Source: Candidatus Binatia bacterium (GTDB lineage: Bacteria > Desulfobacterota > Binatia > DP-6). From it: DNA of 64,000 nt. The stretch is taken from contig JBGQET010000003.1 of assembly GCA_041496545.1 (NCBI GenBank), positions 21,208-85,207 on the forward strand, given 5' to 3'. Positions within the stretch are counted from its first letter, which is position 1. The number at the start of each line of letters is the position of its first letter. The translations under genes were made by a program, and so were the position numbers. This document shows positions 1 to 64,000 of the stretch, one piece after another. A model generated the notes under the pieces. It was not told where the DNA came from. It did no database searches and saw only the letters and a list, made by a program, of their open reading frames with translations.

Positions 1-677
1 CACTCGAGCAGGAAGAGGGTGTCGAGGCGGTCGCCCCCGCGGACATCGCCGCCCATCTCGGCGGGACCCCGCTCGCCGACGAGATCGCGCCCTGGGTCGA
101 CGAGCTCGGGGCCCACGTGCGGCGCGGCCAGGAGGCTTCACGTCTGCTCCGCGCTTTGAAGCCGTCGCTCTCGGGCGTCGAGGCCATCCCGGGCGCCGGG
201 ACGCTCCGCGTGCGCGGCGTCGCCGGCGGCCTCGACCTCGCGACGGCGGCGGCGCTCGGCCCCGGCTTCGTCGCGGAGGCGGACGCGGTGGCCGCGCGCA
301 TCGCGGCGCCGCCGGTCGCCGGCTACCTCGCCTGCCTCGGCGACTTCACGGGGGCGGACATCCACTTCTGCCCCCAGTTCGGGCTCAACGTGCACGGCAA
401 GGCGCTCTACTTCGTCATCCGGACGGCCTCGGACATCTCCCTGGTGAGCGACCGCAACGTGCACGAGCGGCTGGTGCGCCTGGTCGGCTCGCTCTACACC
501 GACTGGAGCGCACGCCGCGGGCCGGGGACCGACACGCTCACGCTGACGCTCGCCGGCATGGCGGTCGCGCTGGCGCCCGACGGCGGCTTCGACGTCGTCG
601 TCCCCGCGCCGCCGGCCCGGGTGACGCTGCTCGCCGCGACGGCCGCCGGCGAGGGCACCGCGCTCGACGTCCCCTGA
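1..677 (+). CDS. hypothetical protein, 5'-truncated at window edge
   Basis: The reading frame is open from nt 3 with no upstream stop, so the ORF-track start at 117 is internal. Codon usage is typical of the GC3-rich genes here. I recognise no family. Confidence 0.5.
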   Translation, partial: LEQEEGVEAVAPADIAAHLGGTPLADEIAPWVDELGAHVRRGQEASRLLRALKPSLSGVEAIPGAGTLRVRGVAGGLDLATAAALGPGFVAEADAVAARIAAPPVAGYLACLGDFTGADIHFCPQFGLNVHGKALYFVIRTASDISLVSDRNVHERLVRLVGSLYTDWSARRGPGTDTLTLTLAGMAVALAPDGGFDVVVPAPPARVTLLAATAAGEGTALDVP

Positions 678-680
678 GCC

Positions 681-1475
681 TCAGGCCGTCGCGCCGCCGT
701 CGACTGGGAGCGCGACCCCGGTGACGTACGCGGCGGCGTCCGAGACGAGGAAGAGCGCCGCCGCCGCGATCTCCTCGGGGCGGGCGAAGCGACCCATCGG
801 GGAGCGGGCGGCGAGCGCGTCGCGCGCGGCGTCGGGCGTGGCGAAGCTCCGCAGCAGCGCCGTGTCGGTGCCGCCGGGGCAGAGGCAGTTGACCCGGATG
901 CCCTCGGGTCCCAGCTCGCGGGCCAGGGAACGCGTCAGGAGGATGACGCCGGCCTTGGCCGCGCAGTACGCTTCGTTCCGCGCTTGCGCCTCGAGCCCGG
1001 ACTGCGACGAGATGTTGAGGATGACGCCGCGCCCGCTCCGCCGCAGATGCGGCAGCGCGTGCCGGCAGCCGAGGTAGACGCCGCGCAGGTCCACGCCGAC
1101 GATGCGATCCCACTCGGGGGAGGTGAGCGCCTCGAAGGGCCGGAAGCCGCCGACGCCGGCGTTGTTGACCAGCACGTCGAGCCGCCCGAAGCGCGCCACG
1201 GCGGCCGCGACCATCGCCTCGACGTCGGGCTCCCGCGACACGTCGGCCGCGACGAACGCGGCGCGCTCGCCGAGTGCCGCGGCCGCCGCCGCGCCCGCCT
1301 CGGCGGCGACGTCGGAGAGCATCACCGCCGCGCCCTCGGCCGCGAACCGCTCCGCGATGGCGCGGCCGATGCCGGCCGCGGCGCCGGTGACCAGCGCGAC
1401 CCGACCCGACATGGCGCGGCCGATGCCGGCCGCGGCGCCGGTGACCAGCGCGACCCGACCCGAAAGGCGGCTCAT
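681..1475 (-). CDS. SDR family NAD(P)-dependent oxidoreductase (contains an in-frame 18-aa tandem duplication of the TGAAAGIG cofactor motif)
   Basis: Rossmann TGAAAGIGRA motif and NNAG, S...YxxxK-type SDR motifs. The ATG at 1475 overlaps the stop of the upstream hydrolase (ATGA). The 415-aa ORF-track call is an artefactual N-extension. Confidence 0.85.
   Translation of the reverse strand: MSRLSGRVALVTGAAAGIGRAMSGRVALVTGAAAGIGRAIAERFAAEGAAVMLSDVAAEAGAAAAAALGERAAFVAADVSREPDVEAMVAAAVARFGRLDVLVNNAGVGGFRPFEALTSPEWDRIVGVDLRGVYLGCRHALPHLRRSGRGVILNISSQSGLEAQARNEAYCAAKAGVILLTRSLARELGPEGIRVNCLCPGGTDTALLRSFATPDAARDALAARSPMGRFARPEEIAAAALFLVSDAAAYVTGVALPVDGGATA
1358..1465. repeat. 54-bp perfect tandem direct duplication inside the SDR CDS
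   Basis: atggcgcggccgatgccggccgcggcgccggtgaccagcgcgacccgacccga occurs twice back-to-back (1358-1411 and 1412-1465) with one terminal mismatch. It is in frame, 18 aa. Confidence 0.9.
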
Positions 1476-2281
1476 GCGCCGAGCGGATGGCGGGCGAGGA
1501 AGCGGAGCACGCGCTCGGTGAAGGGCTTCGACGTCTCGAGGAAGCAGGCGTGGCCGCTCGCCGGCACGACCGTCACCTCGCCGCGCGACAGCGTCGCCGC
1601 GACCATGCGCCCGTAGCGCGGCGGCGTCAGGATGTCGTCCTCGCCGACCAGCACCACGCTCGGCGTCGTGAGCAGCGGCAGGAAGGGCACGACGTCGTGC
1701 GCGAGACAGGCGTCGATCTGGCGCTGGTAGGCGGGCACCGACTTCAAGAGCCCGCGCTCGGCGAACCCCGCCTGGAGCGCCACCACCTCGGCGGGTGGCG
1801 CCTGGAAGAACCGATGCGTGAACACCCACGGCGCTTGCACGGCGAAGAACTCCGCGGGGGCGAGCCGCTCGACCAGGAAGCGCCACCCCCCGAGGATCGC
1901 GGCGAGGAGCGGGTCCGTGCGCGCCCACGTGCAGGCGAGCACGAGGCTCGCGACGCGCGGCGGGGCGGCGAGCGCCAGGTGCTGCGCGATCGCGCCGCCC
2001 ATCGACGCGCCGACCACGTGGAAGCGCTCGATGCCGAGCCCGTCCATGACGGCGAGCGCGTCGGCCGCCATGTCGCCGAGGCCGTAGGGACCGTGCGCTT
2101 CGTCGCTCGCGCCCGCGTCGCGGTTGTCGAGCAGCACCAGCCGGTAGCGGCGCGCGAGCGCCGGCCGCTGGAGCGCCCAGCCGTGGAGGTCGCCGCCGAC
2201 GCCCATGAGCATGAGCAAGGGCTCGCCGCTGCCCTCCGTCTCGTAGTGGAGCTCGAGGTCACCCACGCGCGCCCGCGGCAT
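1472..2281 (-). CDS. alpha/beta hydrolase fold protein
   Basis: HG oxyanion motif (LMLMGVGGD), nucleophile elbow GASMGG, Asp and His near the C-terminus. Start chosen at MPRARVGDLELHY (cat at 2279-2281). Confidence 0.8.
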   Translation of the reverse strand: MPRARVGDLELHYETEGSGEPLLMLMGVGGDLHGWALQRPALARRYRLVLLDNRDAGASDEAHGPYGLGDMAADALAVMDGLGIERFHVVGASMGGAIAQHLALAAPPRVASLVLACTWARTDPLLAAILGGWRFLVERLAPAEFFAVQAPWVFTHRFFQAPPAEVVALQAGFAERGLLKSVPAYQRQIDACLAHDVVPFLPLLTTPSVVLVGEDDILTPPRYGRMVAATLSRGEVTVVPASGHACFLETSKPFTERVLRFLARHPLGA

Positions 2282-2364
2282 GCGGCGGAGTCTCGCCGGG
2301 CGTGCCCGGGGTGTCAACGGTCGCGGCCCTTGCCTCGGCGCGCCGTTCCGGACCATGCTCGCGC

Positions 2365-3021
2365 ATGCAGGAGAAGTTCCTGGCCCTCACCCGCGAGCTC
2401 TACGGGTACCTCGTCGCACACAACCCGCCGCCCGACCCGGCGCTGCGCGACCTCGCGGCGGAGACGGCCGGGCTCGGCCCCATCAGCATGATGCAGATCG
2501 CCGTCGAGCAGGGCGCCTTCCTGACCCTGCTCGGCCTACTGCTCGGCGCCCGGCGCGCCATCGAGGTGGGCACCTTCACCGGTTACAGCGCGATCTCGAT
2601 CGCGCGCGGCCTGGCGCCCGGCGGCCGGCTCCTCTGCTGCGACGTGAGCGAGGAATGGACGTCGATCGCGCGTCGCTACTTCGCCCGCGCGGGCCTCGCG
2701 GACACGATCTCGCTGAAGATCGCCCCCGCGCTCGAGACGCTGCGCGCCCTCCCCAAGACGTCCGACGTGGACCTCGTCTTCATCGACGCCGACAAGACGA
2801 GCTATCGCGCCTACTACGAGGAGCTGCTCCCGCGGCTGCGCCCGAACGGCGTGATCGCCTTCGACAACGTGCTCTGGGGCGGCGCCGTCGCCGACCCGAC
2901 CGACACCTCCGACGACACGGTCGCCTTGCGCGCGCTCAACGACTTCCTCGTCACCGACACGCGCGTCGACACGGTGATGCTGCCAGTCGCCGACGGCCTC
3001 ACGCTCGCCCGCAAGCGCTGA
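2365..3021 (+). CDS. class I SAM-dependent O-methyltransferase (caffeoyl-CoA OMT-like family)
   Basis: MQEKFLALTREL..., VGTFTGYSA SAM-binding motif, DADK motif. Family 3 O-methyltransferase architecture. Confidence 0.85.
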   Translation: MQEKFLALTRELYGYLVAHNPPPDPALRDLAAETAGLGPISMMQIAVEQGAFLTLLGLLLGARRAIEVGTFTGYSAISIARGLAPGGRLLCCDVSEEWTSIARRYFARAGLADTISLKIAPALETLRALPKTSDVDLVFIDADKTSYRAYYEELLPRLRPNGVIAFDNVLWGGAVADPTDTSDDTVALRALNDFLVTDTRVDTVMLPVADGLTLARKR

Positions 3022-3030
3022 GCGCGCCGC

Positions 3031-3912
3031 TCAGCGGTGGACGCTGGCGCGGAGCGCGGCGCGCGCGTCCGGGTACCGCCAGCGGAAGCCATGCCCCGTG
3101 GCCGCGGCCGGCAGGACGCGCTGCCCCGTGAGCAGCATGTCGGCCATCTCGCCGAGCGCGAGCCGCAGTGCTACGGCCGGCGCGCGCAGCGCCGCCGGGC
3201 GCGCCAGCACGTCGCCCAGCGCGCGGCTGAACTCCGCGTTGGTGACCGGCTGCGGTGCGGTGGCGTTGACGGCGCCCTGCCACGTCTCGCGGGCGAGCGC
3301 TTCCAGCACGAGGCCGATCACGTCGTCGCGGTGGATCCACGACATCCACTGCCGGCCGCCGCCGAGCGGGCCGCCGACGAAGGCGCGGAACGGCGGCAGC
3401 ATGCGCGCGAGCGCGCCGCCCTCGCGCGCCAGCACGACCCCGATGCGGAGCCGGACGGTGCGCACGCCGAGCGCTTCGGCGCGGAGCGCCTCCGCCTCCC
3501 ACGCCGCGCACACCTCGGCGAGGAAGCCCGCACCGGCCGGCGCACTCTCGTCGAGCGGCTCGTCGCCGTGCGGGCCGTAGTAGCCGACCGCCGAGCCGCT
3601 CACGAAAACTGCCGGCCGTGCCGGCGCGGCCCCCATCGCGTCCACCAGCGCGCGCGTCGCCTGCACGCGGCTCTCGAGGATGCGGCGCTTCTGGGCCGCG
3701 CTCCAGCGGCGCGCCGCGATCGGCTCGCCGGCGAGGTTCACCACCGCGCCCGCGCCGGCGACGGCGGCGCCCACCGCGTCCCAGCCGACGGCGCCTGCGC
3801 CGCGATTTGCCGAGTCACGGCTGACTACGACGACCTCGTGTCCGGCAGCCGACAGCGCCTCGCGGAGCGGCGCGCCGATGAACCCGGTCCCGCCCGTCAG
3901 CACGACCCGCAC
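3031..3912 (-). CDS. TIGR01777-family NAD-dependent epimerase/dehydratase (YfcH-like, DUF1731 C-terminus)
   Basis: N-terminal VLTGGTGFIG Rossmann motif, about 293 aa, typical YfcH-like length and C-terminal region. Confidence 0.85.
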   Translation of the reverse strand: MRVVLTGGTGFIGAPLREALSAAGHEVVVVSRDSANRGAGAVGWDAVGAAVAGAGAVVNLAGEPIAARRWSAAQKRRILESRVQATRALVDAMGAAPARPAVFVSGSAVGYYGPHGDEPLDESAPAGAGFLAEVCAAWEAEALRAEALGVRTVRLRIGVVLAREGGALARMLPPFRAFVGGPLGGGRQWMSWIHRDDVIGLVLEALARETWQGAVNATAPQPVTNAEFSRALGDVLARPAALRAPAVALRLALGEMADMLLTGQRVLPAAATGHGFRWRYPDARAALRASVHR

Positions 3913-3924
3913 GGGGCCCTTTTC

Positions 3925-5364
3925 TCACAAGCTGTGCGTCGAGTGAAACAGTCGATTGCCGGCGCCGGCGAGGAGCGCGAGGTTGTTGCGCAGCATCGCC
4001 GGGCGGAAGGCGGGGAAGTCGTGGAAGAAGCGACTGTGGCGCGCGGCACGCGGGTCGAAGTAGAGCTTCACGCTCTCCCAGAGCATGGTGCGCGCGATCT
4101 GTGCGCTCGACAGGTGCCGCGTGCGGACGTTCGCCATGTAGCCGTTGTAGCGCGCCAGGTCGTCGGGGTTCGTGACCAGCCCCTCGGCGAGCAGCTGGTC
4201 GCGCATCTCCGTCCGCGGATAGGGCGTCAGGCACTGCACGATCGGGAAGTCGAGCCGGAGCCCGCGGGCGTAGCGGAAGGTGCGGCGGATGGCGGCGCGG
4301 TCGTCGTCGGGGAGGCCTACGATGAAGCCGCCGACGGCCTTGATGCCGTTGTCCTGGAGGAGGCGGACGGCGCGCGGCGTCTCGTCCTCCGTCTTGCCGC
4401 GCTTGGGCGCGATGTCGAGCGCGGCGACGTTGGCGTCCTCGGCGTTCTCGATGCCCATGAAGACGGTGTCGAAACCCGCGCGCGCCATCTTCGGCGCCAG
4501 CGCCGGGTCCTTCGCGATGCCGTGCACGGACGCTTGCACGATGTAGCGGAGGTGGGAGAGCCGGGCGGCGTGAATCTCGTCGCACAGCTCCTTGAAGCGC
4601 GGCACGTCGATGGTGATGTTGTCGTCGACGAAGAAGACGCCGCGCACGCCGCGGCCGTCGAGGGCGCGCAGGTCCTCCAGCACGCGCGGGATGGGGAAGC
4701 GCCGGAACGTGCGCCCGTACATGCGGCGGATGGAGCAAAAGGTGCACGGCAGCGGGCAGCCGCGCGTCGTCTCCGCGACGTCGAAGCTGCGGTCGAAGTA
4801 GAAGGCGCCGCCGTAGACGCGCGCCTCCCGGCGCGGGAGCGGGAGCGAGTCGAGCTGGAGGAGGTCGCCGTCGGGGTTGTGATGCCAGCCATCGGGGCCG
4901 CGCCACGAGAACCCGGGGATGGCGCCGAGGTCGAGGCCGCTCCCCGCGAGACCGTCCACCAGCGCCCGGAAGGCAACCTCGCCCTCGCCGCGCACCAGGA
5001 AGTCGAAGAGCGCCCCGTCGCGCGCCGCCACCTGGTCGGCGAGCACGGTGGCGTGGTAGCCGCCGAGGACGTGGAGCGCGTGCGGTGCGGCGGCCCGCAC
5101 GGCGCCGGCGAGCAACCGCGCCGTCGCGTACTGGAACGACATCGCGGAGTAGCCGACCAGGTCCGGCTCGAAGCGCGCCACTTCGTCCAGCACGCGGCGG
5201 CGCACGCCCTTCGGGCGCAGCACGAGGTCGAGGATGCGCACCTCGTGCTCCGGGATCTGCGCCGCGATCGAGCAGAGCCCCAGGTTCGGGAACTTCATCA
5301 CCCGGTCGAGCGACGAAGCGGTGTCCGGCATGGCGACGAGCAGCACGCGCATGCCGGGGCCCAT
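3925..5364 (-). CDS. B12-binding domain radical SAM protein
   Basis: N-terminal cobalamin-binding-like domain (MRVLLVAMPD...). CxxxCxxC radical SAM motif (CPLPCTFCS). Start at MGPGMRV (cat 5362-5364) or MRV (5352). The upstream 160 aa of the ORF-track frame is an Arg-rich artefact. Confidence 0.85.
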   Translation of the reverse strand: MGPGMRVLLVAMPDTASSLDRVMKFPNLGLCSIAAQIPEHEVRILDLVLRPKGVRRRVLDEVARFEPDLVGYSAMSFQYATARLLAGAVRAAAPHALHVLGGYHATVLADQVAARDGALFDFLVRGEGEVAFRALVDGLAGSGLDLGAIPGFSWRGPDGWHHNPDGDLLQLDSLPLPRREARVYGGAFYFDRSFDVAETTRGCPLPCTFCSIRRMYGRTFRRFPIPRVLEDLRALDGRGVRGVFFVDDNITIDVPRFKELCDEIHAARLSHLRYIVQASVHGIAKDPALAPKMARAGFDTVFMGIENAEDANVAALDIAPKRGKTEDETPRAVRLLQDNGIKAVGGFIVGLPDDDRAAIRRTFRYARGLRLDFPIVQCLTPYPRTEMRDQLLAEGLVTNPDDLARYNGYMANVRTRHLSSAQIARTMLWESVKLYFDPRAARHSRFFHDFPAFRPAMLRNNLALLAGAGNRLFHSTHSL

Positions 5365-5384
5365 CGCGCGACGCCGCCGCGGTG

Positions 5385-5798
5385 TCAATCCGGGTCGGCG
5401 AGGGGAAGGAGCGCGAGCGCGGCGGCGAGCACCCAGTCGGTCACCACGCAGGGCAGCGGCAGCCACTCGTGGCGCGGCGGCGAGAGGACGGGCGCGACGT
5501 GCAGCAGGTCCCACACGCCGTGGGCCGCGAGCCCGACGATGACGATCGTCCGCAGGCGGCGGACGCCGCCCGTCAAGCCGAGCACACCCGCGCCGAGCAG
5601 GAGGCCGTTGACGCCGATCTCGAGGCCGGCGCGCAGCGGCGGGCGCCCGACGCCGTCGATCTGGTAGTAGCCCGCCGCCGCGATCAGGACGGCGCCGCTC
5701 ACCTGCACCAGCGCCACGCGGAAGGGCACAGCGGCCATGCGCGCGACGACGGCGGCGAGCCCGAACGCCGCGAGGAGGAAGCCGAGGGCGAGGAGCAC
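5385..5798 (-). CDS. hypothetical small membrane protein
   Basis: Four predicted hydrophobic helices. It sits directly upstream of the radical SAM gene on the same strand, 21 bp away. No recognised family. Confidence 0.45.
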   Translation of the reverse strand: MLLALGFLLAAFGLAAVVARMAAVPFRVALVQVSGAVLIAAAGYYQIDGVGRPPLRAGLEIGVNGLLLGAGVLGLTGGVRRLRTIVIVGLAAHGVWDLLHVAPVLSPPRHEWLPLPCVVTDWVLAAALALLPLADPD

Positions 5799-5821
5799 GG
5801 GAGTATGCTAGTGGTCCCGCC

Positions 5822-6763
5822 GTGCCGATGCACGTGGTCGTGGAGGGTCTCACCAAGCGCTACGGTGCCCGCGTGGCGCTCGCGGGCGTGTCGTTCACGG
5901 TCGCGGCGGGCGAGGTCGTGGGGCTCCTCGGGCCGAACGGCGCCGGCAAGTCGACGACCCTCGGCGTCCTCGCCACGCTCCTCTCCTTCGACGCCGGCAC
6001 GGTGGCCGTCGCGGGTCACCGGCTGCCGGCCGAGGCCGCGGCCGTGCGCGCCGGGCTGGGCTTCGTCCCCCAGCAGCTCGCCGTCTACCCGACGCTCACC
6101 GCGTCCGAGAACCTGCGCTTCTTCGGCCGGAACCTGGGGCTCGGGGCGCACGCCGCGGCCGCCGCCCGGGAGGTGCTCGAGCGGGTGGGGCTCGCGGACC
6201 GCGCGGACGAGCCGGTGGAGCGGTTCTCGATCGGCATGCGACGGCGGCTGAGCCTCGCCTGCGGCATCCTCCACCGGCCGCGACTCGTGCTCCTCGACGA
6301 GCCCGTGGTCGGCGTCGACCCGCAGTCGCGCGAGCGCGTGTTCGCCGCCGTCAGCGCGCTCGCCGGCGCCGGGGCCGCCGTGCTCTACAGCACCCACCAG
6401 ATGGAGGAAGCCGAGCGCCTCTGCCAGCGCGTGGTGCTGCTCGACGCGGGAAGCGTCCGCGCCGAGGGCACGCCCGCGGCGATGATCGCGCGTACGGGCA
6501 TCACCCCGCGGGTCGCGCTTCGCACCGCGCGGCCCCTGCCCGACGGCTGGCTGGCGGGCGTGCCGTCGGCCGAGCCGGCCGCTCATCACGACGGGGCGAC
6601 GGTCGTCGCGGTGCGCGACCCGACGATCGTCCCCGCCGTGCTCGCCGCCGCCGCGCGCGCCGGTGGCGAGGTGCTCGAGTTCTCGCTCACCCGGCCGAAC
6701 CTCGCGGACGCGTTCTTCGCGCTCACCGGCCACGCGCTCCGCGACGACGACGGGGCGGCGTGA
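5822..6763 (+). CDS. ABC transporter ATP-binding protein (ABC-2/DrrA-like)
   Basis: Walker A GPNGAGKST, ABC signature SIGMRRRL, Walker B LLDEP, H-loop. Confidence 0.9.
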   Translation: MPMHVVVEGLTKRYGARVALAGVSFTVAAGEVVGLLGPNGAGKSTTLGVLATLLSFDAGTVAVAGHRLPAEAAAVRAGLGFVPQQLAVYPTLTASENLRFFGRNLGLGAHAAAAAREVLERVGLADRADEPVERFSIGMRRRLSLACGILHRPRLVLLDEPVVGVDPQSRERVFAAVSALAGAGAAVLYSTHQMEEAERLCQRVVLLDAGSVRAEGTPAAMIARTGITPRVALRTARPLPDGWLAGVPSAEPAAHHDGATVVAVRDPTIVPAVLAAAARAGGEVLEFSLTRPNLADAFFALTGHALRDDDGAA

Positions 6764-8382
6764 TGCTCGACGCCTTCCTCGCCGCGCTCGGGAAGGACAT
6801 CCGCTTGCTGGTGCGCGACCGCGTCGGGATGGTCTTCTTGACGCTCGCACCGATCGTCGTCATCACCGTCGCCGGGCTCTCCCTCGCGAACCTCTACGGC
6901 GCGGGCCCCGCGTTCGTCCTCCCGCTGCTGGACGAGGACGGCGGCGCGGCCGGTCGCGGGATCGCCGAGCGCCTCGCACGCGAGACGCGTGTTCGCGTCG
7001 AGCCGGTCGCGACCCGCGACGCGGCCCGCGCGCGCGTGCGTGCCAAGCAGGCCCCCGCGGCGCTCGTCGTACCGGCCGGGACCTCAGCCGCGCTGGCCGC
7101 CGGAGGCGACGCCCGGCTCCTCGTCTACACCGACCCCGTCCGCACCATCCAGCTCGGCGCCGTGCGGCTCCTCGTCCAGGAGCTGCGCCACGGGCTCGAG
7201 GAGACGTCGCGCGCCGAGGCGGCGCGGGCGCTCGAGCGCGCCCGCGCGGAGGCCGCGGCGGCACGCGAGCGACTCGAAGACGCCGGGCGCGAGCTTCGCG
7301 CCCGACTCGACGAGACGCGCACCCGCCTGGAGGCGACGCACGCCGAAGCGGTGCGGCGCACGGCCGACGCACGGCAGGAAGCCGAGCGGACGCTCGCCCG
7401 CGTCGGCGCCGCGCGCACCCGGCTCGCCGAGGAGCAGGGCGCGCTGCGAGCGTTCCTCGCCGACCTCGCCACGCGCCGCCGGGCATTCGCCGACTGGCTC
7501 GCCGCCGTCCGCGAGCGCGCCGGCCGCCTGGCCGACAACATCCCGCCGCCGCCCGAGCCGCCCGCGGTGCCGCCGGATCTGGCCGCGCTCGCCGAGGGCG
7601 ACGGGGCGGCGCTCGCGACGCTGCTGCCCGACGACCTGCGCTTGCCCGCGCTTCCCGCGCCGCCGTCGCTCCCACCCCTTCCCGACCTCACGCTGCCGAC
7701 GCCGCCGGAGCCGCCCGCCGCTTCCCTGCCCGGCGCGCTCGCCATCGAGGAAACGAGCGTCACCGCGCCGGGGCCGGCCAACACCTTCGACCAGAACGTG
7801 CCCGGCTTCAGCGTCACGTTCCTCCTCCTCGGCGTGCTGCTCGGCGTGTCGCTCGCGCTGCTCGACGAGCGCGACTGGGGCACGCTCGACCGCCTGCGGA
7901 CGACACCGACGCCGCTCGCCGTGCCGCTCCTCGCCAAGCTCACCGCGCGTGTCCTGGTCGGGCTCGGGCAGATGGCGCTCCTCTTCACCGTCGGGCGGCT
8001 CGCCTTCGGCATCTCGCTCGGGCCCGAGCCGTGGGCGCTCGCGCTGCCGACGGCGGGCATCGTCCTCGCCGGCACGGCGTTCGGCCTCGTCGTCGCCGCC
8101 CTCACGCGGAGCCGGGAGGCCGTGCTGCCCGTCGGCTCGATCGTCATCCTCACCATGGCGGCGGCTGGCGGCTGCTGGTGGCCGATCGACCTCGAGCCGC
8201 ACTGGATGCAGACCGCGGCGCTCGCCTTCCCCACCACCTGGGCGATGGACGCCTACAACGACCTCATGATCCGCCGCCAGCCGGCGGCCGCCGTCGTGGG
8301 CGCGACCCTCGTGCTGGTGGCGTACGCCGGGCTCTACCTCGGCGTCGGCCTGGCGCTCTTCCGCCGCCGCGCGCTTCGCTGA
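6760..8382 (+). CDS. ABC-2 family transporter permease with large extracytoplasmic coiled-coil/Pro-rich insert
   Basis: TGATG overlap with the ATPase gene. One N-terminal TM, then a roughly 330-aa Ala/Arg/Glu-rich coiled-coil and PPPEPP region, then 5 C-terminal TM helices. ABC-2 (YhgE/Pip-like) topology. Confidence 0.85.
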   Translation: MMLDAFLAALGKDIRLLVRDRVGMVFLTLAPIVVITVAGLSLANLYGAGPAFVLPLLDEDGGAAGRGIAERLARETRVRVEPVATRDAARARVRAKQAPAALVVPAGTSAALAAGGDARLLVYTDPVRTIQLGAVRLLVQELRHGLEETSRAEAARALERARAEAAAARERLEDAGRELRARLDETRTRLEATHAEAVRRTADARQEAERTLARVGAARTRLAEEQGALRAFLADLATRRRAFADWLAAVRERAGRLADNIPPPPEPPAVPPDLAALAEGDGAALATLLPDDLRLPALPAPPSLPPLPDLTLPTPPEPPAASLPGALAIEETSVTAPGPANTFDQNVPGFSVTFLLLGVLLGVSLALLDERDWGTLDRLRTTPTPLAVPLLAKLTARVLVGLGQMALLFTVGRLAFGISLGPEPWALALPTAGIVLAGTAFGLVVAALTRSREAVLPVGSIVILTMAAAGGCWWPIDLEPHWMQTAALAFPTTWAMDAYNDLMIRRQPAAAVVGATLVLVAYAGLYLGVGLALFRRRALR

Positions 8383-8426
8383 CCGGCTCTTGCGTCGCGC
8401 AGGCGGGTCGTGAGAAGCCCGCGGTC

Positions 8427-9638
8427 ATGTCCATGCCACTCGAGGGCATCCACGTCGTCGACTGGACGATCTGGCAGCAAGGCCCCGTCGCCTCGGTCAT
8501 GCTCGGCGACCTCGGCGCCGACGTCATCAAGGTGGAGGAGCGGGTCGGGGGCGACCCGGGGCGCGGCGTGCTGCGCGCCCAGGGCATCGACCTCCGCGAC
8601 CGGCCGAACTTCTACTTCGAGGCCAACAACCGTAACAAGAAGTCGATCGCGGTGGACCTGAAGAAGCCGGAAGGCGTCGAGATCGTGCGCAAGCTGACGG
8701 ACACCGCCGACGTCTTCGTGCAGAACTTCCGCAAGGGCGTCGCCAACCGGCTCGGGCTCGGCGCGGCGACGCTGCGCGAGCGCAACCGCCGCCTCGTCTA
8801 CGCGAGCGCGACGGGCTACGGCCCCGAGGGCCCGGAGAGCGCGGCGCCGTCCTTCGACTACCTCGGCCTCGCACGCTCCGGCATCATGATGGCGGCCGGC
8901 GAGCCGGACGACCCGCCGCTCGCGATCGCGGGCGGCATCGCCGACCAGATGGGCGCCGTCATGCTCGCCTACGGCGTCCTCGCCGCGCTCTTCGCGCGCG
9001 AGCGGACGGGCCGCGGCCAGGAGGTCGACGCCTCGCACCTGGGCTCCATGAGCTGGCTCCAGGGCCTCGGCCTCTCGGCGCGGCTGATGCTCGGCCGCTC
9101 CCTGCCCCGCCAGTCGCGCCGCTTCACAACCAACCCGCTCTGGAACCACTACCGCTGCGCCGACGGCGACTGGCTGGCGCTCAGCATGCTCCAGCCCGAC
9201 CGCTACTGGAAGCAGTTCTGCGCCGTGCTCGAGATCCCGGAGGCGGCGGAGGACCCGCGCTTCGCCACCATGCTCGAGCGCATGGGCAACTGCGGCGACT
9301 GCATCGCCATGATCGACGCCGCGTTCGCGCGCCGCCCGCGCGCCGAGTGGCTGGAGCGGTTTGCGAAAGGCGGCGACTTCATCGTCTCGGTGGTGAACTC
9401 GGTGGACGACCTGCCCGCCGACCCGCAGATGCTCGCCAACGACTACGTCACCACCTTCGAGCACCCGAGCTTCGGGCCGACCAAGGTGGTGGGCATCCCC
9501 GTGCGCCTGAGCGACACGCCGGGGTCGCTGCGGCTGCCGGCGCCGGAGTTCGGCCAGCACACGGAAGAGGTGCTGACCGGGCTGCTCGGCTACTCGTGGG
9601 AGGACGTGCGCCGGCTGCGCGACGCCGAGGTGATCTGA
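8427..9638 (+). CDS. CoA transferase family III (CaiB/BaiF-like)
   Basis: MSMPLEGIHVVD..., a conserved Asp region and typical length of 403 aa. The 991-aa ORF-track frame is real only from 8427. Confidence 0.9.
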   Translation: MSMPLEGIHVVDWTIWQQGPVASVMLGDLGADVIKVEERVGGDPGRGVLRAQGIDLRDRPNFYFEANNRNKKSIAVDLKKPEGVEIVRKLTDTADVFVQNFRKGVANRLGLGAATLRERNRRLVYASATGYGPEGPESAAPSFDYLGLARSGIMMAAGEPDDPPLAIAGGIADQMGAVMLAYGVLAALFARERTGRGQEVDASHLGSMSWLQGLGLSARLMLGRSLPRQSRRFTTNPLWNHYRCADGDWLALSMLQPDRYWKQFCAVLEIPEAAEDPRFATMLERMGNCGDCIAMIDAAFARRPRAEWLERFAKGGDFIVSVVNSVDDLPADPQMLANDYVTTFEHPSFGPTKVVGIPVRLSDTPGSLRLPAPEFGQHTEEVLTGLLGYSWEDVRRLRDAEVI

Positions 9639-9653
9639 TTCGCGGCGTGACGC

Positions 9654-10421
9654 TCAGCCGAGCATGATCATGCCGCCGTCGACCGGGATGCACTGACCGG
9701 TCACCATCGCCGAGTCGTCGGAGGCGAGCCACACCGCCGTGCCCGTCAGGTCGTCCGGCTCGAGCGGACGGTGGATCGCCATCATGAAGTTGACGATCAT
9801 GCTCATCATGTTTTCGTCGACGATCTGCTTGGTGGCCTCGGTGTTGGTGGGGCCGGGGGCGATGGCGTTGACGCGGATGCCGTACTTGCCGAGGCAGCCG
9901 GCCATGTAGTGCGTCATCGCGTTGATGGCGGCCTTGGTCACGCTGTAGTGGAACGACGGCAGCGCGTCGCCCTCGAACGGGATGTCGGGGTGCATCCAGG
10001 CGGCGGACGACGACTGGTTGATGACCGAGCCGCCGCCGCTCGCCCGCATGTGCGGGAAGACGGCGCGGCACATGAGCCAGGTGCCGAAGTAGTTCACGTC
10101 GAAGATCTTCCGCAGGTAGTCGAAGGTGTGGTTCTGGTTGTCGATGCCGTAGAAGATCGCGGCGTTGTTGAGCAGCACGTCGATGCGCCCGAAGCGGTCC
10201 ACGGCGGCCTTGGCGACGCGCTCGGTGTCGGCCTGGCTCGACACGTCGACGCGCTCGAACACGGCGGCGCCGCCGATCGCGCGCGCGACGGCCTGGCCCT
10301 TCTCGGCGTTGACGTCGGCCACCACCACCTTGGCGCCTTCGCGCGCGAAACGGCGCGCGTACGCCTCGCCGATGCCCTGCCCCGCGCCCGTGACGATCGC
10401 GACCTTGTTCTCGAGCTTCAT
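9654..10421 (-). CDS. SDR family oxidoreductase
   Basis: MKLENKVAIVTGAGQGIG, NNAA, YSVTK motifs. AGAGAGG RBS before the ATG at 10421. Confidence 0.9.
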   Translation of the reverse strand: MKLENKVAIVTGAGQGIGEAYARRFAREGAKVVVADVNAEKGQAVARAIGGAAVFERVDVSSQADTERVAKAAVDRFGRIDVLLNNAAIFYGIDNQNHTFDYLRKIFDVNYFGTWLMCRAVFPHMRASGGGSVINQSSSAAWMHPDIPFEGDALPSFHYSVTKAAINAMTHYMAGCLGKYGIRVNAIAPGPTNTEATKQIVDENMMSMIVNFMMAIHRPLEPDDLTGTAVWLASDDSAMVTGQCIPVDGGMIMLG

Positions 10422-10431
10422 GGGCGCCTCT

Positions 10432-11337
10432 CTACCGCCGCACGCGGCGGCGTGGCAAGGCGTCGAGGAAGCCGCGAAGCGCGCGGCCGACCGCTTGCGG
10501 CTGCACGACCAGAAAGTGGTGCGCCCCGGGGAAGACACGGATCGCGCAGCCGGGCGCGGCCGCCGCGACGTCCCGGCGCTGGTCGGCGTCCATCACCCAG
10601 CTCGTGTCGCCCCCCATGAGCAACGCCGGGCAGTGGAGGCGGCCGAGGATCCCCATCAGATCGCCCGCGCCGTCGCCGTCCAGCTCGAGGACCGCGCGGT
10701 CGAAGCGGAAGGTCCACTCACCCGGCGCACGCTCGACGATCGCGTGGTGCGCGAGGTCGGCGACGATCTCGGCCGCGACGCCGGGCTCGTCGGGCACGAA
10801 GCGGAAGGCGGCGAGCGCCGCGGCGCGCGTCGGATAGGTCCGGCCCGTGCGGCGCCCCGACATGTGGCCGCGCCACGCCGCCGCGAGCGACGGATCGACG
10901 GTGTTGAGCCGGCTGTCGAGGACCACGAGGCCGCGTGCGGTCTCGGGATGGCGCGCTGCACGCCAGAGCGCCACGCGCCCACCCATCGAGTGGCCGACGA
11001 GCGCCGTCGGTCCCGGTGCGAGCGCCGCGAGCACGGCGGACAGGTCCGCGGCGAAATCCTCCATCCGATAGCCCGGCGGCTCGGGCCACGCACTCTCGCC
11101 GTGCCCGCGGAGGTGCGGCACGACCAGACGCCAGCCCGGGACCAGCGCCGGCACCAGCGCGTCCCACCAGTGGGCGTGCGCGCCGTTACCGTGGAGCAGG
11201 ACGGCGACGGGGTCCTCCGCACGGCCCCAGAGGAGACAGCAGAGCGCGAGCCCGCCCGCGTCGACGGTCGCGACCTCCGGCAGGAGCCCGCCGGTGACGG
11301 CGGCGATCCGCGCGCGGCTCTCGGCGGTCAGGTCCAC
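10432..11337 (-). CDS. alpha/beta hydrolase fold protein
   Basis: HG motif (LLHGNGAHAHWW), nucleophile elbow GHSMGG, C-terminal His. Putative GTG start overlaps the upstream gene end by 10 nt. The start is uncertain. Confidence 0.75.
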   Translation of the reverse strand: MDLTAESRARIAAVTGGLLPEVATVDAGGLALCCLLWGRAEDPVAVLLHGNGAHAHWWDALVPALVPGWRLVVPHLRGHGESAWPEPPGYRMEDFAADLSAVLAALAPGPTALVGHSMGGRVALWRAARHPETARGLVVLDSRLNTVDPSLAAAWRGHMSGRRTGRTYPTRAAALAAFRFVPDEPGVAAEIVADLAHHAIVERAPGEWTFRFDRAVLELDGDGAGDLMGILGRLHCPALLMGGDTSWVMDADQRRDVAAAAPGCAIRVFPGAHHFLVVQPQAVGRALRGFLDALPRRRVRR

Positions 11338-12128
11338 AGCGCGTGGAAGGCCGCGACGGCCCGCGGCACGACGGCCTCGTAGCCCTCGCGCTCGATCGCG
11401 GGGCCGATCAGCTCGATGTCCCACCAGCCGGCGTAGCCGGCGTCGGCCAGGGCGCGAACGAGGCGGCGGAGCGGGATGTCCCCGTCGCCGATGACGACCC
11501 GCTCGCTGGCCGCCGTCGTCCCGACCTTGAAGTCGCTCACCTGGACGAGCGCGATACGGTCGGTGCGCTCGCGGATGTTGGCGTAGAGCCCGCGCTCGAT
11601 CCAGGCGTTGTTCAGCTCGAGCACCACGCCGAGCGCGGGCGAGCCGATCGCGTCGACGAAGTCGAGCGCTTCGTCGAGGGAGTGGAGAAAGCCGAGGTCC
11701 ATGCGCAACTGGCTCACCGGCTCCACCGCGAGGCGCACGCCGGCGCGCTCGGCCGCGGGCAGGAGCGCTTCGAAGAGCGGTCGGGCGCGCGCCGCGGCCT
11801 CCTCCCACGCGAGCGCGGGCGCGCCGCCGGGGAGCACCATCAACGTGCCCGCGCCGAGCGTCGCCGCCATCTCGAGATGCCGCCGGACACGCGCCAGCGC
11901 GGCCTGCTCGCCGGCGGCGTCGCCGAGCGGGAACGGTCCCGAGGAGGTGAGGCAGGAGACGGCGAGTCTGGCCGCGCGAAGACGCGCGGCCGCCGCCGCC
12001 ACCCCGACGGCTTCGAGCTTTCGGATGGCGATCCCGATGCCCTCGACGCCGGCGGCGGCGAACGCCTCGACGTCGCGCTCGAAGGGCCACGCGAGCGTCG
12101 TGATCTCGCTCATGGAAACGCGCACCAC
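11328..12128 (-). CDS. sugar phosphate isomerase/epimerase (xylose isomerase-like TIM barrel)
   Basis: AP-endonuclease 2/xylose isomerase-like TIM barrel signature regions (LGAGTLMV, ELNNAW). Start at 12128 or at MSEITT 12113. Confidence 0.8.
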   Translation of the reverse strand: MVRVSMSEITTLAWPFERDVEAFAAAGVEGIGIAIRKLEAVGVAAAAARLRAARLAVSCLTSSGPFPLGDAAGEQAALARVRRHLEMAATLGAGTLMVLPGGAPALAWEEAAARARPLFEALLPAAERAGVRLAVEPVSQLRMDLGFLHSLDEALDFVDAIGSPALGVVLELNNAWIERGLYANIRERTDRIALVQVSDFKVGTTAASERVVIGDGDIPLRRLVRALADAGYAGWWDIELIGPAIEREGYEAVVPRAVAAFHALWT

Positions 12129-12214
12129 GCGGCCGATAGCCGGCGCGGCCGCGGACCGTCAAGCGCACCGCGTATGGAACGCCGCCGGGCCTTCGCGTAT
12201 ACCCCGGCGCTGCG

Positions 12215-12436
12215 GTGCCGGGCGTTCCTCAACGTGATCGCAGGACGAAGGAAGACGATGCCGCCGATCGACGGTGGTTCCTCGTCGTCGTCATCATCTT
12301 CGTGGCGTCGGTCGCGCTCCTACTCGGGGCGCACGCGCTCTACCGCGCGACCGGCCCGCACCCGGAAGTGATGCTGCTCCTCCGCGAGCTCAAGCACGCC
12401 GTGACGCACGCCATCCACCGGCGGCCCCACGGCTGA
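12215..12436 (+). CDS. possible small membrane protein (uncertain)
   Basis: 73-aa ORF with one hydrophobic helix. An alternative overlapping frame from ATG 12258 is preceded by AGGAAG. I cannot decide which frame, if either, is translated. Confidence 0.2.
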   Translation: MPGVPQRDRRTKEDDAADRRWFLVVVIIFVASVALLLGAHALYRATGPHPEVMLLLRELKHAVTHAIHRRPHG

Positions 12437-12452
12437 GCAGAGCACGCGGGTC

Positions 12453-14216
12453 CTAATCGGCGCGCGCCTCGCGCAGCGGCGGCGGGCCGTCGGGTTCGAG
12501 GCGGATGAGCTTGGGGGTCGCGCCCTCGATCTGCCACGCGGGGAGGTTCGAGTTGGAGGTCCAGACCGCGCCGTGGGCGTCGAAGTCGATCTCTCGCGTG
12601 TAGGTCACGCGCGTCGGCAGGGGGTACACGGTGAAGCGCTCGCTCTCCGGCTCGAAGCGGATGAGGGTGTCGGAGGCGGTGCCGCAGATCCAGACCGTGT
12701 CGTTCTTGCGGTCGACGTTGAGGGCATACGGCGTCTCGGTACCGCGCGGCTCGGTGGGGAGCGGCCAGGTCTGGAACTGGCCGGTGTCGGGGTCGTAGCG
12801 GGAGACCACGCCGGAGCTGAAGCCGGGGATCCAGAGCTTGCCGCGCGAGTCGAAGCGCAGGCGGCGGGGGCCGGTGAACGGGGTATCGATGGTCCGCACG
12901 GCGCCGGTCTCGGGGTCGAGGCGGCCGATGCGGCGCTCGTTCAGCTGGCTGAACCAGACGCCGCCGTCGGGCGCGACGTCGATGCCGTAGGGGACGGGCA
13001 GCGGCGGTCCGTCGCCGGCGCGCTCCGGGTCGAGGTCGACGAAGCGGCCGAGCCAGAGCACCCACGGCACGGCGCGGACGGCGACGGTCTCGCCCCAGGT
13101 GCGGGCGGGCAAGTGAAAGGTGCGACGCGCGCCGCTCCGCGGGTCGATCATCCCCACCTGGTTCGAGACGGCGAGCGTGTACCAGGCGCGGCCGCGTCCG
13201 TCGAAGCGCAGGGTGTGCGGATAGAGGCCGTCCTCCTGGACCCAGACGTCGAAGCGCTCGGCGACCGGGTCGAAGCGTGCGATCTTGTTGCCGAGACAGA
13301 GCGTCATCCAGATGGTGCCGTCGGGCGCGACCTGCAGGCTGTGCGGGGCGACGTGCGCGTCCGCGTTGGCGGGGATCGGCTGGCGGGTCGTGAAGACGCC
13401 GCCGAGCGGCGAGTCGCCGCGCGGCAGGTCGAAGGCGCGGCGCTCGCCGGTGACGGGGTCGAGCCGGTAGAGCTTGTCCTGCGTCGTGTCGACCGCGTAC
13501 ACCCGCCCGTCGGGATGGATGGCGAGGTCGTGCTCCATCGAGCCGACGCCGCCGACGTCCCATTCGGTCACGACCGCGTGCGCGGCCGCGGCGGCGGGCG
13601 GCGGCGGAGGCGTGAACGCCTCGCCCAGCGCGGGCACGTAGGACGCCTCGTCGTACGCCGCGTTGAAGGCGCCGGGCAGCGCCGACCGCGTGTGGCTCGA
13701 GAGGACGCCGCCCATGCGCGCCATGAGCGCGAAGATCTTGCGCCACTCCTCCGGGTCGCGCTGCACGCGGGTCGCCCAGCTCCCCTGCTGGTGGCAGAAC
13801 GTGCACTGGCGGAGGAACTCCTCGCGGGCGGTGTCGTCGGGCAGGCGCGGCAGGACGAGGGCGAGCCAGCGGTTCGCCGGCAGCTGCCAGGCGAGCTCGC
13901 GCGGGTCGCGCTCGCGCTCGAGCACGAGCGGCAGCGTGGTGTCCGCGCGCAGCTCGACCGCCGCGGCGCGGTCGCGGAAGCCGGGACGGCGCGCGCGGAC
14001 GTGGTACATCCCGGCCTCGAGCGGCGGCAGCGCCCAGCGTCCGTCGGGCGCGGCGTAGACGGTCGTGTCGCGCGCGAGCGCCACGTGTCGGGCGGTGACG
14101 AGCGCCCCGGCGACGGGACCCCCCGCGTCGTCGGTGACGCGGCCCGCGAGGCGGACGTCGGCGACCGCCGGCGCGGCGGCGAGGCAGGCGAGGACGGCGA
14201 GCGTGCGCGACGTCAT
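12453..14216 (-). CDS. secreted c-type cytochrome fused to carboxypeptidase-regulatory-like domain and Vgb-like (streptogramin lyase-type) beta-propeller
   Basis: Signal peptide MTSRTLAVLACLAAAPAVA. A CarbopepD_reg-like beta-sandwich. CTFCH heme-binding CxxCH motif. Six to seven Vgb/NHL-like blades (PDGxxWxT...IxRxDPxTG). GGGAGGG RBS. ATGA overlap with the upstream lipoprotein gene. Confidence 0.85.
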   Translation of the reverse strand: MTSRTLAVLACLAAAPAVADVRLAGRVTDDAGGPVAGALVTARHVALARDTTVYAAPDGRWALPPLEAGMYHVRARRPGFRDRAAAVELRADTTLPLVLERERDPRELAWQLPANRWLALVLPRLPDDTAREEFLRQCTFCHQQGSWATRVQRDPEEWRKIFALMARMGGVLSSHTRSALPGAFNAAYDEASYVPALGEAFTPPPPPAAAAAHAVVTEWDVGGVGSMEHDLAIHPDGRVYAVDTTQDKLYRLDPVTGERRAFDLPRGDSPLGGVFTTRQPIPANADAHVAPHSLQVAPDGTIWMTLCLGNKIARFDPVAERFDVWVQEDGLYPHTLRFDGRGRAWYTLAVSNQVGMIDPRSGARRTFHLPARTWGETVAVRAVPWVLWLGRFVDLDPERAGDGPPLPVPYGIDVAPDGGVWFSQLNERRIGRLDPETGAVRTIDTPFTGPRRLRFDSRGKLWIPGFSSGVVSRYDPDTGQFQTWPLPTEPRGTETPYALNVDRKNDTVWICGTASDTLIRFEPESERFTVYPLPTRVTYTREIDFDAHGAVWTSNSNLPAWQIEGATPKLIRLEPDGPPPLREARAD

Positions 14217-14698
14217 CGGGAGCCCTCCCCGGCCGGCGGGCCGGCCACCGTGAAGTCGAGCACCTGCGGCTCGCGCTCGCTCACGCGCGCGCGACCGACC
14301 GTCTCCCGGCGCCGGCCGTCGACGTCGACGGTGAGCCGGTACGTCACCTCGCCGGCGGCCGCACCGCACGCCTCGAGGAAGTCCACGCCGACACGGTAGC
14401 GCCCACGGGGTGGGTGAGTCCAGCGCGCGCGCTCGACCCGCACCGCGGCCGGCGGGTCGGCGCAGCGTGCGTCGCGCTCCAGCACGCCGCCGCTCGCCGT
14501 CCTCGGGTTGGCGAAGTAGACGGTCTCGAGGGCCGGGTCGGTCACGTACAGGTCGAGGTCGACGGCCGCGGTCCACGCGAGCGTCACGGTCACGCCCGCG
14601 CTGGGCGCGCCGGGAGCGGGGCCCAGCACGCCGGCGCGCGACGCGCACCCGGCGAGGGCGACGAGCGCGAGAACGCGACGCACGACCGTCTGCATCAC
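14213..14698 (-). CDS. hypothetical lipoprotein
   Basis: Signal peptide with lipobox LAGC. Translationally coupled to the cytochrome-propeller gene. Confidence 0.7.
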   Translation of the reverse strand: MMQTVVRRVLALVALAGCASRAGVLGPAPGAPSAGVTVTLAWTAAVDLDLYVTDPALETVYFANPRTASGGVLERDARCADPPAAVRVERARWTHPPRGRYRVGVDFLEACGAAAGEVTYRLTVDVDGRRRETVGRARVSEREPQVLDFTVAGPPAGEGSR

Positions 14699-14735
14699 CT
14701 TGACGCCTTAAGCGACGCTATGGGTATAAGCCGCC

Positions 14736-15749
14736 ATGCCGAAGCTCAAGCTGCCTCGCGTCGCGCGCACGGCGGAGCCGCTGCCACCCGAGCTGCGCCG
14801 CCTGGCCGACGAGCCACCGTCGTTCACCGTGCTGCTCGGCCGGCGCGAGTTCCTGAAAGCGGCGGGCGTGCTCGCGGCGGCGCTGGCCGTGCCGTTCACC
14901 GGCGTGCGGCGCGCCTACGCCAGGGCCCGCGGCGGCTTCTTCACCCGCCCGGAGCGCGCCACGCTCGAAGCGCTCGTCGACCGCGTCATTCCGCCGGATC
15001 GCGACCCGGGGGCGCGCGCGCTGGGCGTCGCGGTCTACATCGAGCGACTCCTGACCGCCTTCGACGGCGCCGGCACGCCGCCGATCTTCGCCGGCGGCCC
15101 GTTCAGCAACCGCAACCCCTTCCCCGACGAGCGCCGCGGACGGCGGTCGCGTCGCCGGCCGCCGAACGCCTTCAAGCAGTTCATCCCGCTGACGCGACTC
15201 CAGACGCTGCGCTGGCGGGCCGAGATCTTCGGCTCGGCCGCGGTCGCCGGCGCCGGCTTCAACGACGCCGCGCTCGGCCCCTGGCTGGGTCTCCGGCAGA
15301 TCTACCGCGACGGCCTCGCCAAGGTCGATCAGGTGGCGGTCGCCATGAAGGGACGTCCGTTCGCGCGGCTCGCGCGCGGCGACCGCGACGCGGTCCTCGG
15401 CGCCCTCGACCGGGGGCTCTTCCCCGCCGACCGCCGCCGCGGGACGACCTTCCTCGACGTCGTGATCCAGCACACCCTCGAGGGCTCTTTCGCGGCGCCG
15501 GAGTACGGCGGCAACCACCGCGGGCGCGGCTGGCGCCTGGTGCGAATCGAGGGCGACAACCAGCCACTCGGCTATTCGATCTTCTCCACCGACAAGAACG
15601 ACTACAACGAGCGGCCGACGAACCCGATGTCGACGCCGAACCCGGACGAGCTGCGCCACGGCCAGCTCCGCCCGCACCCGATCTCGGCCGACGGCCTCTC
15701 CATCGAGGACGCGATCCTCACGCTCACCGGCCCGTTCGAGAACACCTGA
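14736..15749 (+). CDS. gluconate 2-dehydrogenase subunit 3 family protein (TAT-signal small subunit)
   Basis: Twin-arginine motif RREFLKAAGVLAAALA. Family typical of partner subunits of periplasmic GMC flavoproteins. Stop overlaps the ATG of the next gene (TGATG). Confidence 0.85.
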   Translation: MPKLKLPRVARTAEPLPPELRRLADEPPSFTVLLGRREFLKAAGVLAAALAVPFTGVRRAYARARGGFFTRPERATLEALVDRVIPPDRDPGARALGVAVYIERLLTAFDGAGTPPIFAGGPFSNRNPFPDERRGRRSRRRPPNAFKQFIPLTRLQTLRWRAEIFGSAAVAGAGFNDAALGPWLGLRQIYRDGLAKVDQVAVAMKGRPFARLARGDRDAVLGALDRGLFPADRRRGTTFLDVVIQHTLEGSFAAPEYGGNHRGRGWRLVRIEGDNQPLGYSIFSTDKNDYNERPTNPMSTPNPDELRHGQLRPHPISADGLSIEDAILTLTGPFENT

Positions 15750-17590
15750 TGGCCGACGACCTCCTCGGCGACCGCAGCCGCACGAGCTTCGAGTACTGCA
15801 TCATCGGGAGCGGCGCCGGCGGCGGCAGCGCGGCGCACGTGCTCACGGCCGCCGGCCACAGCGTGCTCGTGCTGGAGGCGGGCCCCAACCCGTTTCCCGG
15901 GCTCGACGATCCGGCGCCGCTCCAGCCTCCACTCCACAGCAACGACGAGCTCAAGTACGCCGTACGCGGCTGGATCGCCCAGGACCCGTTCCTCGAGCCG
16001 CGCACGTTCCGCTCCGATCCGACGGCGAACGCGTCGCTGGAGAAGGACGTCAACGTGCTGCCGCAGGCCGTCGGCGGCGCCTTCCAGCACGCCGACTGCA
16101 AGACGCCGCGCTTCAACGCCGTCGACTTCGCCCTCAAGTCGTCGATGGAGGCGCTGCTCGCGCGCCCCGAGAACGCCGGCCTCACCGTGCCCGGGTTCGG
16201 CGCCGACGCGGCGAGCGCCAACTTCGCGGACTGGCCGTTCGGCTACGACGACCTGGAACCGTTCTACGTCGAGGCGGAGCAGGTCTACGGTGTGCAGGGG
16301 CTCGCGGGCGACAACGTCTACGAGTCGCGGCGGAGCAGGCCCTACCCCATGCCGCCCGGCGTGCCGATGTACATCGCGGAGCTGCTGAAGGAAGGCGCCG
16401 TGCGCACGACGCTCCCGGGCGTCGGCGCGCTCCACCCGCACACGTACCCGGCTGCGATCACCTCGCGCTACTACGGCGCGGCCCCGAGCGAGCGTCCGCC
16501 GTGCGTCGACTGCGGGCTGTGCAGCGGCTTCGGCTGCCCGAACAACGCCAAGGGCTCGCCGGCGGTGACGACGCTCCGCCGTGCGCTCCTCACCGGCCGC
16601 TGCCAGCTCCGCTACAACGCCCACGCGACCAAGCTCCTGAACGACGGCCACCACGTGATCGGCGTCCAGTACGTCGACGCGACCGGCGAGGTGCACGTCG
16701 CCGTGGCCGACCGCTACATCCTCGCCGCCAGCCCGATCGAGTCGGCGCGGCTCTGTCTCAACTCACCGCCGCCGGGCGGCGGCGTGCTCGGCAACTCGAG
16801 CGACCACGTCGGCCAGAACCTCATGTTCCACTTCCAGACGAACGTGAACGGCTTCATGGCGCAGCGGGTGCACGGGCAGCGCGGCCGCGCCGTCACCCAC
16901 GGCTTCTCCGACTTCCGCGGCGTCGAGCCGGGCGGCCAGGCGATCCGCGTGCTGACGGACGGTGCCGGCAACAAGGTCGTCGCCATGGGCGGCATCTGCG
17001 AGTTCAGCGCCTCGCAAGGGCTGCCGATCTCCGAGGACGGGAACACCTACGCCCTCAGCCCGCTCGCCGCGATCGTCAAGGCGCGCTTCGGCCAGAAGCT
17101 CAAGAACGCGCTCCGCGACCTGCCGCTCGGCAATCACCTCCTCGGCCTCACCATGCAGGCCGAGGACGCGCCGCAGTCGACGAACCGCGTGGAGCTCGAT
17201 TCCCGCTACATGGACGTCTTCGGTCAACCCGTTCCGCGCATCACGTACGCCAACCACGCCTACGAGAAGAACGCGCGACGCTTCTACATCCCCTACCTGA
17301 AGCAGGTGGTCGCGAACACGGGCGCGACGCACGTCTTCGTCACGCCCGTGAACCCGCTGCTCGTCGGCCCGCCGAGCTCGCGGCACGTCATGGGCACGCT
17401 GCGCATGGGCGACGACGCGATGCGCTCGGTCGTCAACCCCACGGGACGCTTCTGGGACGTCGACAACCTCTACGCCTGCGACGGCAGCGTCTTCCCGACC
17501 TCGTCGGGCCACAACCCGACGCTCACCATCTTCGCCGTCGCGCTCAAGATCGCGCACGGCCTGGCGGGGACGCCCCCGGGGATCGTCTAG
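15749..17590 (+). CDS. GMC family oxidoreductase (FAD flavoprotein subunit)
   Basis: N-terminal FAD motif IIGSGAGGG. GMC C-terminal active-site region (HxxGTxxMG, NPT). 613 aa. The ORF-track frame is real only from 15749. Confidence 0.9.
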   Translation: MADDLLGDRSRTSFEYCIIGSGAGGGSAAHVLTAAGHSVLVLEAGPNPFPGLDDPAPLQPPLHSNDELKYAVRGWIAQDPFLEPRTFRSDPTANASLEKDVNVLPQAVGGAFQHADCKTPRFNAVDFALKSSMEALLARPENAGLTVPGFGADAASANFADWPFGYDDLEPFYVEAEQVYGVQGLAGDNVYESRRSRPYPMPPGVPMYIAELLKEGAVRTTLPGVGALHPHTYPAAITSRYYGAAPSERPPCVDCGLCSGFGCPNNAKGSPAVTTLRRALLTGRCQLRYNAHATKLLNDGHHVIGVQYVDATGEVHVAVADRYILAASPIESARLCLNSPPPGGGVLGNSSDHVGQNLMFHFQTNVNGFMAQRVHGQRGRAVTHGFSDFRGVEPGGQAIRVLTDGAGNKVVAMGGICEFSASQGLPISEDGNTYALSPLAAIVKARFGQKLKNALRDLPLGNHLLGLTMQAEDAPQSTNRVELDSRYMDVFGQPVPRITYANHAYEKNARRFYIPYLKQVVANTGATHVFVTPVNPLLVGPPSSRHVMGTLRMGDDAMRSVVNPTGRFWDVDNLYACDGSVFPTSSGHNPTLTIFAVALKIAHGLAGTPPGIV

Positions 17591-17904
17591 GGCCGCGGCG
17601 AGCGCATCCGCTGCCAGAGCCAGCGGGTGGCGAAGAAGCCGGCCACCGGGGCGACGGCGGCGCAGTACTTCCAGGGGTAGGGCAGGAAGGCCCAGAGGAG
17701 GATGGTCATCGGGGCGTCGAGGATCCCGAGGGTAAAGCAAAGCCGGTGCCGTCTTGCCAGCCGCCGGAGAGCCGAGCGGCCAGGCCGGCGCGCACGATCA
17801 GGCGGGGCTGCCCGGGTCGGCCAGAGAGGACAAGCGGCGACACGGGTGGGGCCGGACGTCGCGTCCACGATCGTCCGTCCCCCGCCCCGCGCGCGCGCCG
17901 CGCG

Positions 17905-19938
17905 ATGATTGGGAAGGGCGAACCGGCGCGCTATGATGCCGGCGTGGCCGACTTCCTCGACATCCGCGAGCACGGCTTCGCGCGCGTCGCCGTGTGCGTG
18001 CCCGAGGTGCGGGTGGCCGACCCGGCGTTCAACGCCGAGGCGCACCTCCGCCAGCTCGAGCGGGTGCACGCGGAAGGCGCGCACTACGCCCTCTGTCCGG
18101 AGCTGGGGCTCTCGTCGTACACCTCGGGCGATCTCTTCTTCCAGGAAACGCTGCTCGCCGGCTCGCTCGCGGCGCTGCGACGTGTGGCCGAGGCGACGGC
18201 CGACTGGAACATGCTGGTCTCGGTCGGCCTGCCACTCGTCGTCGACGACGCCCTGTTCAACTGCGCCGTGACCCTCTACCGCGGCCGTCCCGTGATGGTC
18301 GCGCCCAAGGCCCATCCGCCGAACTACCGCGAGTTCTACGAGCTGCGCTGGTTCCACCCGGCCGCCGACGCGCGCTCGCGCGAGACGACGCTCCTCGGTC
18401 TGCGCGTGCCCTTCGGCACCGACGTCCTGGTGCGCGCGGCACACCTCCCCGGCTTCGTGCTGCACACGGACATCTGCGAGGACCTCTGGACGCCCGTGCC
18501 GCCCGGCACCATCGCCGCGCTCTCGGGCGCCACCGTGCTCGCCAACCTGTCCGCTTCGAACGTGACCGTCGGCAAGTGGGAGTACCGACGCGAGCTGGTG
18601 AACTCGTCGGCGGCGAAGAACCTCGCGGTGCAGATGTACAGCGCCGCCGGCTTCGGCGAGTCGACGGCCGACCTGGCGTGGGACGGCCACGGCCTGGTGA
18701 GCGAGCGCGGCGATCTCGTCGCGCAGACGGAGCGCTTCGTCGTCGGCGGCACGGCGGTGGTCGCCGACGTCGACCTGCGCGCCCTGGGCGAGGATCGGCT
18801 GCGTCAGGGCTCGTGGGGACAGAACGCGAGCGTGCACGGGAAGACGCTCCGCGAAGTCACGGTCGAGGCCGGCGAGGAACGCCGTCCCGCGGCGCCCTGG
18901 CAGCGCTTCCGGCGACGCATCGAGCCCCTGCCCTTCGTGCCGTCGGATCCCGCCAAGCGCGACGTCCGCTGCCGCGAGATCTTCTCGATCAAGAGCACCT
19001 CGCTGGCGCGCCGGCTCCTCGCGCTGCCGCCCGACGCCCGCCGTGTCGTGATCGGCATCTCGGGCGGGCAGGACTCCACCGAGGCGCTTCTCGTCGCGGT
19101 GCACGCCGCCGACCTCCTCGAGCTGCCGCGGACGCACGTCATCGGCGTCACGCTGCCCGGCTTCGGCACCTCGAAGCGCACCTACGAGAACGCGTGCGCG
19201 CTCGTCCGCGCCGTCGGCGCGACGCTGCGCGAGATCGACATCACCCGCCTGGCCGGCCAGGTCTTCGAGGCGATCGGTCACGACCCGCGGGTCGAGGACA
19301 CCACCTTCGAGAACGTCCAGGCGTGGACGCGGAAGTTCCTCCTCTTTGCGACCGCATCGCGCGAGCACGGCATCGACCTCGGCACGGGCGACCTCACCGA
19401 GCTAGCGCTCGGCTGGGCGACGTACGGCGGCGACCACATGTCGCACTACGGCGTCAACGCCGGGGTGCCGAAGACGCTCGTCTCGGAGCTGATCCGCTGG
19501 GCCGCCGAGGTCGTCTTCAAGGACGAGCCGCAGGTCGCCACGGTCCTGCGCGCCGTCCTCGACACGCCGATCAGCCCGGAGCTGCGCCGCCTCGGCGCCG
19601 GGGGCGAGATCGCGCAGCGCTCGGAGGAGATCGTCGGCCCCTACGAGCTGCACGACTTCTTCCTCTACTGGTTCCTCCGCTTCGGCTTCGGGCCGCGGCG
19701 CATCGCGCGCATGGCCGTGGAGGCGTTCGCCGGTCGTTACGCGCTCGCGGACATCCGCCGCTGGCTCGTCGTCTTCCTCGAGCGCTTCTTCGCCAACCAG
19801 TTCAAGCGTGACTGCGTCCCGGATTCACCCAAGGTCGGCTCCGGCGGCTCGCTCTCACCGCGCGGCGACTGGCGCATGCCGTCCGACGCCTCGGCGGCGG
19901 CGTGGCTGGCGGAAGCGGCCTCGATCCCCGATCGCTGA
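17905..19938 (+). CDS. nadE: glutamine-dependent NAD+ synthetase (large two-domain form)
   Basis: N-terminal CN-hydrolase domain (ALCPELGLSSY, catalytic C in DICEDLW), C-terminal NAD synthetase domain with SGGQDS P-loop. Real from the ATG at 17905 within the longer ORF-track frame. Confidence 0.9.
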   Translation: MIGKGEPARYDAGVADFLDIREHGFARVAVCVPEVRVADPAFNAEAHLRQLERVHAEGAHYALCPELGLSSYTSGDLFFQETLLAGSLAALRRVAEATADWNMLVSVGLPLVVDDALFNCAVTLYRGRPVMVAPKAHPPNYREFYELRWFHPAADARSRETTLLGLRVPFGTDVLVRAAHLPGFVLHTDICEDLWTPVPPGTIAALSGATVLANLSASNVTVGKWEYRRELVNSSAAKNLAVQMYSAAGFGESTADLAWDGHGLVSERGDLVAQTERFVVGGTAVVADVDLRALGEDRLRQGSWGQNASVHGKTLREVTVEAGEERRPAAPWQRFRRRIEPLPFVPSDPAKRDVRCREIFSIKSTSLARRLLALPPDARRVVIGISGGQDSTEALLVAVHAADLLELPRTHVIGVTLPGFGTSKRTYENACALVRAVGATLREIDITRLAGQVFEAIGHDPRVEDTTFENVQAWTRKFLLFATASREHGIDLGTGDLTELALGWATYGGDHMSHYGVNAGVPKTLVSELIRWAAEVVFKDEPQVATVLRAVLDTPISPELRRLGAGGEIAQRSEEIVGPYELHDFFLYWFLRFGFGPRRIARMAVEAFAGRYALADIRRWLVVFLERFFANQFKRDCVPDSPKVGSGGSLSPRGDWRMPSDASAAAWLAEAASIPDR

Positions 19939-19945
19939 GCCGCGA

Positions 19946-20164
19946 TCAGCCGCCGCGGAAGACGATCAGCCCGTGCGTCGGATCGTACGGCGACACCGCG
20001 ATCGTCACACGGTCACCCGGGATGACGCGGATGTGGTAGCGGCGCATACGCCCCCCGATCTTGGCGAGGAACGACATCCCGTTGTCGCCCTTCACCCGGT
20101 AGTTCCCCCCGGCGAGCGCCTCGGTGATCATCCCCTTGATCTGGATTAGATCGTCGCGAGCCAA
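19946..20164 (-). CDS. infA: translation initiation factor IF-1
   Basis: 72 aa. S1-like OB fold with highly conserved IF-1 sequence (GxxxEALxxxxYRVxxxNGxxxLAxIxGxMRxxxIRxxPGDxVxxxxSPYDxxxGxIxxR). GGGAGGA RBS. Confidence 0.95.
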   Translation of the reverse strand: MARDDLIQIKGMITEALAGGNYRVKGDNGMSFLAKIGGRMRRYHIRVIPGDRVTIAVSPYDPTHGLIVFRGG

Positions 20165-20276
20165 ACGTCCTCCCGGTCAGCCGGCCTCGTTAGCACAGCA
20201 ACACCGGACCGGCAACGCACACGTCGTCCTTCCACCGATCGAGCGGAGGGGCGCGGGAAACGGACCGACGTCACGT

Positions 20277-20407
20277 ACGCGTCGCGGGGCGCGGGGGACC
20301 CCCGAGCGGCGCCTGTGAGGCGGCGCCGCGAGGTCCGCAAGGAGATGCCCCGCCGAGCGCCGCCGAACCGAAGCCGAGCGGGGGTCCCCCGCGCCCCGCG
20401 ACGCGTC
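20277..20407. repeat. long inverted repeat / extended hairpin between ACAD stop and infA start
   Basis: The 5' arm cgcgtcgcggggcgcgggggacccccgagcg pairs with the 3' arm cgagcgggggtcccccgcgccccgcgacgcgt (about 27 contiguous bp), separated by about 68 nt. The loop itself contains a ggcgcc...ggcgcc mini-hairpin. Confidence 0.8.
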
Positions 20408-20438
20408 CACGGACTCGCCGACCCCCGTTCCCCGCGCC

Positions 20439-21635
20439 CTACGCGAACCGCTTCAGCTCGCGCCGCGCGATCACCTGCTTGTGCACCTCGTCGGGCCCGT
20501 CCGCGAGCCGGAGCATGCGGAGGTTCCGCCACATGGCGGCGAGCGGCGTGTCGTCGGAGACGCCGAGCGCGCCGTGGAGCTGGATCGCCCGGTCGAGCAC
20601 CTGCATGACGACGTTCGCCGCCACCACCTTGATCATCGAGATCTCCTGCCGCGCCTCCTTCTTGCCGACCTTGTCCATCTTCCAAGCGGCGTAGAGCGTC
20701 AGCAGGCGAGCCTGATCGACCTCCATGCGGCTGGTCGCGATCATGTCCTGCACGAACTGCTTCTCCCCGAGCGGGCCGCCGAAGGCGATCCGCGTGTTCG
20801 CGCGCCGGCACATCATCTCGATCGCCCGCTCGGCCGCGCCGATGGCGCGCATGCAGTGATGGATCCGCCCCGGCCCGAGCCGCGCCTGGGCGATCATGAA
20901 CCCGGCGCCGACCGGGCCGAGCACGTTGGAGGCCGGCACGCGGCAGTCCTCGTAGCGGATCTCGCAGTGCCCGCCGCCGCCGGTGTGCCCCATCACGGAA
21001 ACCGCACGGATCAGGTTGAAGCCCGGCGTGTCGATCGGGACGAGGATCATGCTGGCGCGGAGATGGGGGGCCGCGTCCGGGTCGCTGACGGCCATGACGA
21101 TCGCAACGCTGGCGCCGATCGCACCCGAGGTGAACCACTTGTGGCCGTTGATGACCCAGTGGTCGCCGTCACGCACCGCGCGGGTGCGGAGCAGCGTCGG
21201 GTCGGAGCCGGCGACCTCCGGCTCGGTCATCGAGAAGCAGCTCCGGATGTCGCCGGCGAGAAGCGGATCCAGCCACCGTTTCTTCTGCTCGGGCGTGCTG
21301 AACTCGGCGAGGATCTCGATGTTGCCGGTGTCGGGCGCGGAGCAATTGAACGCGGCGGGCGCGGCGCCCGTGCGCCCCATCAGCTCGCACAGGATGGCGT
21401 ACTCCCAGTTCGCGAGCCCGGCGCCGTACTCCTCGTCGGGCAGGAAGAGGTTCCACAGGCCCTCGGCCTTGGCCTTGCGGCGGATTGGCACCAGCGATGG
21501 GGGATACGGCACGCCCGGCCGGATGAGGTCGGCCTCGGCCGCGAGCCGTGCCTCGATGGGATAGATCTCGCGGTCCATGAACGCGGCGATGCGCTGGCGT
21601 AGCTCCTCGACCTTCGGCGACGGCGTGAAGTCCAT
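20439..21635 (-). CDS. acyl-CoA dehydrogenase
   Basis: ACAD N, middle and C domains, catalytic region near the C-terminus. Start at MDFTPSPKVEEL (cat 21633-21635) with GGAGGT RBS. The upstream 230 aa of the ORF-track frame is an artefact. Confidence 0.9.
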   Translation of the reverse strand: MDFTPSPKVEELRQRIAAFMDREIYPIEARLAAEADLIRPGVPYPPSLVPIRRKAKAEGLWNLFLPDEEYGAGLANWEYAILCELMGRTGAAPAAFNCSAPDTGNIEILAEFSTPEQKKRWLDPLLAGDIRSCFSMTEPEVAGSDPTLLRTRAVRDGDHWVINGHKWFTSGAIGASVAIVMAVSDPDAAPHLRASMILVPIDTPGFNLIRAVSVMGHTGGGGHCEIRYEDCRVPASNVLGPVGAGFMIAQARLGPGRIHHCMRAIGAAERAIEMMCRRANTRIAFGGPLGEKQFVQDMIATSRMEVDQARLLTLYAAWKMDKVGKKEARQEISMIKVVAANVVMQVLDRAIQLHGALGVSDDTPLAAMWRNLRMLRLADGPDEVHKQVIARRELKRFA

Positions 21636-21670
21636 TGCGACCTCCGTGACGGTGGCTGGTCGCGTACGGT

Positions 21671-23446
21671 ATGCCGAGCGCCCGCTCCAAGTCCAGACGC
21701 CCGCGCCTGGCCGCTCGCGCCCCGCCACGCTATGACGGCGCCGTGACCACGCCCGCGCTGCGTTTCGATCCTGCGCTCCTCGAGCTGACGCCGTCCGCGG
21801 AACGGTTCGCCGCGTTCGCGGACCGCATCGACACGCTGACCCTCGCCAACTTGACCGACCGGCTGGGCGAGACGTACGGCGCCCGCACCGCGTTCCTCCT
21901 CGAGCACCCCCTGGCGCTACCCGGAGCGACCGGCACCGCGCTGCCGTTCGCCGACCTGGCCCGGCTCGTCCGGCGGGCGACGGCGGCGCTCCGTGCGCTC
22001 GGCGTCGCGCCCGGCGACCGGGTCGCGCTCTGCACGCGCAACCGGATGGAGCTGGCGGTGGCGGAATGGGCGACGCTGCGCGCCGGGGCGGTCGCCGTCC
22101 CCGTCGGCGCGCGCCTCCCTCCGGACGAGCTGGCGCGCGTCCTCGCCGACTGCGGTGCTCGCTTGCTGGTCGCGGACCGGCACGTGCTGGGCGGCCTCGG
22201 GGAACACACCCTGCCCGTCGCCGAGCGCGTCGTCGTGGACGGCGACGGCGACGACGGGGGCGTCGGCTTCGCACGCCTGCTCGCCGACGCGCCCGACGAC
22301 GCGCCGGCGGCGGACGTCGGCGACGATCGGCTCGCACTCGTCTTCTACACCTCGGGGACGACCGGCCGCGCCAAGGGCGTCATGCTGACACACGGGAACC
22401 TCATGTTCGCGACCCGCGCCACGCTGCGCACGATGGCCTCCATGGGCCCCCCAGGACGCATGCTGGGCTTGATGGTCATGCCGCTCGCCAACACCTCGGG
22501 CCATCAGGGCCTGCTCCTCTCGATCGCGCGCGGCACGAGCGTCATGGTGCTCGATCGCTTCGACGCGACGCTCGTCCTCGACCTGATCGAGAGCGGCCGC
22601 GTGAATCTCCTCTCCGGGACGCCCACGATGTTCCGCCTGCTCTGGGACGCCGGAGCCCGCGCGCGCGACCTGTCCTCGATCGTCGCCTTCGGCGGGGGCG
22701 GCGACTACTTCGACCTGGATCTGGTGAACCGCTTTCGGGCCCTTCCCCGCGGCCCGGCCGAGCCCGTCTTCTTCGTCACCGGCTACGGCATGACCGAGAC
22801 CGCCGGCCAGGTGACCCAGGCTTTCCCCGCGATCGAGTTCGACGGCGACCTCGGCTTCGTCCAGCCCGGCATCGAGTTCAGGATCGTCGACGGGGATGGG
22901 AATTCAGTGGCGGATGGCGCCGTCGGCGAGCTGGAGGTCCGGGGTCCCAACGTGACGCCGGGCTACTGGAATGCGCCCGAAGCGACGGCTGCTGCCTTTC
23001 ACGAGGGGTGGCTCCGCACCGGCGATCTCGTGCGTCGAGGGCAGGAGCCGCGACGGCTCGTCTTCGCGGGACGCAGCAAGGACGTCATCCTCTCCGGCGG
23101 GAATACCATCTACCCACCCGAGATCGAACGCGTACTGCTCGAGCATCCGGACATCGCAAGCGCCGCCGTCGTCGGCCTTCCGGACGCCGTGATGGGCGAG
23201 ATCGTCGTCGCCGCGGTCGAGCCGCGTGCGGGGGCCCACCTCGACGACGCGGTGCTCAAGCGCTGGCTCGCCGAGCGCCTGCCGGGCTACCAGCGCCCAC
23301 GGGTGATTCAGGTCATGGACCTTCCAGTCAGCGCTGACTTGAAGGTCAAGCGCCGGCTGGTGCGTCAAGCGCTGTCCCGCTCACTCGGCTCCCGATCGAG
23401 CCCTGCATCGCAGACTCAGCGCGTCATAAAGTATCTGAATCGTTAA
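21671..23446 (+). CDS. AMP-dependent synthetase/ligase (acyl-CoA synthetase family)
   Basis: AMP-binding motif YTSGTTGRAKGV, GYGMTET, and a C-terminal domain. The start is uncertain (ATG 21671 or a downstream GTG around 21740). Confidence 0.85.
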   Translation: MPSARSKSRRPRLAARAPPRYDGAVTTPALRFDPALLELTPSAERFAAFADRIDTLTLANLTDRLGETYGARTAFLLEHPLALPGATGTALPFADLARLVRRATAALRALGVAPGDRVALCTRNRMELAVAEWATLRAGAVAVPVGARLPPDELARVLADCGARLLVADRHVLGGLGEHTLPVAERVVVDGDGDDGGVGFARLLADAPDDAPAADVGDDRLALVFYTSGTTGRAKGVMLTHGNLMFATRATLRTMASMGPPGRMLGLMVMPLANTSGHQGLLLSIARGTSVMVLDRFDATLVLDLIESGRVNLLSGTPTMFRLLWDAGARARDLSSIVAFGGGGDYFDLDLVNRFRALPRGPAEPVFFVTGYGMTETAGQVTQAFPAIEFDGDLGFVQPGIEFRIVDGDGNSVADGAVGELEVRGPNVTPGYWNAPEATAAAFHEGWLRTGDLVRRGQEPRRLVFAGRSKDVILSGGNTIYPPEIERVLLEHPDIASAAVVGLPDAVMGEIVVAAVEPRAGAHLDDAVLKRWLAERLPGYQRPRVIQVMDLPVSADLKVKRRLVRQALSRSLGSRSSPASQTQRVIKYLNR

Positions 23447-23647
23447 ATTTTTCTTGACAGCACCGGGGGACGGGCGGTACTTCCTCCGACGTAGATTGTA
23501 TGCGGCTCGCTCAATACTGGTCGCATATTCCCGTTCCAGACACTTGAGTTGCGGAAGCAACGCGCTGGCTTGTGCAGCGGCCCGCGCCGGGGGCAGACGG
23601 CAAAGTATCATGCTAGACAAATCTCACGAGCACAAAGGAGGAAGGGC

Positions 23648-24718
<1,071 letters not shown>

Positions 24719-24740
24719 AACGATAGCTCCGAGTAGCACC

Positions 24741-24773
24741 GGGGGGACCCCTTCGGGGGTCCCCCTTTTTTTT
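24741..24773. terminator. bidirectional rho-independent terminator between convergent genes
   Basis: Perfect GC stem GGGGGGACCCC / GGGGTCCCCC with a TTCG tetraloop, followed by an 8-T run. Confidence 0.8.
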
Positions 24774-24838
24774 CCTGGGGGCCCGTCCGGTGCTCCCGAA
24801 CCCGTCGGCCGGCGCGGCGGCGGCCGGTTTCCCTGGGC

Positions 24839-25576
24839 TCAGCCGCTCCGCGCGCAGCGGAAGCCGAGGAAGTACAGGTGGAAGTCGGGGGGCTGGTTGT
24901 AGCGGATGGTCGGCGTCACCCCGGCTTGCGGCAGGAAGAAGGCACCGCCCCGCTCGACCCGGCGCTGGCCCGCCTCCGGCCCCTTCGGGTTCTTGGCGAC
25001 CCGCTGCTGGTAGTAGCCCGGGTCGTACCAGTCGGCGGTCCACTCGCGGACGTTCCCGAGCATGTCGTAGAGACCGAAGGGATTCGGGCGCTTCTTCATC
25101 ACCGGCTGCGCGCGGCGGATCGAGTTGCCGGCATACCAGGCGTATTCGGTGAACGGCTCGGGCGTCCACGGGGCGCCACCCTTCGCCGCCTTCTCCCACT
25201 CCGCTTCGGTCGGTAGTCGCTTCGGCGGCTGCTGCGCGGCACAGTAGGCCTGCGCTTCGGTCCAGCTCACCTCGACCACCGGGCAGTCGTCACAGGGTGA
25301 GTACTGCGCGTTGCGCTTGTACTTGGGATCGAAGCGCTCGTACTCGGCGTTCGTGACCTCGTGGCGGTCGACGTTGAAGGCGTCCAGGAAGACGGGGTGC
25401 TGGGGCTGCTCCCGGGGCTTCTCCCACTGGTAGACCCGGCCGTCGTCGGCCGCGCTGCCCATCGGGAACTCGCCCGCGGGGACGTACACCATGTCGTCCA
25501 GGCGGGGCGCCGAGCCGCAAGCCGACAGGACCAGGGCCGCGAAGGCGACCGACCGTGCAGCAGATGGCTTTCTCAT
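24839..25576 (-). CDS. formylglycine-generating enzyme family protein (SUMF1/EgtB/PvdO-like), lipoprotein
   Basis: Lipobox LSAC signal. FGE-sulfatase domain hallmarks (MVYVPAGEFPMGS, WTEAQAYC, RVxRGGAFF...GFRC). Confidence 0.85.
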   Translation of the reverse strand: MRKPSAARSVAFAALVLSACGSAPRLDDMVYVPAGEFPMGSAADDGRVYQWEKPREQPQHPVFLDAFNVDRHEVTNAEYERFDPKYKRNAQYSPCDDCPVVEVSWTEAQAYCAAQQPPKRLPTEAEWEKAAKGGAPWTPEPFTEYAWYAGNSIRRAQPVMKKRPNPFGLYDMLGNVREWTADWYDPGYYQQRVAKNPKGPEAGQRRVERGGAFFLPQAGVTPTIRYNQPPDFHLYFLGFRCARSG

Positions 25577-25628
25577 GAGTCGGTTGCTTACAGCGACCGC
25601 CGGTGCGCCGTCCAGGCGCGACGCGCCG

Positions 25629-26615
25629 TCAGGTGACGCGGAGCACGATCTTGCCGACGTGCGCGCTTGCCTGCATCAGCCGATGCGCCTCGGCGGCTTC
25701 CGCCAGCGGCAGCACACGGTCGACCACGGGACGCAGCCGCCCCGCGTCGAGCGCCGCACCGAAACGGGCCCGAAGGCCGGATACGATGCGCGCCTTGTCG
25801 TCGACCGACCGCGAGCGGAGCGTGGAGCCGATCACCGCCAGCCGGCGGATGAGGAGCTCCGCCAGGTTCATCTCGCCGCGCGCCCCGCCCATGAGGCCGA
25901 TCTCGACCAGCCGCCCGCCCGGCGCCAGCACGGCGAGGTTGCGCGCCAGGTACGCCGCACCGATGTGGTCGAGCACGACGTCCACCCCGCGCCCGCCGGT
26001 GTGAGCGCGCGCGCGCTCGACGAAGTCCTCGCGCGTGTAGTTGATGGCGGCCGCGGCGCCGAGTGCCTCGCACGCCCGACACTTCTCGTCGCTGCCCGCG
26101 GTGACGAGACAGGCGAGCCCGGCCTCGCGGAGGAGCGCGATGGCCGCGGTGCCGACGCCACCCGCGCCGCCGTGCACGAGCGCCGTCTCGCCCGCCGCGA
26201 TCGCGCCGAGGCCCGCCATGAAGAGGTTCGAGAAGGCGGTGAGGAAGACCTCCGGAAAGGCGCCTGCCTCCTCGTCGCTCATCGCGTCGGGCACGGCCAG
26301 CACCGAGCCGTGATGGACGACCGCCTCCTCCGCGTAGCCGCCGCCGGCGAGGAGCGCCATGACCCGCTGGCCCCGGGTGACGCCGCGCGCTTGCGGGCCC
26401 ACCTCCGCGACCTCGCCTGCGCACTCGAGGCCGAGGATCGGCGAAGCGCCGGGGGGCGGCGGGTAGAAGCCCTGGCGCTGCAGGAGATCGGCGCGGTTGA
26501 CCGCGGTCGCGCGCACGCGGATGCGGACGTCGGCGGGACCGAGCGCGGGCGACGGCGCCTCCCCCAGGAAGAGGACGGACTCGTCGCCCGGCTCGCGGAT
26601 GAGGATGGCACGCAT
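25629..26615 (-). CDS. NAD(P)H:quinone oxidoreductase (MDR superfamily, Qor/PIG3-like)
   Basis: MRAILIREPG..., GxGxxG-like GGAGGVG cofactor motif, no zinc ligands, about 328 aa. Confidence 0.9.
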   Translation of the reverse strand: MRAILIREPGDESVLFLGEAPSPALGPADVRIRVRATAVNRADLLQRQGFYPPPPGASPILGLECAGEVAEVGPQARGVTRGQRVMALLAGGGYAEEAVVHHGSVLAVPDAMSDEEAGAFPEVFLTAFSNLFMAGLGAIAAGETALVHGGAGGVGTAAIALLREAGLACLVTAGSDEKCRACEALGAAAAINYTREDFVERARAHTGGRGVDVVLDHIGAAYLARNLAVLAPGGRLVEIGLMGGARGEMNLAELLIRRLAVIGSTLRSRSVDDKARIVSGLRARFGAALDAGRLRPVVDRVLPLAEAAEAHRLMQASAHVGKIVLRVT

Positions 26616-26722
26616 GGTGTTCGCCAACACCACGGTCCACGCTCGGAGTCAACGCCGCGCGCTCGCTTGACGACGGACGCCCGCGCGCGTACGGAATCGG
26701 GAGCCCGAGCCGCTCGACCCCG

Positions 26723-27619
26723 ATGACGATCCTCACCCTAACCGCCCTGGTGGCCCTCGCGCTGGTGCTCTGGCGCCTGGCGCGACGCCTCGCCGACGCC
26801 GAGCGGCAGGTGAAGGAGCTGCGCCTCCTGCACCGCGAGATCGAGGAGGTCCGTGGCGAGCTCGGCCGCGGGCTCGCGCTCACCCGCTCACACCTCGCGG
26901 CGGTCGCCGCGGGCGAGCGTCTCGAGCGCGACGTGATCGCGCGCGGCTTGCCGTACCAGGACGTCGCCCCCGCCGACGCGCTGGCGCTCTACGAGCGCAC
27001 GCCCGATCTCTTCGTGCTCGACGTGCGTACCCCGGCGGAATACGCGAGCGGCCACATCCCGAACGCGCACCTCGTGCCCGTCGACGAGCTGGAGGACCGG
27101 CTCACCGAGCTGCCCCCGCCCGACACGCTGATGCTCGTCCACTGCGCCGCCGGTGGGCGGAGCGCCACCGCGTGCCAGACGCTCGGGCAGCGCGGCTACA
27201 CGCGGCTCCTCAACCTGGCGGGCGGCATGCACGCCTGGGCCGGGCCGCGGGTGCGCGACGAGACCGCGCCCCCGGAGCCACCGCCGGCGCCCGCCGGCAC
27301 CGCCATCACCTACCACGGGGGCAACGTCACCGAGACCCAGGTCGTGGCGGCAATCCGCGAATGCTTCGACCCCGAGATCCCGCTCAACATCTACGACCTC
27401 GGCCTCATCTACGGGATCGACATCGCCGAAGCGCAGATCGCCGTCCGCATGACGCTCACCTCGGAGGGGTGCCCGGCGGCGCGCACCATTCCCGAGGACG
27501 TGAAGAAGAAGGTCCTCGCGCTCGGGCAGCCGAACGTGACGGTCGACGTCGTCTGGGATCCGCCGTGGCATCCGTCGCGCATCAGCGCGGACGGGAAGAC
27601 GAAACTGGGGCTAGCCTAG
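26723..27619 (+). CDS. membrane-anchored rhodanese domain fused to DUF59/SufT-like Fe-S assembly domain
   Basis: N-terminal TM helix plus coiled coil. A rhodanese domain with active-site Cys in HCAAGGRS. C-terminal DUF59/MIP18-like domain (NIYDLGLIYGIDI...TLTSEGCPA). Confidence 0.8.
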   Translation: MTILTLTALVALALVLWRLARRLADAERQVKELRLLHREIEEVRGELGRGLALTRSHLAAVAAGERLERDVIARGLPYQDVAPADALALYERTPDLFVLDVRTPAEYASGHIPNAHLVPVDELEDRLTELPPPDTLMLVHCAAGGRSATACQTLGQRGYTRLLNLAGGMHAWAGPRVRDETAPPEPPPAPAGTAITYHGGNVTETQVVAAIRECFDPEIPLNIYDLGLIYGIDIAEAQIAVRMTLTSEGCPAARTIPEDVKKKVLALGQPNVTVDVVWDPPWHPSRISADGKTKLGLA

Positions 27620-27629
27620 GGAGATCACG

Positions 27630-28001
27630 ATGGCGGACGATCGCGACTTCATGGCGCGGGGACGGGAGATCACGGGGAAGTTGTGGGGGGCGCGGGCTGG
27701 GGGGCAGGAGTTGCCGGCGCAGAGGTTGGCGCCGGAGTTCTTCGGGTTGGTGACGCAGTTCGTGTTCGGGGGGTTCTGGGCGCGGCCGAACCTGGATCTG
27801 CGGAGCCGCAGTCTCTGCACCGTCGCGCAGCTCGCGGCGCTCGGGCGGCTCGACGAGCTGAAGGGGCATCTGCTCGGGGCGCGGAACCTCGGCATCACGC
27901 GCGAGGAGCTGGTCGAGGTGCTGATGCAGACGGCGTGCTACGCCGGCGTGCCGGCGGCGGTGAGCGCACTCAACGCGGCCGCCGACGTGCTGCGCGACTA
28001 G
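27630..28001 (+). CDS. carboxymuconolactone decarboxylase family protein
   Basis: CMD-family size (123 aa) and conserved helical motifs (GxWxRP...L...E.........G.T.EEL.E....A.YAG). Confidence 0.85.
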   Translation: MADDRDFMARGREITGKLWGARAGGQELPAQRLAPEFFGLVTQFVFGGFWARPNLDLRSRSLCTVAQLAALGRLDELKGHLLGARNLGITREELVEVLMQTACYAGVPAAVSALNAAADVLRD

Positions 28002-28021
28002 GCCGCTCGCTCCCGCGGCCC

Positions 28022-28969
28022 ATGCGCGTCTACCGGGGGCGCTTCGCGCCCTCCCCGACCGGCGACCTCCACCTGGGCTCCGCCGCCGCCGCGCTGGTCG
28101 CGTGGGGGTCGGCGCGGGCGTGCGAGGGTGCGCTCGTGCTGCGGGTCGAGGACCTCGACCGCCCGCGCGTCGTGCCCGGCGCCGAGCGCCGGCAGCTCGA
28201 CGACCTCGCCTGGCTGGGTCTCGACTGGGACGAAGGGCCCGACCGGGGCGGCCCGCACGCGCCGTACCGGCAGTCCGAGCGCGGCGAGCACTACCAAGCC
28301 GCGATCGCGGCGCTGGCCCGCCGCAACCTCGTCTACCTCTGCGACTGCTCGCGCGCCGACATCGCGCGCGTGGCGAGCGCACCGCACCCGGGCGACGAGG
28401 GGCCGCGCTACCCGGGCACGTGCCGCGATCACGGGATGGGGCCCCGGGAGTGGAAGCGGCCGCCCGCCGTCCGGCTCCGCGTCCCCGACCGGGACGTGGT
28501 CGTGCACGACGCGCTCCAGGGCGAGGTGCGCCAGAACGTCTGGCGGACGGTCGGCGACTTCGTGCTGCGCCGGGGCGACGGCGTCCACGCCTATCAGCTC
28601 GCGGTCGTCGTCGACGATCTCGCCATGGGCGTCACGGAGGTCGTGCGCGGCACGGATCTCCTCGCCTCCGCGCCCCGCCAGGCGCTGCTCGCCGAGCTGC
28701 TCGGCGGCACGCCGCGGGGCTTCGCGCATCTGCCGATGATCGTCGGGCCCGACGGCACACGGCTCGCCAAGCGCGGGGGCGACGTCACGCTGCGCGAGCT
28801 GCGCGCCGCCGGCACCTCCGCCGAGACCGTCGTCGGACGGCTGGCGTACGCGCTCGGGCTGGCGGACGCGGGCGCGCGGTCGGCCCGCGCGCTCCTCGCG
28901 CGCTTCGACCGCGACCGACTCCGCGGCCGCGTCGCGGCGCCGCTCAGCTCCGGGGCGGCGGCAGGGTGA
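28022..28969 (+). CDS. gluQ: tRNA glutamyl-Q(34) synthetase GluQRS
   Basis: Truncated GluRS catalytic domain: GRFAPSPTGDLHLGS (HIGH-like), the CDC...C zinc site, and no anticodon-binding domain. About 315 aa. The ORF-track N-extension is ignored. Confidence 0.85.
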   Translation: MRVYRGRFAPSPTGDLHLGSAAAALVAWGSARACEGALVLRVEDLDRPRVVPGAERRQLDDLAWLGLDWDEGPDRGGPHAPYRQSERGEHYQAAIAALARRNLVYLCDCSRADIARVASAPHPGDEGPRYPGTCRDHGMGPREWKRPPAVRLRVPDRDVVVHDALQGEVRQNVWRTVGDFVLRRGDGVHAYQLAVVVDDLAMGVTEVVRGTDLLASAPRQALLAELLGGTPRGFAHLPMIVGPDGTRLAKRGGDVTLRELRAAGTSAETVVGRLAYALGLADAGARSARALLARFDRDRLRGRVAAPLSSGAAAG

Positions 28970-29849
28970 GACGGATCCCGGCCTGACGCTCGATCAGCTC
29001 GACGAGGTCGGTGAAGTCGCGCTCGCCGAGCCCCGCGCCGACGGCCGCCACGAGCGCTTGCGCCACCTGCGCGGCGATCGGCGTAGGGACGCCGCTCTCG
29101 CGTGCCACGTCCAGCAGCAGGCCGGCGTCCTTCGCCGCGAGTGCGAGGGCGAACTGCGTCGGCCGGCCGCGCTGGTTGATGCCCTCGACCATCCGCTCGG
29201 TGAAGAAGTTGCCTGCCCCGCCGGTCCGGATCACGTCGATCATCGTCCGCAGGTCGATGCCGGCCCGGGAGGCGACCGCGAGCCCTTCCAGCGACACGCA
29301 GGTGGCGGCGAAAGCGAGCAGGCTGTTCACGAGCTTCGCCGTGTTGCCGAGACCCAGCGACCCGACGTGGAAGGTGGCGCGCCCGAGCTTCTGGAAGAAC
29401 GGCAGGCAGCGCTCGTAGACGGCACGGTCGCCCCCGACCATGAAGACCAGCAAGCGCGCTTGTGCGCCCGGCGCCCCGCCCGTGAGCGGCGCCTCGAGGA
29501 GATGGCGCCCCGCGGCCGCAAGCCGCGCGCCGACGGCGCGGATGGTGCTGGGCGCGTTGGTGGAGAGGTCGACCAGCACCGCGTCGCGTGTCGCGCCCGC
29601 CAGCCACGCCTGGGCGACGGCCTCCATCACCTCGGGCGTCGGGAGCGAGGTGAACGTGACCTCGCTCCGCGCCGCGACCTCCGCCGGCGACGACGCCGAC
29701 TGCGCGCCGGCACGCACCAGCGTCGCGACGCGCGCCGGGTCGACGTCGTGCACCGTCACCCGGTGCCCGTCCGCCACCAGGTTGGCGGCGATCGCCCCGC
29801 CGATGTTGCCCGCGCCGATGACCCCCAGGTGTCTCGCGTCCGCGCTCAT
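28944..29849 (-). CDS. NAD(P)-dependent oxidoreductase, 3-hydroxyisobutyrate dehydrogenase/6-PGDH NAD-binding family
   Basis: GVIGAGNIGGAIAANL Rossmann motif, HIBADH-like catalytic region (GxxGxGxxxKLxNN). 301 aa. Confidence 0.85.
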   Translation of the reverse strand: MSADARHLGVIGAGNIGGAIAANLVADGHRVTVHDVDPARVATLVRAGAQSASSPAEVAARSEVTFTSLPTPEVMEAVAQAWLAGATRDAVLVDLSTNAPSTIRAVGARLAAAGRHLLEAPLTGGAPGAQARLLVFMVGGDRAVYERCLPFFQKLGRATFHVGSLGLGNTAKLVNSLLAFAATCVSLEGLAVASRAGIDLRTMIDVIRTGGAGNFFTERMVEGINQRGRPTQFALALAAKDAGLLLDVARESGVPTPIAAQVAQALVAAVGAGLGERDFTDLVELIERQAGIRLTLPPPRS

Positions 29850-29894
29850 CGCGAGGGCGCGCGTACCACAGACCGCGCGCCGCTCACAAGGCGG

Positions 29895-32168
29895 TCACGG
29901 TCCCTTGCAGATGTCGCTCGACACCAGGCACGAGGCAGCACCCGGCCACGTACCGCACGTGGTGATCCGGCTGGGAATCGTGCTCTTGAACAGGATGTCG
30001 TAGAGAGGCTGCGCGCCGGTGAAGGCGACGCCGAGCGAGACGACCGTGGTCGTTTGGCCCTCCGAGCAGCAGGGGCCCGTCGCCGGCATGCCGGTCAGGC
30101 TCTGGGGCCCTTGCGGTCCGGAGCCGGCGCGCGAGCAGCCGTCGGCGTTCTGATCGGCGAACTGGGCCGTACCCGTGCCCGTCGTGGGAGTCAGGATGAA
30201 GTCGAATTGTGTGACGACGGTATCGCCCGCGCCCACGTCGAAGTCGGTGGCGCAGTCGGTGGCCAGATCCCCGCTGCCGGTACTGTCCTGCCACGTGGTC
30301 GAGCGGACGGGGATGCCGAGCTGCGTGTTGACGCCGGGTGCGCCGGGCCCGCTTCGCGTGGTGATGATGCGGCCCATCGAGTTCGCGCCGGCCCCGGCCT
30401 GTGACGTGTCGCACGGCCCCTTGTCCGGCAGCGTCACGCACGTCTGCACGCTGACGCAGCACCCCGGACACGTCGCGCCGGGGCACCCGGTGGTCGCGGC
30501 GGTGCTGTCGGTCGTGCAGTACAGACCGGTGCGCGTGCCCGCGTTGCACGTGCGGCAGTCGGGGTTGGCGGTGCAGAAATGGCCGTTCGCGGAGGTGTCG
30601 GCGGAGCACCGCTTGATGCCCGCGCACGGGCATCGGAAGGTCGGATCTCCAGAGCACGAGCCGGCCAGGGTGTCGCAGGGCGCCGTGGTGGGATCGCAGA
30701 GGCCGTCGCGCGTGTCGCCGCTGTGCGTGATGTTCGCGGTCACCGTGGCGCCGGGCGCCGCCGCATCCCACACCGTCCCGCTGCCGAACGTTCCGCCGGA
30801 CTCGCACCCCTGCGGCTCGACCTTGGAACAGAAGTTCAGGGGCGGGATGGTGAAGATGGGCACGAAGAAGCCGGCGAAGGGCACGATGGCGTCGTGCTTG
30901 CAGTCGGCGTCGGGGGGCCCGGCGTCGATCGTGGTCACCACGCCGAGCGGGAAGGTGAACGGCGGCAGCGTGGAGACCCCCAGCGTGCCGTCCGACAAGC
31001 ACGTGCCGCCGCCCGGGCAGTCGCCGTCGTCGAGGCAGGGCGTCCGTCCGAGGCAGGTGTTCCCCGTGCCGCAGATGGAGTCGGTCTGGCACGTCGTCGT
31101 GGCGTCGTTGCTGCAGTGACCCAGGCAGCGGCCAGTGCTCTGGGTGATGATGCGCATCGGACCGCAGCACCCTGGGGGAATGGTGATCGTGGTCGTGCTG
31201 GTCGAGGTGGTCGTGGTGGTGGAGGTGCTGGTGGTCGTCGGGGGCGCGTCCTTGGTCGCGGGCAGGCACAGCTCCTTCACGACCTTCACGTCGAGGTACG
31301 CGTCGCCGAGGTTCGCGTTGCGGGTGCCGGCCTTGCGGCCCGCGAACTTCGGCTGGGGAGGCGTCTTCGCGGGATGGACCAGATAGCAGACCAGGTGCCC
31401 GTAGGGGTCGACCGTCCCCTCCCCTTCCTTGTCGACGGGCGTGCAGAGCTTTGTCGGCTTGACGACGTCGTACGCGAAGCCCGCCGGGCTCGAGAAGTCG
31501 TCCTTCACCGTCACCTGCGTCGGCGCGAAGGCCGGCATCTTGTTGTCCCTGATCTTGTAGCACTTGAAGTTGTTCACACCCGAAGCGTCTCCGGGCGGCG
31601 TCCCGAGCGGAGGCAGCGGGCTCGGCAGGCAGATCTTCGCGGCCGGGTCGCAGACGCGCCCGCTCGGCGGGCAGACGTTGGCGGTGTCCGGCGACTTGCA
31701 CTTGGTGGGAGCCCCGAGGTCCGTCTCGAGCGAGCGCACAAGCAGCGAATCCGGAGCGATCGCGTTCAGCTTCAGCGTGCCGAACTGGTCGAAGGTGAGG
31801 TGCGGCACCGTCTTGTAGCCGGTGTCCTCTTTCTCGGGCGCGGTGTTCTTGAGCTGATAGCCCACCATGTAGACGCTGCTGTGGACGGGCGTGAACACGG
31901 AAGCGCCGTGCGTCTTGGTGGCGGGGTTGCAGACGCTGAGGATCCGGAAGGCGTCGTAGTGCTTGCCCGTCTCGAACTGGTCGCTCAGCAGGATGTTCGA
32001 CTTGACGGGCTTCAGGATGGGCGGCGTGTTGGCCGGGACCTTCGCGACCACCACCTTGTAGCAGAGGTAGTGATCGCCCGGGACGTCGACCGCGCGGGCC
32101 CCCAGGGGACCGCCGAGCAGAAATGCGACCACCGACACCGATCTGATTGCGCCGCCTGCGTGTCTCAT
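29895..32168 (-). CDS. large secreted protein, paralog A: repeated CY/LCxPxxK N-terminal modules + Thr/Ser linker + Cys-rich C-terminal domain
   Basis: AGGAGG RBS. Signal peptide. Four N-terminal modules with xCYKxxx ... LCxPxxK. A TTTSTSTTTTTSTSTTT linker. The roughly 430-aa Cys-rich C-terminal domain is shared with the 32306..35581 gene. No family recognised. Confidence 0.8.
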   Translation of the reverse strand: MRHAGGAIRSVSVVAFLLGGPLGARAVDVPGDHYLCYKVVVAKVPANTPPILKPVKSNILLSDQFETGKHYDAFRILSVCNPATKTHGASVFTPVHSSVYMVGYQLKNTAPEKEDTGYKTVPHLTFDQFGTLKLNAIAPDSLLVRSLETDLGAPTKCKSPDTANVCPPSGRVCDPAAKICLPSPLPPLGTPPGDASGVNNFKCYKIRDNKMPAFAPTQVTVKDDFSSPAGFAYDVVKPTKLCTPVDKEGEGTVDPYGHLVCYLVHPAKTPPQPKFAGRKAGTRNANLGDAYLDVKVVKELCLPATKDAPPTTTSTSTTTTTSTSTTTITIPPGCCGPMRIITQSTGRCLGHCSNDATTTCQTDSICGTGNTCLGRTPCLDDGDCPGGGTCLSDGTLGVSTLPPFTFPLGVVTTIDAGPPDADCKHDAIVPFAGFFVPIFTIPPLNFCSKVEPQGCESGGTFGSGTVWDAAAPGATVTANITHSGDTRDGLCDPTTAPCDTLAGSCSGDPTFRCPCAGIKRCSADTSANGHFCTANPDCRTCNAGTRTGLYCTTDSTAATTGCPGATCPGCCVSVQTCVTLPDKGPCDTSQAGAGANSMGRIITTRSGPGAPGVNTQLGIPVRSTTWQDSTGSGDLATDCATDFDVGAGDTVVTQFDFILTPTTGTGTAQFADQNADGCSRAGSGPQGPQSLTGMPATGPCCSEGQTTTVVSLGVAFTGAQPLYDILFKSTIPSRITTCGTWPGAASCLVSSDICKGP
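31195..31270. repeat. coding low-complexity (ACC/ACG)n tract encoding the Thr/Ser linker of paralog A
   Basis: The plus strand reads ggtcgtggtggtggaggtgctggtggtcgtcgg..., which translates on the minus strand as TTTSTSTTTTTSTSTTT. Confidence 0.8.
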
Positions 32169-32196
32169 GAGGACGAGCCTCCTAGTTAGTTTGGAG
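32169..32196. promoter_or_regulatory. hairpin sequestering the AGGAGG RBS of paralog A
   Basis: On the mRNA (minus) strand: GAGCCTCC-aaactaacta-GGAGGCTC, an 8-bp stem with a 10-nt loop. The 3' arm contains the AGGAGG RBS 8 nt upstream of the ATG at 32168. Confidence 0.5.
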
Positions 32197-32291
32197 GCTC
32201 AGCTAACACGCGTGGGGTGCGACCCACAAGAGCTCTCGCGCTCGCCGGGCCTATGATCGGCCGGAACGCGTCCCCGGTCGCATGCTCGAAT

Positions 32292-32305
32292 GGAACAATT
32301 GTTCC
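32292..32305. promoter_or_regulatory. 14-bp perfect palindrome GGAACAATTGTTCC immediately after the stop of paralog B, upstream of paralog A
   Basis: Perfect dyad symmetry with an AT-rich centre in an otherwise GC-rich intergenic region. Operator-like. Confidence 0.5.
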
Positions 32306-35300
32306 TCACTGCCCCTGGCAGGGGTCGGTCGTCAGAGTACAGGAACCTGGAACGAACGAGCCGCAGGCGGTGATCTTCGTCGGGATGGTGCTGGCGAAGG
32401 TCAGGTCGAAGAGCGGCGGGCCGCCGCTGGGCGCGGTGCCGACGGAGACGACCGTCGTCGTCTGCCCGACGGTGCAACCCGGGCCAGCCGCGGGGGCGCC
32501 GGTCAGCGAGACCGGGCCGTCGGGGCCGGAGCCGGAGCGGAAGCAGCCGTCGCCGTTCTGATCCTTCCACTCCGCGGTGGCGACGGCGGAGCTCGGACGC
32601 AGCACGAAGTCGAACTGGGTGATCGGCAGGTCGCCGCTTCCGCTGTCGAAGCCGGTCTGGCAGGACGAGAGCTGATCGCAGGTCTCGCCCGCCGGGCAGT
32701 TGGTGCTGGCCCCGGAGCACTTGCACGTGCCGGTGCCGATATCGCACGCCGTACCCGGGCACTGGGTGTCCAGGGTGCAGGCGACGCCGCTCCCGTGGGT
32801 GCAGTGGAACGGCGTGGACTCCTGCCAGGTCGTGGAGTGCACGGGGATGTTGACCTGGGTGTGGACGCCGGCCGTGCCGGCCGGGGTGCGGGTGATGATG
32901 GTGCGGGCCTTCGAGTTGTTGCCCGCGCCCGGCTTGGTCAGGTCGCAGGTGCCCTTGGCGCCCAACGTGTCGCAGGTGAGCGCCGCGACGTTGGTACAGC
33001 AGCCGGGGCAGGTGGCGCCGGCGCCGCAGCCGGTGATGCCGTTGGTGGTGTCCGAGGTGCAGAAGAGCCCCGCCCGCGCGCCCGAGGCGCACTTGAAGCA
33101 ACCACCCAGGATCGTGCTGCCGGTGCAGGATTTCCCGACGCTCGAGTGGTCGTTGGAGCAGCGCTTCTGATTCGTGCAGTCGCCGTTTCCGGCGCAAGGC
33201 CAGGACGCGTCGCTGGCGCAGGTTCCGGCGCTGCTGGAGCACTGCGTGGCCGGGTCGCAGGTCCCGTCCGCCGTGTCGGTGCTGAGCTTGATGCTCGCCG
33301 TGACCGCGCTGGGCGGTGCGGTGGAATCCCAGACCGTCCCGTTCCCGTCGGCGCCGCCGGCGGCGCAGCCGCTGTTGACGACCTGGGAACAGTAGTTGAG
33401 GGCCGAGATGAAGAAGATCGGCACGTTGAAGTTGCCCGCCTGGATGATCGCCGGATGGGCACAGTTCGCGTCGGCGGGGCCCGCGTCCACGGTGGTGAGG
33501 ACGCCCAGCGGGAAGGGGAAGGCCGGCAGCGAGTCCACCGTCAAGCTGCCGCCCGAGATGCACGTCTCACCTCCGGGGCATCCCGCGTTGTCGAAGCAGG
33601 TCGTTCCCATCGACGTGCTGCAGTGACCCGTGCTCTGCGTCGTGATGCGGACCGGCGCGCTGCACGCGAGCGTCGTGGTGGTGGTGCTGGTCGTGGTGGT
33701 GGTCGACGCCGTCGTGGTCGTGGTGGGGTGCGTGGTGGTGGTCGTCGGCTGCGTCGTGGTGGTGGTCGACGTCGTCGTGGAGGTGGTGGGCAACACCTTC
33801 TTGTAGGTGGCGATCGCGGCCGACCAGCGGTGCCCCGTGGTGAGCGTCGCCGTCGTGCGGTATTGCCCCATCGCCGAGACGACCTTGAAGCCGGAGAAGA
33901 TGCTGGCCGGGATCTGGCCGCCGCTCGTCGGGTTCCGCGACACGGGCAGCTCGGTGAAGCTCTGTCCCTGGATGAACGTCATCGTGGTCGGCGCCTCGAC
34001 GCCGATCGCGCTGATCAGCAGCTCGTCGTTCATCGTCGTGACCGCGGTGTACCCCGAGTCGGGGAACTTGTCGTTGTCCCAGCCGTCGGAGGTGCGGTCG
34101 AGCATGTTGATGTTCTTGAACTCGTTGACGCTCACCGCCTTGGTGTGGGTGAGCGGGTGGTTCACCGTCACCATGTTCCCCGTCTGCAGCGCCTTCACGT
34201 TGTGCGCGGCGCAGACGATGGTCCGAACGCCGCGGCGGTCGAGGCCGACGTTCGTGTCGACGTCCAGGGTGTAGACGTTCCCCTGCGTGTCGGAGCAGCT
34301 CACCATGCCGTCCATGGGGTCCATGGCGAAGGTGACGATGATGCTGTCCCCCGCCGTGACACCCGGCGCCGGCACGGTGACCAGGGTGGCGGTGCTGTCC
34401 GTCACGTCGTGGGCGACGCCGATGTTGCGCACCAGCATGGGCGGCATCGGCATCATCGTGGTGGTGGTCGTGCTCGTGGTGGTCGCGGTGGTGGTCGCGT
34501 GCGTCGTGGTCGAGGACGTCGTCGCGGTGGTGGTCGCGTGCGAGGTGGACGTCGTCGTCGTGACGCTCGTCGAGGTCGTCGGCGCGTGGGTGGTGGTGGT
34601 CGTCGTCACACACGCCGAGTCGTCGATGCGGCAGCCGAAGCAGCGCCGGCAGTCCGGGCTGTTGGCCGGCGTCTGGATGAGAGCGCCCATGCAGCTCGTG
34701 ATCGCGCCCGTGGCGCTCCCGGCCGGCAGACACTCGCAGGTCTCGCCGCACTCCGACTCGATGACCGCATCGCCGCACTCGCCCTCGCACACCGAGCCGA
34801 GCGGTGCGTCCTTGCCCGCGGGCACGCACAGCTCGATCGCTCCTCGCGCCTTCAGCACCGCGTAGTGGAAGTCGGCGTTGTCGATGGCCACCACGCGGCC
34901 GGCGGACGGCCCTCGGCGCGGGACCCGCTGCGCCTCGTAGCAGAGGAGGTGCTGGGGGTGGTCGGCCGCCGACCCACCCGTGCCGGCCTTGTCGGTCGGC
35001 GCGCAGAGCCTCGTGATGCGCTGCAGGCGGAAGACCGCCGAGCCGAACCGGTCCGTGACCAGCGGCGGCTTCGGGCGGCTGAACCGCGTGCGGCGTTGCT
35101 TGCGGGCGAGATAGCAGGTGAACTCGTCGACGCCGGTGTCGATCGGCGGCTTGGGATCCCCGAGGCTACCCTCGGCGCCCATCGCCGATGGAGCCAGCAA
35201 CCGCTCCGGTCGCAGCACCGTGATCGGATGGCGGCCGAAGAGGTCGAAGGCAACGTGGTTGCTGCGGGCGAAGCGCGCGCCGCTCAACCGGTAGCCGACC

Positions 35301-35581
35301 AGCGACACCTTCGGGTGGCGCGGCTGCGCGCCCTGATCCTTGCGTGCCGGATTGCAGAGCGACACGATCCGCCGCACGCGGTACGTCGCCTTTCCGAACT
35401 TGTCCTCCAGCACGCGACTCGTGGGCGCAAAGCTCGGACCGTCGCCGGTCGCGGCCGCCGTGTAGCACAGATACGGATCGACCGGCGTCTCCACCCGCCC
35501 CTCCGCGGTGAGGGCGTAGGCGGCGTACGCCAGCACGGCCACGCCAACGAGGCGAAGGACTCCTCTTTGATCAGTCGTCAC
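32306..35581 (-). CDS. large secreted protein, paralog B: same N- and C-domains as paralog A with an extra ~230-aa middle domain between two Thr-rich linkers
   Basis: GTG start with AAGGTG RBS. A hydrophobic N-terminus. The C-terminal 430 aa aligns block-by-block with paralog A (RITTQSTG.C, FPFPLGV.TT.DAGP.DA.C.H, CPGCC, TIITR, VHTQVNIPV, QFDFVLRP, GQTTTVVS.G). Confidence 0.8.
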   Translation of the reverse strand: MTTDQRGVLRLVGVAVLAYAAYALTAEGRVETPVDPYLCYTAAATGDGPSFAPTSRVLEDKFGKATYRVRRIVSLCNPARKDQGAQPRHPKVSLVGYRLSGARFARSNHVAFDLFGRHPITVLRPERLLAPSAMGAEGSLGDPKPPIDTGVDEFTCYLARKQRRTRFSRPKPPLVTDRFGSAVFRLQRITRLCAPTDKAGTGGSAADHPQHLLCYEAQRVPRRGPSAGRVVAIDNADFHYAVLKARGAIELCVPAGKDAPLGSVCEGECGDAVIESECGETCECLPAGSATGAITSCMGALIQTPANSPDCRRCFGCRIDDSACVTTTTTTHAPTTSTSVTTTTSTSHATTTATTSSTTTHATTTATTTSTTTTTMMPMPPMLVRNIGVAHDVTDSTATLVTVPAPGVTAGDSIIVTFAMDPMDGMVSCSDTQGNVYTLDVDTNVGLDRRGVRTIVCAAHNVKALQTGNMVTVNHPLTHTKAVSVNEFKNINMLDRTSDGWDNDKFPDSGYTAVTTMNDELLISAIGVEAPTTMTFIQGQSFTELPVSRNPTSGGQIPASIFSGFKVVSAMGQYRTTATLTTGHRWSAAIATYKKVLPTTSTTTSTTTTTQPTTTTTHPTTTTTASTTTTTSTTTTTLACSAPVRITTQSTGHCSTSMGTTCFDNAGCPGGETCISGGSLTVDSLPAFPFPLGVLTTVDAGPADANCAHPAIIQAGNFNVPIFFISALNYCSQVVNSGCAAGGADGNGTVWDSTAPPSAVTASIKLSTDTADGTCDPATQCSSSAGTCASDASWPCAGNGDCTNQKRCSNDHSSVGKSCTGSTILGGCFKCASGARAGLFCTSDTTNGITGCGAGATCPGCCTNVAALTCDTLGAKGTCDLTKPGAGNNSKARTIITRTPAGTAGVHTQVNIPVHSTTWQESTPFHCTHGSGVACTLDTQCPGTACDIGTGTCKCSGASTNCPAGETCDQLSSCQTGFDSGSGDLPITQFDFVLRPSSAVATAEWKDQNGDGCFRSGSGPDGPVSLTGAPAAGPGCTVGQTTTVVSVGTAPSGGPPLFDLTFASTIPTKITACGSFVPGSCTLTTDPCQGQ
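33661..33790. repeat. coding Thr-codon repeat tract (linker 2 of paralog B)
   Basis: gtggtggtgctggtcgtggtggtggtcgacg... encodes PTTSTTTSTTTTTQPTTTTTHPTTTTTASTTTTTSTTTTT. Confidence 0.8.
34441..34620. repeat. coding Thr-codon repeat tract (linker 1 of paralog B)
   Basis: Encodes TTTTTTHAPTTSTSVTTTTSTSHATTTATTSSTTTHATTTATTTSTTTTT. Confidence 0.8.
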
Positions 35582-35975
35582 GGTTGCACCTTCCCGCGTC
35601 GGTGGTTACGCGACCCGCCACGACATCGTCAAGAAATTTCTCCTGTTTGCCTCCTCTCTACGCGTTCAACACAGCGCCCGCCACAGCAGCGCCATACGTA
35701 TGTCTCCATCGACCAGCTCACCACGCAGCGCACCTCACACCACCTCACGCTGCGAAGCATGCAGCGCGTGAGCGCACGCACCTCGTCTCGACGAACGGCG
35801 ATGCGCGCGCAGCGCGCGAGCCAACGTCCCGAAGGCGCGACGCGAGCCGCGAAGAGTAACCGGACGCGGCTTTGCCGCAGCCGGCGCGGGGTCTGGGGGC
35901 GCGCGGCAGAGCCGCGCGGGAGTCAGTCCGCAGGCGCGCGGAGCGCGCCGAGCGCCGGACGGGCCCCCGGATGCG

Positions 35976-38900
35976 TCAAGGAAGGCAGTACAGCTTCAAA
36001 CCGTCCGAATCGATCGTGTTCCGCGTCGTCCGCGCCTTGAGCTTGATCGACTTGTTGGCGGACTTCGTCGGTGACACGAGCGGGACGTGCACGTCGACGC
36101 GCGGGCCGCAGGCGTCGAACAGTGACGTCTGCGCCGCGACGGCCGCCGCGAGCAACCCGGCGCGGTTGACCGCATCCTCCGGCCTCTTGGCACCGTCCTT
36201 GGCGCTCGGCTTCGACACGTCCACCTGCACCGGAGTCCCGAGCGTCAGCCCACCCGGCAGGCAAGCCGGCAGGCTCGGGTCGTGCACGTTGGCGCAGAGC
36301 CAGAGGTGGAAGACGCACTCGGACGCTCCGGCTCCGAAGTCACACGACGGGTCACCGTTCTGGCAGGACTGCTTCACGTCCGGCTTGCCGAACCTGTCGA
36401 GCGACGGATGGTCGAAGGCGAACTCGATCACGCAGTCGCTGAGCGAGCTCCCCTTGCCGCCGATAAACTGGGCGGTGGGCGGCGGCTCGAGGAAGCAGAG
36501 CGGCGAGCAGCCGTCGCCGGCCGTCGTGTTGCCGTCGTCGCACTGCTCGCCTCGGGCCGTGTCGACGATGCCGTCGCCGCAGCGCGCCGGCCGGCAGTCT
36601 GTGCGGCAGCTCGCGTTGGGAGCGTTCGAGTTCGCGGCGCCGAGGTCGCACTGCTCGACGCCGGTCTGCACGAAGCCGTCGCCGCAGCGCGCCGCGATGC
36701 ACCCGACCAGGCAGGCGTCGGTGTTGCTCGCGTTGCCGTCGTCGCACGCCTCGCCCGGCTCGGGGATGCCGTTGCCGCAGCACGGGGCGAACGGCGTGTG
36801 GACGCAGACGTTCGCCGCCTCGTCGCAGGTGTCGGACGTGCAGGGGTCCGTGTCGGCGCAGTTACGCGCCTGACCCGCCGTGCAGACGCCGCCCTGGCAG
36901 GTGTCGTTCACGCTACAGAACTGACCGTCGTCGCACGTCGTGCCGTTCACCTTGTTGGGATGCGTACAGAGGCCGGAGGCGCAGACGTCGTTGCTGCACG
37001 CGTTCCCGTCGTCGGTGCACGCGCCCGTGCGGTTGGTGTACACGCAGCCCTGCGACGGGACGCAGGCGTCGGTGGTGCACTCCTTGCCGTCGTCGCAGAT
37101 CATCGGCGCGCCGGGCTGGCAGCCGCCCGCCCCGTTGCAGTGATCGCCCACCGTGCAGAGGTTGCCGTCGGAGCACGGCGTGGTGGCGGGCGCCGGCGGA
37201 TGCGTGCACCCCGTCGGCTCGACGCAGGAGTCGAGCGTGCACGGATTCGGGTCCGTGCAGTCGAGGGCGACGCCCGGCACGCAGGCGCCGACGGAGCAGC
37301 GCTCGTTGCCGTTGCAGACCAGGCCGTCGGGGCACGGCGTTCCGTCGGGCAGGAGCTGGTGCCGGCAGCCGAGCAGCGGGTCGCAGGAGTCGATGGCGCA
37401 GCCGCCGCTGACGTTGCAGGCCTCGAAGGCGCAGAACGCGGAGCAGCCGTCGCAGCTGAGCGCCGTTCCTCCGCCGTCGTCGCACTGCTCCGGATACTCC
37501 ACGATGCCGTTGCCGCAGGTCGGGCAGGGATCGAGGCAGTCGGTCTGCCCGGGCGCGGTGCAGCGGGGGATCGGGCTGTTGACGGCGAGCGGCTTGATGA
37601 TCGCGCCGGCGACGACGTTCGGGGCGACGCCGGTCGGGAACTGGAACGTGTTGGTGCCGGGGGTCGAGGGCCCCGCTGACGTGGCGGTCGCGTCGAGCAG
37701 ACCGGCGACGGTGATGTGCTCGCGGCCGGTGAGCGTGATCCCGCCGGCGATGGGAGCGCGCGCGAGAAGACTCGCGGTCGACGCGACCGAGACGTTGCAC
37801 CCGAAAACGTCGATCGAGCCCCCGTCTCCACAACTGCCGGTCGCGTCGCAGCCTCCAGCCCCGACGTCGACGGTGTTCATGAGCGACACGGTTCCCGAGC
37901 CGACGAAACCACCCGCGATGAGCACCGTACCGCCGAGGCTGGCGGCGTTGCGCCCGCTCGCGTCGATCTTCCCGGTCACGGTCAGGTCGCGGCCCGCGAG
38001 CAGGTCGATGCTGCCGGCGCTGCTGCCGCCCGAGACGTCCACCGGGCCGGCGATCGTCGCGTCCAGGTTGGCGTCGACCGAGAAGTCGCCGCCCGTGCTG
38101 AAGGTCCCGTTGCCGTGCGTCGACAGCGCGGCGGTCGACTGCACGGTGATCCCACCCACCGAGCTCAACGTGATGCTGCCACCCGTGCCGTCCGGGCTGG
38201 CACCCTCGACGGTGATGTTCCCCGTGACGATCACGTCCCCGAAGGTCGCGTCGGCGTCGAGCGACCCGCCGCAGGCGCCGAAGCTGCCGTCGTTCGCGGT
38301 GCTACCCTTCGCGGAGATGCTGTCGGTGAGCTGGACCGTGGTGCCGGCGCGGACGCTGATCGAGGCCCCGCTCCCGGCATCACCGTTGGCGTTGCCGGAT
38401 ACCTGGGCGAGCACGACGTCGTCGTGCGCGTCCACGCTGACGGTGCCACCGCCCCCGCCGCTCACGTCGAGGTCGCTGCTGATCTCGACGCGGCTGCCGG
38501 TCGAGGTGACGCTGATGCCGCCGCCGGCCGACTGGGAGCCGCCCGCGGCCTGGACGTCGCTCTGGGCCGTGAACGTCACGGCGCCGCCGGCGACGAACGT
38601 GAGCAGCCCGCCGGCGCCGGCGACGCTCAGGTTGCTCGCCAGCACCCTGCCCGACACCGTGATCGACCCACCGGCGTCGATCTCCATCGTGCCGGCGGAC
38701 ATGTCGGCGGAAACGTCGATGCGTCCGGCGGAGGTGCCGCTCCGTTGCACGTCCACGGCGCCCGTCGTCTGGATCACGATCGTGCCGCCCACGTTGAGTG
38801 GGGCCGCGCCGTTGCCCCGGCCGTCGATCCAGGAGCCGGGCGCGAGCGTCAGGCTCGCCGCCTTGAGGGTGACGACGCTCGAGCCGGTCGCCAGGGTGCC

Positions 38901-39133
38901 GTTGCCCGAGATGACGACCGCCCGCGACCCGAAGTCGAGCGTGCAGCCGTTGCCGATGACGAAGGTCTTCGTGATCGTGCACGTCGCCGGCGGCCCGGAC
39001 GGACACCCCGGGTCCTGCGACACGATCTGCGCCGCGTTGCAGGCGGAGAGGGCGCGTGCGTCACGCGCGAGCGCGAGGGTCGCGAGGACGCCTGCCGCGC
39101 ACGCGAGCCCGGACGCGACGCGCCTATTCCGCA
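35976..39133 (-). CDS. very large secreted Cys-rich repeat protein (Gly-rich beta-helix/adhesin-like N-region, tandem CxDxxxC modules, three Myxococcus-type Cys-rich repeats)
   Basis: Putative GTG start 8 nt inside the upstream beta-helix gene, giving signal peptide VRNRRVASGLACAAGVLATLALARDARA. About 10 tandem PCxDGxxCTxDxCxxxGC modules. CGNGIxEPGExCDDGN x3. The C-terminus ends in a ...LC.P..K...LYCLP module resembling those of the paralog N-domains. The start is uncertain. Confidence 0.75.
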
Positions 39134-40077
39134 CAGTCCCGCCCGTTGATCTCGCACTCGGACGGCATGACGACGCCCAGCCGCTCACCGTTGCCGCTCG
39201 CCCGGTTGCCGCCGCCGTCGACGCCCCCGACGTGGATGCCGCGCTGGCCGTTGTTGGTCGCGGTGTTGCCCTGGAGCCGGATGTCGCCGCCCGAGCCCGT
39301 GATCCCGTCACCCGCGTTGCCGCGGGCGACACAGCCGTGCACGTCGTGGTGCATGCCGGCGAGCCGGATGCCGTCGCGCGCCCCGTCCGCGGCCACGCAG
39401 TCGACCAGCGCGAGTCCCATGCCGTTGATGCTGATCGCCGCCATGCCGCTCCCCTCGGCCACGATGCCCGCCCCGGGGGCGCCGAGCCCGGCGTTCCACG
39501 CGGCGACCGAGTATCCGAAGCGGCGGCTGTTCACCGCGCGCGTGGCGTGGATGCCGAACCACGTGCCGCCGAGCGCGAAGCCGTCGCGGCCGGACTCGCG
39601 CGCCTCGACGTCACGGATCTCGTAGCCCGGCGCGTCGACGTTGACGCCGTCGCGCCCGCTGCGGACGACGGCGATCGTCGAGAGCAGCCCGAGCGAGTCG
39701 GCGCCGTGCGCCAGCACGCCGTCGCGGAACCCTTCGATCGAGGCGCGCCCACCGCTGCTCACGATGCGCGTCCCACCCGCGCCGCCGCGGAGCACCCAGA
39801 TGCCGGCGCCGTGGCCGGTGCCGCGGAGCGTTTTCCCGTGCAGGTCGATGGTGAGCGCCGCGCCGTGCGGCTCAGCCTGGACGAGCAGACCGTCGCCGGG
39901 GCAGGCCTCGCGCACCACCGGGTCGTCGCCGAGGACCACGTCGGCCACCACCACGTCGCCGCAGGCGCAGGGGACGCGCTGGCCCTGGACGTCGTCGCCA
40001 CAGAGCTTGGCGCTCGCCGGAGTGCCGGCGATCGCCAGCAGCAACATCGTCGACGCGATGCGCCAATCCATGGGCAC
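39124..40077 (-). CDS. secreted right-handed parallel beta-helix repeat protein
   Basis: AAGGAGG RBS 10 nt before the GTG at 40077 (ATG at 40071 as an alternative). Signal peptide. Gly/Asp-rich PbH1-like repeats (NxGxGIxxxG). Translationally coupled to the 35976..39133 gene. Confidence 0.8.
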   Translation of the reverse strand: MPMDWRIASTMLLLAIAGTPASAKLCGDDVQGQRVPCACGDVVVADVVLGDDPVVREACPGDGLLVQAEPHGAALTIDLHGKTLRGTGHGAGIWVLRGGAGGTRIVSSGGRASIEGFRDGVLAHGADSLGLLSTIAVVRSGRDGVNVDAPGYEIRDVEARESGRDGFALGGTWFGIHATRAVNSRRFGYSVAAWNAGLGAPGAGIVAEGSGMAAISINGMGLALVDCVAADGARDGIRLAGMHHDVHGCVARGNAGDGITGSGGDIRLQGNTATNNGQRGIHVGGVDGGGNRASGNGERLGVVMPSECEINGRDCAE

Positions 40078-40220
40078 GGTCCGGGTTCCTCCTTGGGAAA
40101 GTCAGCGGGACGACCGTGAAGCGCCTTCCGCGAGTCGACGCCTCGTGTGTCTCACGGCCACGGGACGCCCGCGTATAGGATGGGCCGCGGTCATCAGTCA
40201 ATGGAAAATTCGGGCTCGAT

Positions 40221-40988
40221 CTATCTGGGCGGCATGCGAAGTGCGCCATCCAGGCGGATGGTCTCACCATTCAGCATTGGATTTTCGACGATGTGGCGGG
40301 CGAGAGCCGCGAACTCGCTGGGCCGGCCGAGGCGCGAGGGGAAGGGAATCTGCGCCGCGAGCGCCTGGCGCTGGGGCTCGGGGAGCATGGCGAGCATCGG
40401 CGTGTCGAAGGTGCCGGGGGCGATGGTGACGCACCGGATGCCGAGCCCGGCGAGATCGCGCGCGACGGGGAGCGTCATGCTCACCACCCCGCCCTTCGAA
40501 GCCGAGTAGGCCGCCTGCCCGATCTGGCCGTCGAAGGCCGCCGCCGACGCGGTGTTAATGATGACGCCGCGCTCGCCCTCGGCGTCGGGCGCGTTCTTCG
40601 CCATCTGCGCCGCCGCCAGGCGGAGCACGTTGAAGGTGCCGATCAGGTTGATCTCGATCACCATCCGGAACATCTCGAGCGGCATCGGCCCGCTCTTGGT
40701 GACCACCCGCATGGCCGCGCCGACGCCGGCGCAGTTGACGGCGACGTGCACGGTCCCGAAGCGCTCGACGGCGCGCGCGACCGCGGCCGCCACCTCGGTG
40801 TCGCTGGTGACGTCGGCGGGTGCGAAGAGCGCGCGCTCGCCGAGGCTGGCGGCGACTTGCTCGCCGGGCGAGCCGGGACGGTCGAGGATCACCACCCGTC
40901 CGCCGCCCTCGGCGAAGGCGCGGACGGTGGCCTCCCCGAGCCCGGAGGCGCCACCCGTGACGAGCGCGACGGTGTCGGCGATGCGCAT
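40221..40988 (-). CDS. SDR family oxidoreductase (3-hydroxyacyl-CoA dehydrogenase type-2-like)
   Basis: [31 protein letters not shown] motifs. Real from the ATG at 40988. The upstream part of the ORF-track frame is an artefact. Confidence 0.9.
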
Positions 40989-41064
40989 GCGGCCTCCATA
41001 GCGGCCTCGCCGCCGCCGTGCCAGAGGCTTGCGTCGCCCCGCCCGCGCGCCGCAGAGTGGGGCC

Positions 41065-42108
41065 ATGCGCCTCGACGTCCGCGGCCACCCGCTGCACACG
41101 CGGTCCCTCTCGGTGGTGCTCACGCAGCGGGCGGACCGACGGCTCGACGCGCAAGGCACGCTGCTCGACCTGCGCAAGCGCGGCTTCGTCCCCGTGGCCG
41201 GCGATCTGCAGGGCTCGGGCATCGTCCACCTCATGCGGCTCGACGCCATCGTCGACCCGGCACGCGCGACGCTCGACTCGATCGTCGCCGCGCAGCCCGC
41301 CGTCGCCTTCGAGCCGGCCGCCATCACGGAGGGCGAGAGCTGCCGCGACCCGATCCACGCCGTCGAAGCGCTCGCCGGCGCACCCCTCGACGCCGACTTC
41401 GCGCGTCGGACGGGCGCCGCCCTGGGCGGGCCGCGCGGCTGCTCCCACATCTTGACGCTGGCGCACCTCCTCGGCTCCACCGTGGCGTGGGCGCTCGCCC
41501 GCGAGCGCGCCCTCCACGCGGACGGCGCATCCTGGGCGGCCGGCCAGCGCGTGTTCCGACGCGACGTGGTCGTCGACGGCGTCGAGCCGGAGGACGGCGG
41601 GGTCGGCATGGCCGTGCAGCTCACGGACCTGCACCTCGAGCCCGCGGGGCCGCACGCGAAGCCGATGGAGCGCTTCGCCGAGGAGCTGGAGGTGCGCGCG
41701 CTCGCCCACGTCGATCTCTCGACCTTCCGCGTCGCCGCGCTCGAGACGGCGGAGCGGCGGCGCGGCGCGGCCGACCTCGCGCACGCCACCTGGCGGAGTC
41801 GAGCGGCCGCCACGGACCCGCTTGTCGGCCTCGGGCTCGGCGCCGGCGTCACCGCCGCGCTGCTGGCGCGCCTCGGCGAGGACCCCGACGACCGCCCGCT
41901 CCTCGACGCGCTCCTCCAGCTCGCGCCCACCCTCGTGCAGTGCGCCGCCGCCCTCTCCGACACCTGGCCTGCCCTCGCGCAGTCGAACCCGTCGGTCATC
42001 GGCCTCGGCGGCCTGCCGGACTCCTGCTACATGTGGCGACGCGAGGGCCCGCTCCAGCGCCTCCGCGACCGCGAGGGCGGCTCGCTCTCCGCGCGCCCGA
42101 AGCTCTAG
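41065..42108 (+). CDS. hypothetical protein, possibly DUF2889 family
   Basis: The [12 protein letters not shown] region is reminiscent of DUF2889. Divergent from the SDR at 40988. Weak assignment. Confidence 0.55.
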
Positions 42109-42149
42109 CCGCCAGATTCCACCTTGCCCGTGCGCTCACATCCCGTATT

Positions 42150-42485
42150 ATGGTCGGCGAAGCGATGCCGAAGCGGGAGACGCAGGACAGCCCGGGCGTA
42201 GCCACCCGGACGCGCACCAAGGAGAAGCTCCAGTGCCCGCCCCTCTACAAGGTGCTGCTCCACAACGACGACTACACCACCATGGAGTTCGTCGTCTGGC
42301 TCCTCCAGAGCGTGTTTCACCACGACGAGGCCAGCGCCACCGAGGTCATGCTGCACGTCCATCGCAACGGCATCGGCGTCGCGGGCGTCTATCCCTACGA
42401 GATCGCGGAGACGCGCGTGGCGCGGGTCGAGACGCTGGCGCGGGAGCACGAGTATCCGCTCCGCTGCACGCTGGAGACCGAGTAG
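42150..42485 (+). CDS. clpS: ATP-dependent Clp protease adaptor protein ClpS
   Basis: Conserved core PPLYKVLLHNDDYTTMEFVV..L...F. Immediately precedes clpA with a 1-nt spacer. Confidence 0.9.
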   Translation: MVGEAMPKRETQDSPGVATRTRTKEKLQCPPLYKVLLHNDDYTTMEFVVWLLQSVFHHDEASATEVMLHVHRNGIGVAGVYPYEIAETRVARVETLAREHEYPLRCTLETE

Positions 42486-42486
42486 C

Positions 42487-44769
42487 ATGCGGCTCTCCCG
42501 CGCGCTCGAGGTCAGCCTGGCGCTCGCCGTCCACGAGGCGCGCAGCCGCCATCACGAGTACCTCACCGTCGAGCACGTGCTCTTCGCGCTCTGCCACGAC
42601 GACGCGGTGGCGGAGGTGCTGCGTGCCGTGGGCGGGGACGTCGAGCGGCTGAAGCAGGACCTCGTCAAGTACTTCGACGAGCGGCTCGAGAAGGTCCGCG
42701 CGAACTCCGAGGATGCGCCCCACCAGACGCTCGGCTTCCAACGCATCCTCCAGCGCGCGGCGGCGCACGTGCAATCGTCGGGCAAGGAGGAGATCGACGG
42801 GCGCAACGTGCTGGTCGCGATCTTCCGCGAGCCCGAGTCCCACGCCGCCTACCTCCTCGCCCAGCAAGGCATCACGCGCCTCGACGTCATCAGCTACCTC
42901 TCGCACGGCGTCACCAAGGTGCCGGCGGCCGAGCCCGAGGCGGACACCGACGAGGACGAGGACGACGAGAGCCCCAGCCCGCGCGGCAAGCGCGACCCGC
43001 TCGCCGCGTTCACCGTGAACCTCGTCGAGCGCGCCGCCGCCGGCAAGATCGACCCCCTGATCGGCCGCCAGCGCGAGCTCGAGCGCACCATCCACGTCCT
43101 CTCCCGCCGCCGGAAGAACAACCCCGTCTTCGTCGGCGACCCGGGCGTCGGCAAGACGGCCCTCGTCGAGGGCTTCGCGCTGCGCGTCCACCAGCGGAAG
43201 GTGCCCGAGAGCCTCCGCGACGTCGCGGTCTACGCCCTCGACATGGGGGCGCTGCTCGCCGGCACCAAGTTCCGCGGCGAGTTCGAGGCGCGCTTGAAGG
43301 GCGTGCTCGCCGCGCTCCAGGCCCGCCCCGGCGCGATCCTCTTCATCGACGAGATCCACACCGTCGTGGGCGCCGGCGCCACCCAGGGCGGCTCGCTCGA
43401 CGCCTCCAACATCCTGAAGCCCGCGCTCGCCTCCGGCGAGCTCCGCTGCATCGGCGCCACCACCCACCACGACTACAAGCAGCACTTCGAGCGCGACCGC
43501 GCGCTCGCGCGGCGCTTCCAGAAGATCGAGGTCGGCGAGCCGAGCGTCGAGGAGACGCACGCCATCCTGCGCGGCCTGCGCGGTCACTACGAGCGCCACC
43601 ACGGCGTGACGTACACCGACGGCGCGCTGCGCGCCGCGGCCGACCTCTCCGCGAAGCACGTGAACGACCGCTTCCTCCCCGACAAGGCGATCGACGTCAT
43701 CGACGAGGCCGGCGCCGCGATCAAGCTGCTCCCCGCCTCCCGGCAGAAGAAGACCGTCCGCACCCGCGACATCGAGCGGGTCGTCGCCACCATGGCCAAG
43801 ATCCCGGAGCGGACGGTCAACGTGTCCGACCGCGACCGCCTCCAGACCCTCGACCGCGACATGAAGCTCCTCGTCTTCGGCCAGGACCCGGCGATCGACA
43901 CCGTCGTGTCGGCCATCCGGCTCACGCGCGCGGGACTCGGGCAGCCGGAGAAGCCGGTCGGGTCGTTCCTGTTCGCCGGCCCGACGGGCGTCGGCAAGAC
44001 CGAGGTGGCGAAGCAGCTCGCGGCCGCGCTCGGCGTCCAGTTCCTCCGCTTCGACATGAGCGAGTTCATGGAGAAGCACACCGTCTCGCGGCTGATCGGC
44101 GCGCCCCCCGGCTACGTCGGCTTCGACCAGGGCGGGCTCCTGACCGACGCGATCCGCAAGACCCCGCACGCCGTCCTCCTCCTCGACGAGATCGAGAAGG
44201 CGCACCCGGACCTCTTCAACATCCTCCTCCAGGTGATGGACCACGCCACGCTCACCGACCACACCGGGCGCAAGGCCGACTTCCGCCACGTGATCCTCAT
44301 CATGACCACCAACGCCGGGGCGCAGGAGATGGCCGCCGCCGCGATCGGCTTCGGCGAGGCGTCGAATCGCGACAAGGGCAAGAAGGCGCTGGAGCGCTTG
44401 TTCAGCCCCGAGTTCCGCAACCGCCTCGACGGCGTCGTGCAGTTCGGCGCGCTCTCGCCCGAAGCGGTGGAGCGCGTCGTCGACAAGTTCGTGACCGAGC
44501 TCGAGCAGCAGCTCGAGGCCCGCCGCGTGAGCATCCAGCTCACCCCGGCCGCGCGCGGCTGGCTCGCCGAGCGCGGCTACGACGAGACCTTCGGCGCCCG
44601 CCCCATGGCGCGCATCATCCAGGAGAAGATCAAGCGCGTGCTGGCGGAGGAGATGCTCTTCGGGCAGCTGAAGGACGGCGGCCGGGTCGACGTCGACGCG
44701 GGCCCGGACGGCCTGACCTTCCAGTACGCGCCGCTCAAGCCCGCTCCGGCCGTCGCGGACCCCGCCTAG
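42487..44769 (+). CDS. clpA: ATP-dependent Clp protease ATP-binding subunit ClpA
   Basis: Clp N-domain repeats. Two AAA+ modules (GDPGVGKTA and GPTGVGKTE Walker A motifs). 760 aa. Canonical clpS-clpA pair. Confidence 0.95.
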
Positions 44770-45920
44770 CGCTCCTCCTCGGCCCGATCCCGCCTGAGCG
44801 CGCTGCGCTCGACGAGCCAGCCGATCTCCTGCGCGACGGCGCGTCGCTCACGGCCGAGGTAGTCGGCCACCGCCGCCCGGAGCCGCGGGTCGCGTACGAG
44901 ATGCATGCTCTCGGTCGCGTACGGGTCGAAGCCACGGAGCTGCTTGAACTCGCCGCCGGCGCCGGGCTCGAAGCGCGCGAGGCCCTCCCCGATGCAGTGC
45001 TCGATCGCGGCGTAGTAGCAGACGTTGAAGTGGAGATGCCGGAGCACGCGGAAGGCGCCCCAATAGCGGCCGTAGAGCGCGTCGCCCTTCACGACGTTGA
45101 ACGTGCCCGCCACGACCTCGCCGCGCTGGCGCGCGACGACGACGCAGAGTCGCGGCCGCATCCGCTCGCGCACCAGCTCGAAGAAGCGCTGGTTCAGGTA
45201 GCGCTGCCCCCAGGGCAGCGCATCGACCGTCCGGCGGTAGAGCTGGTAGAGACGCGGGAAGAGCGCGTCGGGGATGTCGTCGCCGGTGAGCGCGACGATC
45301 TCGACGCCCTGCTCGCCCAGCTCGCGCCGCTCCCGGCGGACCTGGTTGCGACGCTTGCTGCGGAGGCTCGCCAGGTAGTCGTCGAAGGAGCGAAAGCCGG
45401 CGTTGCGCCACTGGTACTGGTAGCCGGTGCGCCGGAGCCAGCCGCGCGCGTCGAGCGCTTCGGCCTCGTCCGGCAGGCAGAAGTTGACGTGCACGGAGGA
45501 TATCCGCTCGCGCTCGGAAAGCTCCTCCAGCGCCGCGGCGAACGCGCCGACGAGGGCGGGCCTGTCGGCACCCGGCGCGGTGAGGAAGCGCGCGCCCGTG
45601 ACGGGCGTGAACGGCACCCCGACCAGGAGCTTCGGATAGTACCGGATCCCCGCCCGTTGGGCGGCCGCGGCCCAGCTCTGGTCGAAGACGAACTCGCCCA
45701 TGCTGTGGCCCTTCACGTAGAGCGGGCAAGCGCCGACCAGGTGCTCGCCCTCCCACGCCGTCAGGTGCTGCGCGAGCCAGCCGGTGTCGGCGACCGCCGC
45801 ACCCGACTCCTCAAGCGCGGAGAGGAAGCCCCACTCGAGGAACGGCGAGCCGTCGCCGACGAGCGCGTCCCACGCGGCGCGCGGCACCTCGCGCACGCCG
45901 TCCACGACCCGGAGCTGCAT
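44766..45920 (-). CDS. GNAT-fold acyltransferase, BioF2-like/FemAB-like (DUF482, COG3146)
   Basis: MQLRVVDGVREVPRAAWDAL...FLEW.FL.ALE.SG motif typical of COG3146. TGATG overlap with the upstream SDR. The upstream 190 aa of the ORF-track frame is an artefact. Confidence 0.75.
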   Translation of the reverse strand: MQLRVVDGVREVPRAAWDALVGDGSPFLEWGFLSALEESGAAVADTGWLAQHLTAWEGEHLVGACPLYVKGHSMGEFVFDQSWAAAAQRAGIRYYPKLLVGVPFTPVTGARFLTAPGADRPALVGAFAAALEELSERERISSVHVNFCLPDEAEALDARGWLRRTGYQYQWRNAGFRSFDDYLASLRSKRRNQVRRERRELGEQGVEIVALTGDDIPDALFPRLYQLYRRTVDALPWGQRYLNQRFFELVRERMRPRLCVVVARQRGEVVAGTFNVVKGDALYGRYWGAFRVLRHLHFNVCYYAAIEHCIGEGLARFEPGAGGEFKQLRGFDPYATESMHLVRDPRLRAAVADYLGRERRAVAQEIGWLVERSALRRDRAEEER

Positions 45921-46720
45921 CAGAGAATGGACTTGACCCAGCCGCCGTCGACGTCCACACAGGTCCCGGTGATCCACGAGGCGCGGGCGGAGCAGAGGAA
46001 GGCGACGAGCGTCGCGGTGTCCTCGGGCTCGCCGAAGCGCCCCGCCGGCAGCGGCCGGCGCGCGCCGAAGTAGTCGTCGAACACGCGGCGGGGGTCGTCG
46101 GCCGAGCGGCCGGTCCGCCGGACGGCGGACGCCGTCGCGGCCTCGGTCCGCGTGATGCCGGGGCAGACGCAGTTGGTGAGCACGCCGGCGCGGGAATACG
46201 CGTTCGCGAGGATCTTGCTCAGGTTGATGAGCGCCGCCTTCGTCGGCCCGTAGGTGGGAAGCTGGTCGTCGGGCTGGCGGCCGGCGGTGGACGCGACGTT
46301 CACGATGCGTCCCCAGCCTCGCTCGAGCATGCCCGGCAGCGCGCGGCGGATGAAGCGGACGTGGACGAGGACGTTCATGGTGAAGCTCGCGAGCCAGTCG
46401 GCGTCGGTCGCGCCGAGGACGTCGGCGGCGGTCGCGGGGCCGGTCACGTTGTTCACCAGGACGTCTGCGCCGCCGAAGGCCGCCAGGTGCGCCTGCCACA
46501 CGCGCTCGACACCCTCCGCGGTGGCGAGGTCGGCTGCGACGGCGACGACGTCCGCGCCGGCGGCGCGCAGCTCCCCCTCGGCGTCGCGGAGCGCCGTCGC
46601 GCCGCGCGCGCAGAGGGTGACCCTCGCCCCCTCGGCGGCGAGCGCCGCCGCGATGGCCTTTCCGATGCCCTTGCTCGAGCCCGTGACGAGCGCTCGCTTA
46701 CCCGCGAGGCCGAGGTCCAT
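45920..46720 (-). CDS. SDR family oxidoreductase
   Basis: ALVTGSSKGIGKA, NNV, YGPTKAA motifs. 266 aa. Confidence 0.85.
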   Translation of the reverse strand: MDLGLAGKRALVTGSSKGIGKAIAAALAAEGARVTLCARGATALRDAEGELRAAGADVVAVAADLATAEGVERVWQAHLAAFGGADVLVNNVTGPATAADVLGATDADWLASFTMNVLVHVRFIRRALPGMLERGWGRIVNVASTAGRQPDDQLPTYGPTKAALINLSKILANAYSRAGVLTNCVCPGITRTEAATASAVRRTGRSADDPRRVFDDYFGARRPLPAGRFGEPEDTATLVAFLCSARASWITGTCVDVDGGWVKSIL

Positions 46721-46727
46721 CCGGCGA

Positions 46728-47576
46728 CTAGTGCACGACCTGCCGCATGACACCGGCGCAGCGGTCGAGGAGCGACAGTATCTTCTCCGCCGGCGCCGAC
46801 GGCAGCGCGAAGATGGCGCGCGTCACCCCGGCGTCGCCGAGCCGGCCGATGGCGTCGGGATCGAGCGGCACGCCGTACACCGAGACGGAGAACGCGTTCG
46901 GGTCCCGTCCCTTCTCCTTCGCCAGACGCCGCAGCTCCACGATTCCCGCCCCCAGGTCGCCGGCGCGGACGCCGATCGGCAGCCAGCCGTCCGCGTAGTC
47001 GACGACGCGCGCCAGCGCCTTCGGCCCGTGACCGCCGAGGAGGACGGGTGGGTGCGGCCGCTGCGCCGGCTTCGGCCACGACCACAGCGGCGGGAAGCGC
47101 ACCAGCTCACCCTCGAACGAGGCCTCGTCCTCGGTCCATATCTTCTTCATGGCGAGCACGCGCTCGCGCAAGAGCTTCCAGCGCGTCTTGAAGCTCGTGC
47201 CGTGGTCTTCCATCTCCTCGGCGTTCCAGCCGCCGCCGATGCCGAACAGGAAGCGGCCGCCGGACAGGAAGTCGAGGCTCGCGACCTCCTTCGCGGTGGT
47301 GATGGGGTCGCGCTCGACGAGGAGGCAGATGCCGGTGCCGAGCTTCAAGCGCGTCGTCACCGCGGCCGCGACCGCGAGCGCGACGAACGGGTCGTGCGTG
47401 TGCCAGTACTCCTTCGGCAGCTCGGGCCCCCCCGGCCAGGGGCTCCGCCGCGAGACCGGGATGTGCGTGTGCTCGGGCAGCCAGAGCGACTCGAAGCCGC
47501 GCTCCTCGGCCGCACGCGCGAGGTCGCCCACGGGCATCGCGTAGTCGGTGGCGAACATGGTGACGCCGAAGTCCAT
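46728..47576 (-). CDS. LLM-class (luciferase-like) oxidoreductase, likely F420-dependent subfamily
   Basis: MDFGVTMFATDYAMPVGDLARAAEERGFESLWLPEHTHIP matches the N-terminal signature of the F420-dependent LLM (Rv2161c-like) subfamily. Confidence 0.85.
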   Translation of the reverse strand: MDFGVTMFATDYAMPVGDLARAAEERGFESLWLPEHTHIPVSRRSPWPGGPELPKEYWHTHDPFVALAVAAAVTTRLKLGTGICLLVERDPITTAKEVASLDFLSGGRFLFGIGGGWNAEEMEDHGTSFKTRWKLLRERVLAMKKIWTEDEASFEGELVRFPPLWSWPKPAQRPHPPVLLGGHGPKALARVVDYADGWLPIGVRAGDLGAGIVELRRLAKEKGRDPNAFSVSVYGVPLDPDAIGRLGDAGVTRAIFALPSAPAEKILSLLDRCAGVMRQVVH

Positions 47577-47660
47577 GCCGTCTGGCTACGACGGGCCCCC
47601 CGCGCGGTCAAGGGGATACGGATGCTCGCCACCCACCGCGGACGGGTGTAAGCCACCGCC

Positions 47661-49178
47661 ATGACCAACCGCGACGTCGACGCGGCGCGCGCCTACCACG
47701 ACGCCACCAAGCATTCGTACGCGAGCGTCTACGGGCAGCGCCACCAGCTCGACTGGGACGTCATGCCGCGGCCGTTCAAGGTCTACCCCGACCTGCCCGC
47801 GCTGCCCCTGCCGCGCGACTTCACGACCTCGACCCGCCCCGTGCTCGCCGCGCTCGCCGATCCCGGCGCGGCGGCGGCGCCCGGCCCCGCGCTCGATCGC
47901 ACCGCGCTCGCCCGCCTCCTCTTCTTCAGCGCCGGCATCCTGCGCAAGCGAACGCACGCGGGCGGCGAGACCTACTTCCGCGCCGCGGCGTGCACGGGGG
48001 CGCTCTACCACATCGACCTCTACCTCGTGTCCGGGCCGCTCGCCGACCTCGAGGCCGGCGTCCATCACTTCGGCCCCCACGACTTCGCGCTCCGCCGTCT
48101 CCGCGCCGGCGACCATCGCGCCGCCGTCGTGGCCGCGACCGCCGGCGAGCCGGCCGTCGCGGCGGCGCCGGCGCTGCTGGTCCTCACCACGACCTTCTGG
48201 CGGAACGCGTGGAAGTACCGCGCGCGCGCCTACCGGCACGCGTTCTGGGACGCGGGGACGCTGCTCGCCAACCTGCTCGCGCTCGCGGCCGCGTGCGAGC
48301 TGCCGGCGCGCGTCGTGCTCGGCTTCGTCGACGAAGCGCTCGACGCCCTCCTCGACCTCGACGTCGCGCGCGAGGTGACGATCGCCGTCGTCCAGCTCGG
48401 CGGCGGCGGCGCGCCACCGCCGCCCGCGCCGTCCGCCCCGGCGCTCGGCCTCGCCACCCTGCCCCCGTCGGAGCGCGAGGTCGACCATCCGGAGATCCGT
48501 CGCGCCCACCTGGCCTCCTCGCTCGCCACGGCGGCCGAGGTCGCCGCCTGGCGCGGCGCGCCGCCGGAGCGTCCCGTCGCCGCGAGCGCGGGCCCGCGCG
48601 TCGCGCTCGCGCCGCTGCCCGACGGCGCGGTACGCGAGCCCATCGAGGCGGTCGTCCTCCGGCGCGGCTCGACGCGGCAGTTCGCCGCGGCGTCGATCGG
48701 GCTCGACCAGCTCTCGACGATCCTGTGGTGCGCGACGCGCGGCGTACCCTCCGACGTCGGCGACACGCGCCTCACCGCCGTCTACGTCGTGGCCCACGCC
48801 ATAGGCGGGCTGGCGCCCGGCGCGTACGCCTACGACCCGCAGGCGGGCGCCCTCGAGTGCCTGCGCGCCGGGACCTTCCGGCGCGACGCCGGCCAGCTCG
48901 CGCTCGGGCAGGCCCTCGCCGCCGACGCCGCGGTCGATGTCTTCTGGCTCGCGGACCTGGCGCCCGCCCTCGCCCGCTTCGGCAACCGCGGTTACCGCGC
49001 CGCCCAGCTCGAGGCGGCGATCGAGGGCGGCAAGACCTACCTCGGCGCCTACGCCTTCCGGCTCGGCGCCACCGGCCTCACCTTCTTCGACGACGACGTG
49101 ACGGCCTTCTTCTCGCCCCACGCCGCCGGGAAGAGCGTGATGTTCCTGATGGCGGTCGGCCGACCGGGCCGCGGTTGA
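47661..49178 (+). CDS. SagB/ThcOx-type dehydrogenase (double nitroreductase-fold protein)
   Basis: N-terminal AYHDATKHSY motif. Two nitroreductase-like halves, 505 aa. No YcaO or precursor nearby. Confidence 0.75.
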   Translation: MTNRDVDAARAYHDATKHSYASVYGQRHQLDWDVMPRPFKVYPDLPALPLPRDFTTSTRPVLAALADPGAAAAPGPALDRTALARLLFFSAGILRKRTHAGGETYFRAAACTGALYHIDLYLVSGPLADLEAGVHHFGPHDFALRRLRAGDHRAAVVAATAGEPAVAAAPALLVLTTTFWRNAWKYRARAYRHAFWDAGTLLANLLALAAACELPARVVLGFVDEALDALLDLDVAREVTIAVVQLGGGGAPPPPAPSAPALGLATLPPSEREVDHPEIRRAHLASSLATAAEVAAWRGAPPERPVAASAGPRVALAPLPDGAVREPIEAVVLRRGSTRQFAAASIGLDQLSTILWCATRGVPSDVGDTRLTAVYVVAHAIGGLAPGAYAYDPQAGALECLRAGTFRRDAGQLALGQALAADAAVDVFWLADLAPALARFGNRGYRAAQLEAAIEGGKTYLGAYAFRLGATGLTFFDDDVTAFFSPHAAGKSVMFLMAVGRPGRG

Positions 49179-49179
49179 C

Positions 49180-49842
49180 TCAGCGTGCGTGCGCGCGCCG
49201 GCGACCCCAGGCGTCCCAGTGCACGCGGTCGGCCGCCGGCAGGCGCTTCGCCGGCTTGAAGTCCGTGCCGGTGAAGTACGCGACCGGCAGGAGCGCCACC
49301 TGGGTCACCGTCTCCGGTACCCCGAGCAGCTTCGCGGCTTCGGCCTCGTGCATGAGATGGAGCGTCGTCCACGCCGAGCCCACGCCGCGCGCGCGGAGCG
49401 CCAGCATGAGCGACCACACCGCGGGCAGGATCGAGCCGTACACCGACGCCTGCATCACGACCGGTCCGTGCTCCACCCGGCCCTCGATGCAGGGCACGAC
49501 GTGCACCGGTACCTCGTGGAGGTGGTCGGCGAGGTAGGTGGCCGAGTCGATGACCCGCGGCATCTGCCGGGTGCGGAGGTCGCCCTCCGGCAGGCTGCCG
49601 GCCGTGTTCATCTCGCGATAGGTGGCGAAGGCGCGGCGGTAGAGGTCGGCGAGCCCGCGCCGCTTGGCGGCGTCGGTGACGATCACCCAGTGCCACCCCT
49701 GCATGTTCGTCCCGGTCGGCGCCTGCATGGCGATCTCGAGGCAGCGCTCGAGCACGGCCGGCTCGACGGGCCGCCGGAGGTCGAGGCGCTTGCGGACGGA
49801 GCGGGTGGTGGTGAGGAGCCGGTCGACGGTGGTCAGGTCCAT
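49180..49842 (-). CDS. nitroreductase family protein
   Basis: Classic nitroreductase N-terminus (TTRSVRKRLDLRRPVEPAVLERCLEIAMQAPTG.N.Q.W). Start at MDLTTVDRLL. Confidence 0.8.
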   Translation of the reverse strand: MDLTTVDRLLTTTRSVRKRLDLRRPVEPAVLERCLEIAMQAPTGTNMQGWHWVIVTDAAKRRGLADLYRRAFATYREMNTAGSLPEGDLRTRQMPRVIDSATYLADHLHEVPVHVVPCIEGRVEHGPVVMQASVYGSILPAVWSLMLALRARGVGSAWTTLHLMHEAEAAKLLGVPETVTQVALLPVAYFTGTDFKPAKRLPAADRVHWDAWGRRRAHAR

Positions 49843-49959
49843 GCGGCCGGCATAATCCCGGCCGGGGACCCGACGCAACGGTGGTGGGCTACGGTGGGGG
49901 GCTTCTGAAGAGCAGGCGGCGGCGCGCCCCGGACCGACGGGCGGCCGCCGCCTGCGAGG

Positions 49960-51492
49960 TCAGTTGCAGGACTTGGTGCAATCCCGGAACGTCATCGTCG
50001 CCTTCCGGGTGGCGCGTCGCGGGTTGTGGGTGCGATGGAGGAGCGCCGCCAGGCGATCCGCCGCCGACGTCTCGCACTGCTCCCCGCAGGTGGCGGGCGG
50101 CGCGGTGCCGCAGTCGGCCATGCACTTGTCGAGGGCGCCCTGGGCGAGCGCCGTGCACTGCTCGGGGTCGGTCCCCGCGTCCACGCAATCCTTCCGCATG
50201 GTCTCGGCGTCCTGCTCGCATTTGGTGGCGCAGGTGTCCGGCGGTGGCGGCTGGCAGTTCATGTCACGGCAGCGCTGCGTCACCGCGTCGCCCTTCGCCG
50301 TGCAGACCGCCTCGGTGCCGCCGCGCCGCATGCAACGACGCTTCGCGCGCGCGCCCTTGGCGGCACACTTGTCTTCGCACGTCGCCGTGCCGTCGCAGTG
50401 GATCGTCATGCACGTCTTGAAGTCGTCCTGGCTGGCCGCCGTGCAGTCGGCTTCGCTCGTGCCGCCGGCGAGGCAGCGAAGGAACTCGTGGTGAGCGTGG
50501 CTCTCGCAGCGCTCGGGGCAGGTCGGCGCCGGCGGCTCCTGGTCGCCGCAGTTGTCGTCGATGCAATGCCGGGCCGTGTCGGACGCCCGCGCCTTGCACT
50601 CGTCCTCCGTCACGCCCGACGCGACGCACGCGGCGATCCCGTCCTTGGCCGCGGCGATGCAGCGGTCCGCGCAGCTCGGGTCGGCCGTGTTGCAGCCGGC
50701 AACGCAGGCGTCCATCGCCTGCTTGGCCTGCGGGGTGCACTGTTCCGGCGTGCCGCCGCCAGCGACGCATGCCTGGAAGGCATGCTCGCCCGTCTCGTGA
50801 CACTTCTCCTCGCAGGTCGGGGCCGGCTCCGTGCAGTGCTCGGCGACGCAACGCTGGTCGAGCTGGGTGCCCAGCGCCGCGCAGAGGTCGCTCGGATGGT
50901 TCTCGGCGACGCAGTGGTCGGTCGCCGTCTTGGCCCAGCTCGCGCAACGCTCCTCGCAGGTGGGCTCGGGCGTCTGCTGGCAGTGCTCGGCGACGCACTC
51001 CTTCACGGCGTCGTCGACCTTGGCCTGGCACTCCGCCTCGGTGTGGCCCTCGGCGATGCAGTGGACGAAGACGAGCCGGCCGTAGTTCGTGCAGCGGGTC
51101 GGGCAGTCGAGCTGGCTGTCGGGCCGGCAGAGCGTCTGGGTGCAGAGATCCAGCGTCGCCGCCCGCACCGCGGTACAAGCGTCGGCGGTATTCCCGTTCG
51201 CGAGGCACTCGGCCTTCGCCTCGTCGGCGATGGAGCCGCAGCGGTCGTCGCAGGTGGGCTCGGGCTTGCTCTGGCAGTTCGCCGCGACGCACTGGTCGAA
51301 GACCGCCTTCGCCTGTCCGTAGCACTCGGTCCCGTTCTGCGCCTGGCAGGACTGGTATGTGGCCTGCGCCTGCGCGCCGCACTGCTGGACGCAGGGCGAG
51401 GCATTGGTGCCACCGCCGCCTTCCGCGAGCGAGGACGCCGCCGAGAGCAACAGAACGACAGCGGACGTGAGCAGCAGACGAGCGACGCGCAT
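49960..51492 (-). CDS. secreted cysteine-rich repeat protein (nine ~48-aa six-cysteine repeats)
   Basis: GGGAGG RBS. Signal peptide MRVARLLLTSAVVLLLSAASSLA. Nine tandem units of P.PTC...C......C.......C........C...C. The ORF-track 27-aa N-extension is ignored. Confidence 0.75.
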   Translation of the reverse strand: MRVARLLLTSAVVLLLSAASSLAEGGGGTNASPCVQQCGAQAQATYQSCQAQNGTECYGQAKAVFDQCVAANCQSKPEPTCDDRCGSIADEAKAECLANGNTADACTAVRAATLDLCTQTLCRPDSQLDCPTRCTNYGRLVFVHCIAEGHTEAECQAKVDDAVKECVAEHCQQTPEPTCEERCASWAKTATDHCVAENHPSDLCAALGTQLDQRCVAEHCTEPAPTCEEKCHETGEHAFQACVAGGGTPEQCTPQAKQAMDACVAGCNTADPSCADRCIAAAKDGIAACVASGVTEDECKARASDTARHCIDDNCGDQEPPAPTCPERCESHAHHEFLRCLAGGTSEADCTAASQDDFKTCMTIHCDGTATCEDKCAAKGARAKRRCMRRGGTEAVCTAKGDAVTQRCRDMNCQPPPPDTCATKCEQDAETMRKDCVDAGTDPEQCTALAQGALDKCMADCGTAPPATCGEQCETSAADRLAALLHRTHNPRRATRKATMTFRDCTKSCN

Positions 51493-51678
51493 GGGACCTC
51501 CCTGGGGTTTGTGGACGGAGGCCGGGAGGAGCAACCGCCATGCCGGTGACGCCGGACGGGCAAAGCCGAACAAACTCGCGCGGCGCGGAGGCTCCGCCCC
51601 GCGTTCGCCACGGCGGACTGCGCGAGCTTCGCCGCACGTACGGGTGACGACCGTCAGCCGGGCGGCGCCCGGCGTGCG

Positions 51679-52572
51679 CTATGCAGCCGCGAGCAGCGCG
51701 GCGCCGAGCACCCCGGCGGAGTCGCCCAGCTGGTTGGGGACGATCGGCGTGCGCAGCTCGTCGTTGAAGACGTGGCGAGCGACTGCGTCGCGGCCGGCCG
51801 CGTAGAGCGCGGCGATGTTGGAGAGCCCACCGCCGAGCACGATCACGTCCGGGTCGAGGATGTTGACGACGTTGGCGAGCGCACGCCCGAAGCGGTCGAG
51901 CCAGGCCGCGAGGACCGCCGCCGCCGGCTCCTCGCCGGCCGCGGCGGCCGCCGCGACGGCGGCCGCTCCGCACGGCGGGCCGCCGGCGGCGCGATGCGCC
52001 GCTTCGAGCGCCGGACCCGCGAGGAACGTCTCCACGCAGCCGCGCTGTCCGCAGTAGCAGGGCGGTCCCGCGGGATCGATCGCGTGATGACCCCACTCGC
52101 CGGCGAGATGCTGCGGTCCGGTCCACAGCCGCCCGCGGTGCACGATGCCGCCCCCCACCCCGGTCCCCAGGATGACGCCGAACACGACCTCGTGCCCGCG
52201 GCCCGCGCCGCCCCGCGCCTCGGCGAGCGCGAAGCAGTTGGCGTCGTTCTCGAGGCGGACCTCGAGGCCGAGACGCGTGGCGAGGTCGCGCGCGAGGGGA
52301 CGTCCGTTGAGGCAGGTCGTGTTCGAGTTCTTGAGCGTGCCGTCGCGCCGCGAGAGCGACCCCGGCGTGCCGATGCCGACCGCGCGGCAGCCGGGCACGT
52401 GCGGCCGGAGCGCGTCCACCACCTCCGCGACGCGCTCCAGGATGTGGTCGTAGCCGCGCTCGCGCTCGGTGGCGACGCGGAGGCGCTCCCGCGGCACGCC
52501 GTCGGGGCCGAGCACCACGCCCTCGATCTTCGTCCCGCCCAGGTCGACGCCGAGCGCCGGGCCGCCCGCCAT
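51679..52572 (-). CDS. ROK family protein (sugar kinase, glucokinase/NagK-like)
   Basis: LGVDLGGTKIE N-terminal motif. ROK signature with the Zn-binding CxCGxxGC (CYCGQRGC). GGGGAGGGG RBS. The upstream part of the ORF-track frame is an artefact. Confidence 0.85.
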   Translation of the reverse strand: MAGGPALGVDLGGTKIEGVVLGPDGVPRERLRVATERERGYDHILERVAEVVDALRPHVPGCRAVGIGTPGSLSRRDGTLKNSNTTCLNGRPLARDLATRLGLEVRLENDANCFALAEARGGAGRGHEVVFGVILGTGVGGGIVHRGRLWTGPQHLAGEWGHHAIDPAGPPCYCGQRGCVETFLAGPALEAAHRAAGGPPCGAAAVAAAAAAGEEPAAAVLAAWLDRFGRALANVVNILDPDVIVLGGGLSNIAALYAAGRDAVARHVFNDELRTPIVPNQLGDSAGVLGAALLAAA

Positions 52573-52617
52573 CCCCTCCCCTTGCCACAGGGCCGGCTCC
52601 GGAGCGAGAACGGCGCC

Positions 52618-53784
52618 ATGCCGTACGCCGAAGGGCGCGTCTTCCACGACGCCGACTCCCACGTGATGGAGACGCCGGAGTGGCTCTTCCCCTACGCCGA
52701 CCCGGCCGTCCGCGAGCGCCTCCGCCCGCTCGTCCTGACCGGCGTCAAGCCGGGCGAGGAGCGCTTCATCGAGGACATCCGCCTTCGTCTGGCCGATCCC
52801 GCGGACCGGCCCGAAGCCGAGCGCGAGCTGATGATCCGGAAGAACTGGGCGGCGATGGGCTCCTTCGTGCGCGAGGACCGGTCGCGCGCGCTCGACCTGC
52901 TCGGCTTCGCGAGCCAGCTCGTGTTCAACACCTTCATGAACGCCAAGCTGGTCGAGGCAGAGCACACGGGCGACGCCGACTGGGTGTACGGCCTGGCGCG
53001 CGCCCACAACCGCGCCATGGTCGACTTCTGCTCCGTCGACCGCCGGCTCCTCGCCGTCGGCTACGTGCCGCTCGTCGACTTCGCCCGCGCGCGGGCCATG
53101 GCCGAGGAGGCGATCGCGATGGGCGCCAAGGCGCTGCTCGTCGCCTCCGCCTGCCCCGCAGGGCACTCGCCGAGCCACGTCGGGCTCTTCCCGGTGTGGG
53201 AGGTCGCACAGGAAGCCGAGCGCCCGATCGTCTTCCACGTCGGAGGCGGCGGCCGTCTCCTCGACCCGACGTACTTCGCGAACGGCCTCCCGCTCGTCAC
53301 CGACTTCCACGGCGGCGCCGAGAACTTCCGCTCCGTGGACTACATGGCCATCCCCGGCCCGCCCATGCAGACGCTCGCCACGCTCATCATCGACGGCGTG
53401 CTCGAGCGCTTCCCGCGCTTGAAGCTCGGCGTCATCGAGCAGGGCGCGGTGTGGGTGCCGAGCTGGATGCGGCAGCTCGACGCCGCGCACGAGGCGTTCG
53501 CCAAGTCCGAGGAGCGGCTGCGGCGCCTCTCGCTCCGGCCGAGCGAGTACGTCCGCCGTCAGGTCCGCGTCACGCCCTACCCCACCGAGCCGGTGGGCTG
53601 GATCGTCGAGCAGGCGGGCGAGGAGATCTGTCTCTTCTCCTCCGACTATCCGCACGTCGAGGGCGGCCGGAACCCGCTCAAGCGCTTCGCCGACGGCCTG
53701 GTGGGCCTCGGCGAGCGAGCGCTCCAGCGCTTCTACTGCGACAACTTCGTCGACCTGATGGGCCCGGCCCTCACCGCCGCCTGA
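52618..53784 (+). CDS. amidohydrolase family protein (amidohydrolase-2/ACMSD-like metal-dependent TIM-barrel hydrolase)
   Basis: DADSHV N-terminal metal-ligand motif, FHVGGGG, and a C-terminal DYPH motif. Real from the ATG at 52618. Confidence 0.8.
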   Translation: MPYAEGRVFHDADSHVMETPEWLFPYADPAVRERLRPLVLTGVKPGEERFIEDIRLRLADPADRPEAERELMIRKNWAAMGSFVREDRSRALDLLGFASQLVFNTFMNAKLVEAEHTGDADWVYGLARAHNRAMVDFCSVDRRLLAVGYVPLVDFARARAMAEEAIAMGAKALLVASACPAGHSPSHVGLFPVWEVAQEAERPIVFHVGGGGRLLDPTYFANGLPLVTDFHGGAENFRSVDYMAIPGPPMQTLATLIIDGVLERFPRLKLGVIEQGAVWVPSWMRQLDAAHEAFAKSEERLRRLSLRPSEYVRRQVRVTPYPTEPVGWIVEQAGEEICLFSSDYPHVEGGRNPLKRFADGLVGLGERALQRFYCDNFVDLMGPALTAA

Positions 53785-53903
53785 CCCCGCCCCGCCGGGC
53801 GTCCGCCTACGGCTTCGCCTCCGCGCTCACCGCGCAGGTCGCGCCGCAGGCGGCGGAGCCCCATGCGCGGCCGGACTAGCCGGCCGGCCGGCGGCGCGTC
53901 AAG

Positions 53904-54884
53904 TCAGTTCGCGTGGACGGTGGTGGCGGCGATCCCGCCCTTCTGCACGCAGGTCATGTCCTCCTGCGGGGATCCGGTCGGGTAGTAGAACAGGAACAGG
54001 TTGCAGTGCTCGTTCACGTCGGTGAAGGGGCCGAACTTGAACGTCGTGTCGGTCGGGTTCTGATAGTCGCACGTCCACTGGACGCCCTGGATCTGCGGCG
54101 AGTTCTGTTCGTTGAAGCGGATGAAGGCCGGGTCCAGGTAGCCGTCCTGGTTGTAGAGCAGCTCCGTCGCGTGATCCTCGTAGCCGTCCCACGTGCTGGC
54201 CGTGAGCTTGACGCCGCGGTAGTGGTAGTGCCCGGTGATGGCGAGCAGGTTCACGGGCTTCGGGAAGATGCACTTGGTGGTCGCGGTCGCGAAGCCGGGC
54301 GGCACCACGACGTCGCGGTCCTGACCGAAGAACGCCCCGACGTACGACGTCACCTTCTTCGGCGGCATCGAGTAGAGGTCGAAGATGGCGAAGCCCTGCC
54401 CCGTCGGCGTGGTGAGGAGTCCCGAGTCGACGAAGTGGGTCTGCGCCACGAGCTGCTCGCCCTTGGTGAAGTGGAAGGCGAGCCCGGGGGGGAGCTTCCA
54501 GTCGAGGTAGAGGCTCTGGCTGGCGAGGACGAGCTGCCAGACCGAGAAGTCGAGCGCCATGTTGCAGGGCTCGGCGTGGTCGGCGACCGTCATGGTCGGG
54601 TCCTGCGCCCGATAGAGATGCACGTGGTGACTGCCCCCGCTCACCTTGATGCGGACCCGGTTGACGGCGAGGTCCTTCTTCCCGGGCAGCTTCATGTAGG
54701 TGCACTGGGTGACCTCTTTGCTCCGCTCGACCGTGACCGGACCGACGTCGATCTGCTGCCCGGGCTTGGGGGGCCGCTGCATGTGCGGCTTCCTGAGGTG
54801 GCTCGCGTGGAGAGGGGAGACGCTCGCACATGCTACGGCGAGTGCGGTGAGCCAAAGGCGGGGCCGGAGGCGGGGCAAAGTCAT
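53904..54884 (-). CDS. secreted hypothetical protein (His-rich; possible copper monooxygenase-like fold)
   Basis: Signal peptide MTLPRLRPRLWLTALAVACASVS. HHVH, HxH (GHYHY) and Met/Cys motifs vaguely reminiscent of the PHM/DBH copper sites. No confident family. Confidence 0.7.
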   Translation of the reverse strand: MTLPRLRPRLWLTALAVACASVSPLHASHLRKPHMQRPPKPGQQIDVGPVTVERSKEVTQCTYMKLPGKKDLAVNRVRIKVSGGSHHVHLYRAQDPTMTVADHAEPCNMALDFSVWQLVLASQSLYLDWKLPPGLAFHFTKGEQLVAQTHFVDSGLLTTPTGQGFAIFDLYSMPPKKVTSYVGAFFGQDRDVVVPPGFATATTKCIFPKPVNLLAITGHYHYRGVKLTASTWDGYEDHATELLYNQDGYLDPAFIRFNEQNSPQIQGVQWTCDYQNPTDTTFKFGPFTDVNEHCNLFLFYYPTGSPQEDMTCVQKGGIAATTVHAN

Positions 54885-54966
54885 ACGCGTTGCGATTACG
54901 CCCGGCGCAGGGTCTCGTCAACACCAAAGGCCGCGAACATCGGCACGGCGGGCGCCGCCACGCCCG

Positions 54967-55377
54967 CTACGCGGGACGCCACTGCGGCACCAGATCGCCG
55001 TCCGGCGAGGGTGCGAAATCCACCACCATCGGCATGTCCATGCGGAGATCGTCCGCGCGCGCGCCGAGCACACCGCCCATCGTACGCACGCCCTCCTCGC
55101 ACTCGACGAGCACGACGGGGAACGGCACGCGGTCCTTCCACGCCGGCAGCACCGGGGGGTGGACCACCACCCACGACACCAGCCGCGCCCGCCCGCTCGC
55201 CCGCTCCCAGTCGCTCTCCAGCGAGAGACAACGCGGGCACATCGGGCCCGGCGGGTGCCGCCACGCCCGGCAGGCGCGGCAGCGCTGGAAGCGCAGCTCG
55301 CGCGCGCGCGCTGCCGCCCAGTACGGGACCCACGGTTCGCCGCCGGTGCGGCGCTCGAACTCTTCACCCACCGTCAA
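54967..55377 (-). CDS. Zn-ribbon OB-fold protein (DUF35 family)
   Basis: CxxC...CxxC rubredoxin-like Zn ribbon (CRAC...CPRC) followed by an OB fold. Overlaps the start of the thiolase-like gene by 4 nt, the classic DUF35-Ltp arrangement. Confidence 0.85.
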   Translation of the reverse strand: MTVGEEFERRTGGEPWVPYWAAARARELRFQRCRACRAWRHPPGPMCPRCLSLESDWERASGRARLVSWVVVHPPVLPAWKDRVPFPVVLVECEEGVRTMGGVLGARADDLRMDMPMVVDFAPSPDGDLVPQWRPA

Positions 55378-56537
55378 TCACCTCGCAATAGAAGCGCGCC
55401 CGTCGGCACCATGTTGCCGCTCGTCGCGAGCGAGAGCCTGGCGCCCGCCAGCTGATTGAGCGACGTGCCGCGGATCTGGCGCGTCGCCTCGATGATGAGG
55501 TTGATGCCGTGGACGTACGCCTCGGAGAGGCTGCCGCCGCTCGTGTTCGTCGGCAGCCGGCCGCCGATCTCGAGGCCGTGGTCCTCGACGAAGGCGCCCG
55601 CCTCGCCGGGCTTGCAGAAGCCGTACTCCTCGAGCGAGGCGAGGACGAGCGGCGTGAAGGCGTCGTAGAGCTGCGCCACGGGGACGTCCTTCGGCTCGAC
55701 GCCCGCCATGCGCCAGAGGTCGCGCGCCGCGTACGCGCCGGGGGATTCCAGCAGCGGCTCCTTGAAGAAGTTGTTCATGGTGAAGTTGCGCGGTCCCATG
55801 CCCTGGGACGCGGCCATGATGTACGCGGGCTTCTGCTTGAGGTCGCGCGCCATCGCGGCGTCGGCGACGATCACCGCCGCGGCGCCGTCGGTCTCCAGGC
55901 AGCAGTCGAAGAGGCGCAGCGGGTCGGAGATGAAGCGCGCGTTGCGGTAGTCCTCGAGCGTGATGGGCTGGCGCATCATGGCGACGGGGTTGTTGCTCGC
56001 GTGACGGCGCATGGCGACGGCGATCCAGCCCAGGTGGTCGGTCGTGTAGCCGCGCTCGTGGAGGAAGCGGCGCGCGAACATCGCCACCTGGTCGGCGGGA
56101 CGGACGAAGCCGTAGGGGGCGAAGAACGCGGTCTCGTTTCCCTCCGCCGCGGAGTGGTCGCGCTCGCGCGACGTCCCGGCCCACGGCCGGCCGCCCGAGC
56201 CGCGGTTGCGCGAGCGGTAGACGAGCACGCAGCGCGCCATGCCCGCCGCGATCGCCGCCGCGGCGTGGCCGACGACGCCGCACCCGCCCCCGCCGCCGTA
56301 GCCCACCTCGCCGAAGAAGCGGAGGTTCGGCACACCGAGGTTCCGCGCGATGACGTTCTCCGACGTCACCTGGATGCTCCACTTCATCATGCCGTCGACG
56401 TCCGACGGCCGGAGCCCCGCGTCTTCGAGCGCCAATTTCGCGGCCTCGAGGGCGGTCACCTCCTCCGGGCGGCCGATGTCCTTCGAGAACGGAAGCTGCC
56501 CGATGCCGACGATCGCGGCCTTGTCCTTGAGCGACAC
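55374..56537 (-). CDS. thiolase-fold lipid-transfer protein (SCP2-type thiolase, Ltp-like)
   Basis: Thiolase fold with AIVGIGQ N-terminus and a C-terminal GH..GA.G region. Lacks the canonical biosynthetic thiolase Cys pattern. Pairs with DUF35. Confidence 0.85.
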   Translation of the reverse strand: MSLKDKAAIVGIGQLPFSKDIGRPEEVTALEAAKLALEDAGLRPSDVDGMMKWSIQVTSENVIARNLGVPNLRFFGEVGYGGGGGCGVVGHAAAAIAAGMARCVLVYRSRNRGSGGRPWAGTSRERDHSAAEGNETAFFAPYGFVRPADQVAMFARRFLHERGYTTDHLGWIAVAMRRHASNNPVAMMRQPITLEDYRNARFISDPLRLFDCCLETDGAAAVIVADAAMARDLKQKPAYIMAASQGMGPRNFTMNNFFKEPLLESPGAYAARDLWRMAGVEPKDVPVAQLYDAFTPLVLASLEEYGFCKPGEAGAFVEDHGLEIGGRLPTNTSGGSLSEAYVHGINLIIEATRQIRGTSLNQLAGARLSLATSGNMVPTGALLLRGD

Positions 56538-56571
56538 GCCGGGCGTCTTTAGCAGGCCGCGCGCGTGCCGG

Positions 56572-57909
56572 CTACAGCAGCGTGCCGCGAAGGAGCAGGC
56601 TCGCGACCGAGAAGTAGATGACGAGCCCCGTCACGTCCACCAGCGTGGCGACGAAGGGCGCGCACGCGCTCGCCGGGTCGAAGCCCAGGCGGCGGAGCAC
56701 GAACGGGAGGGCCGAGCCGGCGAGCGTCCCGAACGTCACCACGCCGATCAGGCTCCCTGCCACCGTGAACGCGATCAGCATGTAGTGCGTGCCGTAGGCG
56801 TGGAAGAGCGCCACCCAGGTGAGGATACGGACGAAGCCGATGAAGGCGAGGATCGAGCCGAGCGCCGCGCCCGCCGCCAGCTCGCGCCGGACGACGCGCC
56901 ACCAGTCTCGCAGGCGCACCTCGCCGAGCGCCATGGCGCGGATGACGAGCGTCGAGGCCTGCGAGCCGGAGTTGCCGCCACTCGAGATGATGAGCGGCAC
57001 GAAGAGCGCCAGCACGACGGCGCGCTCGATCTCGCGCTCGAAGAAGCCCATCGCGGTGGCGGTGAGCATCTCGCCCAGGAAGAGCGCCGAGAGCCAGCCC
57101 GCCCGCTTGCGCACCATCTCGAGGAACCCGACCTTCAGGTACGGCGCGCTCAGAACCTCGGTGCCGCCGAGCTTCTGGATGTCCTCGGTCGCTTCCTCCG
57201 AGACCGCGTGGACGATGTCGTCGACGGTGATGATGCCCTTCATCCGTCCCTCGCCGTCGACGACGGGGATCGCGATCAGGCGCGAGAGCGAGAACAGCCG
57301 GCCGACCTCCTCCTGGTCCGTCTGCTCGGTGACGGTGACGAGGTTCGTGCGCATGACGTCGCGCACGTGGGCGTTGGCGTCGGCGTCGAAGAACTCGCGG
57401 AACGAGACGACGCCGAGGAGGCGCTGGTCCGCGTCGAGGACGTAGGAGTAGTAGATGCTCTCGACGCGCTCGCGCCCCTGCTTGCGGAGATACGCGATTG
57501 CTTCGTCGACGGTCATGTCCGGCCGCACGCGCGCGAAGCGCGGGCTCATGAGCCCGCCGGCGTGGTCCTCGGCGTAGGCGAGGAGCCCGATCACCTCGTG
57601 GCGGGTCGGCTCGTCCAGGAGGCCGAGCAGCTCGGGGCGCGCGGCGTCGGGCGCCTCCTGCAGCAGGTCGGCCGCGTCGTCGGGCGGGAGGAGTCGCATC
57701 CACGAGCGGCGCTCGCCCTCGGGCAGCGACAGGACCAGGTCGCCCTGCTCCTGGGCGGGGAGCGCGAAGAAGAACTCCTCGGCTTCCGCTCGCGGCAGGA
57801 GCGAGAACCCTTCGACCCGCTCCTCGCGGGAGAGCACGGCCCAGACGTCGCGCAGCTCGGCGGCGGAGAAGCGCTCGGCGGATCCGGCCTGCTCGGCGGT
57901 TGAGATCAT
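56572..57909 (-). CDS. mgtE: magnesium transporter MgtE
   Basis: N-domain, tandem CBS domains, and a C-terminal 5-TM MgtE domain. Start at MISTAEQAG. Confidence 0.9.
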   Translation of the reverse strand: MISTAEQAGSAERFSAAELRDVWAVLSREERVEGFSLLPRAEAEEFFFALPAQEQGDLVLSLPEGERRSWMRLLPPDDAADLLQEAPDAARPELLGLLDEPTRHEVIGLLAYAEDHAGGLMSPRFARVRPDMTVDEAIAYLRKQGRERVESIYYSYVLDADQRLLGVVSFREFFDADANAHVRDVMRTNLVTVTEQTDQEEVGRLFSLSRLIAIPVVDGEGRMKGIITVDDIVHAVSEEATEDIQKLGGTEVLSAPYLKVGFLEMVRKRAGWLSALFLGEMLTATAMGFFEREIERAVVLALFVPLIISSGGNSGSQASTLVIRAMALGEVRLRDWWRVVRRELAAGAALGSILAFIGFVRILTWVALFHAYGTHYMLIAFTVAGSLIGVVTFGTLAGSALPFVLRRLGFDPASACAPFVATLVDVTGLVIYFSVASLLLRGTLL

Positions 57910-57994
57910 GACCGACTTCAACACCGTGACCCGGGGGGTTGGCAACCGCGCGCCGCGCTTGACCCGGCGCCCGGCGCATGGCTGAAGGGGCGGC

Positions 57995-58447
57995 ATGTCG
58001 AGACGCGCGCTCGTCCTCACCGCCCTTCTGGTGGCCGCGGCCCGCCCGGCGCTCGCGCACGACTGGAACGACGCCGGCATCAAGTGGCGGCCCTACGAGG
58101 AGGCGCTCGCCGCGGCGAAGAAGGAGAAGAAGCCGGTCTGCCTGATCGTCTTCACGGAATGGTGCCCGCACTGCAAGAACTACAGCGAGGTCTTCCACGA
58201 ACCGAAGGTGGTCGAGAAATCGAAGAAGTTCGTCATGGTCCACGTCGACAAGGACAAGAGCCCCGAGGTGTCGAAGCAGTACGCGGTCGACGGCGAGTAC
58301 ATCCCGCGGACGTACTTCCTCTCCTCGGCGGGCAAGGTGGATCCGTCGATCCACGCCCCGCGCGAAAAGTTCCAGTACTTCTACGACGAGAAGGAACCCG
58401 CGTCGGTGCTCGCCGGGATGGACGCGGCGCTCAAGAAGCTGAAGTGA
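57995..58447 (+). CDS. secreted thioredoxin-fold protein (TlpA/thiol-disulfide oxidoreductase-like)
   Basis: Signal peptide MSRRALVLTALLVAAARPALA. WCPHC active-site motif. Confidence 0.85.
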   Translation: MSRRALVLTALLVAAARPALAHDWNDAGIKWRPYEEALAAAKKEKKPVCLIVFTEWCPHCKNYSEVFHEPKVVEKSKKFVMVHVDKDKSPEVSKQYAVDGEYIPRTYFLSSAGKVDPSIHAPREKFQYFYDEKEPASVLAGMDAALKKLK

Positions 58448-58790
58448 GCGGTTCGTCGCCCGGGGAGGTACGCACCGCGGTCCAGCGCGCCAGCTCGACC
58501 TGGCCCGCCGGCGCCCCGCGCCGCTTGCCGACGTCGCGGCGCCGGGCGAGATGCACCGTCGTGCGACCGCCGCGCCGCGCCTTCGAGTGCCGGGCGGCGA
58601 GCGTGGCGGCGAAGCGGACGGTGTCGCGGGGCAGCCGCTCGAGACCGCCGGGGTTCCGCACCACGACGTGCGAGCCCGACGCGCCCGCGACGTGCAGCCA
58701 GAAGTCGTCGGGCGCGGCCAGCGCGAAGGTGAGGACGTCGTTGTCCGCGGCGGTCTTCCCGACCAGCACCACGAGCCCGTCCGGGGACAC
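58431..58790 (-). CDS. DUF814 (NFACT-R RNA-binding) domain protein
   Basis: VLVGKTAADNDVLTFALAAPDDFWLHVAGASGSHVVVRNP matches the DUF814 core (GxNAxxNDxL...DxWFHVxGxPGSHVV). The start (GTG 58790) is uncertain. The 3' end overlaps the convergent thioredoxin gene by 17 nt. Confidence 0.45.
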   Translation of the reverse strand: MSPDGLVVLVGKTAADNDVLTFALAAPDDFWLHVAGASGSHVVVRNPGGLERLPRDTVRFAATLAARHSKARRGGRTTVHLARRRDVGKRRGAPAGQVELARWTAVRTSPGDEPLTSAS

Positions 58791-58861
58791 GAAGCGGCGC
58801 GCGACGGCGCGCCCCTCGAAGAGCCCCGCGGCGGGGTCCGTCGGCCCGGCCGGCCGCCGCG

Positions 58862-60055
58862 TCAGCTCGCTTCCCGCTTGCGGTCGACGCGGTCGGACTG
58901 CTCGGCCGCGTGGTCCTGGATCGCCTTGCCGATCGCCTGCACCGCCGCGCCGATGAACGTACCGCGGTTCTCGGCCGCCCAGTCGCGGCTCCGCTCGAGA
59001 CGGGGGAGCGTCGACTGGAAGCGCGGCATGACGAAGCGCGCGAACAGCTCGTAGGAGCGTCGCGTGGCGTCGCGGTCGGCCCAGTCGTGCGCCATGAAGA
59101 GGTAGGTGCCGAAGCCGTTCGACTTGTCCCACAAGCGCTCGATCTGGCGCGCCGCGTCCTCGGGCGTGCCGATGACGCAGAGACCGCTCGCGTTTATGGC
59201 GTCGACCATGTCCTGGGTGTCACTCGCCTCGCCGACGAGCGGCAGCGCGGCGACGCGCTGGAAGTAGTCCACCCACGCGGGGAGGCCGAACTCGACCTCC
59301 TTGCGCGCCTGGTCCATGGTGGGCGCGAGGTGCATGGGGCCGACGAGCCGCCACTTGGCGCGCTCGACCGTCTGCCCGTACTCCGCCGCCCGCTCCTCCG
59401 CGATCGACCAGTGGTGGCCCAGCACGTCGAAGCCGCCCGTGGTGGTGGCACCGAGCGACAGGAGCCCGACGCCGTACTTCCCGGCCGCGCGCGCTCCGGC
59501 GGGCGACACCTGCGAGGCGACGGCCACCTCCATGTGGGGTCGCGAGTAGGGCTTCATGTGGAGGCGGGCGTCCTTCAGCTTGAACCAGTCGTACTCGCGC
59601 GTCACCGGCTCGTCGCTGCGCAGGAGCGCGAGGATCGCCTCGAGCGACTCGTCCATCATCTCACGTTGGCGCAGCGGGTCGATGCCCATCATGAAGGCGT
59701 CGGAGGGGAGCGCGCCGGGACCGACGCCGAACATCGCGCGGCCGAGGGTCAGGTGGTCGAGCAGCACCATGCGGTCGGCGAGGATGAGCGGGTGGTGGTA
59801 CGGCAGCGACGACACCCCCGTGCCGAGCCGGATGTGGCGCGTGCGCTCGGCCGCGCTCGCGATGAACACCTCGGGCGAGGCGATGATCTCGTAGCCGGCG
59901 GAGTGATGCTCGCCGATCCACGCCTCGTCGTACGAGAGGTGGTCGAGCCACTCGATCAGCTCGAGGTCCCGGCGCAGCGCGTAGGTGGGGTTCTCGCCGA
60001 TGCGGTGGAAAGGAGCCATGAAGATGCCGAAGCCGATCCGGTCGGGTGCGCTCAT
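58862..60055 (-). CDS. LLM-class flavin-dependent oxidoreductase (luciferase-like monooxygenase)
   Basis: IGFGIFMAPFH..., the EWLD...YDEAWIGEHH region typical of LLM TIM barrels. Start at MSAPDRIGFG. Confidence 0.85.
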   Translation of the reverse strand: MSAPDRIGFGIFMAPFHRIGENPTYALRRDLELIEWLDHLSYDEAWIGEHHSAGYEIIASPEVFIASAAERTRHIRLGTGVSSLPYHHPLILADRMVLLDHLTLGRAMFGVGPGALPSDAFMMGIDPLRQREMMDESLEAILALLRSDEPVTREYDWFKLKDARLHMKPYSRPHMEVAVASQVSPAGARAAGKYGVGLLSLGATTTGGFDVLGHHWSIAEERAAEYGQTVERAKWRLVGPMHLAPTMDQARKEVEFGLPAWVDYFQRVAALPLVGEASDTQDMVDAINASGLCVIGTPEDAARQIERLWDKSNGFGTYLFMAHDWADRDATRRSYELFARFVMPRFQSTLPRLERSRDWAAENRGTFIGAAVQAIGKAIQDHAAEQSDRVDRKREAS

Positions 60056-60143
60056 CGGACGAGTTGTAGGCGTCCCGGCCCGGCCCATGCAAGCGCGCCC
60101 TCGGGGGAGCGGCGGGCGCGTGCTATAGGCAGCGGCACCCGCC

Positions 60144-60527
60144 ATGGGGAACGGTCAGAAGATCGCATATCTCGCGGCCGCGGGCGCGCTCGGCACCCTC
60201 ACCCGCTACTGGCTCGGCGGCGTCGTGCAGCGCCTGCACGACGGCGCCTTCCCGTGGGGGACGCTGGCGGTGAACGCGCTCGGCTGCGTGCTCTTCGGCC
60301 TCGTCTGGACGCTCGCCGAGGAGCGCTTCCTCATCTCCGGCGAGACGCGCGCCATCGTCCTCATCGGCTTCATGGGCGCCTTCACCACGTTCTCCACCTA
60401 CGCGTTCGAGACGAGCGCCATGCTCCGCGACGCCGAGTGGGTGCTCGCCGCCGTAAACTTCGTCGCCCAGAACGTGCTCGGGTTCCTCGGCTTCTTCGCC
60501 GGCGCGGCGCTCGGGCGGCTCTTCTGA
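60144..60527 (+). CDS. crcB: fluoride efflux channel CrcB/FluC
   Basis: 127 aa, 4 TM. Conserved GxxGxxTTFSTF motif (GFMGAFTTFSTYAFE). Confidence 0.9.
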   Translation: MGNGQKIAYLAAAGALGTLTRYWLGGVVQRLHDGAFPWGTLAVNALGCVLFGLVWTLAEERFLISGETRAIVLIGFMGAFTTFSTYAFETSAMLRDAEWVLAAVNFVAQNVLGFLGFFAGAALGRLF

Positions 60528-60543
60528 TGATGGAGGACCTGCC

Positions 60544-60897
60544 ATGAAGCTTCCCGCCGAGGCCGAGCTGCTGCGCATCTTCATCGGCGAGAGTGACAAG
60601 CGCCACGGTCGCCCGCTCTACGAGGTGATCGTCGAGGAGGCGCGCCGCCGCGGCATGGCGGGCGCGACGGTGCTCCGCGGCACGCTCGGCTTCGGGGCCA
60701 ACAGCCGCATCCACACCGCGAAGATCCTCCGCCTCTCGGAGGATCTGCCGATGGTGGTCGAGATCGTCGACACGCCCGAGCGCATAGCGGCCTTCCTTCC
60801 GGAGCTCGACGCGATGATCGAAGAAGGGCTCGTGACGCTCGAGAAGGTCCGCTTGATCGCCTACCGTCACGCCGGCGCGCCGCCGGGCACGAGCTGA
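60544..60897 (+). CDS. DUF190 domain protein (crcB-associated)
   Basis: 117 aa, P-II-like DUF190 pattern (LLRIFIGESDKRHGRPLYEVIVEEARRRGMAGATVLRG..GFG). It sits 16 nt after crcB. This pairing is a recognised conserved neighbourhood. Confidence 0.85.
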   Translation: MKLPAEAELLRIFIGESDKRHGRPLYEVIVEEARRRGMAGATVLRGTLGFGANSRIHTAKILRLSEDLPMVVEIVDTPERIAAFLPELDAMIEEGLVTLEKVRLIAYRHAGAPPGTS

Positions 60898-60968
60898 GCG
60901 AGCGGGCAGCAGCGGACGGAGGCGGCAGAAGCTGCCGGCCCGCGGCCCGCCGCCGTGGCCGGCACCCG

Positions 60969-61766
60969 GTGGCACGCGTCCTGCTTCCCGCGAGCAGGAT
61001 GGGCGAGGCGCTCCACGCCGGCTACCTCGGCCGCTTCACGGTGAAGCTCGACCCGCGCTTCGCGATCGAGCAGCACGTGGCGACGTACGGCGCGTGGGAG
61101 CCGGAGACCCTCGACGTCATCGCCGCCTTCGTCGCCGCGGGCGACCACTGTGCCGACGTCGGCGCGAACGCCGGCTTCCACACCCTCGCGATGGCGAAGC
61201 AGAGCGGTCCAGCGGGCCGCGTCCTGGCTTTTGAACCGAACGGGCTCACCTACGGGCGGCTCACCGACAACGTGAACATGAACCCGGGACTGCGCGACCT
61301 CGTGCGCTGCGAGAAGATGGGCCTCGCGGAGCGCGACCGCGTGATGCACGTCTACCAGGACGGCGCGCACAACACGGGGAACGCGTACCTCGCCGCGACC
61401 GCCGCGCCGCTCCTCTCCGACGTCCCGCCCGACAGCTACGAGCTCTGCCTGGTCACCACCCTCGACGGCTACCTCGCCGGCGCCCGCCTCGACTTCATGA
61501 AGATCGACGTCGAGGGGATGGAGCACGCCGTGCTCGCGGGCGCCGCGCGCACGCTCGCGGCGTGGCACCCCACGGTGTGGTACGAGACGCACCTGGCGTG
61601 CTTCGACCACGACGGGATCCGGCGAGCGGAGACTCTGCTGCGCGCCGCCGGCTACGGCGTCTTCCGCGTCGGGACCGACGGCCGCCTCGAGCCGACGAGC
61701 TACCCCGACTACGCCGTCAACACGCTCGCCGTCCACCCGAGCCGGCTCGCCGTCACCCCGGCATAG
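60969..61766 (+). CDS. FkbM family methyltransferase
   Basis: DVGANAGFHTLAMA SAM-binding motif and the MKIDVEGMEHAVLAGA motif characteristic of FkbM-family MTases. Confidence 0.8.
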   Translation: MARVLLPASRMGEALHAGYLGRFTVKLDPRFAIEQHVATYGAWEPETLDVIAAFVAAGDHCADVGANAGFHTLAMAKQSGPAGRVLAFEPNGLTYGRLTDNVNMNPGLRDLVRCEKMGLAERDRVMHVYQDGAHNTGNAYLAATAAPLLSDVPPDSYELCLVTTLDGYLAGARLDFMKIDVEGMEHAVLAGAARTLAAWHPTVWYETHLACFDHDGIRRAETLLRAAGYGVFRVGTDGRLEPTSYPDYAVNTLAVHPSRLAVTPA

Positions 61767-61814
61767 CGCGTCTGCATCCTTGCCGCTCCGGCGGCGGGAC
61801 GATATGGTCCGCGC

Positions 61815-63587
61815 ATGATCGACTACCAGGCGTTCGACCGCGCGATCGGGCTCAACTGGTACGCGCTCGATCCGAACCTCCAGGCCGCGATGGACCGCCT
61901 GCTCGAGCCGGCGGACCGCGCCTGGGCCGAGGAGCGGCTCACCGAGATCGGCGGGCTCGCCGGCGGCCTCATCGCTGCGTCGGCCGAGGTGATCGACAAG
62001 AACACGCCGCGCCTCGAGCGCTACGACCGCTGGGGCGAGGAAACGAACCGCGTCGTGCACCATCCCGCGGCGCTCGCCGCCAAGCGCGCCTGCTGGGAGA
62101 GCGGCATGAGCGGCTCGCGGCTGCGTCGCGAGTCCCAGGAGCGCGGCCGGCCCTTCCCCGCCGTGGTCGGCGCGGCCGCCAACTACCTCCTCTGTCAGGC
62201 CGACACCGGCCTCGCCTGCGCCACCGGCATGACGAGCGGCGTGGTGGCGCTGGTCGAGCGCTTCGCGTCGCCCGAGGTGAAGGAGCGCCTCCTGCCGCGG
62301 CTCACCGCGCCCCGCTTCGACGACGCGTGGGACGGCGCGATGTTCATGACCGAGCGCACCGGCGGCTCGGACCTCGGCACGCTCACGACGACCGCCAAGG
62401 CGCGCCCCGACGGCACCTGGGCGCTCGACGGCTTCAAGTGGTTCTGCTCCAACATCGACGCCGCCGCGATCGCCACCCTCGCCCGCCCCGAGGGCGCGCC
62501 GGCGGGTGTGAAGGGCGTGGCCCTCTTCGTCGTCCCCCGCTGGCGCGCGGACGGCACGCCCAACGGCATCCGCATGCATCGCCTGAAGGACAAGCTCGGC
62601 ACCCGCACCGTGCCGACCGGCGAGGTCGACTTCGTCGACGCCGAGGCTTACCTCCTCGCCGGCGACGGAAACGGCGCGCGCGGCTCCGCCACCGACGGGC
62701 GCGGCATCAACCGCATGATGGAGATGGTCAACACCTCGCGCTTCGGCGTCGCCGGCATGGGGCTCGGGCTCATGCGACGCGCCTTCCTGGAGGCCGCCAT
62801 CTACGCCGCGCACCGCACCGCGTGGGGCAGGACGCTCGACGAGCACGCGCTCGTCCGCGAGACGCTGGTCCGCATGCTCGTCGACCTCGAAGCCGCGACG
62901 GCGCTCTTCTTCGCGGCCGCCCGCGCGATGGACCGGCGCGGCAGCGGCGTCGCACGGCTCCTCGTCCCGCTCGTCAAGTTCCGCGCCACGCGCCAGGGCA
63001 TCGAGCTCTGCTCGCAGGCGGTCGAGATGCTGGGCGGCAACGGCTACGTCGAGGACTGGCCCACCGCCCGCCTCCTCCGCGAAGCGCAGTGCCACACCAT
63101 CTGGGAGGGCACGGAGAACATCATCTGCCTCGACGTGCTGCGCGCGCTGCGCGTCGAGGGGACGGCGCAGGCGCTCCTCGGCCGCGTCACGAGCGCGATC
63201 CGCGACGCCGGCCATCGACTCCTCGACCGCCCCCGCGGCATGGTGGGCGAAGCGGCGCAGCGTCTCGAGCGGCTCCTCGCGCAGATCGCCGGCCTCGACC
63301 GCACCGGCGCCGAGTACAGGGCCCGCACGCTCACCCACCGTCTCACCGACCTGATCCAGGGTGCGCTCCTCCTCGAGGAAGCGGAGTGGGAGCTCGCCAC
63401 CCGCGGCTCGGCGCGGAAAGCCGTCGTCGCGACGCTCTTCTGCGGGCGCCGCCTGGCGACGGATGCCGACGCGACGGCGGCCGCAGAAGAGCAGGCGTGC
63501 CGGACGCTCTTCGCGCCGCTGGTCCGCTACGGCACCATCGCGCCGGCCGGCGCAGAGCCCGTCGCCCGGCTCGACCCGCACGCCTGA
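61815..63587 (+). CDS. acyl-CoA dehydrogenase family protein (AidB-like)
   Basis: 590 aa with an extended N-terminus and ACAD middle/C domains (GGNGYVEDWPTARLLREAQ...IWEGT). Resembles AidB/ACAD10-11-type enzymes. Confidence 0.85.
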   Translation: MIDYQAFDRAIGLNWYALDPNLQAAMDRLLEPADRAWAEERLTEIGGLAGGLIAASAEVIDKNTPRLERYDRWGEETNRVVHHPAALAAKRACWESGMSGSRLRRESQERGRPFPAVVGAAANYLLCQADTGLACATGMTSGVVALVERFASPEVKERLLPRLTAPRFDDAWDGAMFMTERTGGSDLGTLTTTAKARPDGTWALDGFKWFCSNIDAAAIATLARPEGAPAGVKGVALFVVPRWRADGTPNGIRMHRLKDKLGTRTVPTGEVDFVDAEAYLLAGDGNGARGSATDGRGINRMMEMVNTSRFGVAGMGLGLMRRAFLEAAIYAAHRTAWGRTLDEHALVRETLVRMLVDLEAATALFFAAARAMDRRGSGVARLLVPLVKFRATRQGIELCSQAVEMLGGNGYVEDWPTARLLREAQCHTIWEGTENIICLDVLRALRVEGTAQALLGRVTSAIRDAGHRLLDRPRGMVGEAAQRLERLLAQIAGLDRTGAEYRARTLTHRLTDLIQGALLLEEAEWELATRGSARKAVVATLFCGRRLATDADATAAAEEQACRTLFAPLVRYGTIAPAGAEPVARLDPHA

Positions 63588-63590
63588 GCC

Positions 63591-63974
63591 ATGGCGGCCA
63601 CCGACCTCGACGCCCGCCTGAAGGTCGCCAACCGGCGCTGGCACTGCCGTATCACGACGCGCGGCCGGCGCACCGGGAAGCCCCACTCGGTCACCATCTG
63701 GTTCCTCGTCGACGGCCCGCGGCTCTACCTGGGAACGATGAACGCCAAGCGCGACTGGGTGCGGAACGTCGCCAAGAACCCCGAAGCCGAGTTCGAGATC
63801 GGCGACCTGCGGCTCCGCGGGCGCGTCGTTCCCATCACCGACCCGGCGGCCGAGCCACCGCACATCCAGGAAAACTTCTACCGCAAGTATTTCGTCGCCC
63901 GCATCGGGTCGTGGTTCGGCGTCCGGCCCGAGCGGATGTTCCGCGTCGACGGGGTCACGCCCGTCGGCGGCTGA
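63591..63974 (+). CDS. nitroreductase-family deazaflavin-dependent oxidoreductase (DUF385/FDOR-A-like)
   Basis: The ITTRGRRTGKPHSVTIWF motif is typical of F420H2-dependent FDOR/DUF385 split-barrel proteins. 127 aa. Confidence 0.8.
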   Translation: MAATDLDARLKVANRRWHCRITTRGRRTGKPHSVTIWFLVDGPRLYLGTMNAKRDWVRNVAKNPEAEFEIGDLRLRGRVVPITDPAAEPPHIQENFYRKYFVARIGSWFGVRPERMFRVDGVTPVGG

Positions 63975-63989
63975 CGAGGAGGACGACCA

Positions 63990-64000
63990 TGAACGTCCGG
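63990..64000 (+). CDS. start of an unidentified CDS running off the window
   Basis: GAGGAGG RBS 6 nt before ATGAACGTCCGG. Only 11 nt are visible. Confidence 0.3.

Follow-up and report, generated by a model that had tools for sequence, protein, structure and literature searches.

Two adjacent genes on the minus strand of the window (the whole stretch of 64,000 nucleotides that was analysed) raise the question of what their products, A and B, are and what they might do. The original prediction described them as giant, secreted, possibly surface or toxin-like paralogs of no nameable family. The host is an uncultured high-GC bacterium.

A and B are tandem paralogs with putative signal peptides

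Gene A (29895..32168, minus strand) starts with ATG and encodes 757 aa, which comprise a signal peptide, two DUF7450 units, a Thr linker and a C-terminal barrel domain. Gene B (32306..35581, minus strand) starts with GTG and encodes 1091 aa; its layout repeats that of A, with a Cys-rich segment and an insert domain added, along with a second Thr linker and a third Cys loop. Both proteins are large, which is as far as the label "giant" can be taken. In BLASTP, the two C-terminal domains share 47% identity over 476 columns (E 1e-114) and the N-terminal regions share 30% identity (E 3e-27), a similarity that, judged from sequence, far exceeds chance and bears out the predicted homology. Every motif block that had been quoted for the pair is found in both proteins on alignment, and the tandem paralogs are set apart by gain or loss of modules, as had been proposed.

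The signal peptide of A (aa 1-26, MRHAGGAIRSVSVVAFLLGGPLGARA; 32091..32168, minus strand) shows the n-h-c layout with a hydropathy of 2.3, and that of B (aa 1-26, (M)TTDQRGVLRLVGVAVLAYAAYALTA; 35504..35581, minus strand) was likewise read from sequence and hydropathy. A charged n-region, a hydrophobic core and an A-x-A-like end give both N-termini the form of a signal peptide, in agreement with the original prediction; the calls for A and B were made by eye and hydropathy only. Both proteins would thus be exported by Sec and would presumably be located beyond the inner membrane. Signal-peptide-like N-termini occur in 94 of the 105 full-length members of the C-domain family described below, and a lipobox-like motif in just two. 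A lipoprotein reading of A and B was rejected, since the first 35 residues of both are free of Cys and hence of a lipobox. An AGGAGG lies 8 nt upstream of the gene A start, and the strength of a ribosome-binding site, once taken as a sign of export, is uninformative on that point. At the other end, neither protein has a hydrophobic segment, and a search for C-terminal sorting tags (MYXO-CTERM, PEP-CTERM, T9SS CTD, LPXTG and GlyGly-CTERM) gave no NCBIfam match for A or B at E<=1. MYXO-CTERM and PEP-CTERM readings were dropped because this match and a C-terminal TM helix are both absent.

The N-terminal modules are DUF7450 repeats

The N-terminal module, described at first as unrecognised, is already in Pfam as PF24247 (DUF7450), a repeat of unknown function. 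A matches this model in two stretches with 46.2 bits (E 5e-12), which is above the gathering cutoff of 27 bits. B scores 15.6 bits, which is under the cutoff, and its N-region is assigned to DUF7450 because it aligns with that of A at the E value given above and contains the same four half-repeats. In A, unit 1 (aa 28-150; 31719..32087, minus strand) consists of half-repeat 1 with a Cys pair and half-repeat 2 without Cys; a spacer with four Cys (aa 151-196; 31581..31718, minus strand) separates it from unit 2 (aa 197-309; 31242..31580, minus strand), in which half-repeats 3 and 4 each contain a Cys pair, as located by Pfam and the repeat alignment. In B, unit 1 (aa 31-135; 35177..35491, minus strand) is placed by the Pfam match and homology to A, and unit 2 (aa 148-262; 34796..35140, minus strand) by homology to A and the repeat alignment.

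The repeat alignment resolves four half-repeats of ~50 aa in each protein, rather than the three to four ~70-aa modules proposed before. The CY and LCxPxxK motifs on which that proposal was built are genuine; they occur three times per protein and are spaced by ~37-44 aa instead of ~50 aa. In both proteins the second half-repeat has lost its two cysteines, which, together with the sub-cutoff score of B, distinguishes the pair from the DUF7450 model. Where the pair is kept, each half-repeat is probably clamped by one disulfide. Among the papers searched, none mentions DUF7450 or the assembly and sample accessions.

Thr-rich linkers and a beta-sandwich domain present only in B

The predicted Thr/Ser linkers are confirmed by a T+S content of 80–85%. 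The single linker of A (aa 310-331; 31176..31241, minus strand) is 82% T+S and is encoded by imperfect tandem repeats. Linker 1 of B (aa 326-375; 34457..34606, minus strand; 80% T+S) and linker 2 (aa 599-638; 33668..33787, minus strand; 85% T+S) flank the insert domain (aa 376-598, 223 aa; 33788..34456, minus strand), which lies where an extra domain had been predicted. Two further features of B, absent from the original prediction, are a 63-aa segment with 10 Cys that is missing in A (aa 263-325; 34607..34795, minus strand) and, within the barrel, an additional Cys loop, its third (aa 926-975; 32657..32806, minus strand).

The insert is modelled as a beta-sandwich (pLDDT 95) and belongs to a second unnamed family with 116 relatives; B has probably gained this module in addition to the parts shared with A. 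Its modelled structure weakly resembles carbohydrate-binding modules (CBM27/22/6), TNF-like lectins, the BclA C-domain, phage receptor-binding heads and collagen-binding domains. Pfam, NCBIfam, PADLOC and PHROGs contain no model that matches it, nor is there a matching PDB sequence; the insert-family profile matched only the disintegrin repeats of relatives, never the domain itself. In those relatives the domain precedes disintegrin-like, DUF4215 or Ig-like repeats.

The C-terminal domain defines a rare family

The C-terminal domain of A (aa 332-757; 29898..31175, minus strand) contains 36 Cys, and its barrel core is broken by Cys loop 1 (aa 347-392; 30993..31130, minus strand) and Cys loop 2, which contains CPGCC (aa 486-599; 30372..30713, minus strand). 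Alignment to A places the C-terminal domain of B at aa 639-1091 (32309..33667, minus strand; 38 Cys), with Cys loop 1 (33554..33625, minus strand), Cys loop 2 with CPGCC (32912..33274, minus strand) and the third loop within it. Most of the cysteines sit in these inserted loops, which are specific to the A/B sub-clade. The earlier description of a 430-aa domain with ~40 Cys is right in its high Cys count, and the conserved core is smaller, ~290 aa with ~10 conserved Cys.

A and B align with 23 independent members across the entire core and match the family profile over its full length, including its marks FPFPxGV, GCxSG, WD, GDTxDG-C, NGDGC, GPCC-VGQ-TT, PL(F/Y)D and a terminal C-x(4-7)-C. The DxNGDG and GDTxDG motifs point to a possible Ca2+ dependence. 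The family yields 24 matches among 5.8e9 clusters, and the profile retrieves 250 representatives among 1.84e9, of which 122 have E<=1e-30. The trimmed core alignment, carried to genome contigs with two narrow peptide patterns, found no relative. Searches of Pfam, NCBIfam, PADLOC and PHROGs gave no model for the domain, and neither its profile nor full-length B matches a PDB sequence. From the sequence comparisons, the C-domain belongs to a genuine family, which is rare and has no name. The statement that the proteins belong to no family thus holds for the C-domain and the B insert, both blank in these libraries, and fails for the N-module.

The Myxococcota origin that had been assumed is not established. 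The named members of the family all come from Candidatus Binatia, while a neighbouring housekeeping gene, for a GluQ-tRNA synthetase, has its best match among 80 loci in Myxococcales MAGs at 59% identity, which gives no firm taxonomy. If the family description holds, the locus adds two well-defined, confidently foldable domain families, the ~290-aa Cys-rich barrel and a ~225-aa beta-sandwich, which Pfam, NCBIfam and the PDB do not cover at present and which are largely confined to uncultured soil and sediment lineages. Their present value lies in annotation, not in mechanism.

The C-domain core is predicted to be a soluble beta-barrel

The AlphaFold2 model of the C-domain core has a pLDDT of ~90 and is best read as an acidic, soluble, disulfide-stabilised eight-stranded beta-barrel of ~290 aa, with five probable disulfides. 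Foldseek of the domain against the PDB returned nothing significant (best E 0.24), and the fold matches are topological only, at 2-12% identity.

The order of signal peptide, passenger, linker and C-terminal barrel recalls type V secretion, so that the barrel could be embedded in the outer membrane as an NspA/OmpW/OmpA-like or short autotransporter-like anchor that displays the N-modules on the surface. We regard this arrangement as very improbable. The core contains 8% D, 13.5% G, 12.9% T, merely 1.3% Y+W and ten conserved Cys, most of its predicted strands are polar on both faces and lack a hydrophobic one, and it terminates in CxLTTDxC(L/Q)D instead of an aromatic beta-signal. This composition and terminus are unlike those of the eight-stranded outer-membrane barrels NspA, OmpW, OmpA/OprF N-domain and PagL, which share 2-8% identity with the core without a significant Foldseek score; no autotransporter, OmpA or OmpW model in Pfam or NCBIfam matches A or B. 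Moreover, some family members extend beyond the barrel with a Thr linker and TM helices, which counts against a membrane-embedded barrel.

The soluble, elongated or small barrels with a similar topology (PsbO, avidins, YceI and DynF) suggest a different role, in which the lumen would hold a small hydrophobic or cofactor-like ligand, as in avidin, YceI, DynF or lipocalin-type proteins, and A and B would act as extracellular scavengers or carriers. This is an unlikely reading: the identity to these proteins is merely 5-12%, the core has no sequence relationship or ligand-binding motif in common with them, and the Foldseek result offers no match.

A and B are candidate binding or matrix proteins

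Pfam, NCBIfam, PADLOC and PHROGs contain no catalytic or toxin signature that matches A or B, the sole match being DUF7450. The N-terminal partners of the C-domain vary within the family and are binding-type modules: DUF7450, as in A, in 7 of 75 members, beta-propellers and, once, a dockerin. The binding-type partners, the weak likeness of the B insert to binding modules and the lack of a catalytic or toxin signature together point to extracellular or cell-surface binding, of adhesin or matrix type, as the most likely function. Our tentative proposal, which we hold at slightly short of an even chance, is that A and B are Sec-exported, disulfide-rich, non-enzymatic modular binding or matrix proteins. 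The N-terminal modules would serve as interchangeable binding heads on extended Thr-rich stalks, and the conserved barrel as a constant base that may bind a common partner or provide retention. Gene neighbourhoods without a functional hint count against the binding reading, as does the fact that a conserved domain at the extreme C-terminus behind variable heads is also typical of sorting or anchoring domains.

The proteins had also been called toxin-like, and one module might in principle kill or permeabilise target cells in the manner of a toxin or bacteriocin-like effector. The features that fit are generic (secretion, Cys-richness, modularity and diversification of paralogs). No library gave a toxin, pore-forming or enzymatic domain, a small immunity-like gene is found neither beside A and B nor in the family contexts, and conservation lies at the C-terminus and variability at the N-terminus, which is the opposite of polymorphic toxins. 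Together with the binding-type partners, this makes a toxin highly improbable, and we do not retain the term. Anti-phage defence and phage readings were discarded as PADLOC and PHROGs gave no match.

The barrel follows interchangeable heads and keeps strictly to the C-terminus, so that it can be considered a candidate for anchoring or sorting. In 127 of 165 members the protein ends with the C-domain and its conserved Cys-containing terminus, and the architecture corresponds in outline to that of T11SS (Slam) cargo, in which variable N-terminal heads precede a conserved C-terminal eight-stranded barrel (PMC12282271). By analogy, the barrel might direct the heads to a dedicated outer-membrane translocon, or hold them on the cell surface, although we give this little weight. 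With low probability, then, diderm soil lineages (Binatia, Myxococcota-like) would possess a new domain for export, retention or sorting, with its translocon encoded elsewhere in the genome; in function it would be an analogue of the T11SS cargo barrel or the T9SS C-terminal domain, to which it has no sequence relationship. Unlike the Slam cargo proteins TbpB, fHbp, HpuA and hemophilin, A and B match neither TbpBBD nor related barrels in Pfam and have no lipobox; their barrel is Cys-rich and twice the size of the cargo barrel. No DUF560 gene is present among the Pfam-annotated genes within ~10 kb of A/B or of five other family members (P0013, P0016, P0017, P0067 and P0091), and no other secretion gene was seen in these six contexts. 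T11SS is described for Proteobacteria (PMC12282271), to which the A/B lineage does not belong, the domain, at ~290 aa and with five probable disulfides, is bigger than one would expect of a signal alone, and the linker and TM helices beyond the barrel in some members also argue against a sorting role. If true, such a role would bear on how surface proteins are displayed in these little-studied diderm bacteria.

Genomic context and population

A and B lie in a block of four co-directional genes for secreted proteins. The gene directly upstream encodes a myxobacterial Cys-rich repeat protein (TIGR02232 / DUF4215, E 6e-19). Proteins with TIGR02232 myxo_disulf_rpt or PF13948 DUF4215 repeats resemble the binding or matrix proteins proposed here in being exported, disulfide-rich, modular and of unknown function, and DUF4215 or disintegrin-like repeats are fused to relatives of the B insert. 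However, neither A nor B matches these models at E<=1, and their Cys-rich parts are loops within the barrel and one short segment in B, unlike the repeat proteins.

No gene neighbour is conserved across the same six family contexts. Among the 80 loci with relatives of the GluQ-tRNA synthetase gene, none has a relative of A, B, the upstream gene or a dehydrogenase. Promoter and terminator scans of the locus stayed at background level, and one sub-threshold Rfam match, located inside coding sequence, was rejected. Five loci (L081-L085) represent one population, in which B differs by one amino acid and the further copies of the locus show virtually no difference; in L081 and L082, gene B is annotated from a later GTG (1078 aa). 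An exact-sequence look-up recorded protein A in four near-identical variants.

Genes A and B are modular paralogs

The predicted secreted proteins A and B are a real paralog pair assembled from three uncharacterised modules, of which DUF7450 is already catalogued and the other two are uncatalogued yet recurrent in metagenomes. Both are of a known kind, the Cys-rich modular proteins that soil diderms export. Gene A (29895–32168, minus strand) is an ORF of 757 aa with an ATG start and AGGAGG ahead of it, and its neighbour gene B (32306–35581, minus strand) is an ORF of 1091 aa that starts with GTG; these coordinates are exactly those of the original prediction, and all the sequence blocks quoted there were found in the two proteins. 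BLASTP aligns the C-terminal 420–450 residues of A and B with 47% identity (E 1e-114) and the N-terminal 230–280 residues with 30% identity (E 3e-27). The window contains no third copy. The GC content of the locus (0.69) is slightly under that of its flanks (0.73–0.76) and a strand skew is present, both of which probably result from Thr- and Cys-rich coding rather than foreign origin. Scans of the locus for promoters and terminators gave only background signal, and no regulatory RNA was detected.

The N-terminal half and the insert of B

The N-termini of A and B read as signal peptides. Public gene calls for two other copies of the locus (L081 and L082) skip the first possible start of B and place it at a GTG 13 codons further on (35543–35581, minus strand). 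The longer ORF is preferred because the later start would cost the predicted signal peptide its charged n-region. The module that follows had been considered unrecognised; instead, it is Pfam PF24247 (DUF7450, "repeat of unknown function"), which A matches with 46 bits (cutoff 27). B scores 15.6 bits, which is under the cutoff, but its N-terminal region is nonetheless homologous to that of A. Alignment of the pieces reveals four half-repeats of ~50 aa in each protein, with the consensus [FL]xCY ... DQFG ... LCxPxxK. Half-repeat 2 is devoid of both cysteines in A and B alike, and this paired loss is consistent with a predicted disulfide between the two. The Thr/Ser linkers after the repeats contain 80–85% T+S and are encoded by imperfect tandem repeats. 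B has an extra segment with 10 Cys (aa 263–325, 63 aa; minus strand).

The insert domain (B aa 376–598, minus strand) is flanked by two Thr linkers. A single-sequence search retrieved three relatives and a profile search 116, all of them unnamed and derived from "Deltaproteobacteria", Dehalococcoidia and Limnocylindria MAGs and from metagenomes. In these relatives the domain comes straight after a signal peptide and lies ahead of disintegrin-like, DUF4215 or Ig-like repeats, which indicates an independent, mobile module and supports the domain shuffling proposed originally.

The C-terminal domain defines an uncatalogued family

The C-terminal domain had been described as ~430 aa with ~40 cysteines. 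A shared domain with 36 (A) or 38 (B) cysteines is indeed present, but the conserved core, as aligned for A, B and 23 relatives, spans only ~290 aa and ~10 cysteines; most of the others belong to Cys-rich loops that interrupt the core at two places in A and at three in B. The core motifs are FPFPxGV, GCxSG, WD, GDTxDG-C, IPV..TW, QFxFIL, NGDGC, GPCCxVGQxTTVV and PL(F/Y)D, with CxLTT(D/N)xC(L/Q)D at the extreme C-terminus. The element CNAGxRxGLxCTxDx(6)GCPGATCPGCC, which is carried by the largest loop, is shared by just 5 of the 167 family proteins, and this places A and B in a small sub-clade.

No model or sequence relative of the domain was found in Pfam, NCBIfam or PDB sequences. Among 5.8 billion clusters, a word-indexed search returned 24 relatives, nearly all unnamed JGI metagenome proteins and one from a Candidatus Binatia MAG. 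An HMMER profile search, run exhaustively on 1.84 billion representatives, returned 250 (122 at E<=1e-30). Among 105 full-length members, 94 have a signal-like N-terminus and only two a lipobox-like motif. The N-terminal partners vary, including DUF7450 (7/75), beta-propellers, one dockerin, and Lys-rich helical or Cys-rich heads. Of 165 members, 127 end in one of several conserved Cys-containing termini; the others are mostly fragments, or have as their tail GSPSGAF(L/V)D or a Thr linker with TM helices. Beyond the barrel, the members P0005, P0037, P0043, P0059, P0062 and P0089, and P0007 and P0058, carry in some cases the tail C(L/Q)GSPSGAF(L/V)D, which matches nothing nameable, and in others a Thr-rich linker and hydrophobic helices.

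Predicted fold and function

The C-terminal domain was modelled with AlphaFold2 from a 25-sequence alignment (pTM 0.65). The core is all-beta with pLDDT ~90, and the big Cys loop is unmodelled (pLDDT ~30). An elongated barrel of eight strands is the predicted fold class. The fold matches include soluble barrels (DynF 8.4, avidins ~7, PsbO 7.2, YceI 7.0), and the C-barrels of HpuA, fHbp and TbpB rank after them at 5–6. Sequence identity across these matches is 2–12% and Foldseek found nothing significant in the PDB (best E 0.24, TM <0.25), which leaves the domain without a relative at family level in the solved structures. DxNGDG and GDTxDG are putative Ca2+-binding motifs, similar to the loops of the dockerin and FG-GAP type. 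A ligand-binding barrel is an unlikely reading.

Were the barrel an outer-membrane anchor, the ten conserved cysteines, the mainly polar strands, the non-aromatic terminus, the composition (D 8%, G 13.5%, T 12.9%, K+R+E <4%, Y+W 1.3%) and the TM helices after the barrel in some members would be hard to accommodate. These features favour a soluble barrel stabilised by disulfides over a membrane type and make the anchor improbable. Type XI secretion cargo shares the outline architecture of A and B (PMC12282271), by analogy with which the barrel might be a sorting or retention domain; however, A and B do not match TbpBBD and no DUF560 gene was found within ~10 kb of them, and we consider such a role doubtful. 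That A and B are toxins is very improbable. As the best-supported reading, we tentatively propose non-enzymatic binding or matrix-type proteins that would be exported via Sec and stabilised by disulfides, in which the conserved C-terminal barrel would form a constant base and the N-terminal modules variable heads held on Thr-rich stalks.

Genomic context and other copies

Two signal-peptide genes lie directly upstream of B (35976–40077, minus strand) and form with A and B a ~10 kb block of four secreted-protein genes. One encodes a Cys-repeat protein of 1052–1118 aa (TIGR02232/DUF4215/Dicty_CTDC). The other encodes a 317-aa protein with Gly/Asp-rich, beta-helix-like 'GRDG' repeats and no Pfam match, and runs into the beginning of the gene that follows. 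In the Cys-repeat protein, the C-terminal 174 aa (35979–36500, minus strand) resemble the N-terminal heads of the barrel-family members P0006 and P0013 (BLASTP E ~1e-5), a faint hint of domain sharing between neighbouring genes. A second, smaller DUF4215 Cys-repeat protein (389 aa; 23549–24715, plus strand) matches part of the protein encoded upstream of B with ~40% identity, and in the syntenic copies L081 and L082 an FGE-sulfatase-domain gene lies near its gene.

The wider surroundings of A and B consist of ordinary genes. A hydroxyacid dehydrogenase gene is located 46 nt downstream of A, followed by genes for a GluQ-tRNA synthetase-like protein, CMD, rhodanese/Fe-S assembly, ClpA, SDR and acyl-CoA synthetase. 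On the long contigs examined, barrel-family genes are solitary among unrelated housekeeping genes, with no conserved neighbour. The locus and its flanks have a GC content of 0.69–0.77, the best GluQRS matches are Myxococcales MAGs (59% identity) and Enhygromyxa (58%), and the named barrel-family members come from Candidatus Binatia only.

Four near-identical variants of protein A are on record. Gene order is unchanged in the loci of the NCBI MAG GCA_041485145.1 and of JGI and Logan assemblies, and their B proteins differ by at most one residue; these loci represent the same population. P0067 (747 aa) reproduces the architecture of A in full, CPGCC loop included, with 53% identity to it, and is encoded at a different locus (L086, 403–2646; also L087–L089) with a 38% identical dehydrogenase adjoining. 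Three samples that contain the window's contig also contain this locus. P0067 is a third paralog within one organism, or else it belongs to a relative living alongside. In the window, rhodanese and Fe-S cluster assembly (FeS_assembly_P) domains are fused in one 298-aa protein (26723–27619, plus strand).

Follow-up and report, generated by a model that had tools for sequence, protein, structure and literature searches.

The transposase genes of IS10 and IS50 are guarded from outside transcription by fold-back inhibition. This protection was reportedly worked out by Davis, Simons and Kleckner in 1985 and by Krebs and Reznikoff in 1986, and is said to be covered in a 1998 review by Mahillon and Chandler. 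RNA thermometers such as ROSE and fourU mask the Shine-Dalgarno (SD) sequence through structures with mismatches or weak pairs, which melt between 30 and 42°C. In IS200 tnpA, an SD-sequestering stem is a proven translational repressor that blocks 30S binding (PMC4513863). More generally, a stable stem over the RBS lowers initiation approximately 10-fold per 1.4 kcal/mol, and ribosome standby sites can keep a stable RBS hairpin translatable (PMC5934652). At the DNA level, the LexA box of the Gram-positive type (Cheo box) features a GAAC-N4-GTTC dyad with the consensus CGAACRNRYGTTYC (PMC2248561).

We analysed a 64-kb stretch of DNA (hereafter the window) with a G+C content of 72%. Throughout the region, the sequence matches contig JBGPJA010000008.1 of NCBI assembly GCA_041485145.1 without a difference, and its closest named relatives are Candidatus Binatia MAGs. 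Two genes follow one another on the minus strand: B (positions 32306–35581), which encodes 1091 aa when read from the GTG at 35581 and 1078 aa in the NCBI record, and A (positions 29895–32168), which encodes 757 aa from the ATG at 32168. This ATG is kept in the orthologs of A, and the invariance of M1 in an alignment of their conserved N-termini supports it as the start codon. The B product is modular, secreted and rich in Cys and Thr. The A product is composed of DUF7450 repeats (its N-terminal region matches this Pfam family), followed by a Thr-rich linker and a Cys-rich C-terminal domain. A signal-peptide-like N-terminal segment and Thr-rich linkers are present in both proteins, which share 47% identity over the approximately 476 aa of the Cys-rich C-terminal domain and 30% over the N-terminal part. 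The preliminary description of this locus had called them giant paralogs; the paralogy is borne out by these identities, whereas “giant” overstates the length of either protein. The P0010 contigs (JGI 3300056388 and 3300043331) also have two genes in tandem, in which 59 nt separate a 640-aa family gene from the 711-aa gene behind it.

The B-A junction is lineage-specific. In the syntenic relative L018, the gene order is luciferase-like, FemAB-like, ClpA, ClpS, short-chain dehydrogenase, B ortholog, NAD-binding dehydrogenase and CMD, which is the neighbourhood found in the window except that gene A is missing; the B ortholog of L018 is without the Cys-rich C-terminal domain. The orthologs of A (L003, L006/L011, L008 and L009/L010) stand alone. 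Among the loci compared, only this genome places A directly behind a co-oriented gene, which is the setting in which insulation would matter, and no other contig of this set contained the tandem B-A pair.

The 137-bp spacer, on the whole a fairly ordinary region, contains both of the features to which attention had been drawn, a hairpin over the SD of A and a palindrome behind the stop codon of B, each at the position given for it. The hairpin, GAGCCUCC-N10-GGAGGCUC, is the only strong local stem in the spacer and folds as originally described, with a perfect 8-bp stem that includes six G-C pairs and a loop of 10 nt. Its 5′ arm, the anti-SD GAGCCTCC, occupies positions 32193–32200 of the minus strand, between a candidate -10 element and the predicted transcription start of A (see below). 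The 3′ arm, GGAGGCTC (32175–32182, minus strand), carries the SD. The CA-rich loop between the arms, AAACTAACTA (32183–32192, minus strand), matches the tract, likewise rich in C and A, ahead of the SD in the orthologs and is predicted to form the 5′ end of A’s own transcript. The AGGAGG itself runs from 32183 to 32178, 9 nt before the ATG, which lies 6 nt outside the stem. Its GGAGG opens the 3′ arm, and its leading A is the last base of the loop.

Folded alone, the hairpin has a free energy of −14.0 kcal/mol (z = −4.6), and it is retained in the minimum-energy folds of 50-, 110- and 191-nt contexts. Across all 40 flanking contexts, each of the eight stem pairs has a probability of at least 0.98, with a mean of at least 0.997. 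The hairpin is thus not outcompeted by alternative folds, and the reservation that it might be less stable than these falls away. For comparison, the duplex between the SD and the anti-SD of 16S rRNA is worth −8.6 to −10.2 kcal/mol. With its SD paired in a stem that is more stable than the pairing to 16S rRNA, the hairpin is an SD-sequestering stem, a further instance of a well-known type of element. At 45, 55 and 75°C the stem retains −12.0, −9.5 and −4.5 kcal/mol, respectively, and at the highest of these temperatures the hairpin is still the minimum-energy fold. These values exclude an RNA thermometer. We also rejected the hairpin as a terminator, given its 10-nt loop, then GUCCUCAUG, with no U-run, and a repeat or mobile-element origin, as no other copy of the spacer is present in the window.

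We ranked the masking of the SD among 42 SD-led starts, defined by GGAGG with a start codon and a long ORF in approximately 173 kb of related G+C-rich DNA. A takes first place, with the longest perfect masking stem (8 bp) and a probability of 1.0 that the SD is paired. By a cruder measure, the fraction of bases paired at positions −16 to −5, A (0.76) lies inside the control range of 0.30–0.85, and the translation-initiation regions of these genomes are predicted to be approximately 60% paired in general; this measure does not single out A, whereas the dedicated stem analysis does. The window contains 230 occurrences of GGAGG, and two distinct inverted repeats place a perfect stem of at least 8 bp over one of them. 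At this frequency, chance could well place one SD-masking 8-bp stem among approximately 50 genes.

The initiation regions of the orthologs align with that of A and share its succession of a CA-rich tract, A/GGGAGG, 9 nt (5 in L008) and ATG. In the leader alignment the anti-SD 5′ arm appears as an insertion specific to the window, and the SD is predicted to be mostly open in L006, L008 and L009 (pairing probability 0.17–0.38); the hairpin is therefore no conserved element of the family. L003 has a weaker version, with a 6-bp stem and a 22-nt loop. Neither conservation nor covariation of the hairpin was detected across the ortholog leaders of L003, L006, L008 and L009. Based on the folding predictions, it is plausible that the hairpin serves as a translational control element. 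This suggestion of the preliminary description gains from the robustness of the structure and its leading rank in SD masking, and loses from the lack of conservation in L006, L008 and L009.

A recurrent promoter motif, TTGAC(G/A)-N18-TA(A/G/C)nCn, is found upstream of B and its orthologs in L018 and L017, upstream of the A orthologs L003, L006 and L009, and also in L020 and L012:938. The predicted promoter of B, identified by this motif, spans positions 35603–35632 of the minus strand, with TTGACG at 35632–35627, an 18-nt spacer and TAACCA at 35608–35603. In its strict form the motif occurs three times in the window, where 0.11 would be expected, and all three sites lie just ahead of a minus-strand ATG. 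In its loose form (TTGnnG-N18-TAnnnn) it occurs eight times against 1.85 expected, and five of the eight sites, that of A included, lie directly upstream of an apparent gene start. As a practical by-product, the analysis provides the consensus TTGACG-N18-TAnnCn for Binatia-like genomes, whose promoters are experimentally uncharted.

The site of A is a degenerate copy of the motif. Its candidate -35 element is TTGTGG (32224–32229, minus strand), which takes the place of the family TTGACG, and its candidate -10 element is TAGCTG (32200–32205, minus strand), 18 nt past the -35 and 31 nt before the ATG; TAGCCG in L018 and TAGTCC in L003 may be compared. The last base of TAGCTG is the first base of the hairpin 5′ arm. 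Compared with the E. coli consensus, the site matches at 3/6 positions of the -35 and 2/6 of the -10, and a generic sigma-70 promoter scan did not call it. Its spacing is that of the family motif, and we put the odds that TTGTGG-N18-TAGCTG is the promoter of A at about even. The transcription start predicted from it, 7–8 nt past the -10 hexamer, would be C32193 or A32192, that is, the end of the 5′ arm or the first base of the loop. When a transcript beginning at 32192 was folded, the SD was paired in part only.

The succession of a -10 element, an anti-SD, a CA-rich tract and an SD recurs in two homologs. In L012, TTGACC-N18-TAGCAT is followed by CCCCTCCC, then ACACAG, then GGGAGGAGG, and the resulting stem comprises 6 bp and 2 more beyond a bulge (−13.9 kcal/mol). 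In L003, CCCTCCT overlaps the -10 element TAGTCC. The layout is thus present in three of the eight family genes with a recognisable promoter (A, L003 and L012) and absent from the other five (B, L017, L018, L006 and L009). It is likewise absent from L008, which has no clear family promoter, and from the two newly fetched family loci, L019 (again with no clear family promoter) and L020. When both strands of the 173 kb were scanned with a regular expression for a -10, an anti-SD, an SD and a start in this order, only A and L012 matched. The frequency of CCTCC in the window predicts approximately 0.02 occurrences in a 10-nt stretch, and the three sites share no alignable sequence there. A control in which discriminators were paired with non-cognate SDs was set aside as confounded, because the three CCTCC promoters match every GGAGG SD. 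The recurrence is suggestive; it was noticed post hoc in small numbers, and A and L003, being orthologs, are not independent.

The second feature, the perfect 14-bp palindrome GGAACAATTGTTCC, is strandless and lies at positions 32292–32305, where it directly follows the stop codon of B (TGA on the minus strand; plus-strand coordinates 32306–32308), just as first described; no function is supported for it. It is the sole palindrome of at least 14 bp in the window with at least 50% A+T, where 0.09 were expected and 8% of simulated windows contain one. The earlier statement that such a palindrome is rare here is therefore right for its composition (P approximately 0.08), and weakly so for a feature picked post hoc. 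No second copy with up to two mismatches exists in the 64-kb window; one site with three mismatches, at 24015, is within a coding region. The palindrome is also absent from the 17 related loci searched, including the regions upstream of the orthologs. As an RNA, its stem has 5 bp and −4.7 kcal/mol, and the bases behind it, AUUCGAG, contain no U-run. The proposal that it forms the loop of a terminator fails on this weak stem and absent U-tract, the terminators of the relatives being 10–12-bp G+C-rich stems located where expected. By eye, a sigma-54 promoter was rejected because aGGAAC-N5-TTCC has CC where the -12 element needs GC, and an ECF promoter because GGAAC has no CGT or GTT -10 element at 16–18 nt on either strand.

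A generic scan found no intrinsic terminator between B and A, with the proviso that terminators without a U-tract could escape a scan of the sequence. Our best reading of the hairpin, to which we give a probability of roughly 0.35, is insulation of A from read-through, as in IS10 and IS50. With no terminator after B, transcription from its conserved promoter would probably enter A, and the weak family-promoter copy of A would start a separate RNA at approximately 32193/32192. The anti-SD octamer would then occupy exactly the interval from the -10 element to this start. An RNA from A’s own promoter would begin at the CA-rich loop and, starting past the 5′ arm, would leave AGGAGG largely open. 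A read-through RNA from B would contain both arms, and its −14 kcal/mol hairpin would be expected to beat the approximately −9 to −10 kcal/mol of the SD:16S rRNA pairing, so that A would be poorly translated from the bicistronic message. In this way the hairpin would uncouple the translation of A from the transcription of B. With the predicted promoter, the geometry would be of the IS10/IS50 type, the 5′ arm lying upstream of a start at approximately 32193/32192 and the 3′ arm over the RBS. Ribosome standby could still allow translation of such a stable RBS hairpin, and the size of the effect is uncertain. The two genes had been described as separately and tightly regulated. Separate regulation is plausible, as the promoter of B is conserved and the copy in front of A is placed such that only read-through RNA would fold into the hairpin; nothing in the analysis speaks for tight control.

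If read-through insulation is correct, the gene’s own promoter would give rise to an mRNA that can be translated, any RNA reading through from upstream would silence itself, and tandem duplicate paralogs could be expressed independently with no intervening terminator. It further predicts that changing the 5′ arm from GAGCCTCC to GAGCGAGC would raise the translation of A from the read-through transcript, and it would supply a simple rule, an anti-SD between -10 and +1, with which whole genomes can be searched. Should it be wrong, nothing more than a structured G+C-rich spacer is left. The wider proposal that the DUF7450/Cys-rich secreted family has an anti-SD built into its promoters between the -10 and the start (A, L003 and L012) as a recurrent insulation device is one we make with considerable reserve, and we regard it as unlikely on the sites available.

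There is a substantial chance, although short of a probable one, that both features are fortuitous: AGGAGG with a chance octamer 10 nt upstream, in an A+T-rich spacer with a chance palindrome, neither of them selected. The counts for the window leave room for this, as it contains 24 perfect palindromes of at least 14 bp against 20 expected, and the second of its two independent GGAGG stems of at least 8 bp lies in coding DNA at approximately 60721–60745. Neither feature was found in the other loci, the spacer is lineage-specific (the syntenic L018 has no gene A), and Rfam 15 gave only a chance match to SNORD10 (E = 0.96), with 0 matches for the whole window at gathering thresholds. What chance accounts for less well is the rank of the hairpin as an extreme among the 42 SD-led starts, and the placement of its 5′ arm precisely between the -10-like element and the expected start, which recurs in two homologs with no alignable sequence even though CCTCC would rarely fall in such a 10-nt stretch. 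The low expectation for an A+T-rich perfect palindrome in the window also speaks against chance.

It appears rather doubtful that A lacks an internal promoter and is expressed only from a B-A bicistronic mRNA. The hairpin would then act as a constitutive attenuator that keeps the A:B ratio low, or as a switch opened in trans, where the opener might be a small RNA, a helicase, or ribosomes that use the CA-rich loop as a standby site. The strong and conserved promoter of B, the degeneracy of the candidate promoter of A and the lack of a detected terminator are all compatible with a single message, and the hairpin is stable in every read-through context. Its single-stranded CA-rich loop also resembles standby or enhancer tracts (PMC5934652; PMC4513863). 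However, the 137-nt gap rules out translational coupling in which ribosomes terminating on B would melt the stem, and a structure of −14 kcal/mol would nearly silence A, which would be wasteful for an intact 757-aa gene with a consensus SD. The TTG-N21-TAG geometry is that of the family promoter, its distance to the ATG is right, and no partner RNA or protein was identified.

It is improbable that the palindrome is the operator of a dimeric transcription factor, acting either from approximately 106 bp ahead of the start predicted for A or as a roadblock where B ends. In its favour, the site is a perfect 14-bp dyad centred on A+T, rare for its composition and located in non-coding DNA upstream of gene A. 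Its sequence agrees with 11 of the 13 specified positions of the LexA consensus, which is of the Gram-positive type and may not be that of Binatia, and it also resembles what we take to be ArsR/SmtB-type sites (TGAACA-N2-TGTTCA). On the other side, the only further site in the 64 kb is the coding one with three mismatches, and the motif is missing from all the related loci, ortholog upstream regions included. The GAAC-N4-GTTC core GAACAATTGTTC (32293–32304) is not enriched in the window, with 17 matches at up to one mismatch against 18.5 expected; of the two exact cores, one is in coding DNA. No gene for a transcription factor, LexA, DNA repair, ArsR or another DNA-binding regulator was found among the window ORFs scanned. 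The site lies approximately 70 bp upstream of the -35 element, the wrong place for a repressor, and a secreted Cys-rich protein would be atypical as an SOS or metal-response gene. A search of the window and the fetched loci with GGAACAATTGTTCC, by which the preliminary description had hoped to define a regulon, returned nothing, and as far as the window and the 17 loci reach, the palindrome is unique and not conserved. A dimeric regulator site, as envisaged there, finds no support in the single copy, the absence from the 17 loci and the lack of a regulator gene among the window ORFs scanned. The palindrome is most likely a fortuitous or lineage-specific sequence; it is not part of the proposed hairpin mechanism, and it gives no handle on any regulon whichever reading of the hairpin holds.

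Finally, the 26-bp inverted repeat GAGCCTCC-N10-GGAGGCTC could be read as a DNA operator over the -10 and the start with half-sites one helical turn apart, and it does have perfect symmetry, an 18-bp centre-to-centre spacing and the classic position of a repressor site, from the end of the -10 to approximately +18 of the predicted promoter, but we consider this very improbable given that at three mismatches the window contains no copy other than itself (against 1.43 expected), that one arm is the SD, which fully explains its complement at the RNA level, and that no regulator gene is nearby.

Set beside the described systems, the palindrome holds the GAAC-N4-GTTC dyad of the Cheo box at 11 of 13 consensus positions; it differs in being a single, unconserved copy with no enrichment of the core and no SOS-type gene downstream. 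The hairpin resembles an RNA thermometer in carrying the SD in the 3′ arm of a 5′UTR hairpin, and is set apart by its perfect 8-bp stem with six G-C pairs, which keeps −4.5 kcal/mol at 75°C. Its stability of −14 kcal/mol is comparable with the approximately −11 kcal/mol of the MS2 coat-gene RBS hairpin (de Smit and van Duin; PMC5934652). In MS2 the start codon lies within the hairpin, and translation proceeds via flanking standby sites, whereas here the ATG is 6 nt clear of the stem and the loop itself provides the single-stranded CA tract. As in IS200, a stable local stem encloses a near-consensus SD, and a single-stranded stretch rich in C and A is close by. The IS200 stem, however, forms within the transcript of its own gene and works in concert with an antisense sRNA and Hfq, whereas at A the 5′ arm is predicted to be missing from the gene’s own transcript and no antisense RNA is evident.

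The closest likeness in our reading is to IS10 and IS50. In those elements, as we propose here, an inverted repeat has one arm ahead of the gene’s own transcription start and the other over the RBS, such that only read-through RNA has both arms and folds, whereas the own transcript is translatable. The present locus differs in that the promoter and transcription start are predicted, and in that the gene is a chromosomal one for a secreted protein, with no transposase, terminal inverted repeats or mobile element. The transcription to be blocked would originate at a paralog and not in random flanking DNA. If the insulation reading is correct, the IS10/IS50 principle would be at work here on the chromosome and outside a transposon, to decouple freshly duplicated neighbours, and a trick known mainly from insertion sequences would serve ordinary chromosomal genes of an uncultured phylum.

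The sigma-70-like promoter class TTGAC(G/A)-N17/18-TAnnCn is strongly enriched in the window, with three motif matches on the minus strand (35603–35632, 53873–53902 and 54893–54921) against 0.11 expected. The same class was identified at the related loci L012 and L020, at the orthologs of paralog A (L003, L006 and L009) and at those of paralog B (L017 and L018), and many genes of related Binatia-like contigs are preceded by this motif. It could represent a promoter consensus for this uncultured Binatia-like group. Immediately 5′ of the −35 element, the B-type promoters of the window and of L018, a syntenic contig, carry short A+T-rich dyads, AGAAATTTCT (35640–35650, minus strand) and GAAAT-N6-ATTTC (L018 7918–7936), respectively. 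These could be UP-element-like sequences or binding sites.

At two window promoters of this class, an ATG is located 8 nt past the −10 hexamer, in TAATCGcaacgcgtATG (54893–54884, minus strand) and TAGTCCggccgcgcATG (53873–53864, minus strand). The ATG at 54884 corresponds to the start of a 326-aa gene (53904–54884). Because only 8 nt separate hexamer and ATG, this arrangement suggests that mRNAs from the promoters at 54893 and 53873 would be leaderless.

The leaders of the A orthologs L006 and L009 have a hairpin in common, just 5′ of a CA-rich tract and the Shine-Dalgarno (SD) sequence: GGCAG-N7-CTGCC at approximately 5953–5971 in L006 and GGCAGA-N6-TCTGCC at approximately 4954–4973 in L009. 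This hairpin leaves the SD unmasked and may act as a leader-stabilising stem. The second inverted repeat of the window to overlap GGAGG, GATCCTCCG-N5-CGGAGGATC (60721–60745), forms a 10-bp stem closed by a 5-nt loop, longer than the stem over the SD of paralog A; it probably lies within coding DNA and was used solely as a chance control for the SD-masking stem. The 45-nt gap between paralog A and the NAD-binding dehydrogenase gene that follows it (29850–29894, minus strand) contains two G+C-rich stems, CCGCcttgtgaGCGG and GCGCGCGgtctgtggtaCGCGCGC, and no recognisable SD for the ATG of that gene.

Comparison of 35976–40077 (minus strand) with L018 shows additional genes in the window genome. 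The extra genes, encoding a 317-aa beta-helix protein, a 1052–1118-aa Cys-rich DUF4215/Dicty_CTDC-like protein and paralog A, are placed between the short-chain dehydrogenase and NAD-binding dehydrogenase genes. Paralog B has further acquired a Cys-rich domain at its C-terminus, which is missing from its ortholog in L018. The family is modular (29895–35581; proteins P0005, P0066, P0067 and P0068; locus L016), with DUF7450 repeats, a middle domain of ~230 aa and several different Cys-rich C-terminal domains connected by Thr/Ser-rich linkers, and different metagenomic proteins show these modules in new combinations with tyrosinase, disintegrin and other modules. No Pfam match was obtained for paralog B or for the C-terminal domain. 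The P0010 contigs (JGI 3300056388 and 3300043331) encode a 640-aa family member and, 59 nt downstream of it, carry a 711-aa gene in the same orientation. These genes may form another tandem pair, and their junction would be the best place to probe the idea that a hairpin insulates the downstream gene from read-through.

Follow-up and report, generated by a model that had tools for sequence, protein, structure and literature searches.

A recurrent gene pair encoding a small β-helix protein and a modular cysteine-rich protein in Candidatus Binatia

Layout of the locus

The window analyzed here, a 64,000-nt stretch of DNA from a Candidatus Binatia bacterium, contains two overlapping genes on the minus strand that we refer to as bh and big. 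The bh ORF (39124..40077) encodes a 317-aa right-handed parallel β-helix protein of the pectate-lyase/CASH type that is predicted to be exported. The second gene, big (35976..39134), encodes a modular protein of 1052 aa with 70 Cys residues, also predicted to be exported, and 78 homologues of it were found. Public gene calls in the JGI and NCBI records of the same DNA give identical 317-aa and 1052-aa products and the identical overlap. As read from the sequence, this overlap comprises 11 nt (GTGCGGAATAG, 39124..39134, minus strand): big starts with GTG at 39134..39132, and bh stops with TAG at 39126..39124. The bh stop thus begins 8 nt past the G of the GTG, in agreement with the initial annotation, which had placed it inside the big start. 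The overlap with the large Cys-rich gene is borne out, but the start position of 39133 given in that annotation was off by one, and the product has 1052 rather than 1050 aa. Direct reading shows a Shine-Dalgarno-like AAGGAGGAA (40086..40094, minus strand) that precedes the GTG start of bh by 8 nt, and an in-frame ATG follows this start at 40071.

Downstream of big, a 394-nt intergenic gap (35582..35975) separates it from two further minus-strand genes that lie outside the conserved pair, par2 (32306..35581, 1091 aa) and par1 (29895..32168, 757 aa). The bh-big transcription unit probably ends at this gap. We found no consensus promoter or terminator within it, and its predicted RNA folding was no better than that of shuffled sequences (z -1.19).

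Folds and domains of bh and big

At its N-terminus, bh reads as a basic n-region followed by a hydrophobic core and then an AxA site, with predicted cleavage at ASA|KLCGDD. In alignments, the mature N-terminus that would result, KLCGDDVxGQDVPCxCGD, is invariant and specific to the family, as are Cys 26, 37, 39, and 59 invariant across it; bh has 8 Cys in all. The window copy scores 20.7 bits against TIGR03804, above the cut-off of 19.45, and 23.8 bits against PF13229, just under the cut-off of 25.9, while 17/18 bh family members match PF13229 with a best E of 4.4e-17. The earlier description of 39124..40077 as an exported parallel β-helix protein is supported. NosD (PF05048) is matched by 13/18 family members (best E 4.1e-7), and its similarity to the window copy (E 0.015) is weak and at the repeat level only. 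The NosD of N2O-reductase maturation is a periplasmic β-helix encoded with nosF, nosY, nosZ, or nosL, and we rejected this role for bh, as the gene lists for the surroundings of the pair contain no nos genes.

When the bh family profile was compared with the PDB, it matched K1 capsule depolymerase and mannuronan C5-epimerase AlgE4 with E of 6.4e-6 and 7.3e-6, respectively, and pectate lyase with E of 0.011. Together with the PF13229 and NosD-type repeats of the family, these matches would fit a bh that acts outside the cell on polysaccharides, as a lyase, depolymerase, or epimerase, with big as its substrate-binding or cell-anchoring scaffold. Rather than mediating adhesion as such, the pair would then remodel or degrade an exopolysaccharide or a glycan of plants or algae. 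However, the PDB matches are confined to generic β-helix repeats. The catalytic motif of AlgE4 is YG(F/I)DPH(D/E), and in a low-confidence profile alignment to 2pyg its YGFDPHE segment falls opposite non-conserved bh residues, which speaks against an AlgE-type epimerase or PL lyase. No catalytic or ligand-binding residues of bh could be assigned, carbohydrate-utilization genes are not conserved around the pair in the inspected neighborhoods, and bh, with its 317 aa, is smaller than would be expected of enzymes of this kind. We consider the enzyme reading unlikely, although it retains some weight.

The big protein begins with a predicted signal peptide, read from the sequence (aa 1-28, MRNRRVASGLACAAGVLATLALARDARA|LS; 39051..39134, minus strand), with a basic n-region, a hydrophobic core, and the AxA site ARA|LSAC. 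The AF2 model gives the signal peptide low confidence and places a helix at residues 8-22, and the N-termini of big homologues look similar. Residues 29-535 (37530..39050, minus strand) form a right-handed β-helix of ∼15 coils with ∼29 residues each, for which there is no Pfam model. This region had been described as Gly/Ser/Thr/Val-rich adhesin-like repeats; the composition bears this out (62% G+S+T+V+A), but the region is a single confident β-helix and not a set of loose repeats. Across the big family the helix is constant and the region that follows it is variable, containing DUF4215, CTDC, EF-hand, or dockerin units.

Past the helix, big continues with one myxo-type Cys-rich acidic repeat found by regex (aa 537-572, CGNGIVEYPEQCDDG...; 37419..37526), a tandem array of eight four-Cys modules, each ∼26 aa long (aa 573-784; 36783..37418), and three more myxo-type repeats identified by TIGR02232, PF13948 (DUF4215), and regex (aa 785-884; 36483..36782), all on the minus strand. 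The pattern CG[ND]G...C[DE]xG matches four times, at aa 540, 786, 817, and 852. The initial annotation had recognized the three repeats before the C-terminal domain and missed the fourth at aa 540, and it had counted about 10 four-Cys modules where there are 8. TIGR02232 matches big in three stretches with 68 bits (cut-off 20.8), whereas PF13948 (25.4 bits) and the Dictyostelium CTDC repeat PF00526 (25 bits, three stretches) both score under their cut-off of 27. In sequence, the four-Cys modules resemble the CTDC repeat, and 19/54 big family members match PF00526 (best E 1.4e-14).

The last ∼170 aa of big constitute a separate domain (aa 885-1052; 35979..36482, minus strand), a disulfide-bonded Ig-like β-sandwich with a helical insert that ends in DSDGLKLYCLP. 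Domains of this family end in DxDxLKLxCxP, have no Pfam model, and occur in at least 1251 protein clusters (50% identity); that of big has no Pfam match even at E ≤ 10. The domain ends ≤5 aa from the C-terminus in 125/145 proteins and ≤10 aa from it in 134/145, and its partner domains are diverse, including β-propellers, disintegrin, dockerin, and lipase. We saw no transmembrane helix, basic tail, or hydrophobic tail at the big C-terminus. A T9SS CTD, PEP-CTERM, or MYXO-CTERM signal was rejected, with no NCBIfam or Pfam match and no transmembrane helix plus basic tail. Likewise, we rejected a classical autotransporter (type Va), as the C-terminus consists of the 170-aa β-sandwich with two helices instead of a 12-stranded β-barrel and gives no Pfam match. 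No route by which bh or big would cross the outer membrane is evident.

A further reading takes big for a divergent exoprotein of two-partner secretion (type Vb), its N-terminal helix being a TPS-like secretion domain, with export by a TpsB transporter encoded elsewhere and with bh as an accessory like HMW1C or EtpC. PF05860 (Haemagg_act), however, has no match in big at E ≤ 0.1 and none among 54 big family members at E ≤ 0.001 (0/54), and no NPNL or NPNGI motif was seen by eye in big. An Omp85/TpsB-like gene is missing from the gene lists of all eight contig neighborhoods that were inspected, although a distant TpsB may lie elsewhere in the genome. TpsA proteins cross the periplasm unfolded, and the 70 Cys residues, in knotted repeats, speak against such a transit. 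Lastly, bh is not a glycosyltransferase. On balance, it is improbable that big is a two-partner-secretion exoprotein.

Conservation of the pair and independence of the paralogs

The order bh-then-big recurs in 12 independent loci, mostly from Candidatus Binatia MAGs, in which bh homologues of 37-55% identity lie directly upstream of a big-family gene (L005, L006, L007, L010, L011, L013, L014, L015, L016, L018, L019, and L024; L007 shares a contig with L012). At the junctions, the two genes overlap by up to 13 nt or lie up to 46 nt apart, and the P0003 contig probably holds the same pairing, with a 321-aa gene 18 nt upstream. This recurrence bears out the suggestion that big has a dedicated β-helix partner. 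The pairing is not universal: bh occurs without big and adjoins pepA at three loci (L020, L021, and L023), big-family genes lack an upstream bh at three others (L008, L009, and L027), and in MAG JAJCZJ01 both genes are present and unlinked.

In one MAG, two loci share ∼1 kb of DNA at 97-100% identity with sharp edges, a stretch that spans bh and about the first 100 nt of big, while the big bodies there are 55-63% identical and the upstream flanks 33-37%. This pattern, along with the highly variable C-terminal halves of the big family, could reflect a diversifying effector or antigenic-variation cassette in which bh and the big signal peptide, as an unchanging 5′ unit, are recombined onto divergent big bodies, much like polymorphic toxin or variable surface-protein loci. 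The pattern comes from one genome only, however, and a single gene-conversion event would explain it equally well. We saw neither a recombinase nor a repeat or silent-cassette array, toxin and immunity domains were not found, and the variable parts are structural repeats. We hold a cassette to be very improbable.

In the downstream paralog par1, four DUF7450 modules are followed by a Thr-rich linker and a C-terminal domain rich in Cys. The other paralog, par2, has four N-terminal DUF7450-type modules and a C-terminal domain that is likewise Cys-rich, along with Thr-rich linkers and an extra domain in the middle; the two paralogs are 47% identical in their C-domains and 30% in their N-domains. 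Against PF24247 (DUF7450; cut-off 27), par1 scores 46.2 bits and is a member and par2 scores 15.6 bits, under the cut-off, while all four par2 modules match an HMM of the DUF7450 family module with E of 1e-9 to 1e-17. These modules are ∼55 aa long and have the form hxCY...LCxPxxK. The initial annotation had equated the C-terminus of big with this LCxPxxK...LYC module, and our comparisons speak uniformly against it. Neither an 8-module HMM built from the paralogs (all filters off) nor an 80-module family HMM (default filters) matched big. With hhalign, the big C-terminal domain reached a probability of 0.07-0.5% against the module and four-module profiles, and aligning the last 60 aa of big with each paralog module, as had been suggested, gave shuffled Smith-Waterman z-scores of -1.2 to +1.4. 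None of the 150 best carriers of the big C-terminal domain contains DUF7450 modules. In sequence, the two have no more in common than a terminal Cys-x-Pro, a motif to be expected by chance.

Genomic context gave the same answer. At about 20 loci, the 8-10 kb around bh or big homologues contain no homologue of par1 or par2, and a par1 orthologue elsewhere has unrelated gene neighbors, an outcome that the initial annotation had itself named as refuting the island. In the window, the 394-nt gap between big and par2 likewise speaks against it. Nor do Pfam and NCBIfam reveal a toxin or immunity domain in any of the four proteins; what lies downstream of big are DUF7450 proteins. We therefore rejected a polymorphic toxin system, which would have a C-terminal toxin domain and an adjacent immunity gene. 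Hence, although all four genes share a strand and encode Cys-rich proteins with signal-peptide-like N-termini, and although the DUF7450 unit, like the C-terminal domain of big, is a disulfide-bonded terminal domain, the two having partly overlapping passenger domains (DUF5122 propeller and disintegrin), we give almost no credence to a single secreted adhesin or polymorphic-toxin-like system of bh, big, par2, and par1 held together by a targeting or assembly module, and the four-gene island is abandoned. In our reading, par1 and par2 are independent secreted proteins that happen to neighbor the pair.

Proposed role and comparison with known systems

Our preferred reading, to which we assign a probability of about 0.55, is that bh and big form a real two-gene operon for an adhesin-like fiber and an accessory β-helix partner, with the paralogs independent. 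It builds on the gene structure, overlap, folds, domain families, and synteny established above, and from these we infer an export route, a physical or functional interaction, an adhesin role, and an anchoring role for the terminal domain. Since both proteins show signal peptides as read from the sequence, bh and big would be exported via Sec, and because bh has 8 Cys and big 70, they probably fold under oxidizing conditions. The stop/start overlap may ensure that bh is made in fixed proportion to, and just ahead of, big. The latter would be a modular surface fiber, with the ∼500-aa right-handed β-helix as its head, the four myxo-type repeats (1 + 3) together with the 8 four-Cys modules as a rigid, disulfide-knotted stalk, and the terminal 170-aa Ig-like β-sandwich as an end-piece for attachment or retention. 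As only the head, and not the variable C-terminal part, is conserved alongside bh, we suggest that bh most likely acts with the head, either as an accessory subunit bound to it or as a partner that binds or processes glycans.

For the terminal domain, a generic attachment or retention module is most likely, rather than a functional head, because more than 1000 other families of secreted proteins carry it as a common end-piece; what points to anchoring is where the domain sits and how promiscuous it is in its partners. One could speculate further that Binatia and related uncultured diderms have an undescribed pathway for surface display or export in which this β-sandwich serves for recognition or attachment, by analogy with the T9SS CTD and PEP-CTERM. 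The pathway would load many different passengers (β-helices, β-propellers, disintegrin, and lipase), bh would be a dedicated helper for β-helix cargo, and the DUF7450 four-module unit might play the same role independently. We regard such a pathway as improbable.

Taken together, these results split what would be a "hypothetical / cysteine-rich repeat protein" into defined parts and add a new β-helix head family, a conserved partner gene, and a widespread C-terminal domain lacking a family model. Binatia are uncultured, and the bh-big pair offers a concrete, testable handle on their surface biology. The locus also illustrates that a short Cys motif common to Cys-rich neighbors should not be taken as evidence that they share a module and that synteny in relatives tells true partners (bh and big) from bystanders (par1 and par2).

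Among known systems, the bh family matches the models of pectate-lyase-fold, CASH, and NosD-type proteins (PF13229 and PF05048), but it differs from them in its invariant mature N-terminus and in not conserving the AlgE4 catalytic motif, and nosZ, nosF, and nosY are not found near bh. In its four myxo-type repeats, big is like the Myxococcus Cys-rich acidic repeat proteins (TIGR02232/DUF4215), and in its 8 CTDC-like modules it recalls Dictyostelium CTDC repeats, yet in big these repeats are merely a linker or stalk between two domains without a family model. Such Cys-rich repeats have been mentioned in adhesive and extracellular proteins, with their function stated as unknown (bioRxiv 10.1101/2023.03.06.531300). 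par1 and par2, with four modules each, belong to the DUF7450 (PF24247) proteins, whereas the big C-terminal domain does not. Like the T9SS CTD, PEP-CTERM, and MYXO-CTERM, that domain sits at the extreme end of many unrelated secreted proteins, and it shares the Ig-like β-sandwich with the T9SS CTD, but it is about twice the size of the latter, is disulfide-bonded, and lacks a sequence match to these families in Pfam or NCBIfam. Finally, comparison with the TpsA exoproteins HMW1, EtpA, FHA, and HxuA indicates a strong fold resemblance, the modeled helix of big being closest in shape to HMW1 and EtpA. It differs from them in the absence of the TPS-domain sequence signature, in its extreme Cys content and Ig-like end domain, and in its partner, which is a soluble β-helix protein rather than an Omp85/TpsB barrel.

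Gene layout and the bh/big junction

The minus strand carries four long ORFs in the 29.9-40.1 kb interval: bh (39124..40077), which encodes a predicted exported right-handed beta-helix protein of 317 aa; big (35976..39134), which encodes a predicted exported Cys-rich protein of 1052 aa when read from its GTG start; and the DUF7450 paralogs par2 (32306..35581, 1091 aa) and par1 (29895..32168, 757 aa). As read from the sequence, all four N-termini are signal-peptide-like, and the products contain 8 (bh), 70 (big), 56 (par2) and 46 (par1) cysteines. The minus-strand sequence across the bh/big junction is ...GGGCGGGACT GTG CGG AAT AGG.... With the GTG of big at 39134..39132 and the bh stop codon, TAG, at 39126..39124, the two genes overlap by 11 nt. 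The initial annotation had placed the bh stop 8 nt inside big, a figure that is correct as the offset from GTG to stop; its start coordinate for big is off by one. Identical DNA is present in contig JBGPJA010000008.1 of MAG GCA_041485145.1 and also in JGI metagenome 3300052992; in these records, independent gene callers arrived at the same proteins of 317 and 1052 aa and at the same overlap. The intergenic region upstream of bh spans 143 nt, with AAGGAGGAA located 8 nt before the GTG of bh, and the gaps further downstream measure 394 nt (big-par2) and 137 nt (par2-par1). Scanning 29.5-40.5 kb for promoters and terminators gave none on the minus strand, and RNA folding downstream of the big stop was no better than that of shuffled sequences (z -1.19).

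The G+C content of the window is 69-77%, falling to 69% in 30001..36000; GC skew is +0.11 in 30001..34000 and AT skew is -0.06 to -0.13 over par1 and par2. Arg/Ala/Gly-rich plus-strand ORFs of 730-1252 aa (32282..36040, 37153..40119 and 40293..42485) run antisense to the real genes. We rejected these as genes and attribute them, as antisense artefacts, to the 70-74% G+C content of the DNA.

Recurrence of the pair across genomes

We compared loci from both sides of the junction. Seven big homologues had readable context (P0002, P0003, P0008, P0011, P0029, P0033 and P0034). A bh gene lies directly upstream of P0002, P0008 and P0033 (tblastn, 48-55% identity) and probably of P0003, which has a 321-aa gene 18 nt upstream, as judged from gene position; P0029, P0011 and P0034 have no bh upstream. 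From the bh side, we examined 15 loci, drawn from species-representative genomes of which most are Candidatus Binatia MAGs, and found a big-family gene directly downstream in 10, with the contig ending too soon in 2. The other three loci, each from a different genome, carry a solo bh followed by pepA (leucyl aminopeptidase) and no adjacent big (L020, 2702..5666; L021, 3102..5824; L023, 9749..12551). In MAG JAJCZJ01 the two families occur unlinked: L021 is one of these solo bh loci, and a separate contig carries L027, a big-family gene with no bh. Across loci, the spacing at the bh/big junction varies between an overlap of 13 nt and a gap of 46 nt, with start codons outside the window inferred, and the 11-nt geometry of the window recurs in three. 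At locus L006, a second, shorter pair of ORFs resembling the big helix (14434..15893) lies ∼2-3 kb downstream of bh-big on the same contig.

The proposal that big has a beta-helix partner is thus supported by the recurrence of bh-then-big, overlapping or nearly abutting, and the proposed coupling by the stop/start overlap in the window together with the near-abutment or overlap in relatives. The four-gene secreted system of bh, big, par2 and par1 is refuted: no homologue of par1 or par2, by N- or C-domain, occurs within 8-10 kb at these bh/big loci, and a 55%-identical par1 orthologue (P0080) and a relative (P0085) sit among unrelated genes. As judged from gene order, the conserved unit is the two-gene pair bh-big.

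The terminal domain of big and the DUF7450 modules

In big, the N-terminal beta-helix (aa 29-535) is followed by one myxo-type repeat (aa 537-572), eight CTDC-like four-Cys modules of ∼26 aa each (aa 573-784; PF00526, 25 bits against a cut-off of 27) and three further myxo-type repeats (aa 785-884; TIGR02232, 68 bits). The three-part layout first described for big was therefore broadly right, with the counts corrected to eight modules in place of about ten and four myxo-type repeats in place of three. The last ∼170 aa form a fourth part, a domain of its own. Across the family, the helix is constant and the C-terminal half is variable (DUF4215, CTDC, EF-hand, dockerin). P0001-P0006, P0029, P0037, P0038 and P0041 all end in the conserved terminal domain, and some of them also contain a partial internal copy.

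When the C-terminal 172 aa alone were used in a word-indexed homology search, we obtained zero matches, not even the parent protein. This was a sensitivity artefact, as full-length and exhaustive profile searches recovered the family; the latter returned 1251 representative clusters at E <= 1e-3 and 767 at E <= 1e-10. Nulls from indexed searches on short domains are therefore untrustworthy. The domain, which usually ends in DxDxLKLxCxP, stops within 5 residues of the protein end in 125 of the 145 best matches and within 10 in 134. Among the best 150 proteins, 90 carry myxo-type repeats, 26 a big-type helix and none DUF7450 modules. Other co-occurring domains include beta-propellers (DUF5122, WD40, NHL, FG-GAP, BNR), disintegrin, dockerin and GDSL lipase. 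We found no Pfam or NCBIfam match to the terminal domain, even at E <= 10. An AF2 model (pLDDT 84.5) predicts an Ig-like beta-sandwich with a helical insert, and Foldseek against the PDB gave nothing significant.

The N-domains of par1 and par2 are DUF7450, with four modules of ∼55 aa in each; par1 passes the Pfam cut-off of 27 with 46.2 bits, and par2 is weak on the Pfam model and clear with a local one. The initial annotation had read the C-terminus of big as a further copy of this module, an LCxPxxK...LYC motif shared by three proteins. Every comparison we made argued against it. An HMM of the eight modules in the window missed big entirely, with filters off and E up to 1000, and a broader HMM, built on 80 modules of 28 proteins and run at default filters, matched only par1 and par2 window-wide. 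Alignment by hhalign of the terminal-domain profile with the module and four-module profiles gave probabilities of 0.07-0.5%. Lastly, the alignment originally proposed, of the last 60 aa of big with every module and junction, yielded Smith-Waterman z-scores of -1.2 to +1.4 against shuffles. The sole real likeness is a strand ending in Cys-x-Pro.

Between themselves, par1 and par2 are true paralogs, sharing 47% identity over 476 aa in their C-domains and 30% over 286 aa in their N-domains. Their common Cys-rich C-terminal domain of ∼420-450 aa (par2, 32306..33721; par1, 29895..31170) yielded only a few homologues in searches (P0080-P0082), and the par2 copy has no Pfam match even at E <= 10. 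Both proteins carry long Thr-rich (ACC/ACG) linkers, which read as typical extracellular, possibly O-glycosylated, spacers. Between two Thr/Ser-rich linkers, par2 has an extra domain of ∼225 aa (aa 375-600; 33782..34459) that par1 lacks and that likewise has no Pfam match at E <= 10. Across proteins P0079-P0106, the unit of four DUF7450 modules lies at the N-terminus in near relatives of par1 and par2, as it does in those two, and occupies the extreme C-terminus of many other proteins, with tyrosinase, TSP type 3, CARDB, disintegrin, Exo_endo_phos and DUF5122 propeller domains as passengers; it behaves as a mobile terminal module. In terminal position and diversity of passengers it partly parallels the terminal domain of big, and only in this sense, by analogy and not homology, might the shared targeting module survive.

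Fold and proposed role of bh-big

The window copy of bh scores 23.8 bits against PF13229, just under the cut-off of 25.9, and lies above the TIGR03804 cut-off. We collected further homologues in two ways, on the contigs that carry big relatives and by scanning species-representative genomes; PF13229 was matched by 17 of the 18 family members (best E 4.4e-17) and the NosD model by 13. The family profile matched three solved structures, with E 6.4e-6 for a K1 capsule depolymerase, 7.3e-6 for AlgE4, a mannuronan C5-epimerase, and 0.011 for a pectate lyase, and on this basis we assign bh to the pectate-lyase-fold right-handed beta-helices. The mature N-terminus, KLCGDDVxGQDVPCxCGD, is nearly invariant across the family. 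A paralogous origin of bh and the helix of big was also considered, and rejected at an hhalign probability of 2.7%.

The reading we favour builds on four observed features: the conserved bh-big pair, the distinct beta-helix folds of its two products, the stalk of Cys-knotted repeats and the promiscuous terminal beta-sandwich. Both proteins would be Sec-exported and oxidatively folded, with big forming an adhesin-like fibre whose helix serves as the functional head and whose terminal domain may be a generic attachment module. The bh protein would act with this head, as an accessory bound to it or as a partner that binds or processes glycans, and its synthesis may be tied to that of big via termination-reinitiation at the overlap.

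One rival has big taking a TPS-like route with a distant TpsB, for which the evidence is a fold match; in none of the 54 family members does the N-terminal helix match any Pfam family, including the TPS domain PF05860. Another casts bh-big as an enzyme-plus-scaffold pair acting on polysaccharide, as the fold-class matches of bh would permit. The YGFDPHE catalytic stretch of AlgE4 is not kept in the bh alignment, so no enzyme activity can be assigned to bh. A third, that bh-big is a diversifying cassette, draws on one observation in MAG MFD02416.bin.1.411, which carries two bh-big loci on different contigs (L014, 10017..11010; L015, 9981..10975). These share ∼1 kb at 97-100% DNA identity, exactly bh and about the first 100 nt of big, with sharp edges; the rest of big is 55-63% identical and the upstream flanks 33-37%. 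This indicates that the bh unit underwent gene conversion or was recently duplicated next to big partners that are old and diverged. Identity matrices of bh and the big helix correlated in a Mantel test (r 0.69, p 0.001); this result is driven by the outlier L024 and the near-identical L014/L015 bh, and was therefore not used as evidence of co-evolution.

Taken together, the original observation is confirmed in part and its interpretation supported in part: the partner and the coupling stand, and the shared module and the island fall. Literature searches found nothing on the bh-big pair or on DUF7450, and passing mentions only of DUF4215 and TIGR02232. The analysis is of most value for annotation and for the widespread terminal domain, which lacks a family model; bh-big is an undescribed variant, in an uncultured lineage, of secreted surface proteins that combine a beta-helix with Cys repeats.

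Follow-up and report, generated by a model that had tools for sequence, protein, structure and literature searches.

The window, that is, the whole 64-kb stretch of Candidatus Binatia DNA that was analysed, contains a gene for a SagB-like flavoprotein, the coordinates of which in an earlier note were reproduced exactly by third-position GC calls and by the JGI calls on a near-identical contig (Table 1). The surroundings are also as that note described them, coordinates and profile matches agreeing: a plain nitroreductase lies on one side, and an LLM-class oxidoreductase, an SDR and a FemAB_like/DUF482 protein lie on the other. The nitroreductase gene is convergent with the SagB-like gene, the two stop codons being one base apart, and the LLM gene is divergent from it across an 84-bp spacer; with this arrangement the SagB-like gene is predicted to be transcribed alone. 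The nitroreductase scored 64 bits against BluB (cutoff 150), and its match to FbiB was likewise far under the cutoff.

Table 1. Positions in the window, strand and supporting evidence for the SagB-like gene, its parts and its neighbours.
Feature	Position	Strand	Evidence
FemAB_like/DUF482 GNAT-fold protein	44766..45920	-	PF04339, 464 bits
SDR (short-chain dehydrogenase)	45920..46720	-	adh_short, 154 bits
LLM-class oxidoreductase, F420-type	46728..47576	-	TIGR03619, 281 bits (cutoff 167)
SagB-like flavoprotein gene (two-domain, 505 aa, 3EO7-like family)	47661..49178	+	TIGR03605, 3EO7 alignment, AF2 model, Foldseek
N-terminal extension (aa 1-80), motifs Y12-H13-x2-T16-K17-H18 and P36-x2-F39-K40-x-Y42	47661..47900	+	conservation, model
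N-terminal SagB-type domain (aa 83-247), catalytic half; R107, K185-Y186, R189, R192, D197, G199	47907..48401	+	best TIGR03605 stretch
Lys185-Tyr186 codons, counterpart of the azoline-oxidase catalytic dyad	48213..48218	+	alignment
Pro/Ala-rich inter-domain linker (aa 248-330)	48402..48650	+	sequence
C-terminal nitroreductase-fold domain (aa 331-505), predicted FMN-phosphate-binding half; dyad position degenerate (R439-F440)	48651..49175	+	PF00881, internal alignment
R335-G-S337-T-R339 codons, R-x-S-x-R FMN phosphate motif	48663..48677	+	conservation, alignment
Plain single-domain nitroreductase	49180..49842	-	PF00881, 72.5 bits

Profile search confirmed the SagB-type assignment: TIGR03605, the SagB-domain model, matched the 505-aa protein in two stretches with 149.4 bits (cutoff 78.4). 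With Pfam's general Nitroreductase profile (PF00881) the score was just 57.8 bits, and the only NCBIfam models matched at E<=0.01 were TIGR03605 and TIGR04511; NfsA, NfsB and the other nitroreductase models gave no match. Because of this difference in score and the missing nitroreductase matches, the outcome that the earlier note had named as contrary to its proposal, a protein better described as a generic nitroreductase, does not apply. Membership in TIGR04511, a SagB-related "putative peptide maturation dehydrogenase" family, was rejected at 94.2 bits against a cutoff of 240.

Using phmmer, the protein aligned collinearly and over its full length with 3EO7 (E=1.4e-46, residues 8-502 against 9-510), whereas McbC and ThcOx reached an E-value of only ~1e-5. 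When the AF2 model (pLDDT 90.4, pTM 0.93) was searched with Foldseek, 3eo7 was again the top match (E=1.6e-35, TM 0.78/0.80), followed by ThcOx, BmdC, McbC and AlbA, which form the substrate-oxidising branch of the fold; similarity to the NfsA and NfsB folds was weak (E 1e-4 to 1e-3). 3EO7 is Ava_2154 of Anabaena variabilis, an unpublished JCSG structural-genomics "putative nitroreductase" whose cyanobacterial orthologs are annotated "SagB/ThcOx family dehydrogenase". Like the SagB-like protein, it is ~500 aa long, has two nitroreductase-fold halves per chain with FMN-contact residues from both, and stands alone without YcaO. The two proteins are only ~26% identical and differ at the dyad, which is Arg-Tyr in 3EO7 and Lys-Tyr here.

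Two nitroreductase-fold halves in the single polypeptide were recognised from the stretches matched by TIGR03605 and PF00881 (two for each model, the best for PF00881 being aa 334-500), from an internal alignment and from the secondary structure of the model. The N-terminal half by itself scored higher with McbC (30.6 bits) and ThcOx (28.9 bits) than with the C-terminal half of 3EO7 (22.8 bits). Its K185-Y186 pair aligns with the F-K-Y of McbC (K201-Y202) and the W-K-Y of ThcOx, and among 114 diverse family representatives the Lys is found in 82% (Arg in 14%, 3EO7 among them) and the Tyr in 98%. The azoline-oxidase signature K-Y-R-x-R-x-Y-R...D-x-G is 82-100% conserved in the family. In the C-terminal half, R439-F440 faces the dyad in the internal alignment, where the family has R/A and L/F/Y, and the R-x-S-x-R motif is nearly invariant (R335 99%, S337 100%, R339 97%); R192, D197, G199 and S337 are present in all 114 representatives. 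The reciprocal positions are conserved in neither half, and the reciprocal site is degenerate. The linker is less conserved and is the site of insertions and deletions relative to 3EO7. Conservation is again high in the N-terminal extension (H13 93%, T16 89%, P36 97%, K40 95%, Y42 94%), which lies outside the Foldseek matches of ThcOx, these spanning only the nitroreductase-fold part. An RRE was considered for the extension and rejected, as the model shows two short helices, a strand and a helix, and so no winged helix.

In 3EO7 the FMN is contacted by R98, S102, D188, H191 and R334 (PMC7538488), and these correspond in the phmmer alignment to R107, C111, D197, T200 and R335, of which R107, D197 and R335 are 98-100% conserved in the family. 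Since the contacts map to residues of both halves, one FMN site would use both. We infer that the halves pack as an intramolecular pseudo-dimer with a single FMN at the interface, a stoichiometry based on the residue list of a secondary paper (PMC7538488) and our alignment. The predicted site consists of R107, D197 and T200 from the N-terminal half and R335, S337 and R339 from the C-terminal half, with the dyad placed over the flavin.

Several known proteins share parts of this design. The B proteins SagB, McbC and BcerB have the TIGR03605 domain, the signature K-Y-R-x-R-x-Y-R...[D/E]-x-G, the Lys-Tyr dyad and an FMN-dependent nitroreductase fold. They are, however, single-domain homodimers, often with an RRE, complexed with a YcaO cyclodehydratase and acting on a leader-bearing precursor, whereas the SagB-like protein is predicted to be a pseudo-dimer fused into one chain, with a single active site, has no YcaO, complex partner or precursor in the parts of the window that were searched, and resembles them in sequence only at about E=1e-5. 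ThcOx (cyanobactin oxidase) and BmdC (NRPS-associated thiazoline oxidase), the next-best structural matches, align to the N-terminal half (Foldseek E 3e-9 to 1e-7), and ThcOx shares the K-Y of the dyad; the FMN domain of ThcOx superposes on 3EO7 residues 97-245 at 1.45 A (PMC5108345). These enzymes are dimeric and have peptide- or carrier-binding domains of the RRE or RRE-like type, in contrast to the unrelated, conserved 80-residue extension and degenerate second half of the SagB-like protein. AlbA, a cyclodipeptide oxidase, is an FMN-dependent C-alpha/C-beta dehydrogenase of the same fold that acts on a small, diffusible, peptide-derived substrate. Its similarity is distant (Foldseek E=9e-5), and it forms an AlbAB hetero-oligomeric filament encoded in a cyclodipeptide-synthase cluster; it shows nevertheless that desaturation of free small molecules is within reach of the substrate-oxidising branch. 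According to PMC7538488, Arabidopsis At1g02020 (O23673) and further Viridiplantae "nitroreductases" lie closest to 3EO7 and retain its FMN-binding residues, implying that they belong to the same two-domain family. The plant proteins, whose homology is as reported in that paper, differ in their eukaryotic origin and in having a transit peptide that targets them to organelles.

The family is large. The SagB-like protein had 7845 matches among 90%-identity clusters; with clustering at 50% identity, at least 900 clusters reached E<=1e-30, nearly all of ~500 aa, from many phyla including Binatia, Chloroflexota, NC10, Acidobacteriota and cyanobacteria. In Nostocales, orthologs share 78-99% identity with 3EO7, and no fused domains were seen on longer homologs. 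The earlier note had presented the gene as an orphan SagB. Its lone status held up; the implied rarity did not, stand-alone SagB-like proteins being numerous and the crystal structure of 3EO7 having been available since 2008.

We estimate a probability of roughly 0.6 that the gene is an ordinary member of this stand-alone, ~500-residue two-domain family, with 3EO7 as its prototype, that it likely encodes an FMN-dependent alpha,beta-dehydrogenase, and that its neighbours are coincidental. The chemistry and its direction are drawn solely by analogy, with McbC as the model for the mechanism and the role of the Lys-Tyr dyad (PMC6395948). Lys185 would activate Tyr186 to remove the substrate's alpha proton, next to an activating C=N or C=O group; FMN N5 would accept the hydride from the beta position, for a net alpha,beta-dehydrogenation, and the reduced flavin would be re-oxidised by O2 or another acceptor. 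The protein lacks a domain for recognising leader peptides and has no YcaO partner, and so probably acts on a small diffusible molecule or on some generic peptide rather than on a RiPP precursor. The Arg found at the Lys position in 14% of the representatives, including 3EO7, weakens a strict Lys-Tyr mechanism. No published activity for any two-domain member was found in the literature searched.

The enzyme may instead be a generic NAD(P)H-dependent nitro-, quinone- or flavin-reductase serving detoxification or redox stress, working in the NfsA/NfsB-like direction, with the Tyr binding substrate and taking no part in catalysis. We regard this as possible and on the whole unlikely. It agrees with the nitroreductase fold and the PF00881 match, with the housekeeping-like, stand-alone settings of the gene, and with the oxidative-stress role that the authors of PMC7538488 speculated for the plant homologs. 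Furthermore, a single-domain metagenomic enzyme of the SagB subgroup (187 aa) acted on metronidazole as an NAD(P)H-linked nitroreductase and sensitised E. coli to the drug (PMC10055417), so reductive chemistry is possible for the SagB-like protein as well. Against it, no classical nitroreductase model such as NfsA or NfsB matches, the nearest folds after 3EO7 are substrate oxidases, and the conserved azoline-oxidase signature is hard to square with a promiscuous reductase.

Whether the neighbours bear on the dehydrogenase was assessed in 79 homologous loci. In ~65 of the 79, none of the window's neighbour genes was found within 10 kb of the SagB-like gene, and BLAST clustering gave no neighbour family in more than 16. 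The 145 immediate neighbours belong to 167 Pfam families, the commonest occurring 13 times, with LLM proteins accounting for 2 and SDRs for 3 of the 145. In three cyanobacterial genomes the neighbours of the family gene were different in each; thus no conserved partner was present in any lineage sampled. Only the nearest relatives within Binatia have the FemAB_like and LLM genes in the vicinity of the SagB-like gene. In L003-L006 and L017 the order FemAB_like-LLM-SagB-like recurs, while in L013, L039 and L049 the SagB-like gene is 5-9 kb away and the other two are still together (in L039, along with ClpA). The order DUF2889-ClpS-ClpA-FemAB_like is conserved in L003 and L006, and the FemAB_like gene is therefore syntenic with ClpS-ClpA and not with the SagB-like gene. 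Of the 79 loci, just three (L003, L004 and L017, which represent one other species-level lineage) have a homolog of the nitroreductase next to the SagB-like gene. The SDR varies among close relatives, being missing at that position in L003 (70% identical) and present in L005.

These observations make it improbable that the SagB-like enzyme forms one small-molecule pathway with the LLM, SDR, FemAB-like acyltransferase and nitroreductase, for instance with an acylated amino acid or a heterocycle as its substrate, two examples that the earlier note had given. The tight packing (84-bp divergent spacer, 1-bp gap to the nitroreductase) and the repeated gene order in the nearest relatives speak for it, but the SagB-like gene and its neighbours are on opposite strands and so are not one operon, the SDR and nitroreductase are not consistently retained even in close relatives, and FemAB_like and LLM stay paired where the SagB-like gene has moved away. 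Moreover, oxidoreductases make up a quarter to a third of the window's gene content (~15-19 of ~56 genes); the oxidoreductase flanks are accordingly background, and three oxidoreductases among four neighbours have a chance probability of roughly 0.08. With no neighbour conserved in the 79 loci, a functional oxidoreductase/acyltransferase cluster that points to the substrate could not be upheld. The surrounding oxidoreductases reflect lineage-specific synteny in an oxidoreductase-rich genome, and no pathway.

RiPP machinery was not found either. When essentially all called genes were scanned with Pfam, the whole 64 kb yielded neither a YcaO or cyclodehydratase nor an E1-like or RRE protein, extending the 15 kb for which the absence of YcaO had been claimed, and the window has no uncalled gap long enough to conceal a YcaO or cyclodehydratase gene. 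No credible precursor emerged when the intergenic stretches between 32 and 64 kb were scanned for short Cys/Ser/Thr-rich ORFs. One adjacent Cys-rich protein was considered as a precursor and rejected, being a 510-aa secreted repeat protein. Among the 79 homologous loci, from many phyla, YcaO was not a recurrent neighbour, nor did it occur in the neighbourhoods in the three cyanobacterial genomes.

A genuine TOMM/LAP azoline dehydrogenase working in trans, with its YcaO cyclodehydratase and precursor elsewhere in a genome of which 64 kb was in view, would fit the above-cutoff TIGR03605 score and the intact dyad, but is very improbable given the absence of an RRE or other leader-binding domain, the predicted fused pseudo-dimer in place of a homodimer, the far closer match to 3EO7 than to McbC or ThcOx, the low TIGR04511 score (94 bits against 240), the non-recurrence of YcaO near homologs, the report of the family from plant organelles (PMC7538488) and the many non-TOMM homologs of B proteins noted by Cox et al. 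2015 (PMC4603692). Partner genes elsewhere in the genome are thus unlikely, as the family-level data show stand-alone genes. The non-RiPP role that the earlier note proposed is the best reading and is supported at the family level, since no neighbour is conserved across the 79 loci and the three cyanobacterial genomes and the gene stands alone in every lineage sampled.

The SagB-like gene thus adds a further member to a known family. A more speculative and rather doubtful extension of the dehydrogenase reading is that the 3EO7-like family as a whole is a conserved housekeeping dehydrogenase, which would use azoline-oxidase chemistry (Lys/Arg-Tyr and FMN) without YcaO on a free metabolite, a spontaneously formed heterocycle (thiazoline, oxazoline or a dihydro-heterocycle adduct) or a peptide backbone. 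If true, this would imply a role in primary metabolism or damage repair common to Binatia, Chloroflexota, cyanobacteria and plant organelles.

Genes were called from third-position GC, because the window is ~72% GC, and the calls were cross-checked against those of JGI for a metagenome contig of 99.9% identity. Both sets agreed exactly with the coordinates in an earlier note, which had described an orphan SagB-type gene in an oxidoreductase cluster without YcaO and proposed a non-RiPP role for it. Window positions 37661-56040 are collinear with JGI contig Ga0534155_0000229 (L001), with 14 of 18,380 positions differing; that contig carries the best database match and ends ~8 kb short of the window end, so the window derives from another assembly or strain that is nearly identical. 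The LLM and SagB-like genes diverge from a spacer of 84 bp. On its other side the SagB-like gene converges with the plain nitroreductase gene, their stop codons 1 base apart; it thus lies in an operon with neither. A promoter and terminator scan around it found none, as expected at 72% GC. Matches of the plain nitroreductase to BluB and FbiB were far under cutoff.

Genes around the SagB-like gene (window positions) and features of its 505-aa product (residue numbers). Percentages give conservation over 114 diverse family representatives.
Feature	Position	Strand	Match or conservation
FemAB_like/DUF482	44766..45920	(-)	PF04339, 464 bits
SDR	45920..46720	(-)	adh_short, 154 bits
LLM oxidoreductase	46728..47576	(-)	TIGR03619 F420-type, 281 bits, cutoff 167
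SagB-type gene	47661..49178	(+)	TIGR03605, 149.4 bits, cutoff 78.4, two stretches
Plain nitroreductase	49180..49842	(-)	PF00881, 72 bits
N-terminal extension	80 residues		conserved; Y12-H13-x2-T16-K17-H18; P36, K40, Y42
SagB-type domain, N-terminal	residues 83-247
Inter-domain linker			Pro/Ala-rich
Nitroreductase-fold domain, C-terminal	residues 331-505
Dyad Lys/Arg	K185		Lys 82%, Arg 14%; Arg in 3EO7
Dyad Tyr	Y186		98%
Arg	R189		99%
Arg, Asp, Gly	R192, D197, G199		100% each
Classical FMN phosphate motif, C-domain	R335 / S337 / R339		99% / 100% / 97%

The 505-aa protein scored well above the TIGR03605 cutoff and reached only 57.8 bits against Pfam Nitroreductase, and no classical nitroreductase NCBIfam model was matched; the SagB-type assignment therefore stands against the refuting case named in the earlier note, a better score for generic nitroreductases. 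Against PDB entry 3EO7, residues 8-502 aligned with 9-510 (E=1.4e-46), whereas McbC and ThcOx each matched a single domain at ~1e-5. Because 3EO7 lay far above McbC and ThcOx in bit score, and these two slightly above the protein's own C-half, the protein was placed in the stand-alone clade. 3EO7 is a 511-aa "putative nitroreductase" (Ava_2154, Anabaena variabilis), an unpublished structural-genomics deposit with a crystal structure since 2008. An AlphaFold2 model (53 homologs; pLDDT 90.4, pTM 0.93) was searched with Foldseek, and 3eo7 was the only full-length match (E=1.6e-35, TM 0.78/0.80). It was followed by ThcOx, several uncharacterized single-domain nitroreductases, BmdC, McbC and the cyclodipeptide oxidase AlbA, with NfsA-/NfsB-type reductases ranked below the ThcOx/BmdC/McbC/AlbA group. 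Uncharacterized entries aside, what the predicted model resembles after 3eo7 is the substrate-oxidizing branch of the fold. The protein shows each feature of the 3EO7-like two-domain family that could be tested, and is very likely a member of this family of solved structure and uncharacterized function.

The family comprised 7845 matches among 90%-identity clusters and, at 50% identity and E<=1e-30, 900 clusters, nearly all of ~500 aa. Named relatives and genome matches assign the window to Candidatus Binatia. Members of the family occur in Binatia, Dehalococcoidia/Chloroflexota, NC10, Acidobacteriota, Tectomicrobia, Verrucomicrobiota, Armatimonadota and others, and the longer homologs (n=10) contained nitroreductase domains only, with no fused domains. 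Within Nostocales, the cyanobacterial orthologs (P0271-P0390) share 78-99% identity with 3EO7, which is unusually strong conservation for a protein with no assigned function, and the symbiont Richelia intracellularis has kept the gene despite its reduced genome. Arabidopsis At1g02020 and other plant organellar "nitroreductases" have been reported as closest to 3EO7 (PMC7538488). The database name for the family, "SagB family peptide dehydrogenase", is somewhat misleading, and the literature searched held no paper with an assigned function or substrate for it. The SagB-like gene itself is a routine member.

Taken alone, the N-domain scored 30.6 bits against McbC and 28.9 bits against ThcOx, more than the 22.8 bits it reached with the C-half of 3EO7. 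Its stretch W-K185-Y186-R-A-R-A-Y-R-H...W-D197-A-G199 aligns with F-K201-Y202-R-Y-R-G-Y-R...E-T-G of McbC, and W-K185-Y186 aligns with W-K-Y of ThcOx. In McbC, Lys201 activates Tyr202, which takes the azoline alpha-proton, and the beta-hydride passes to FMN N5 (PMC6395948). The predicted active-site residues of the 505-aa protein resemble those of an azoline oxidase. The opposite dyad, in the C-domain, is R439-F440 and is degenerate in the family (R/A and L/F/Y), as is the N-domain's own R-x-S-x-R position, a variable, gappy stretch. The FMN contacts of 3EO7 (R98, P101, S102, D188, H191 and R334; PMC7538488) correspond by alignment to R107, A110, C111, D197 and T200 in the N-half and R335 in the C-half. 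Since contacts come from both halves and the reciprocal elements are degenerate, the protein is likely a monomeric pseudo-dimer with a single composite FMN site and a single catalytic dyad.

The best explanation overall, to which we give a probability of about 0.6, is a 3EO7-like, stand-alone, single-site, FMN-dependent alpha,beta-dehydrogenase acting on a diffusible substrate; for the alpha,beta-dehydrogenase chemistry taken separately, the odds are about even. The Lys/Arg-Tyr dyad would carry out the FMN-dependent alpha,beta-dehydrogenation, and the reduced flavin would be re-oxidized by O2 or another acceptor. A less likely though plausible alternative is a generic NAD(P)H-dependent reductase of nitro compounds or quinones: a single-domain enzyme of the SagB subgroup does reduce metronidazole (PMC10055417), but here the azoline-oxidase signature is near-invariant and the classical nitroreductase models went unmatched.

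The neighbors of the SagB-like gene in the window were searched by tblastn in 79 genome loci (49-71% identity). The 70%-identical Binatia relative (L003) has the order DUF2889-ClpS-ClpA-FemAB_like-LLM / SagB-like / nitroreductase, without the SDR, and in another relative, 62% identical and on an 875-kb contig, the neighbors are wholly different. Among the 79 loci, only the nearest relatives have LLM and FemAB_like next to the SagB-like gene, only one lineage (L003, L004 and L017) shares the nitroreductase, and in ~65 none of the window's neighbors lies within 10 kb of the SagB-like gene. When ORFs within 5 kb were clustered de novo by BLAST, no family occurred in more than 16 of the 79; the recurrent families (MBL-fold, GATase, SPFH/NfeD, Fpg and KsgA) were confined to one sublineage, which looks like housekeeping synteny. 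A Pfam census of 145 immediate flanking genes yielded 167 families, the commonest with 13 occurrences, SDR with three and LLM with two; YcaO was absent from the list. Three cyanobacterial genomes each have different neighbors (ndhB; pyrH-frr; OTCase and lexA). Oxidoreductases make up ~15-19 of the ~56 window genes, so that three among four neighbors would arise by chance with a probability of ~0.08. What was taken for an "oxidoreductase cluster" is background with some shallow synteny, and the SagB-like gene is likely stand-alone. The local pathway with adjacent genes that the earlier note had envisaged is improbable, being contradicted by comparative genomics: the loci, the clustering and the census show no conserved partner.

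In three loci (L013, L039 and L049) FemAB_like and LLM remain neighbors, and the SagB-like gene is 5-9 kb away from them. Their adjacency after the SagB-like gene has moved off suggests that the linked pair is FemAB_like and the TIGR03619 LLM, and does not include the SagB-like gene. ClpA is also near the pair in L039. The order DUF2889-ClpS-ClpA-FemAB_like (PF04339) at window positions 41065-45920 is kept in L003 and L006, and FemAB_like is convergent with ClpA, the two overlapping by 4 nt.

Essentially every called gene was scanned with Pfam; no YcaO, cyclodehydratase, E1-like or RRE protein came up, and no uncalled gap in the window is long enough for such a gene; the absence of YcaO claimed for 15 kb on either side thus extends to the entire 64 kb. 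Between 32 and 64 kb, the intergenic space contains no credible short Cys/Ser/Thr-rich ORF. The YcaO partner, the precursor peptide and the homodimeric or RRE architecture of TOMM azoline dehydrogenases are all missing here. A trans-acting TOMM dehydrogenase with its YcaO elsewhere in the genome is highly improbable, given the fused architecture, the absent RRE, the preference for 3EO7 over McbC/ThcOx by 40 orders of magnitude, the YcaO-free contexts across the family and the remark of Cox et al. that many homologs of B proteins are non-TOMM (PMC4603692).

A secreted 510-aa protein at 49960-51492 (-), with a signal peptide and 58 cysteines, was rejected as a RiPP precursor (too long, signal peptide, regular repeat architecture). 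Its cysteines have a period of ~47-49 residues (C-x3-C-x10-C-x7/9-C-x10-C-x4-C), and it matches nothing in Pfam or NCBIfam. In the nearest Binatia relatives, homologs (36-49% identical) follow the SagB-like gene at a distance of a few kb downstream.

Elsewhere in the window, four consecutive large proteins (747, 1078, 1052 and 317 aa) with hydrophobic, signal-peptide-like N-termini are encoded at 29895-40077 (-); they include DUF7450, DUF4215/Dicty_CTDC Cys-rich repeats and a beta-helix, and the 1078-aa protein has no Pfam match. At 30-34 kb the GC content is lower (0.69) and the GC skew markedly positive (+0.11). F420-flavored genes are present at 46728-47576, 58862-60055, 63591-63974 and 28944-29849 (the TIGR03619 LLM, a second LLM, a small PNPOx/F420H2-quinone-reductase-like gene and an NAD_binding_2 gene with an F420_oxidored match), and the organism may use F420. 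Next to a B12-binding radical SAM enzyme at 3925-5364 (-) are a hydrophobic protein of 137 aa, which Pfam does not match, and an ABC-2 transporter pair at 5822-8382 (+); these genes are >39 kb from the SagB-like gene and unrelated to it. At 60144-60897 (+), a gene for CrcB, of the fluoride channel family, precedes a DUF190 gene; an Rfam scan of the window found no fluoride riboswitch and no family at gathering score.

The neighbors of the SagB-like gene point to no pathway, and the locus itself offers no clue to function. For genome mining, the lesson is that a ~500-aa two-domain match to TIGR03605 should not be taken for a RiPP marker. For the family, the question becomes which substrate is oxidized by a highly conserved, YcaO-independent, azoline-oxidase-like flavoenzyme of Binatia, cyanobacteria and, reportedly, plant organelles.
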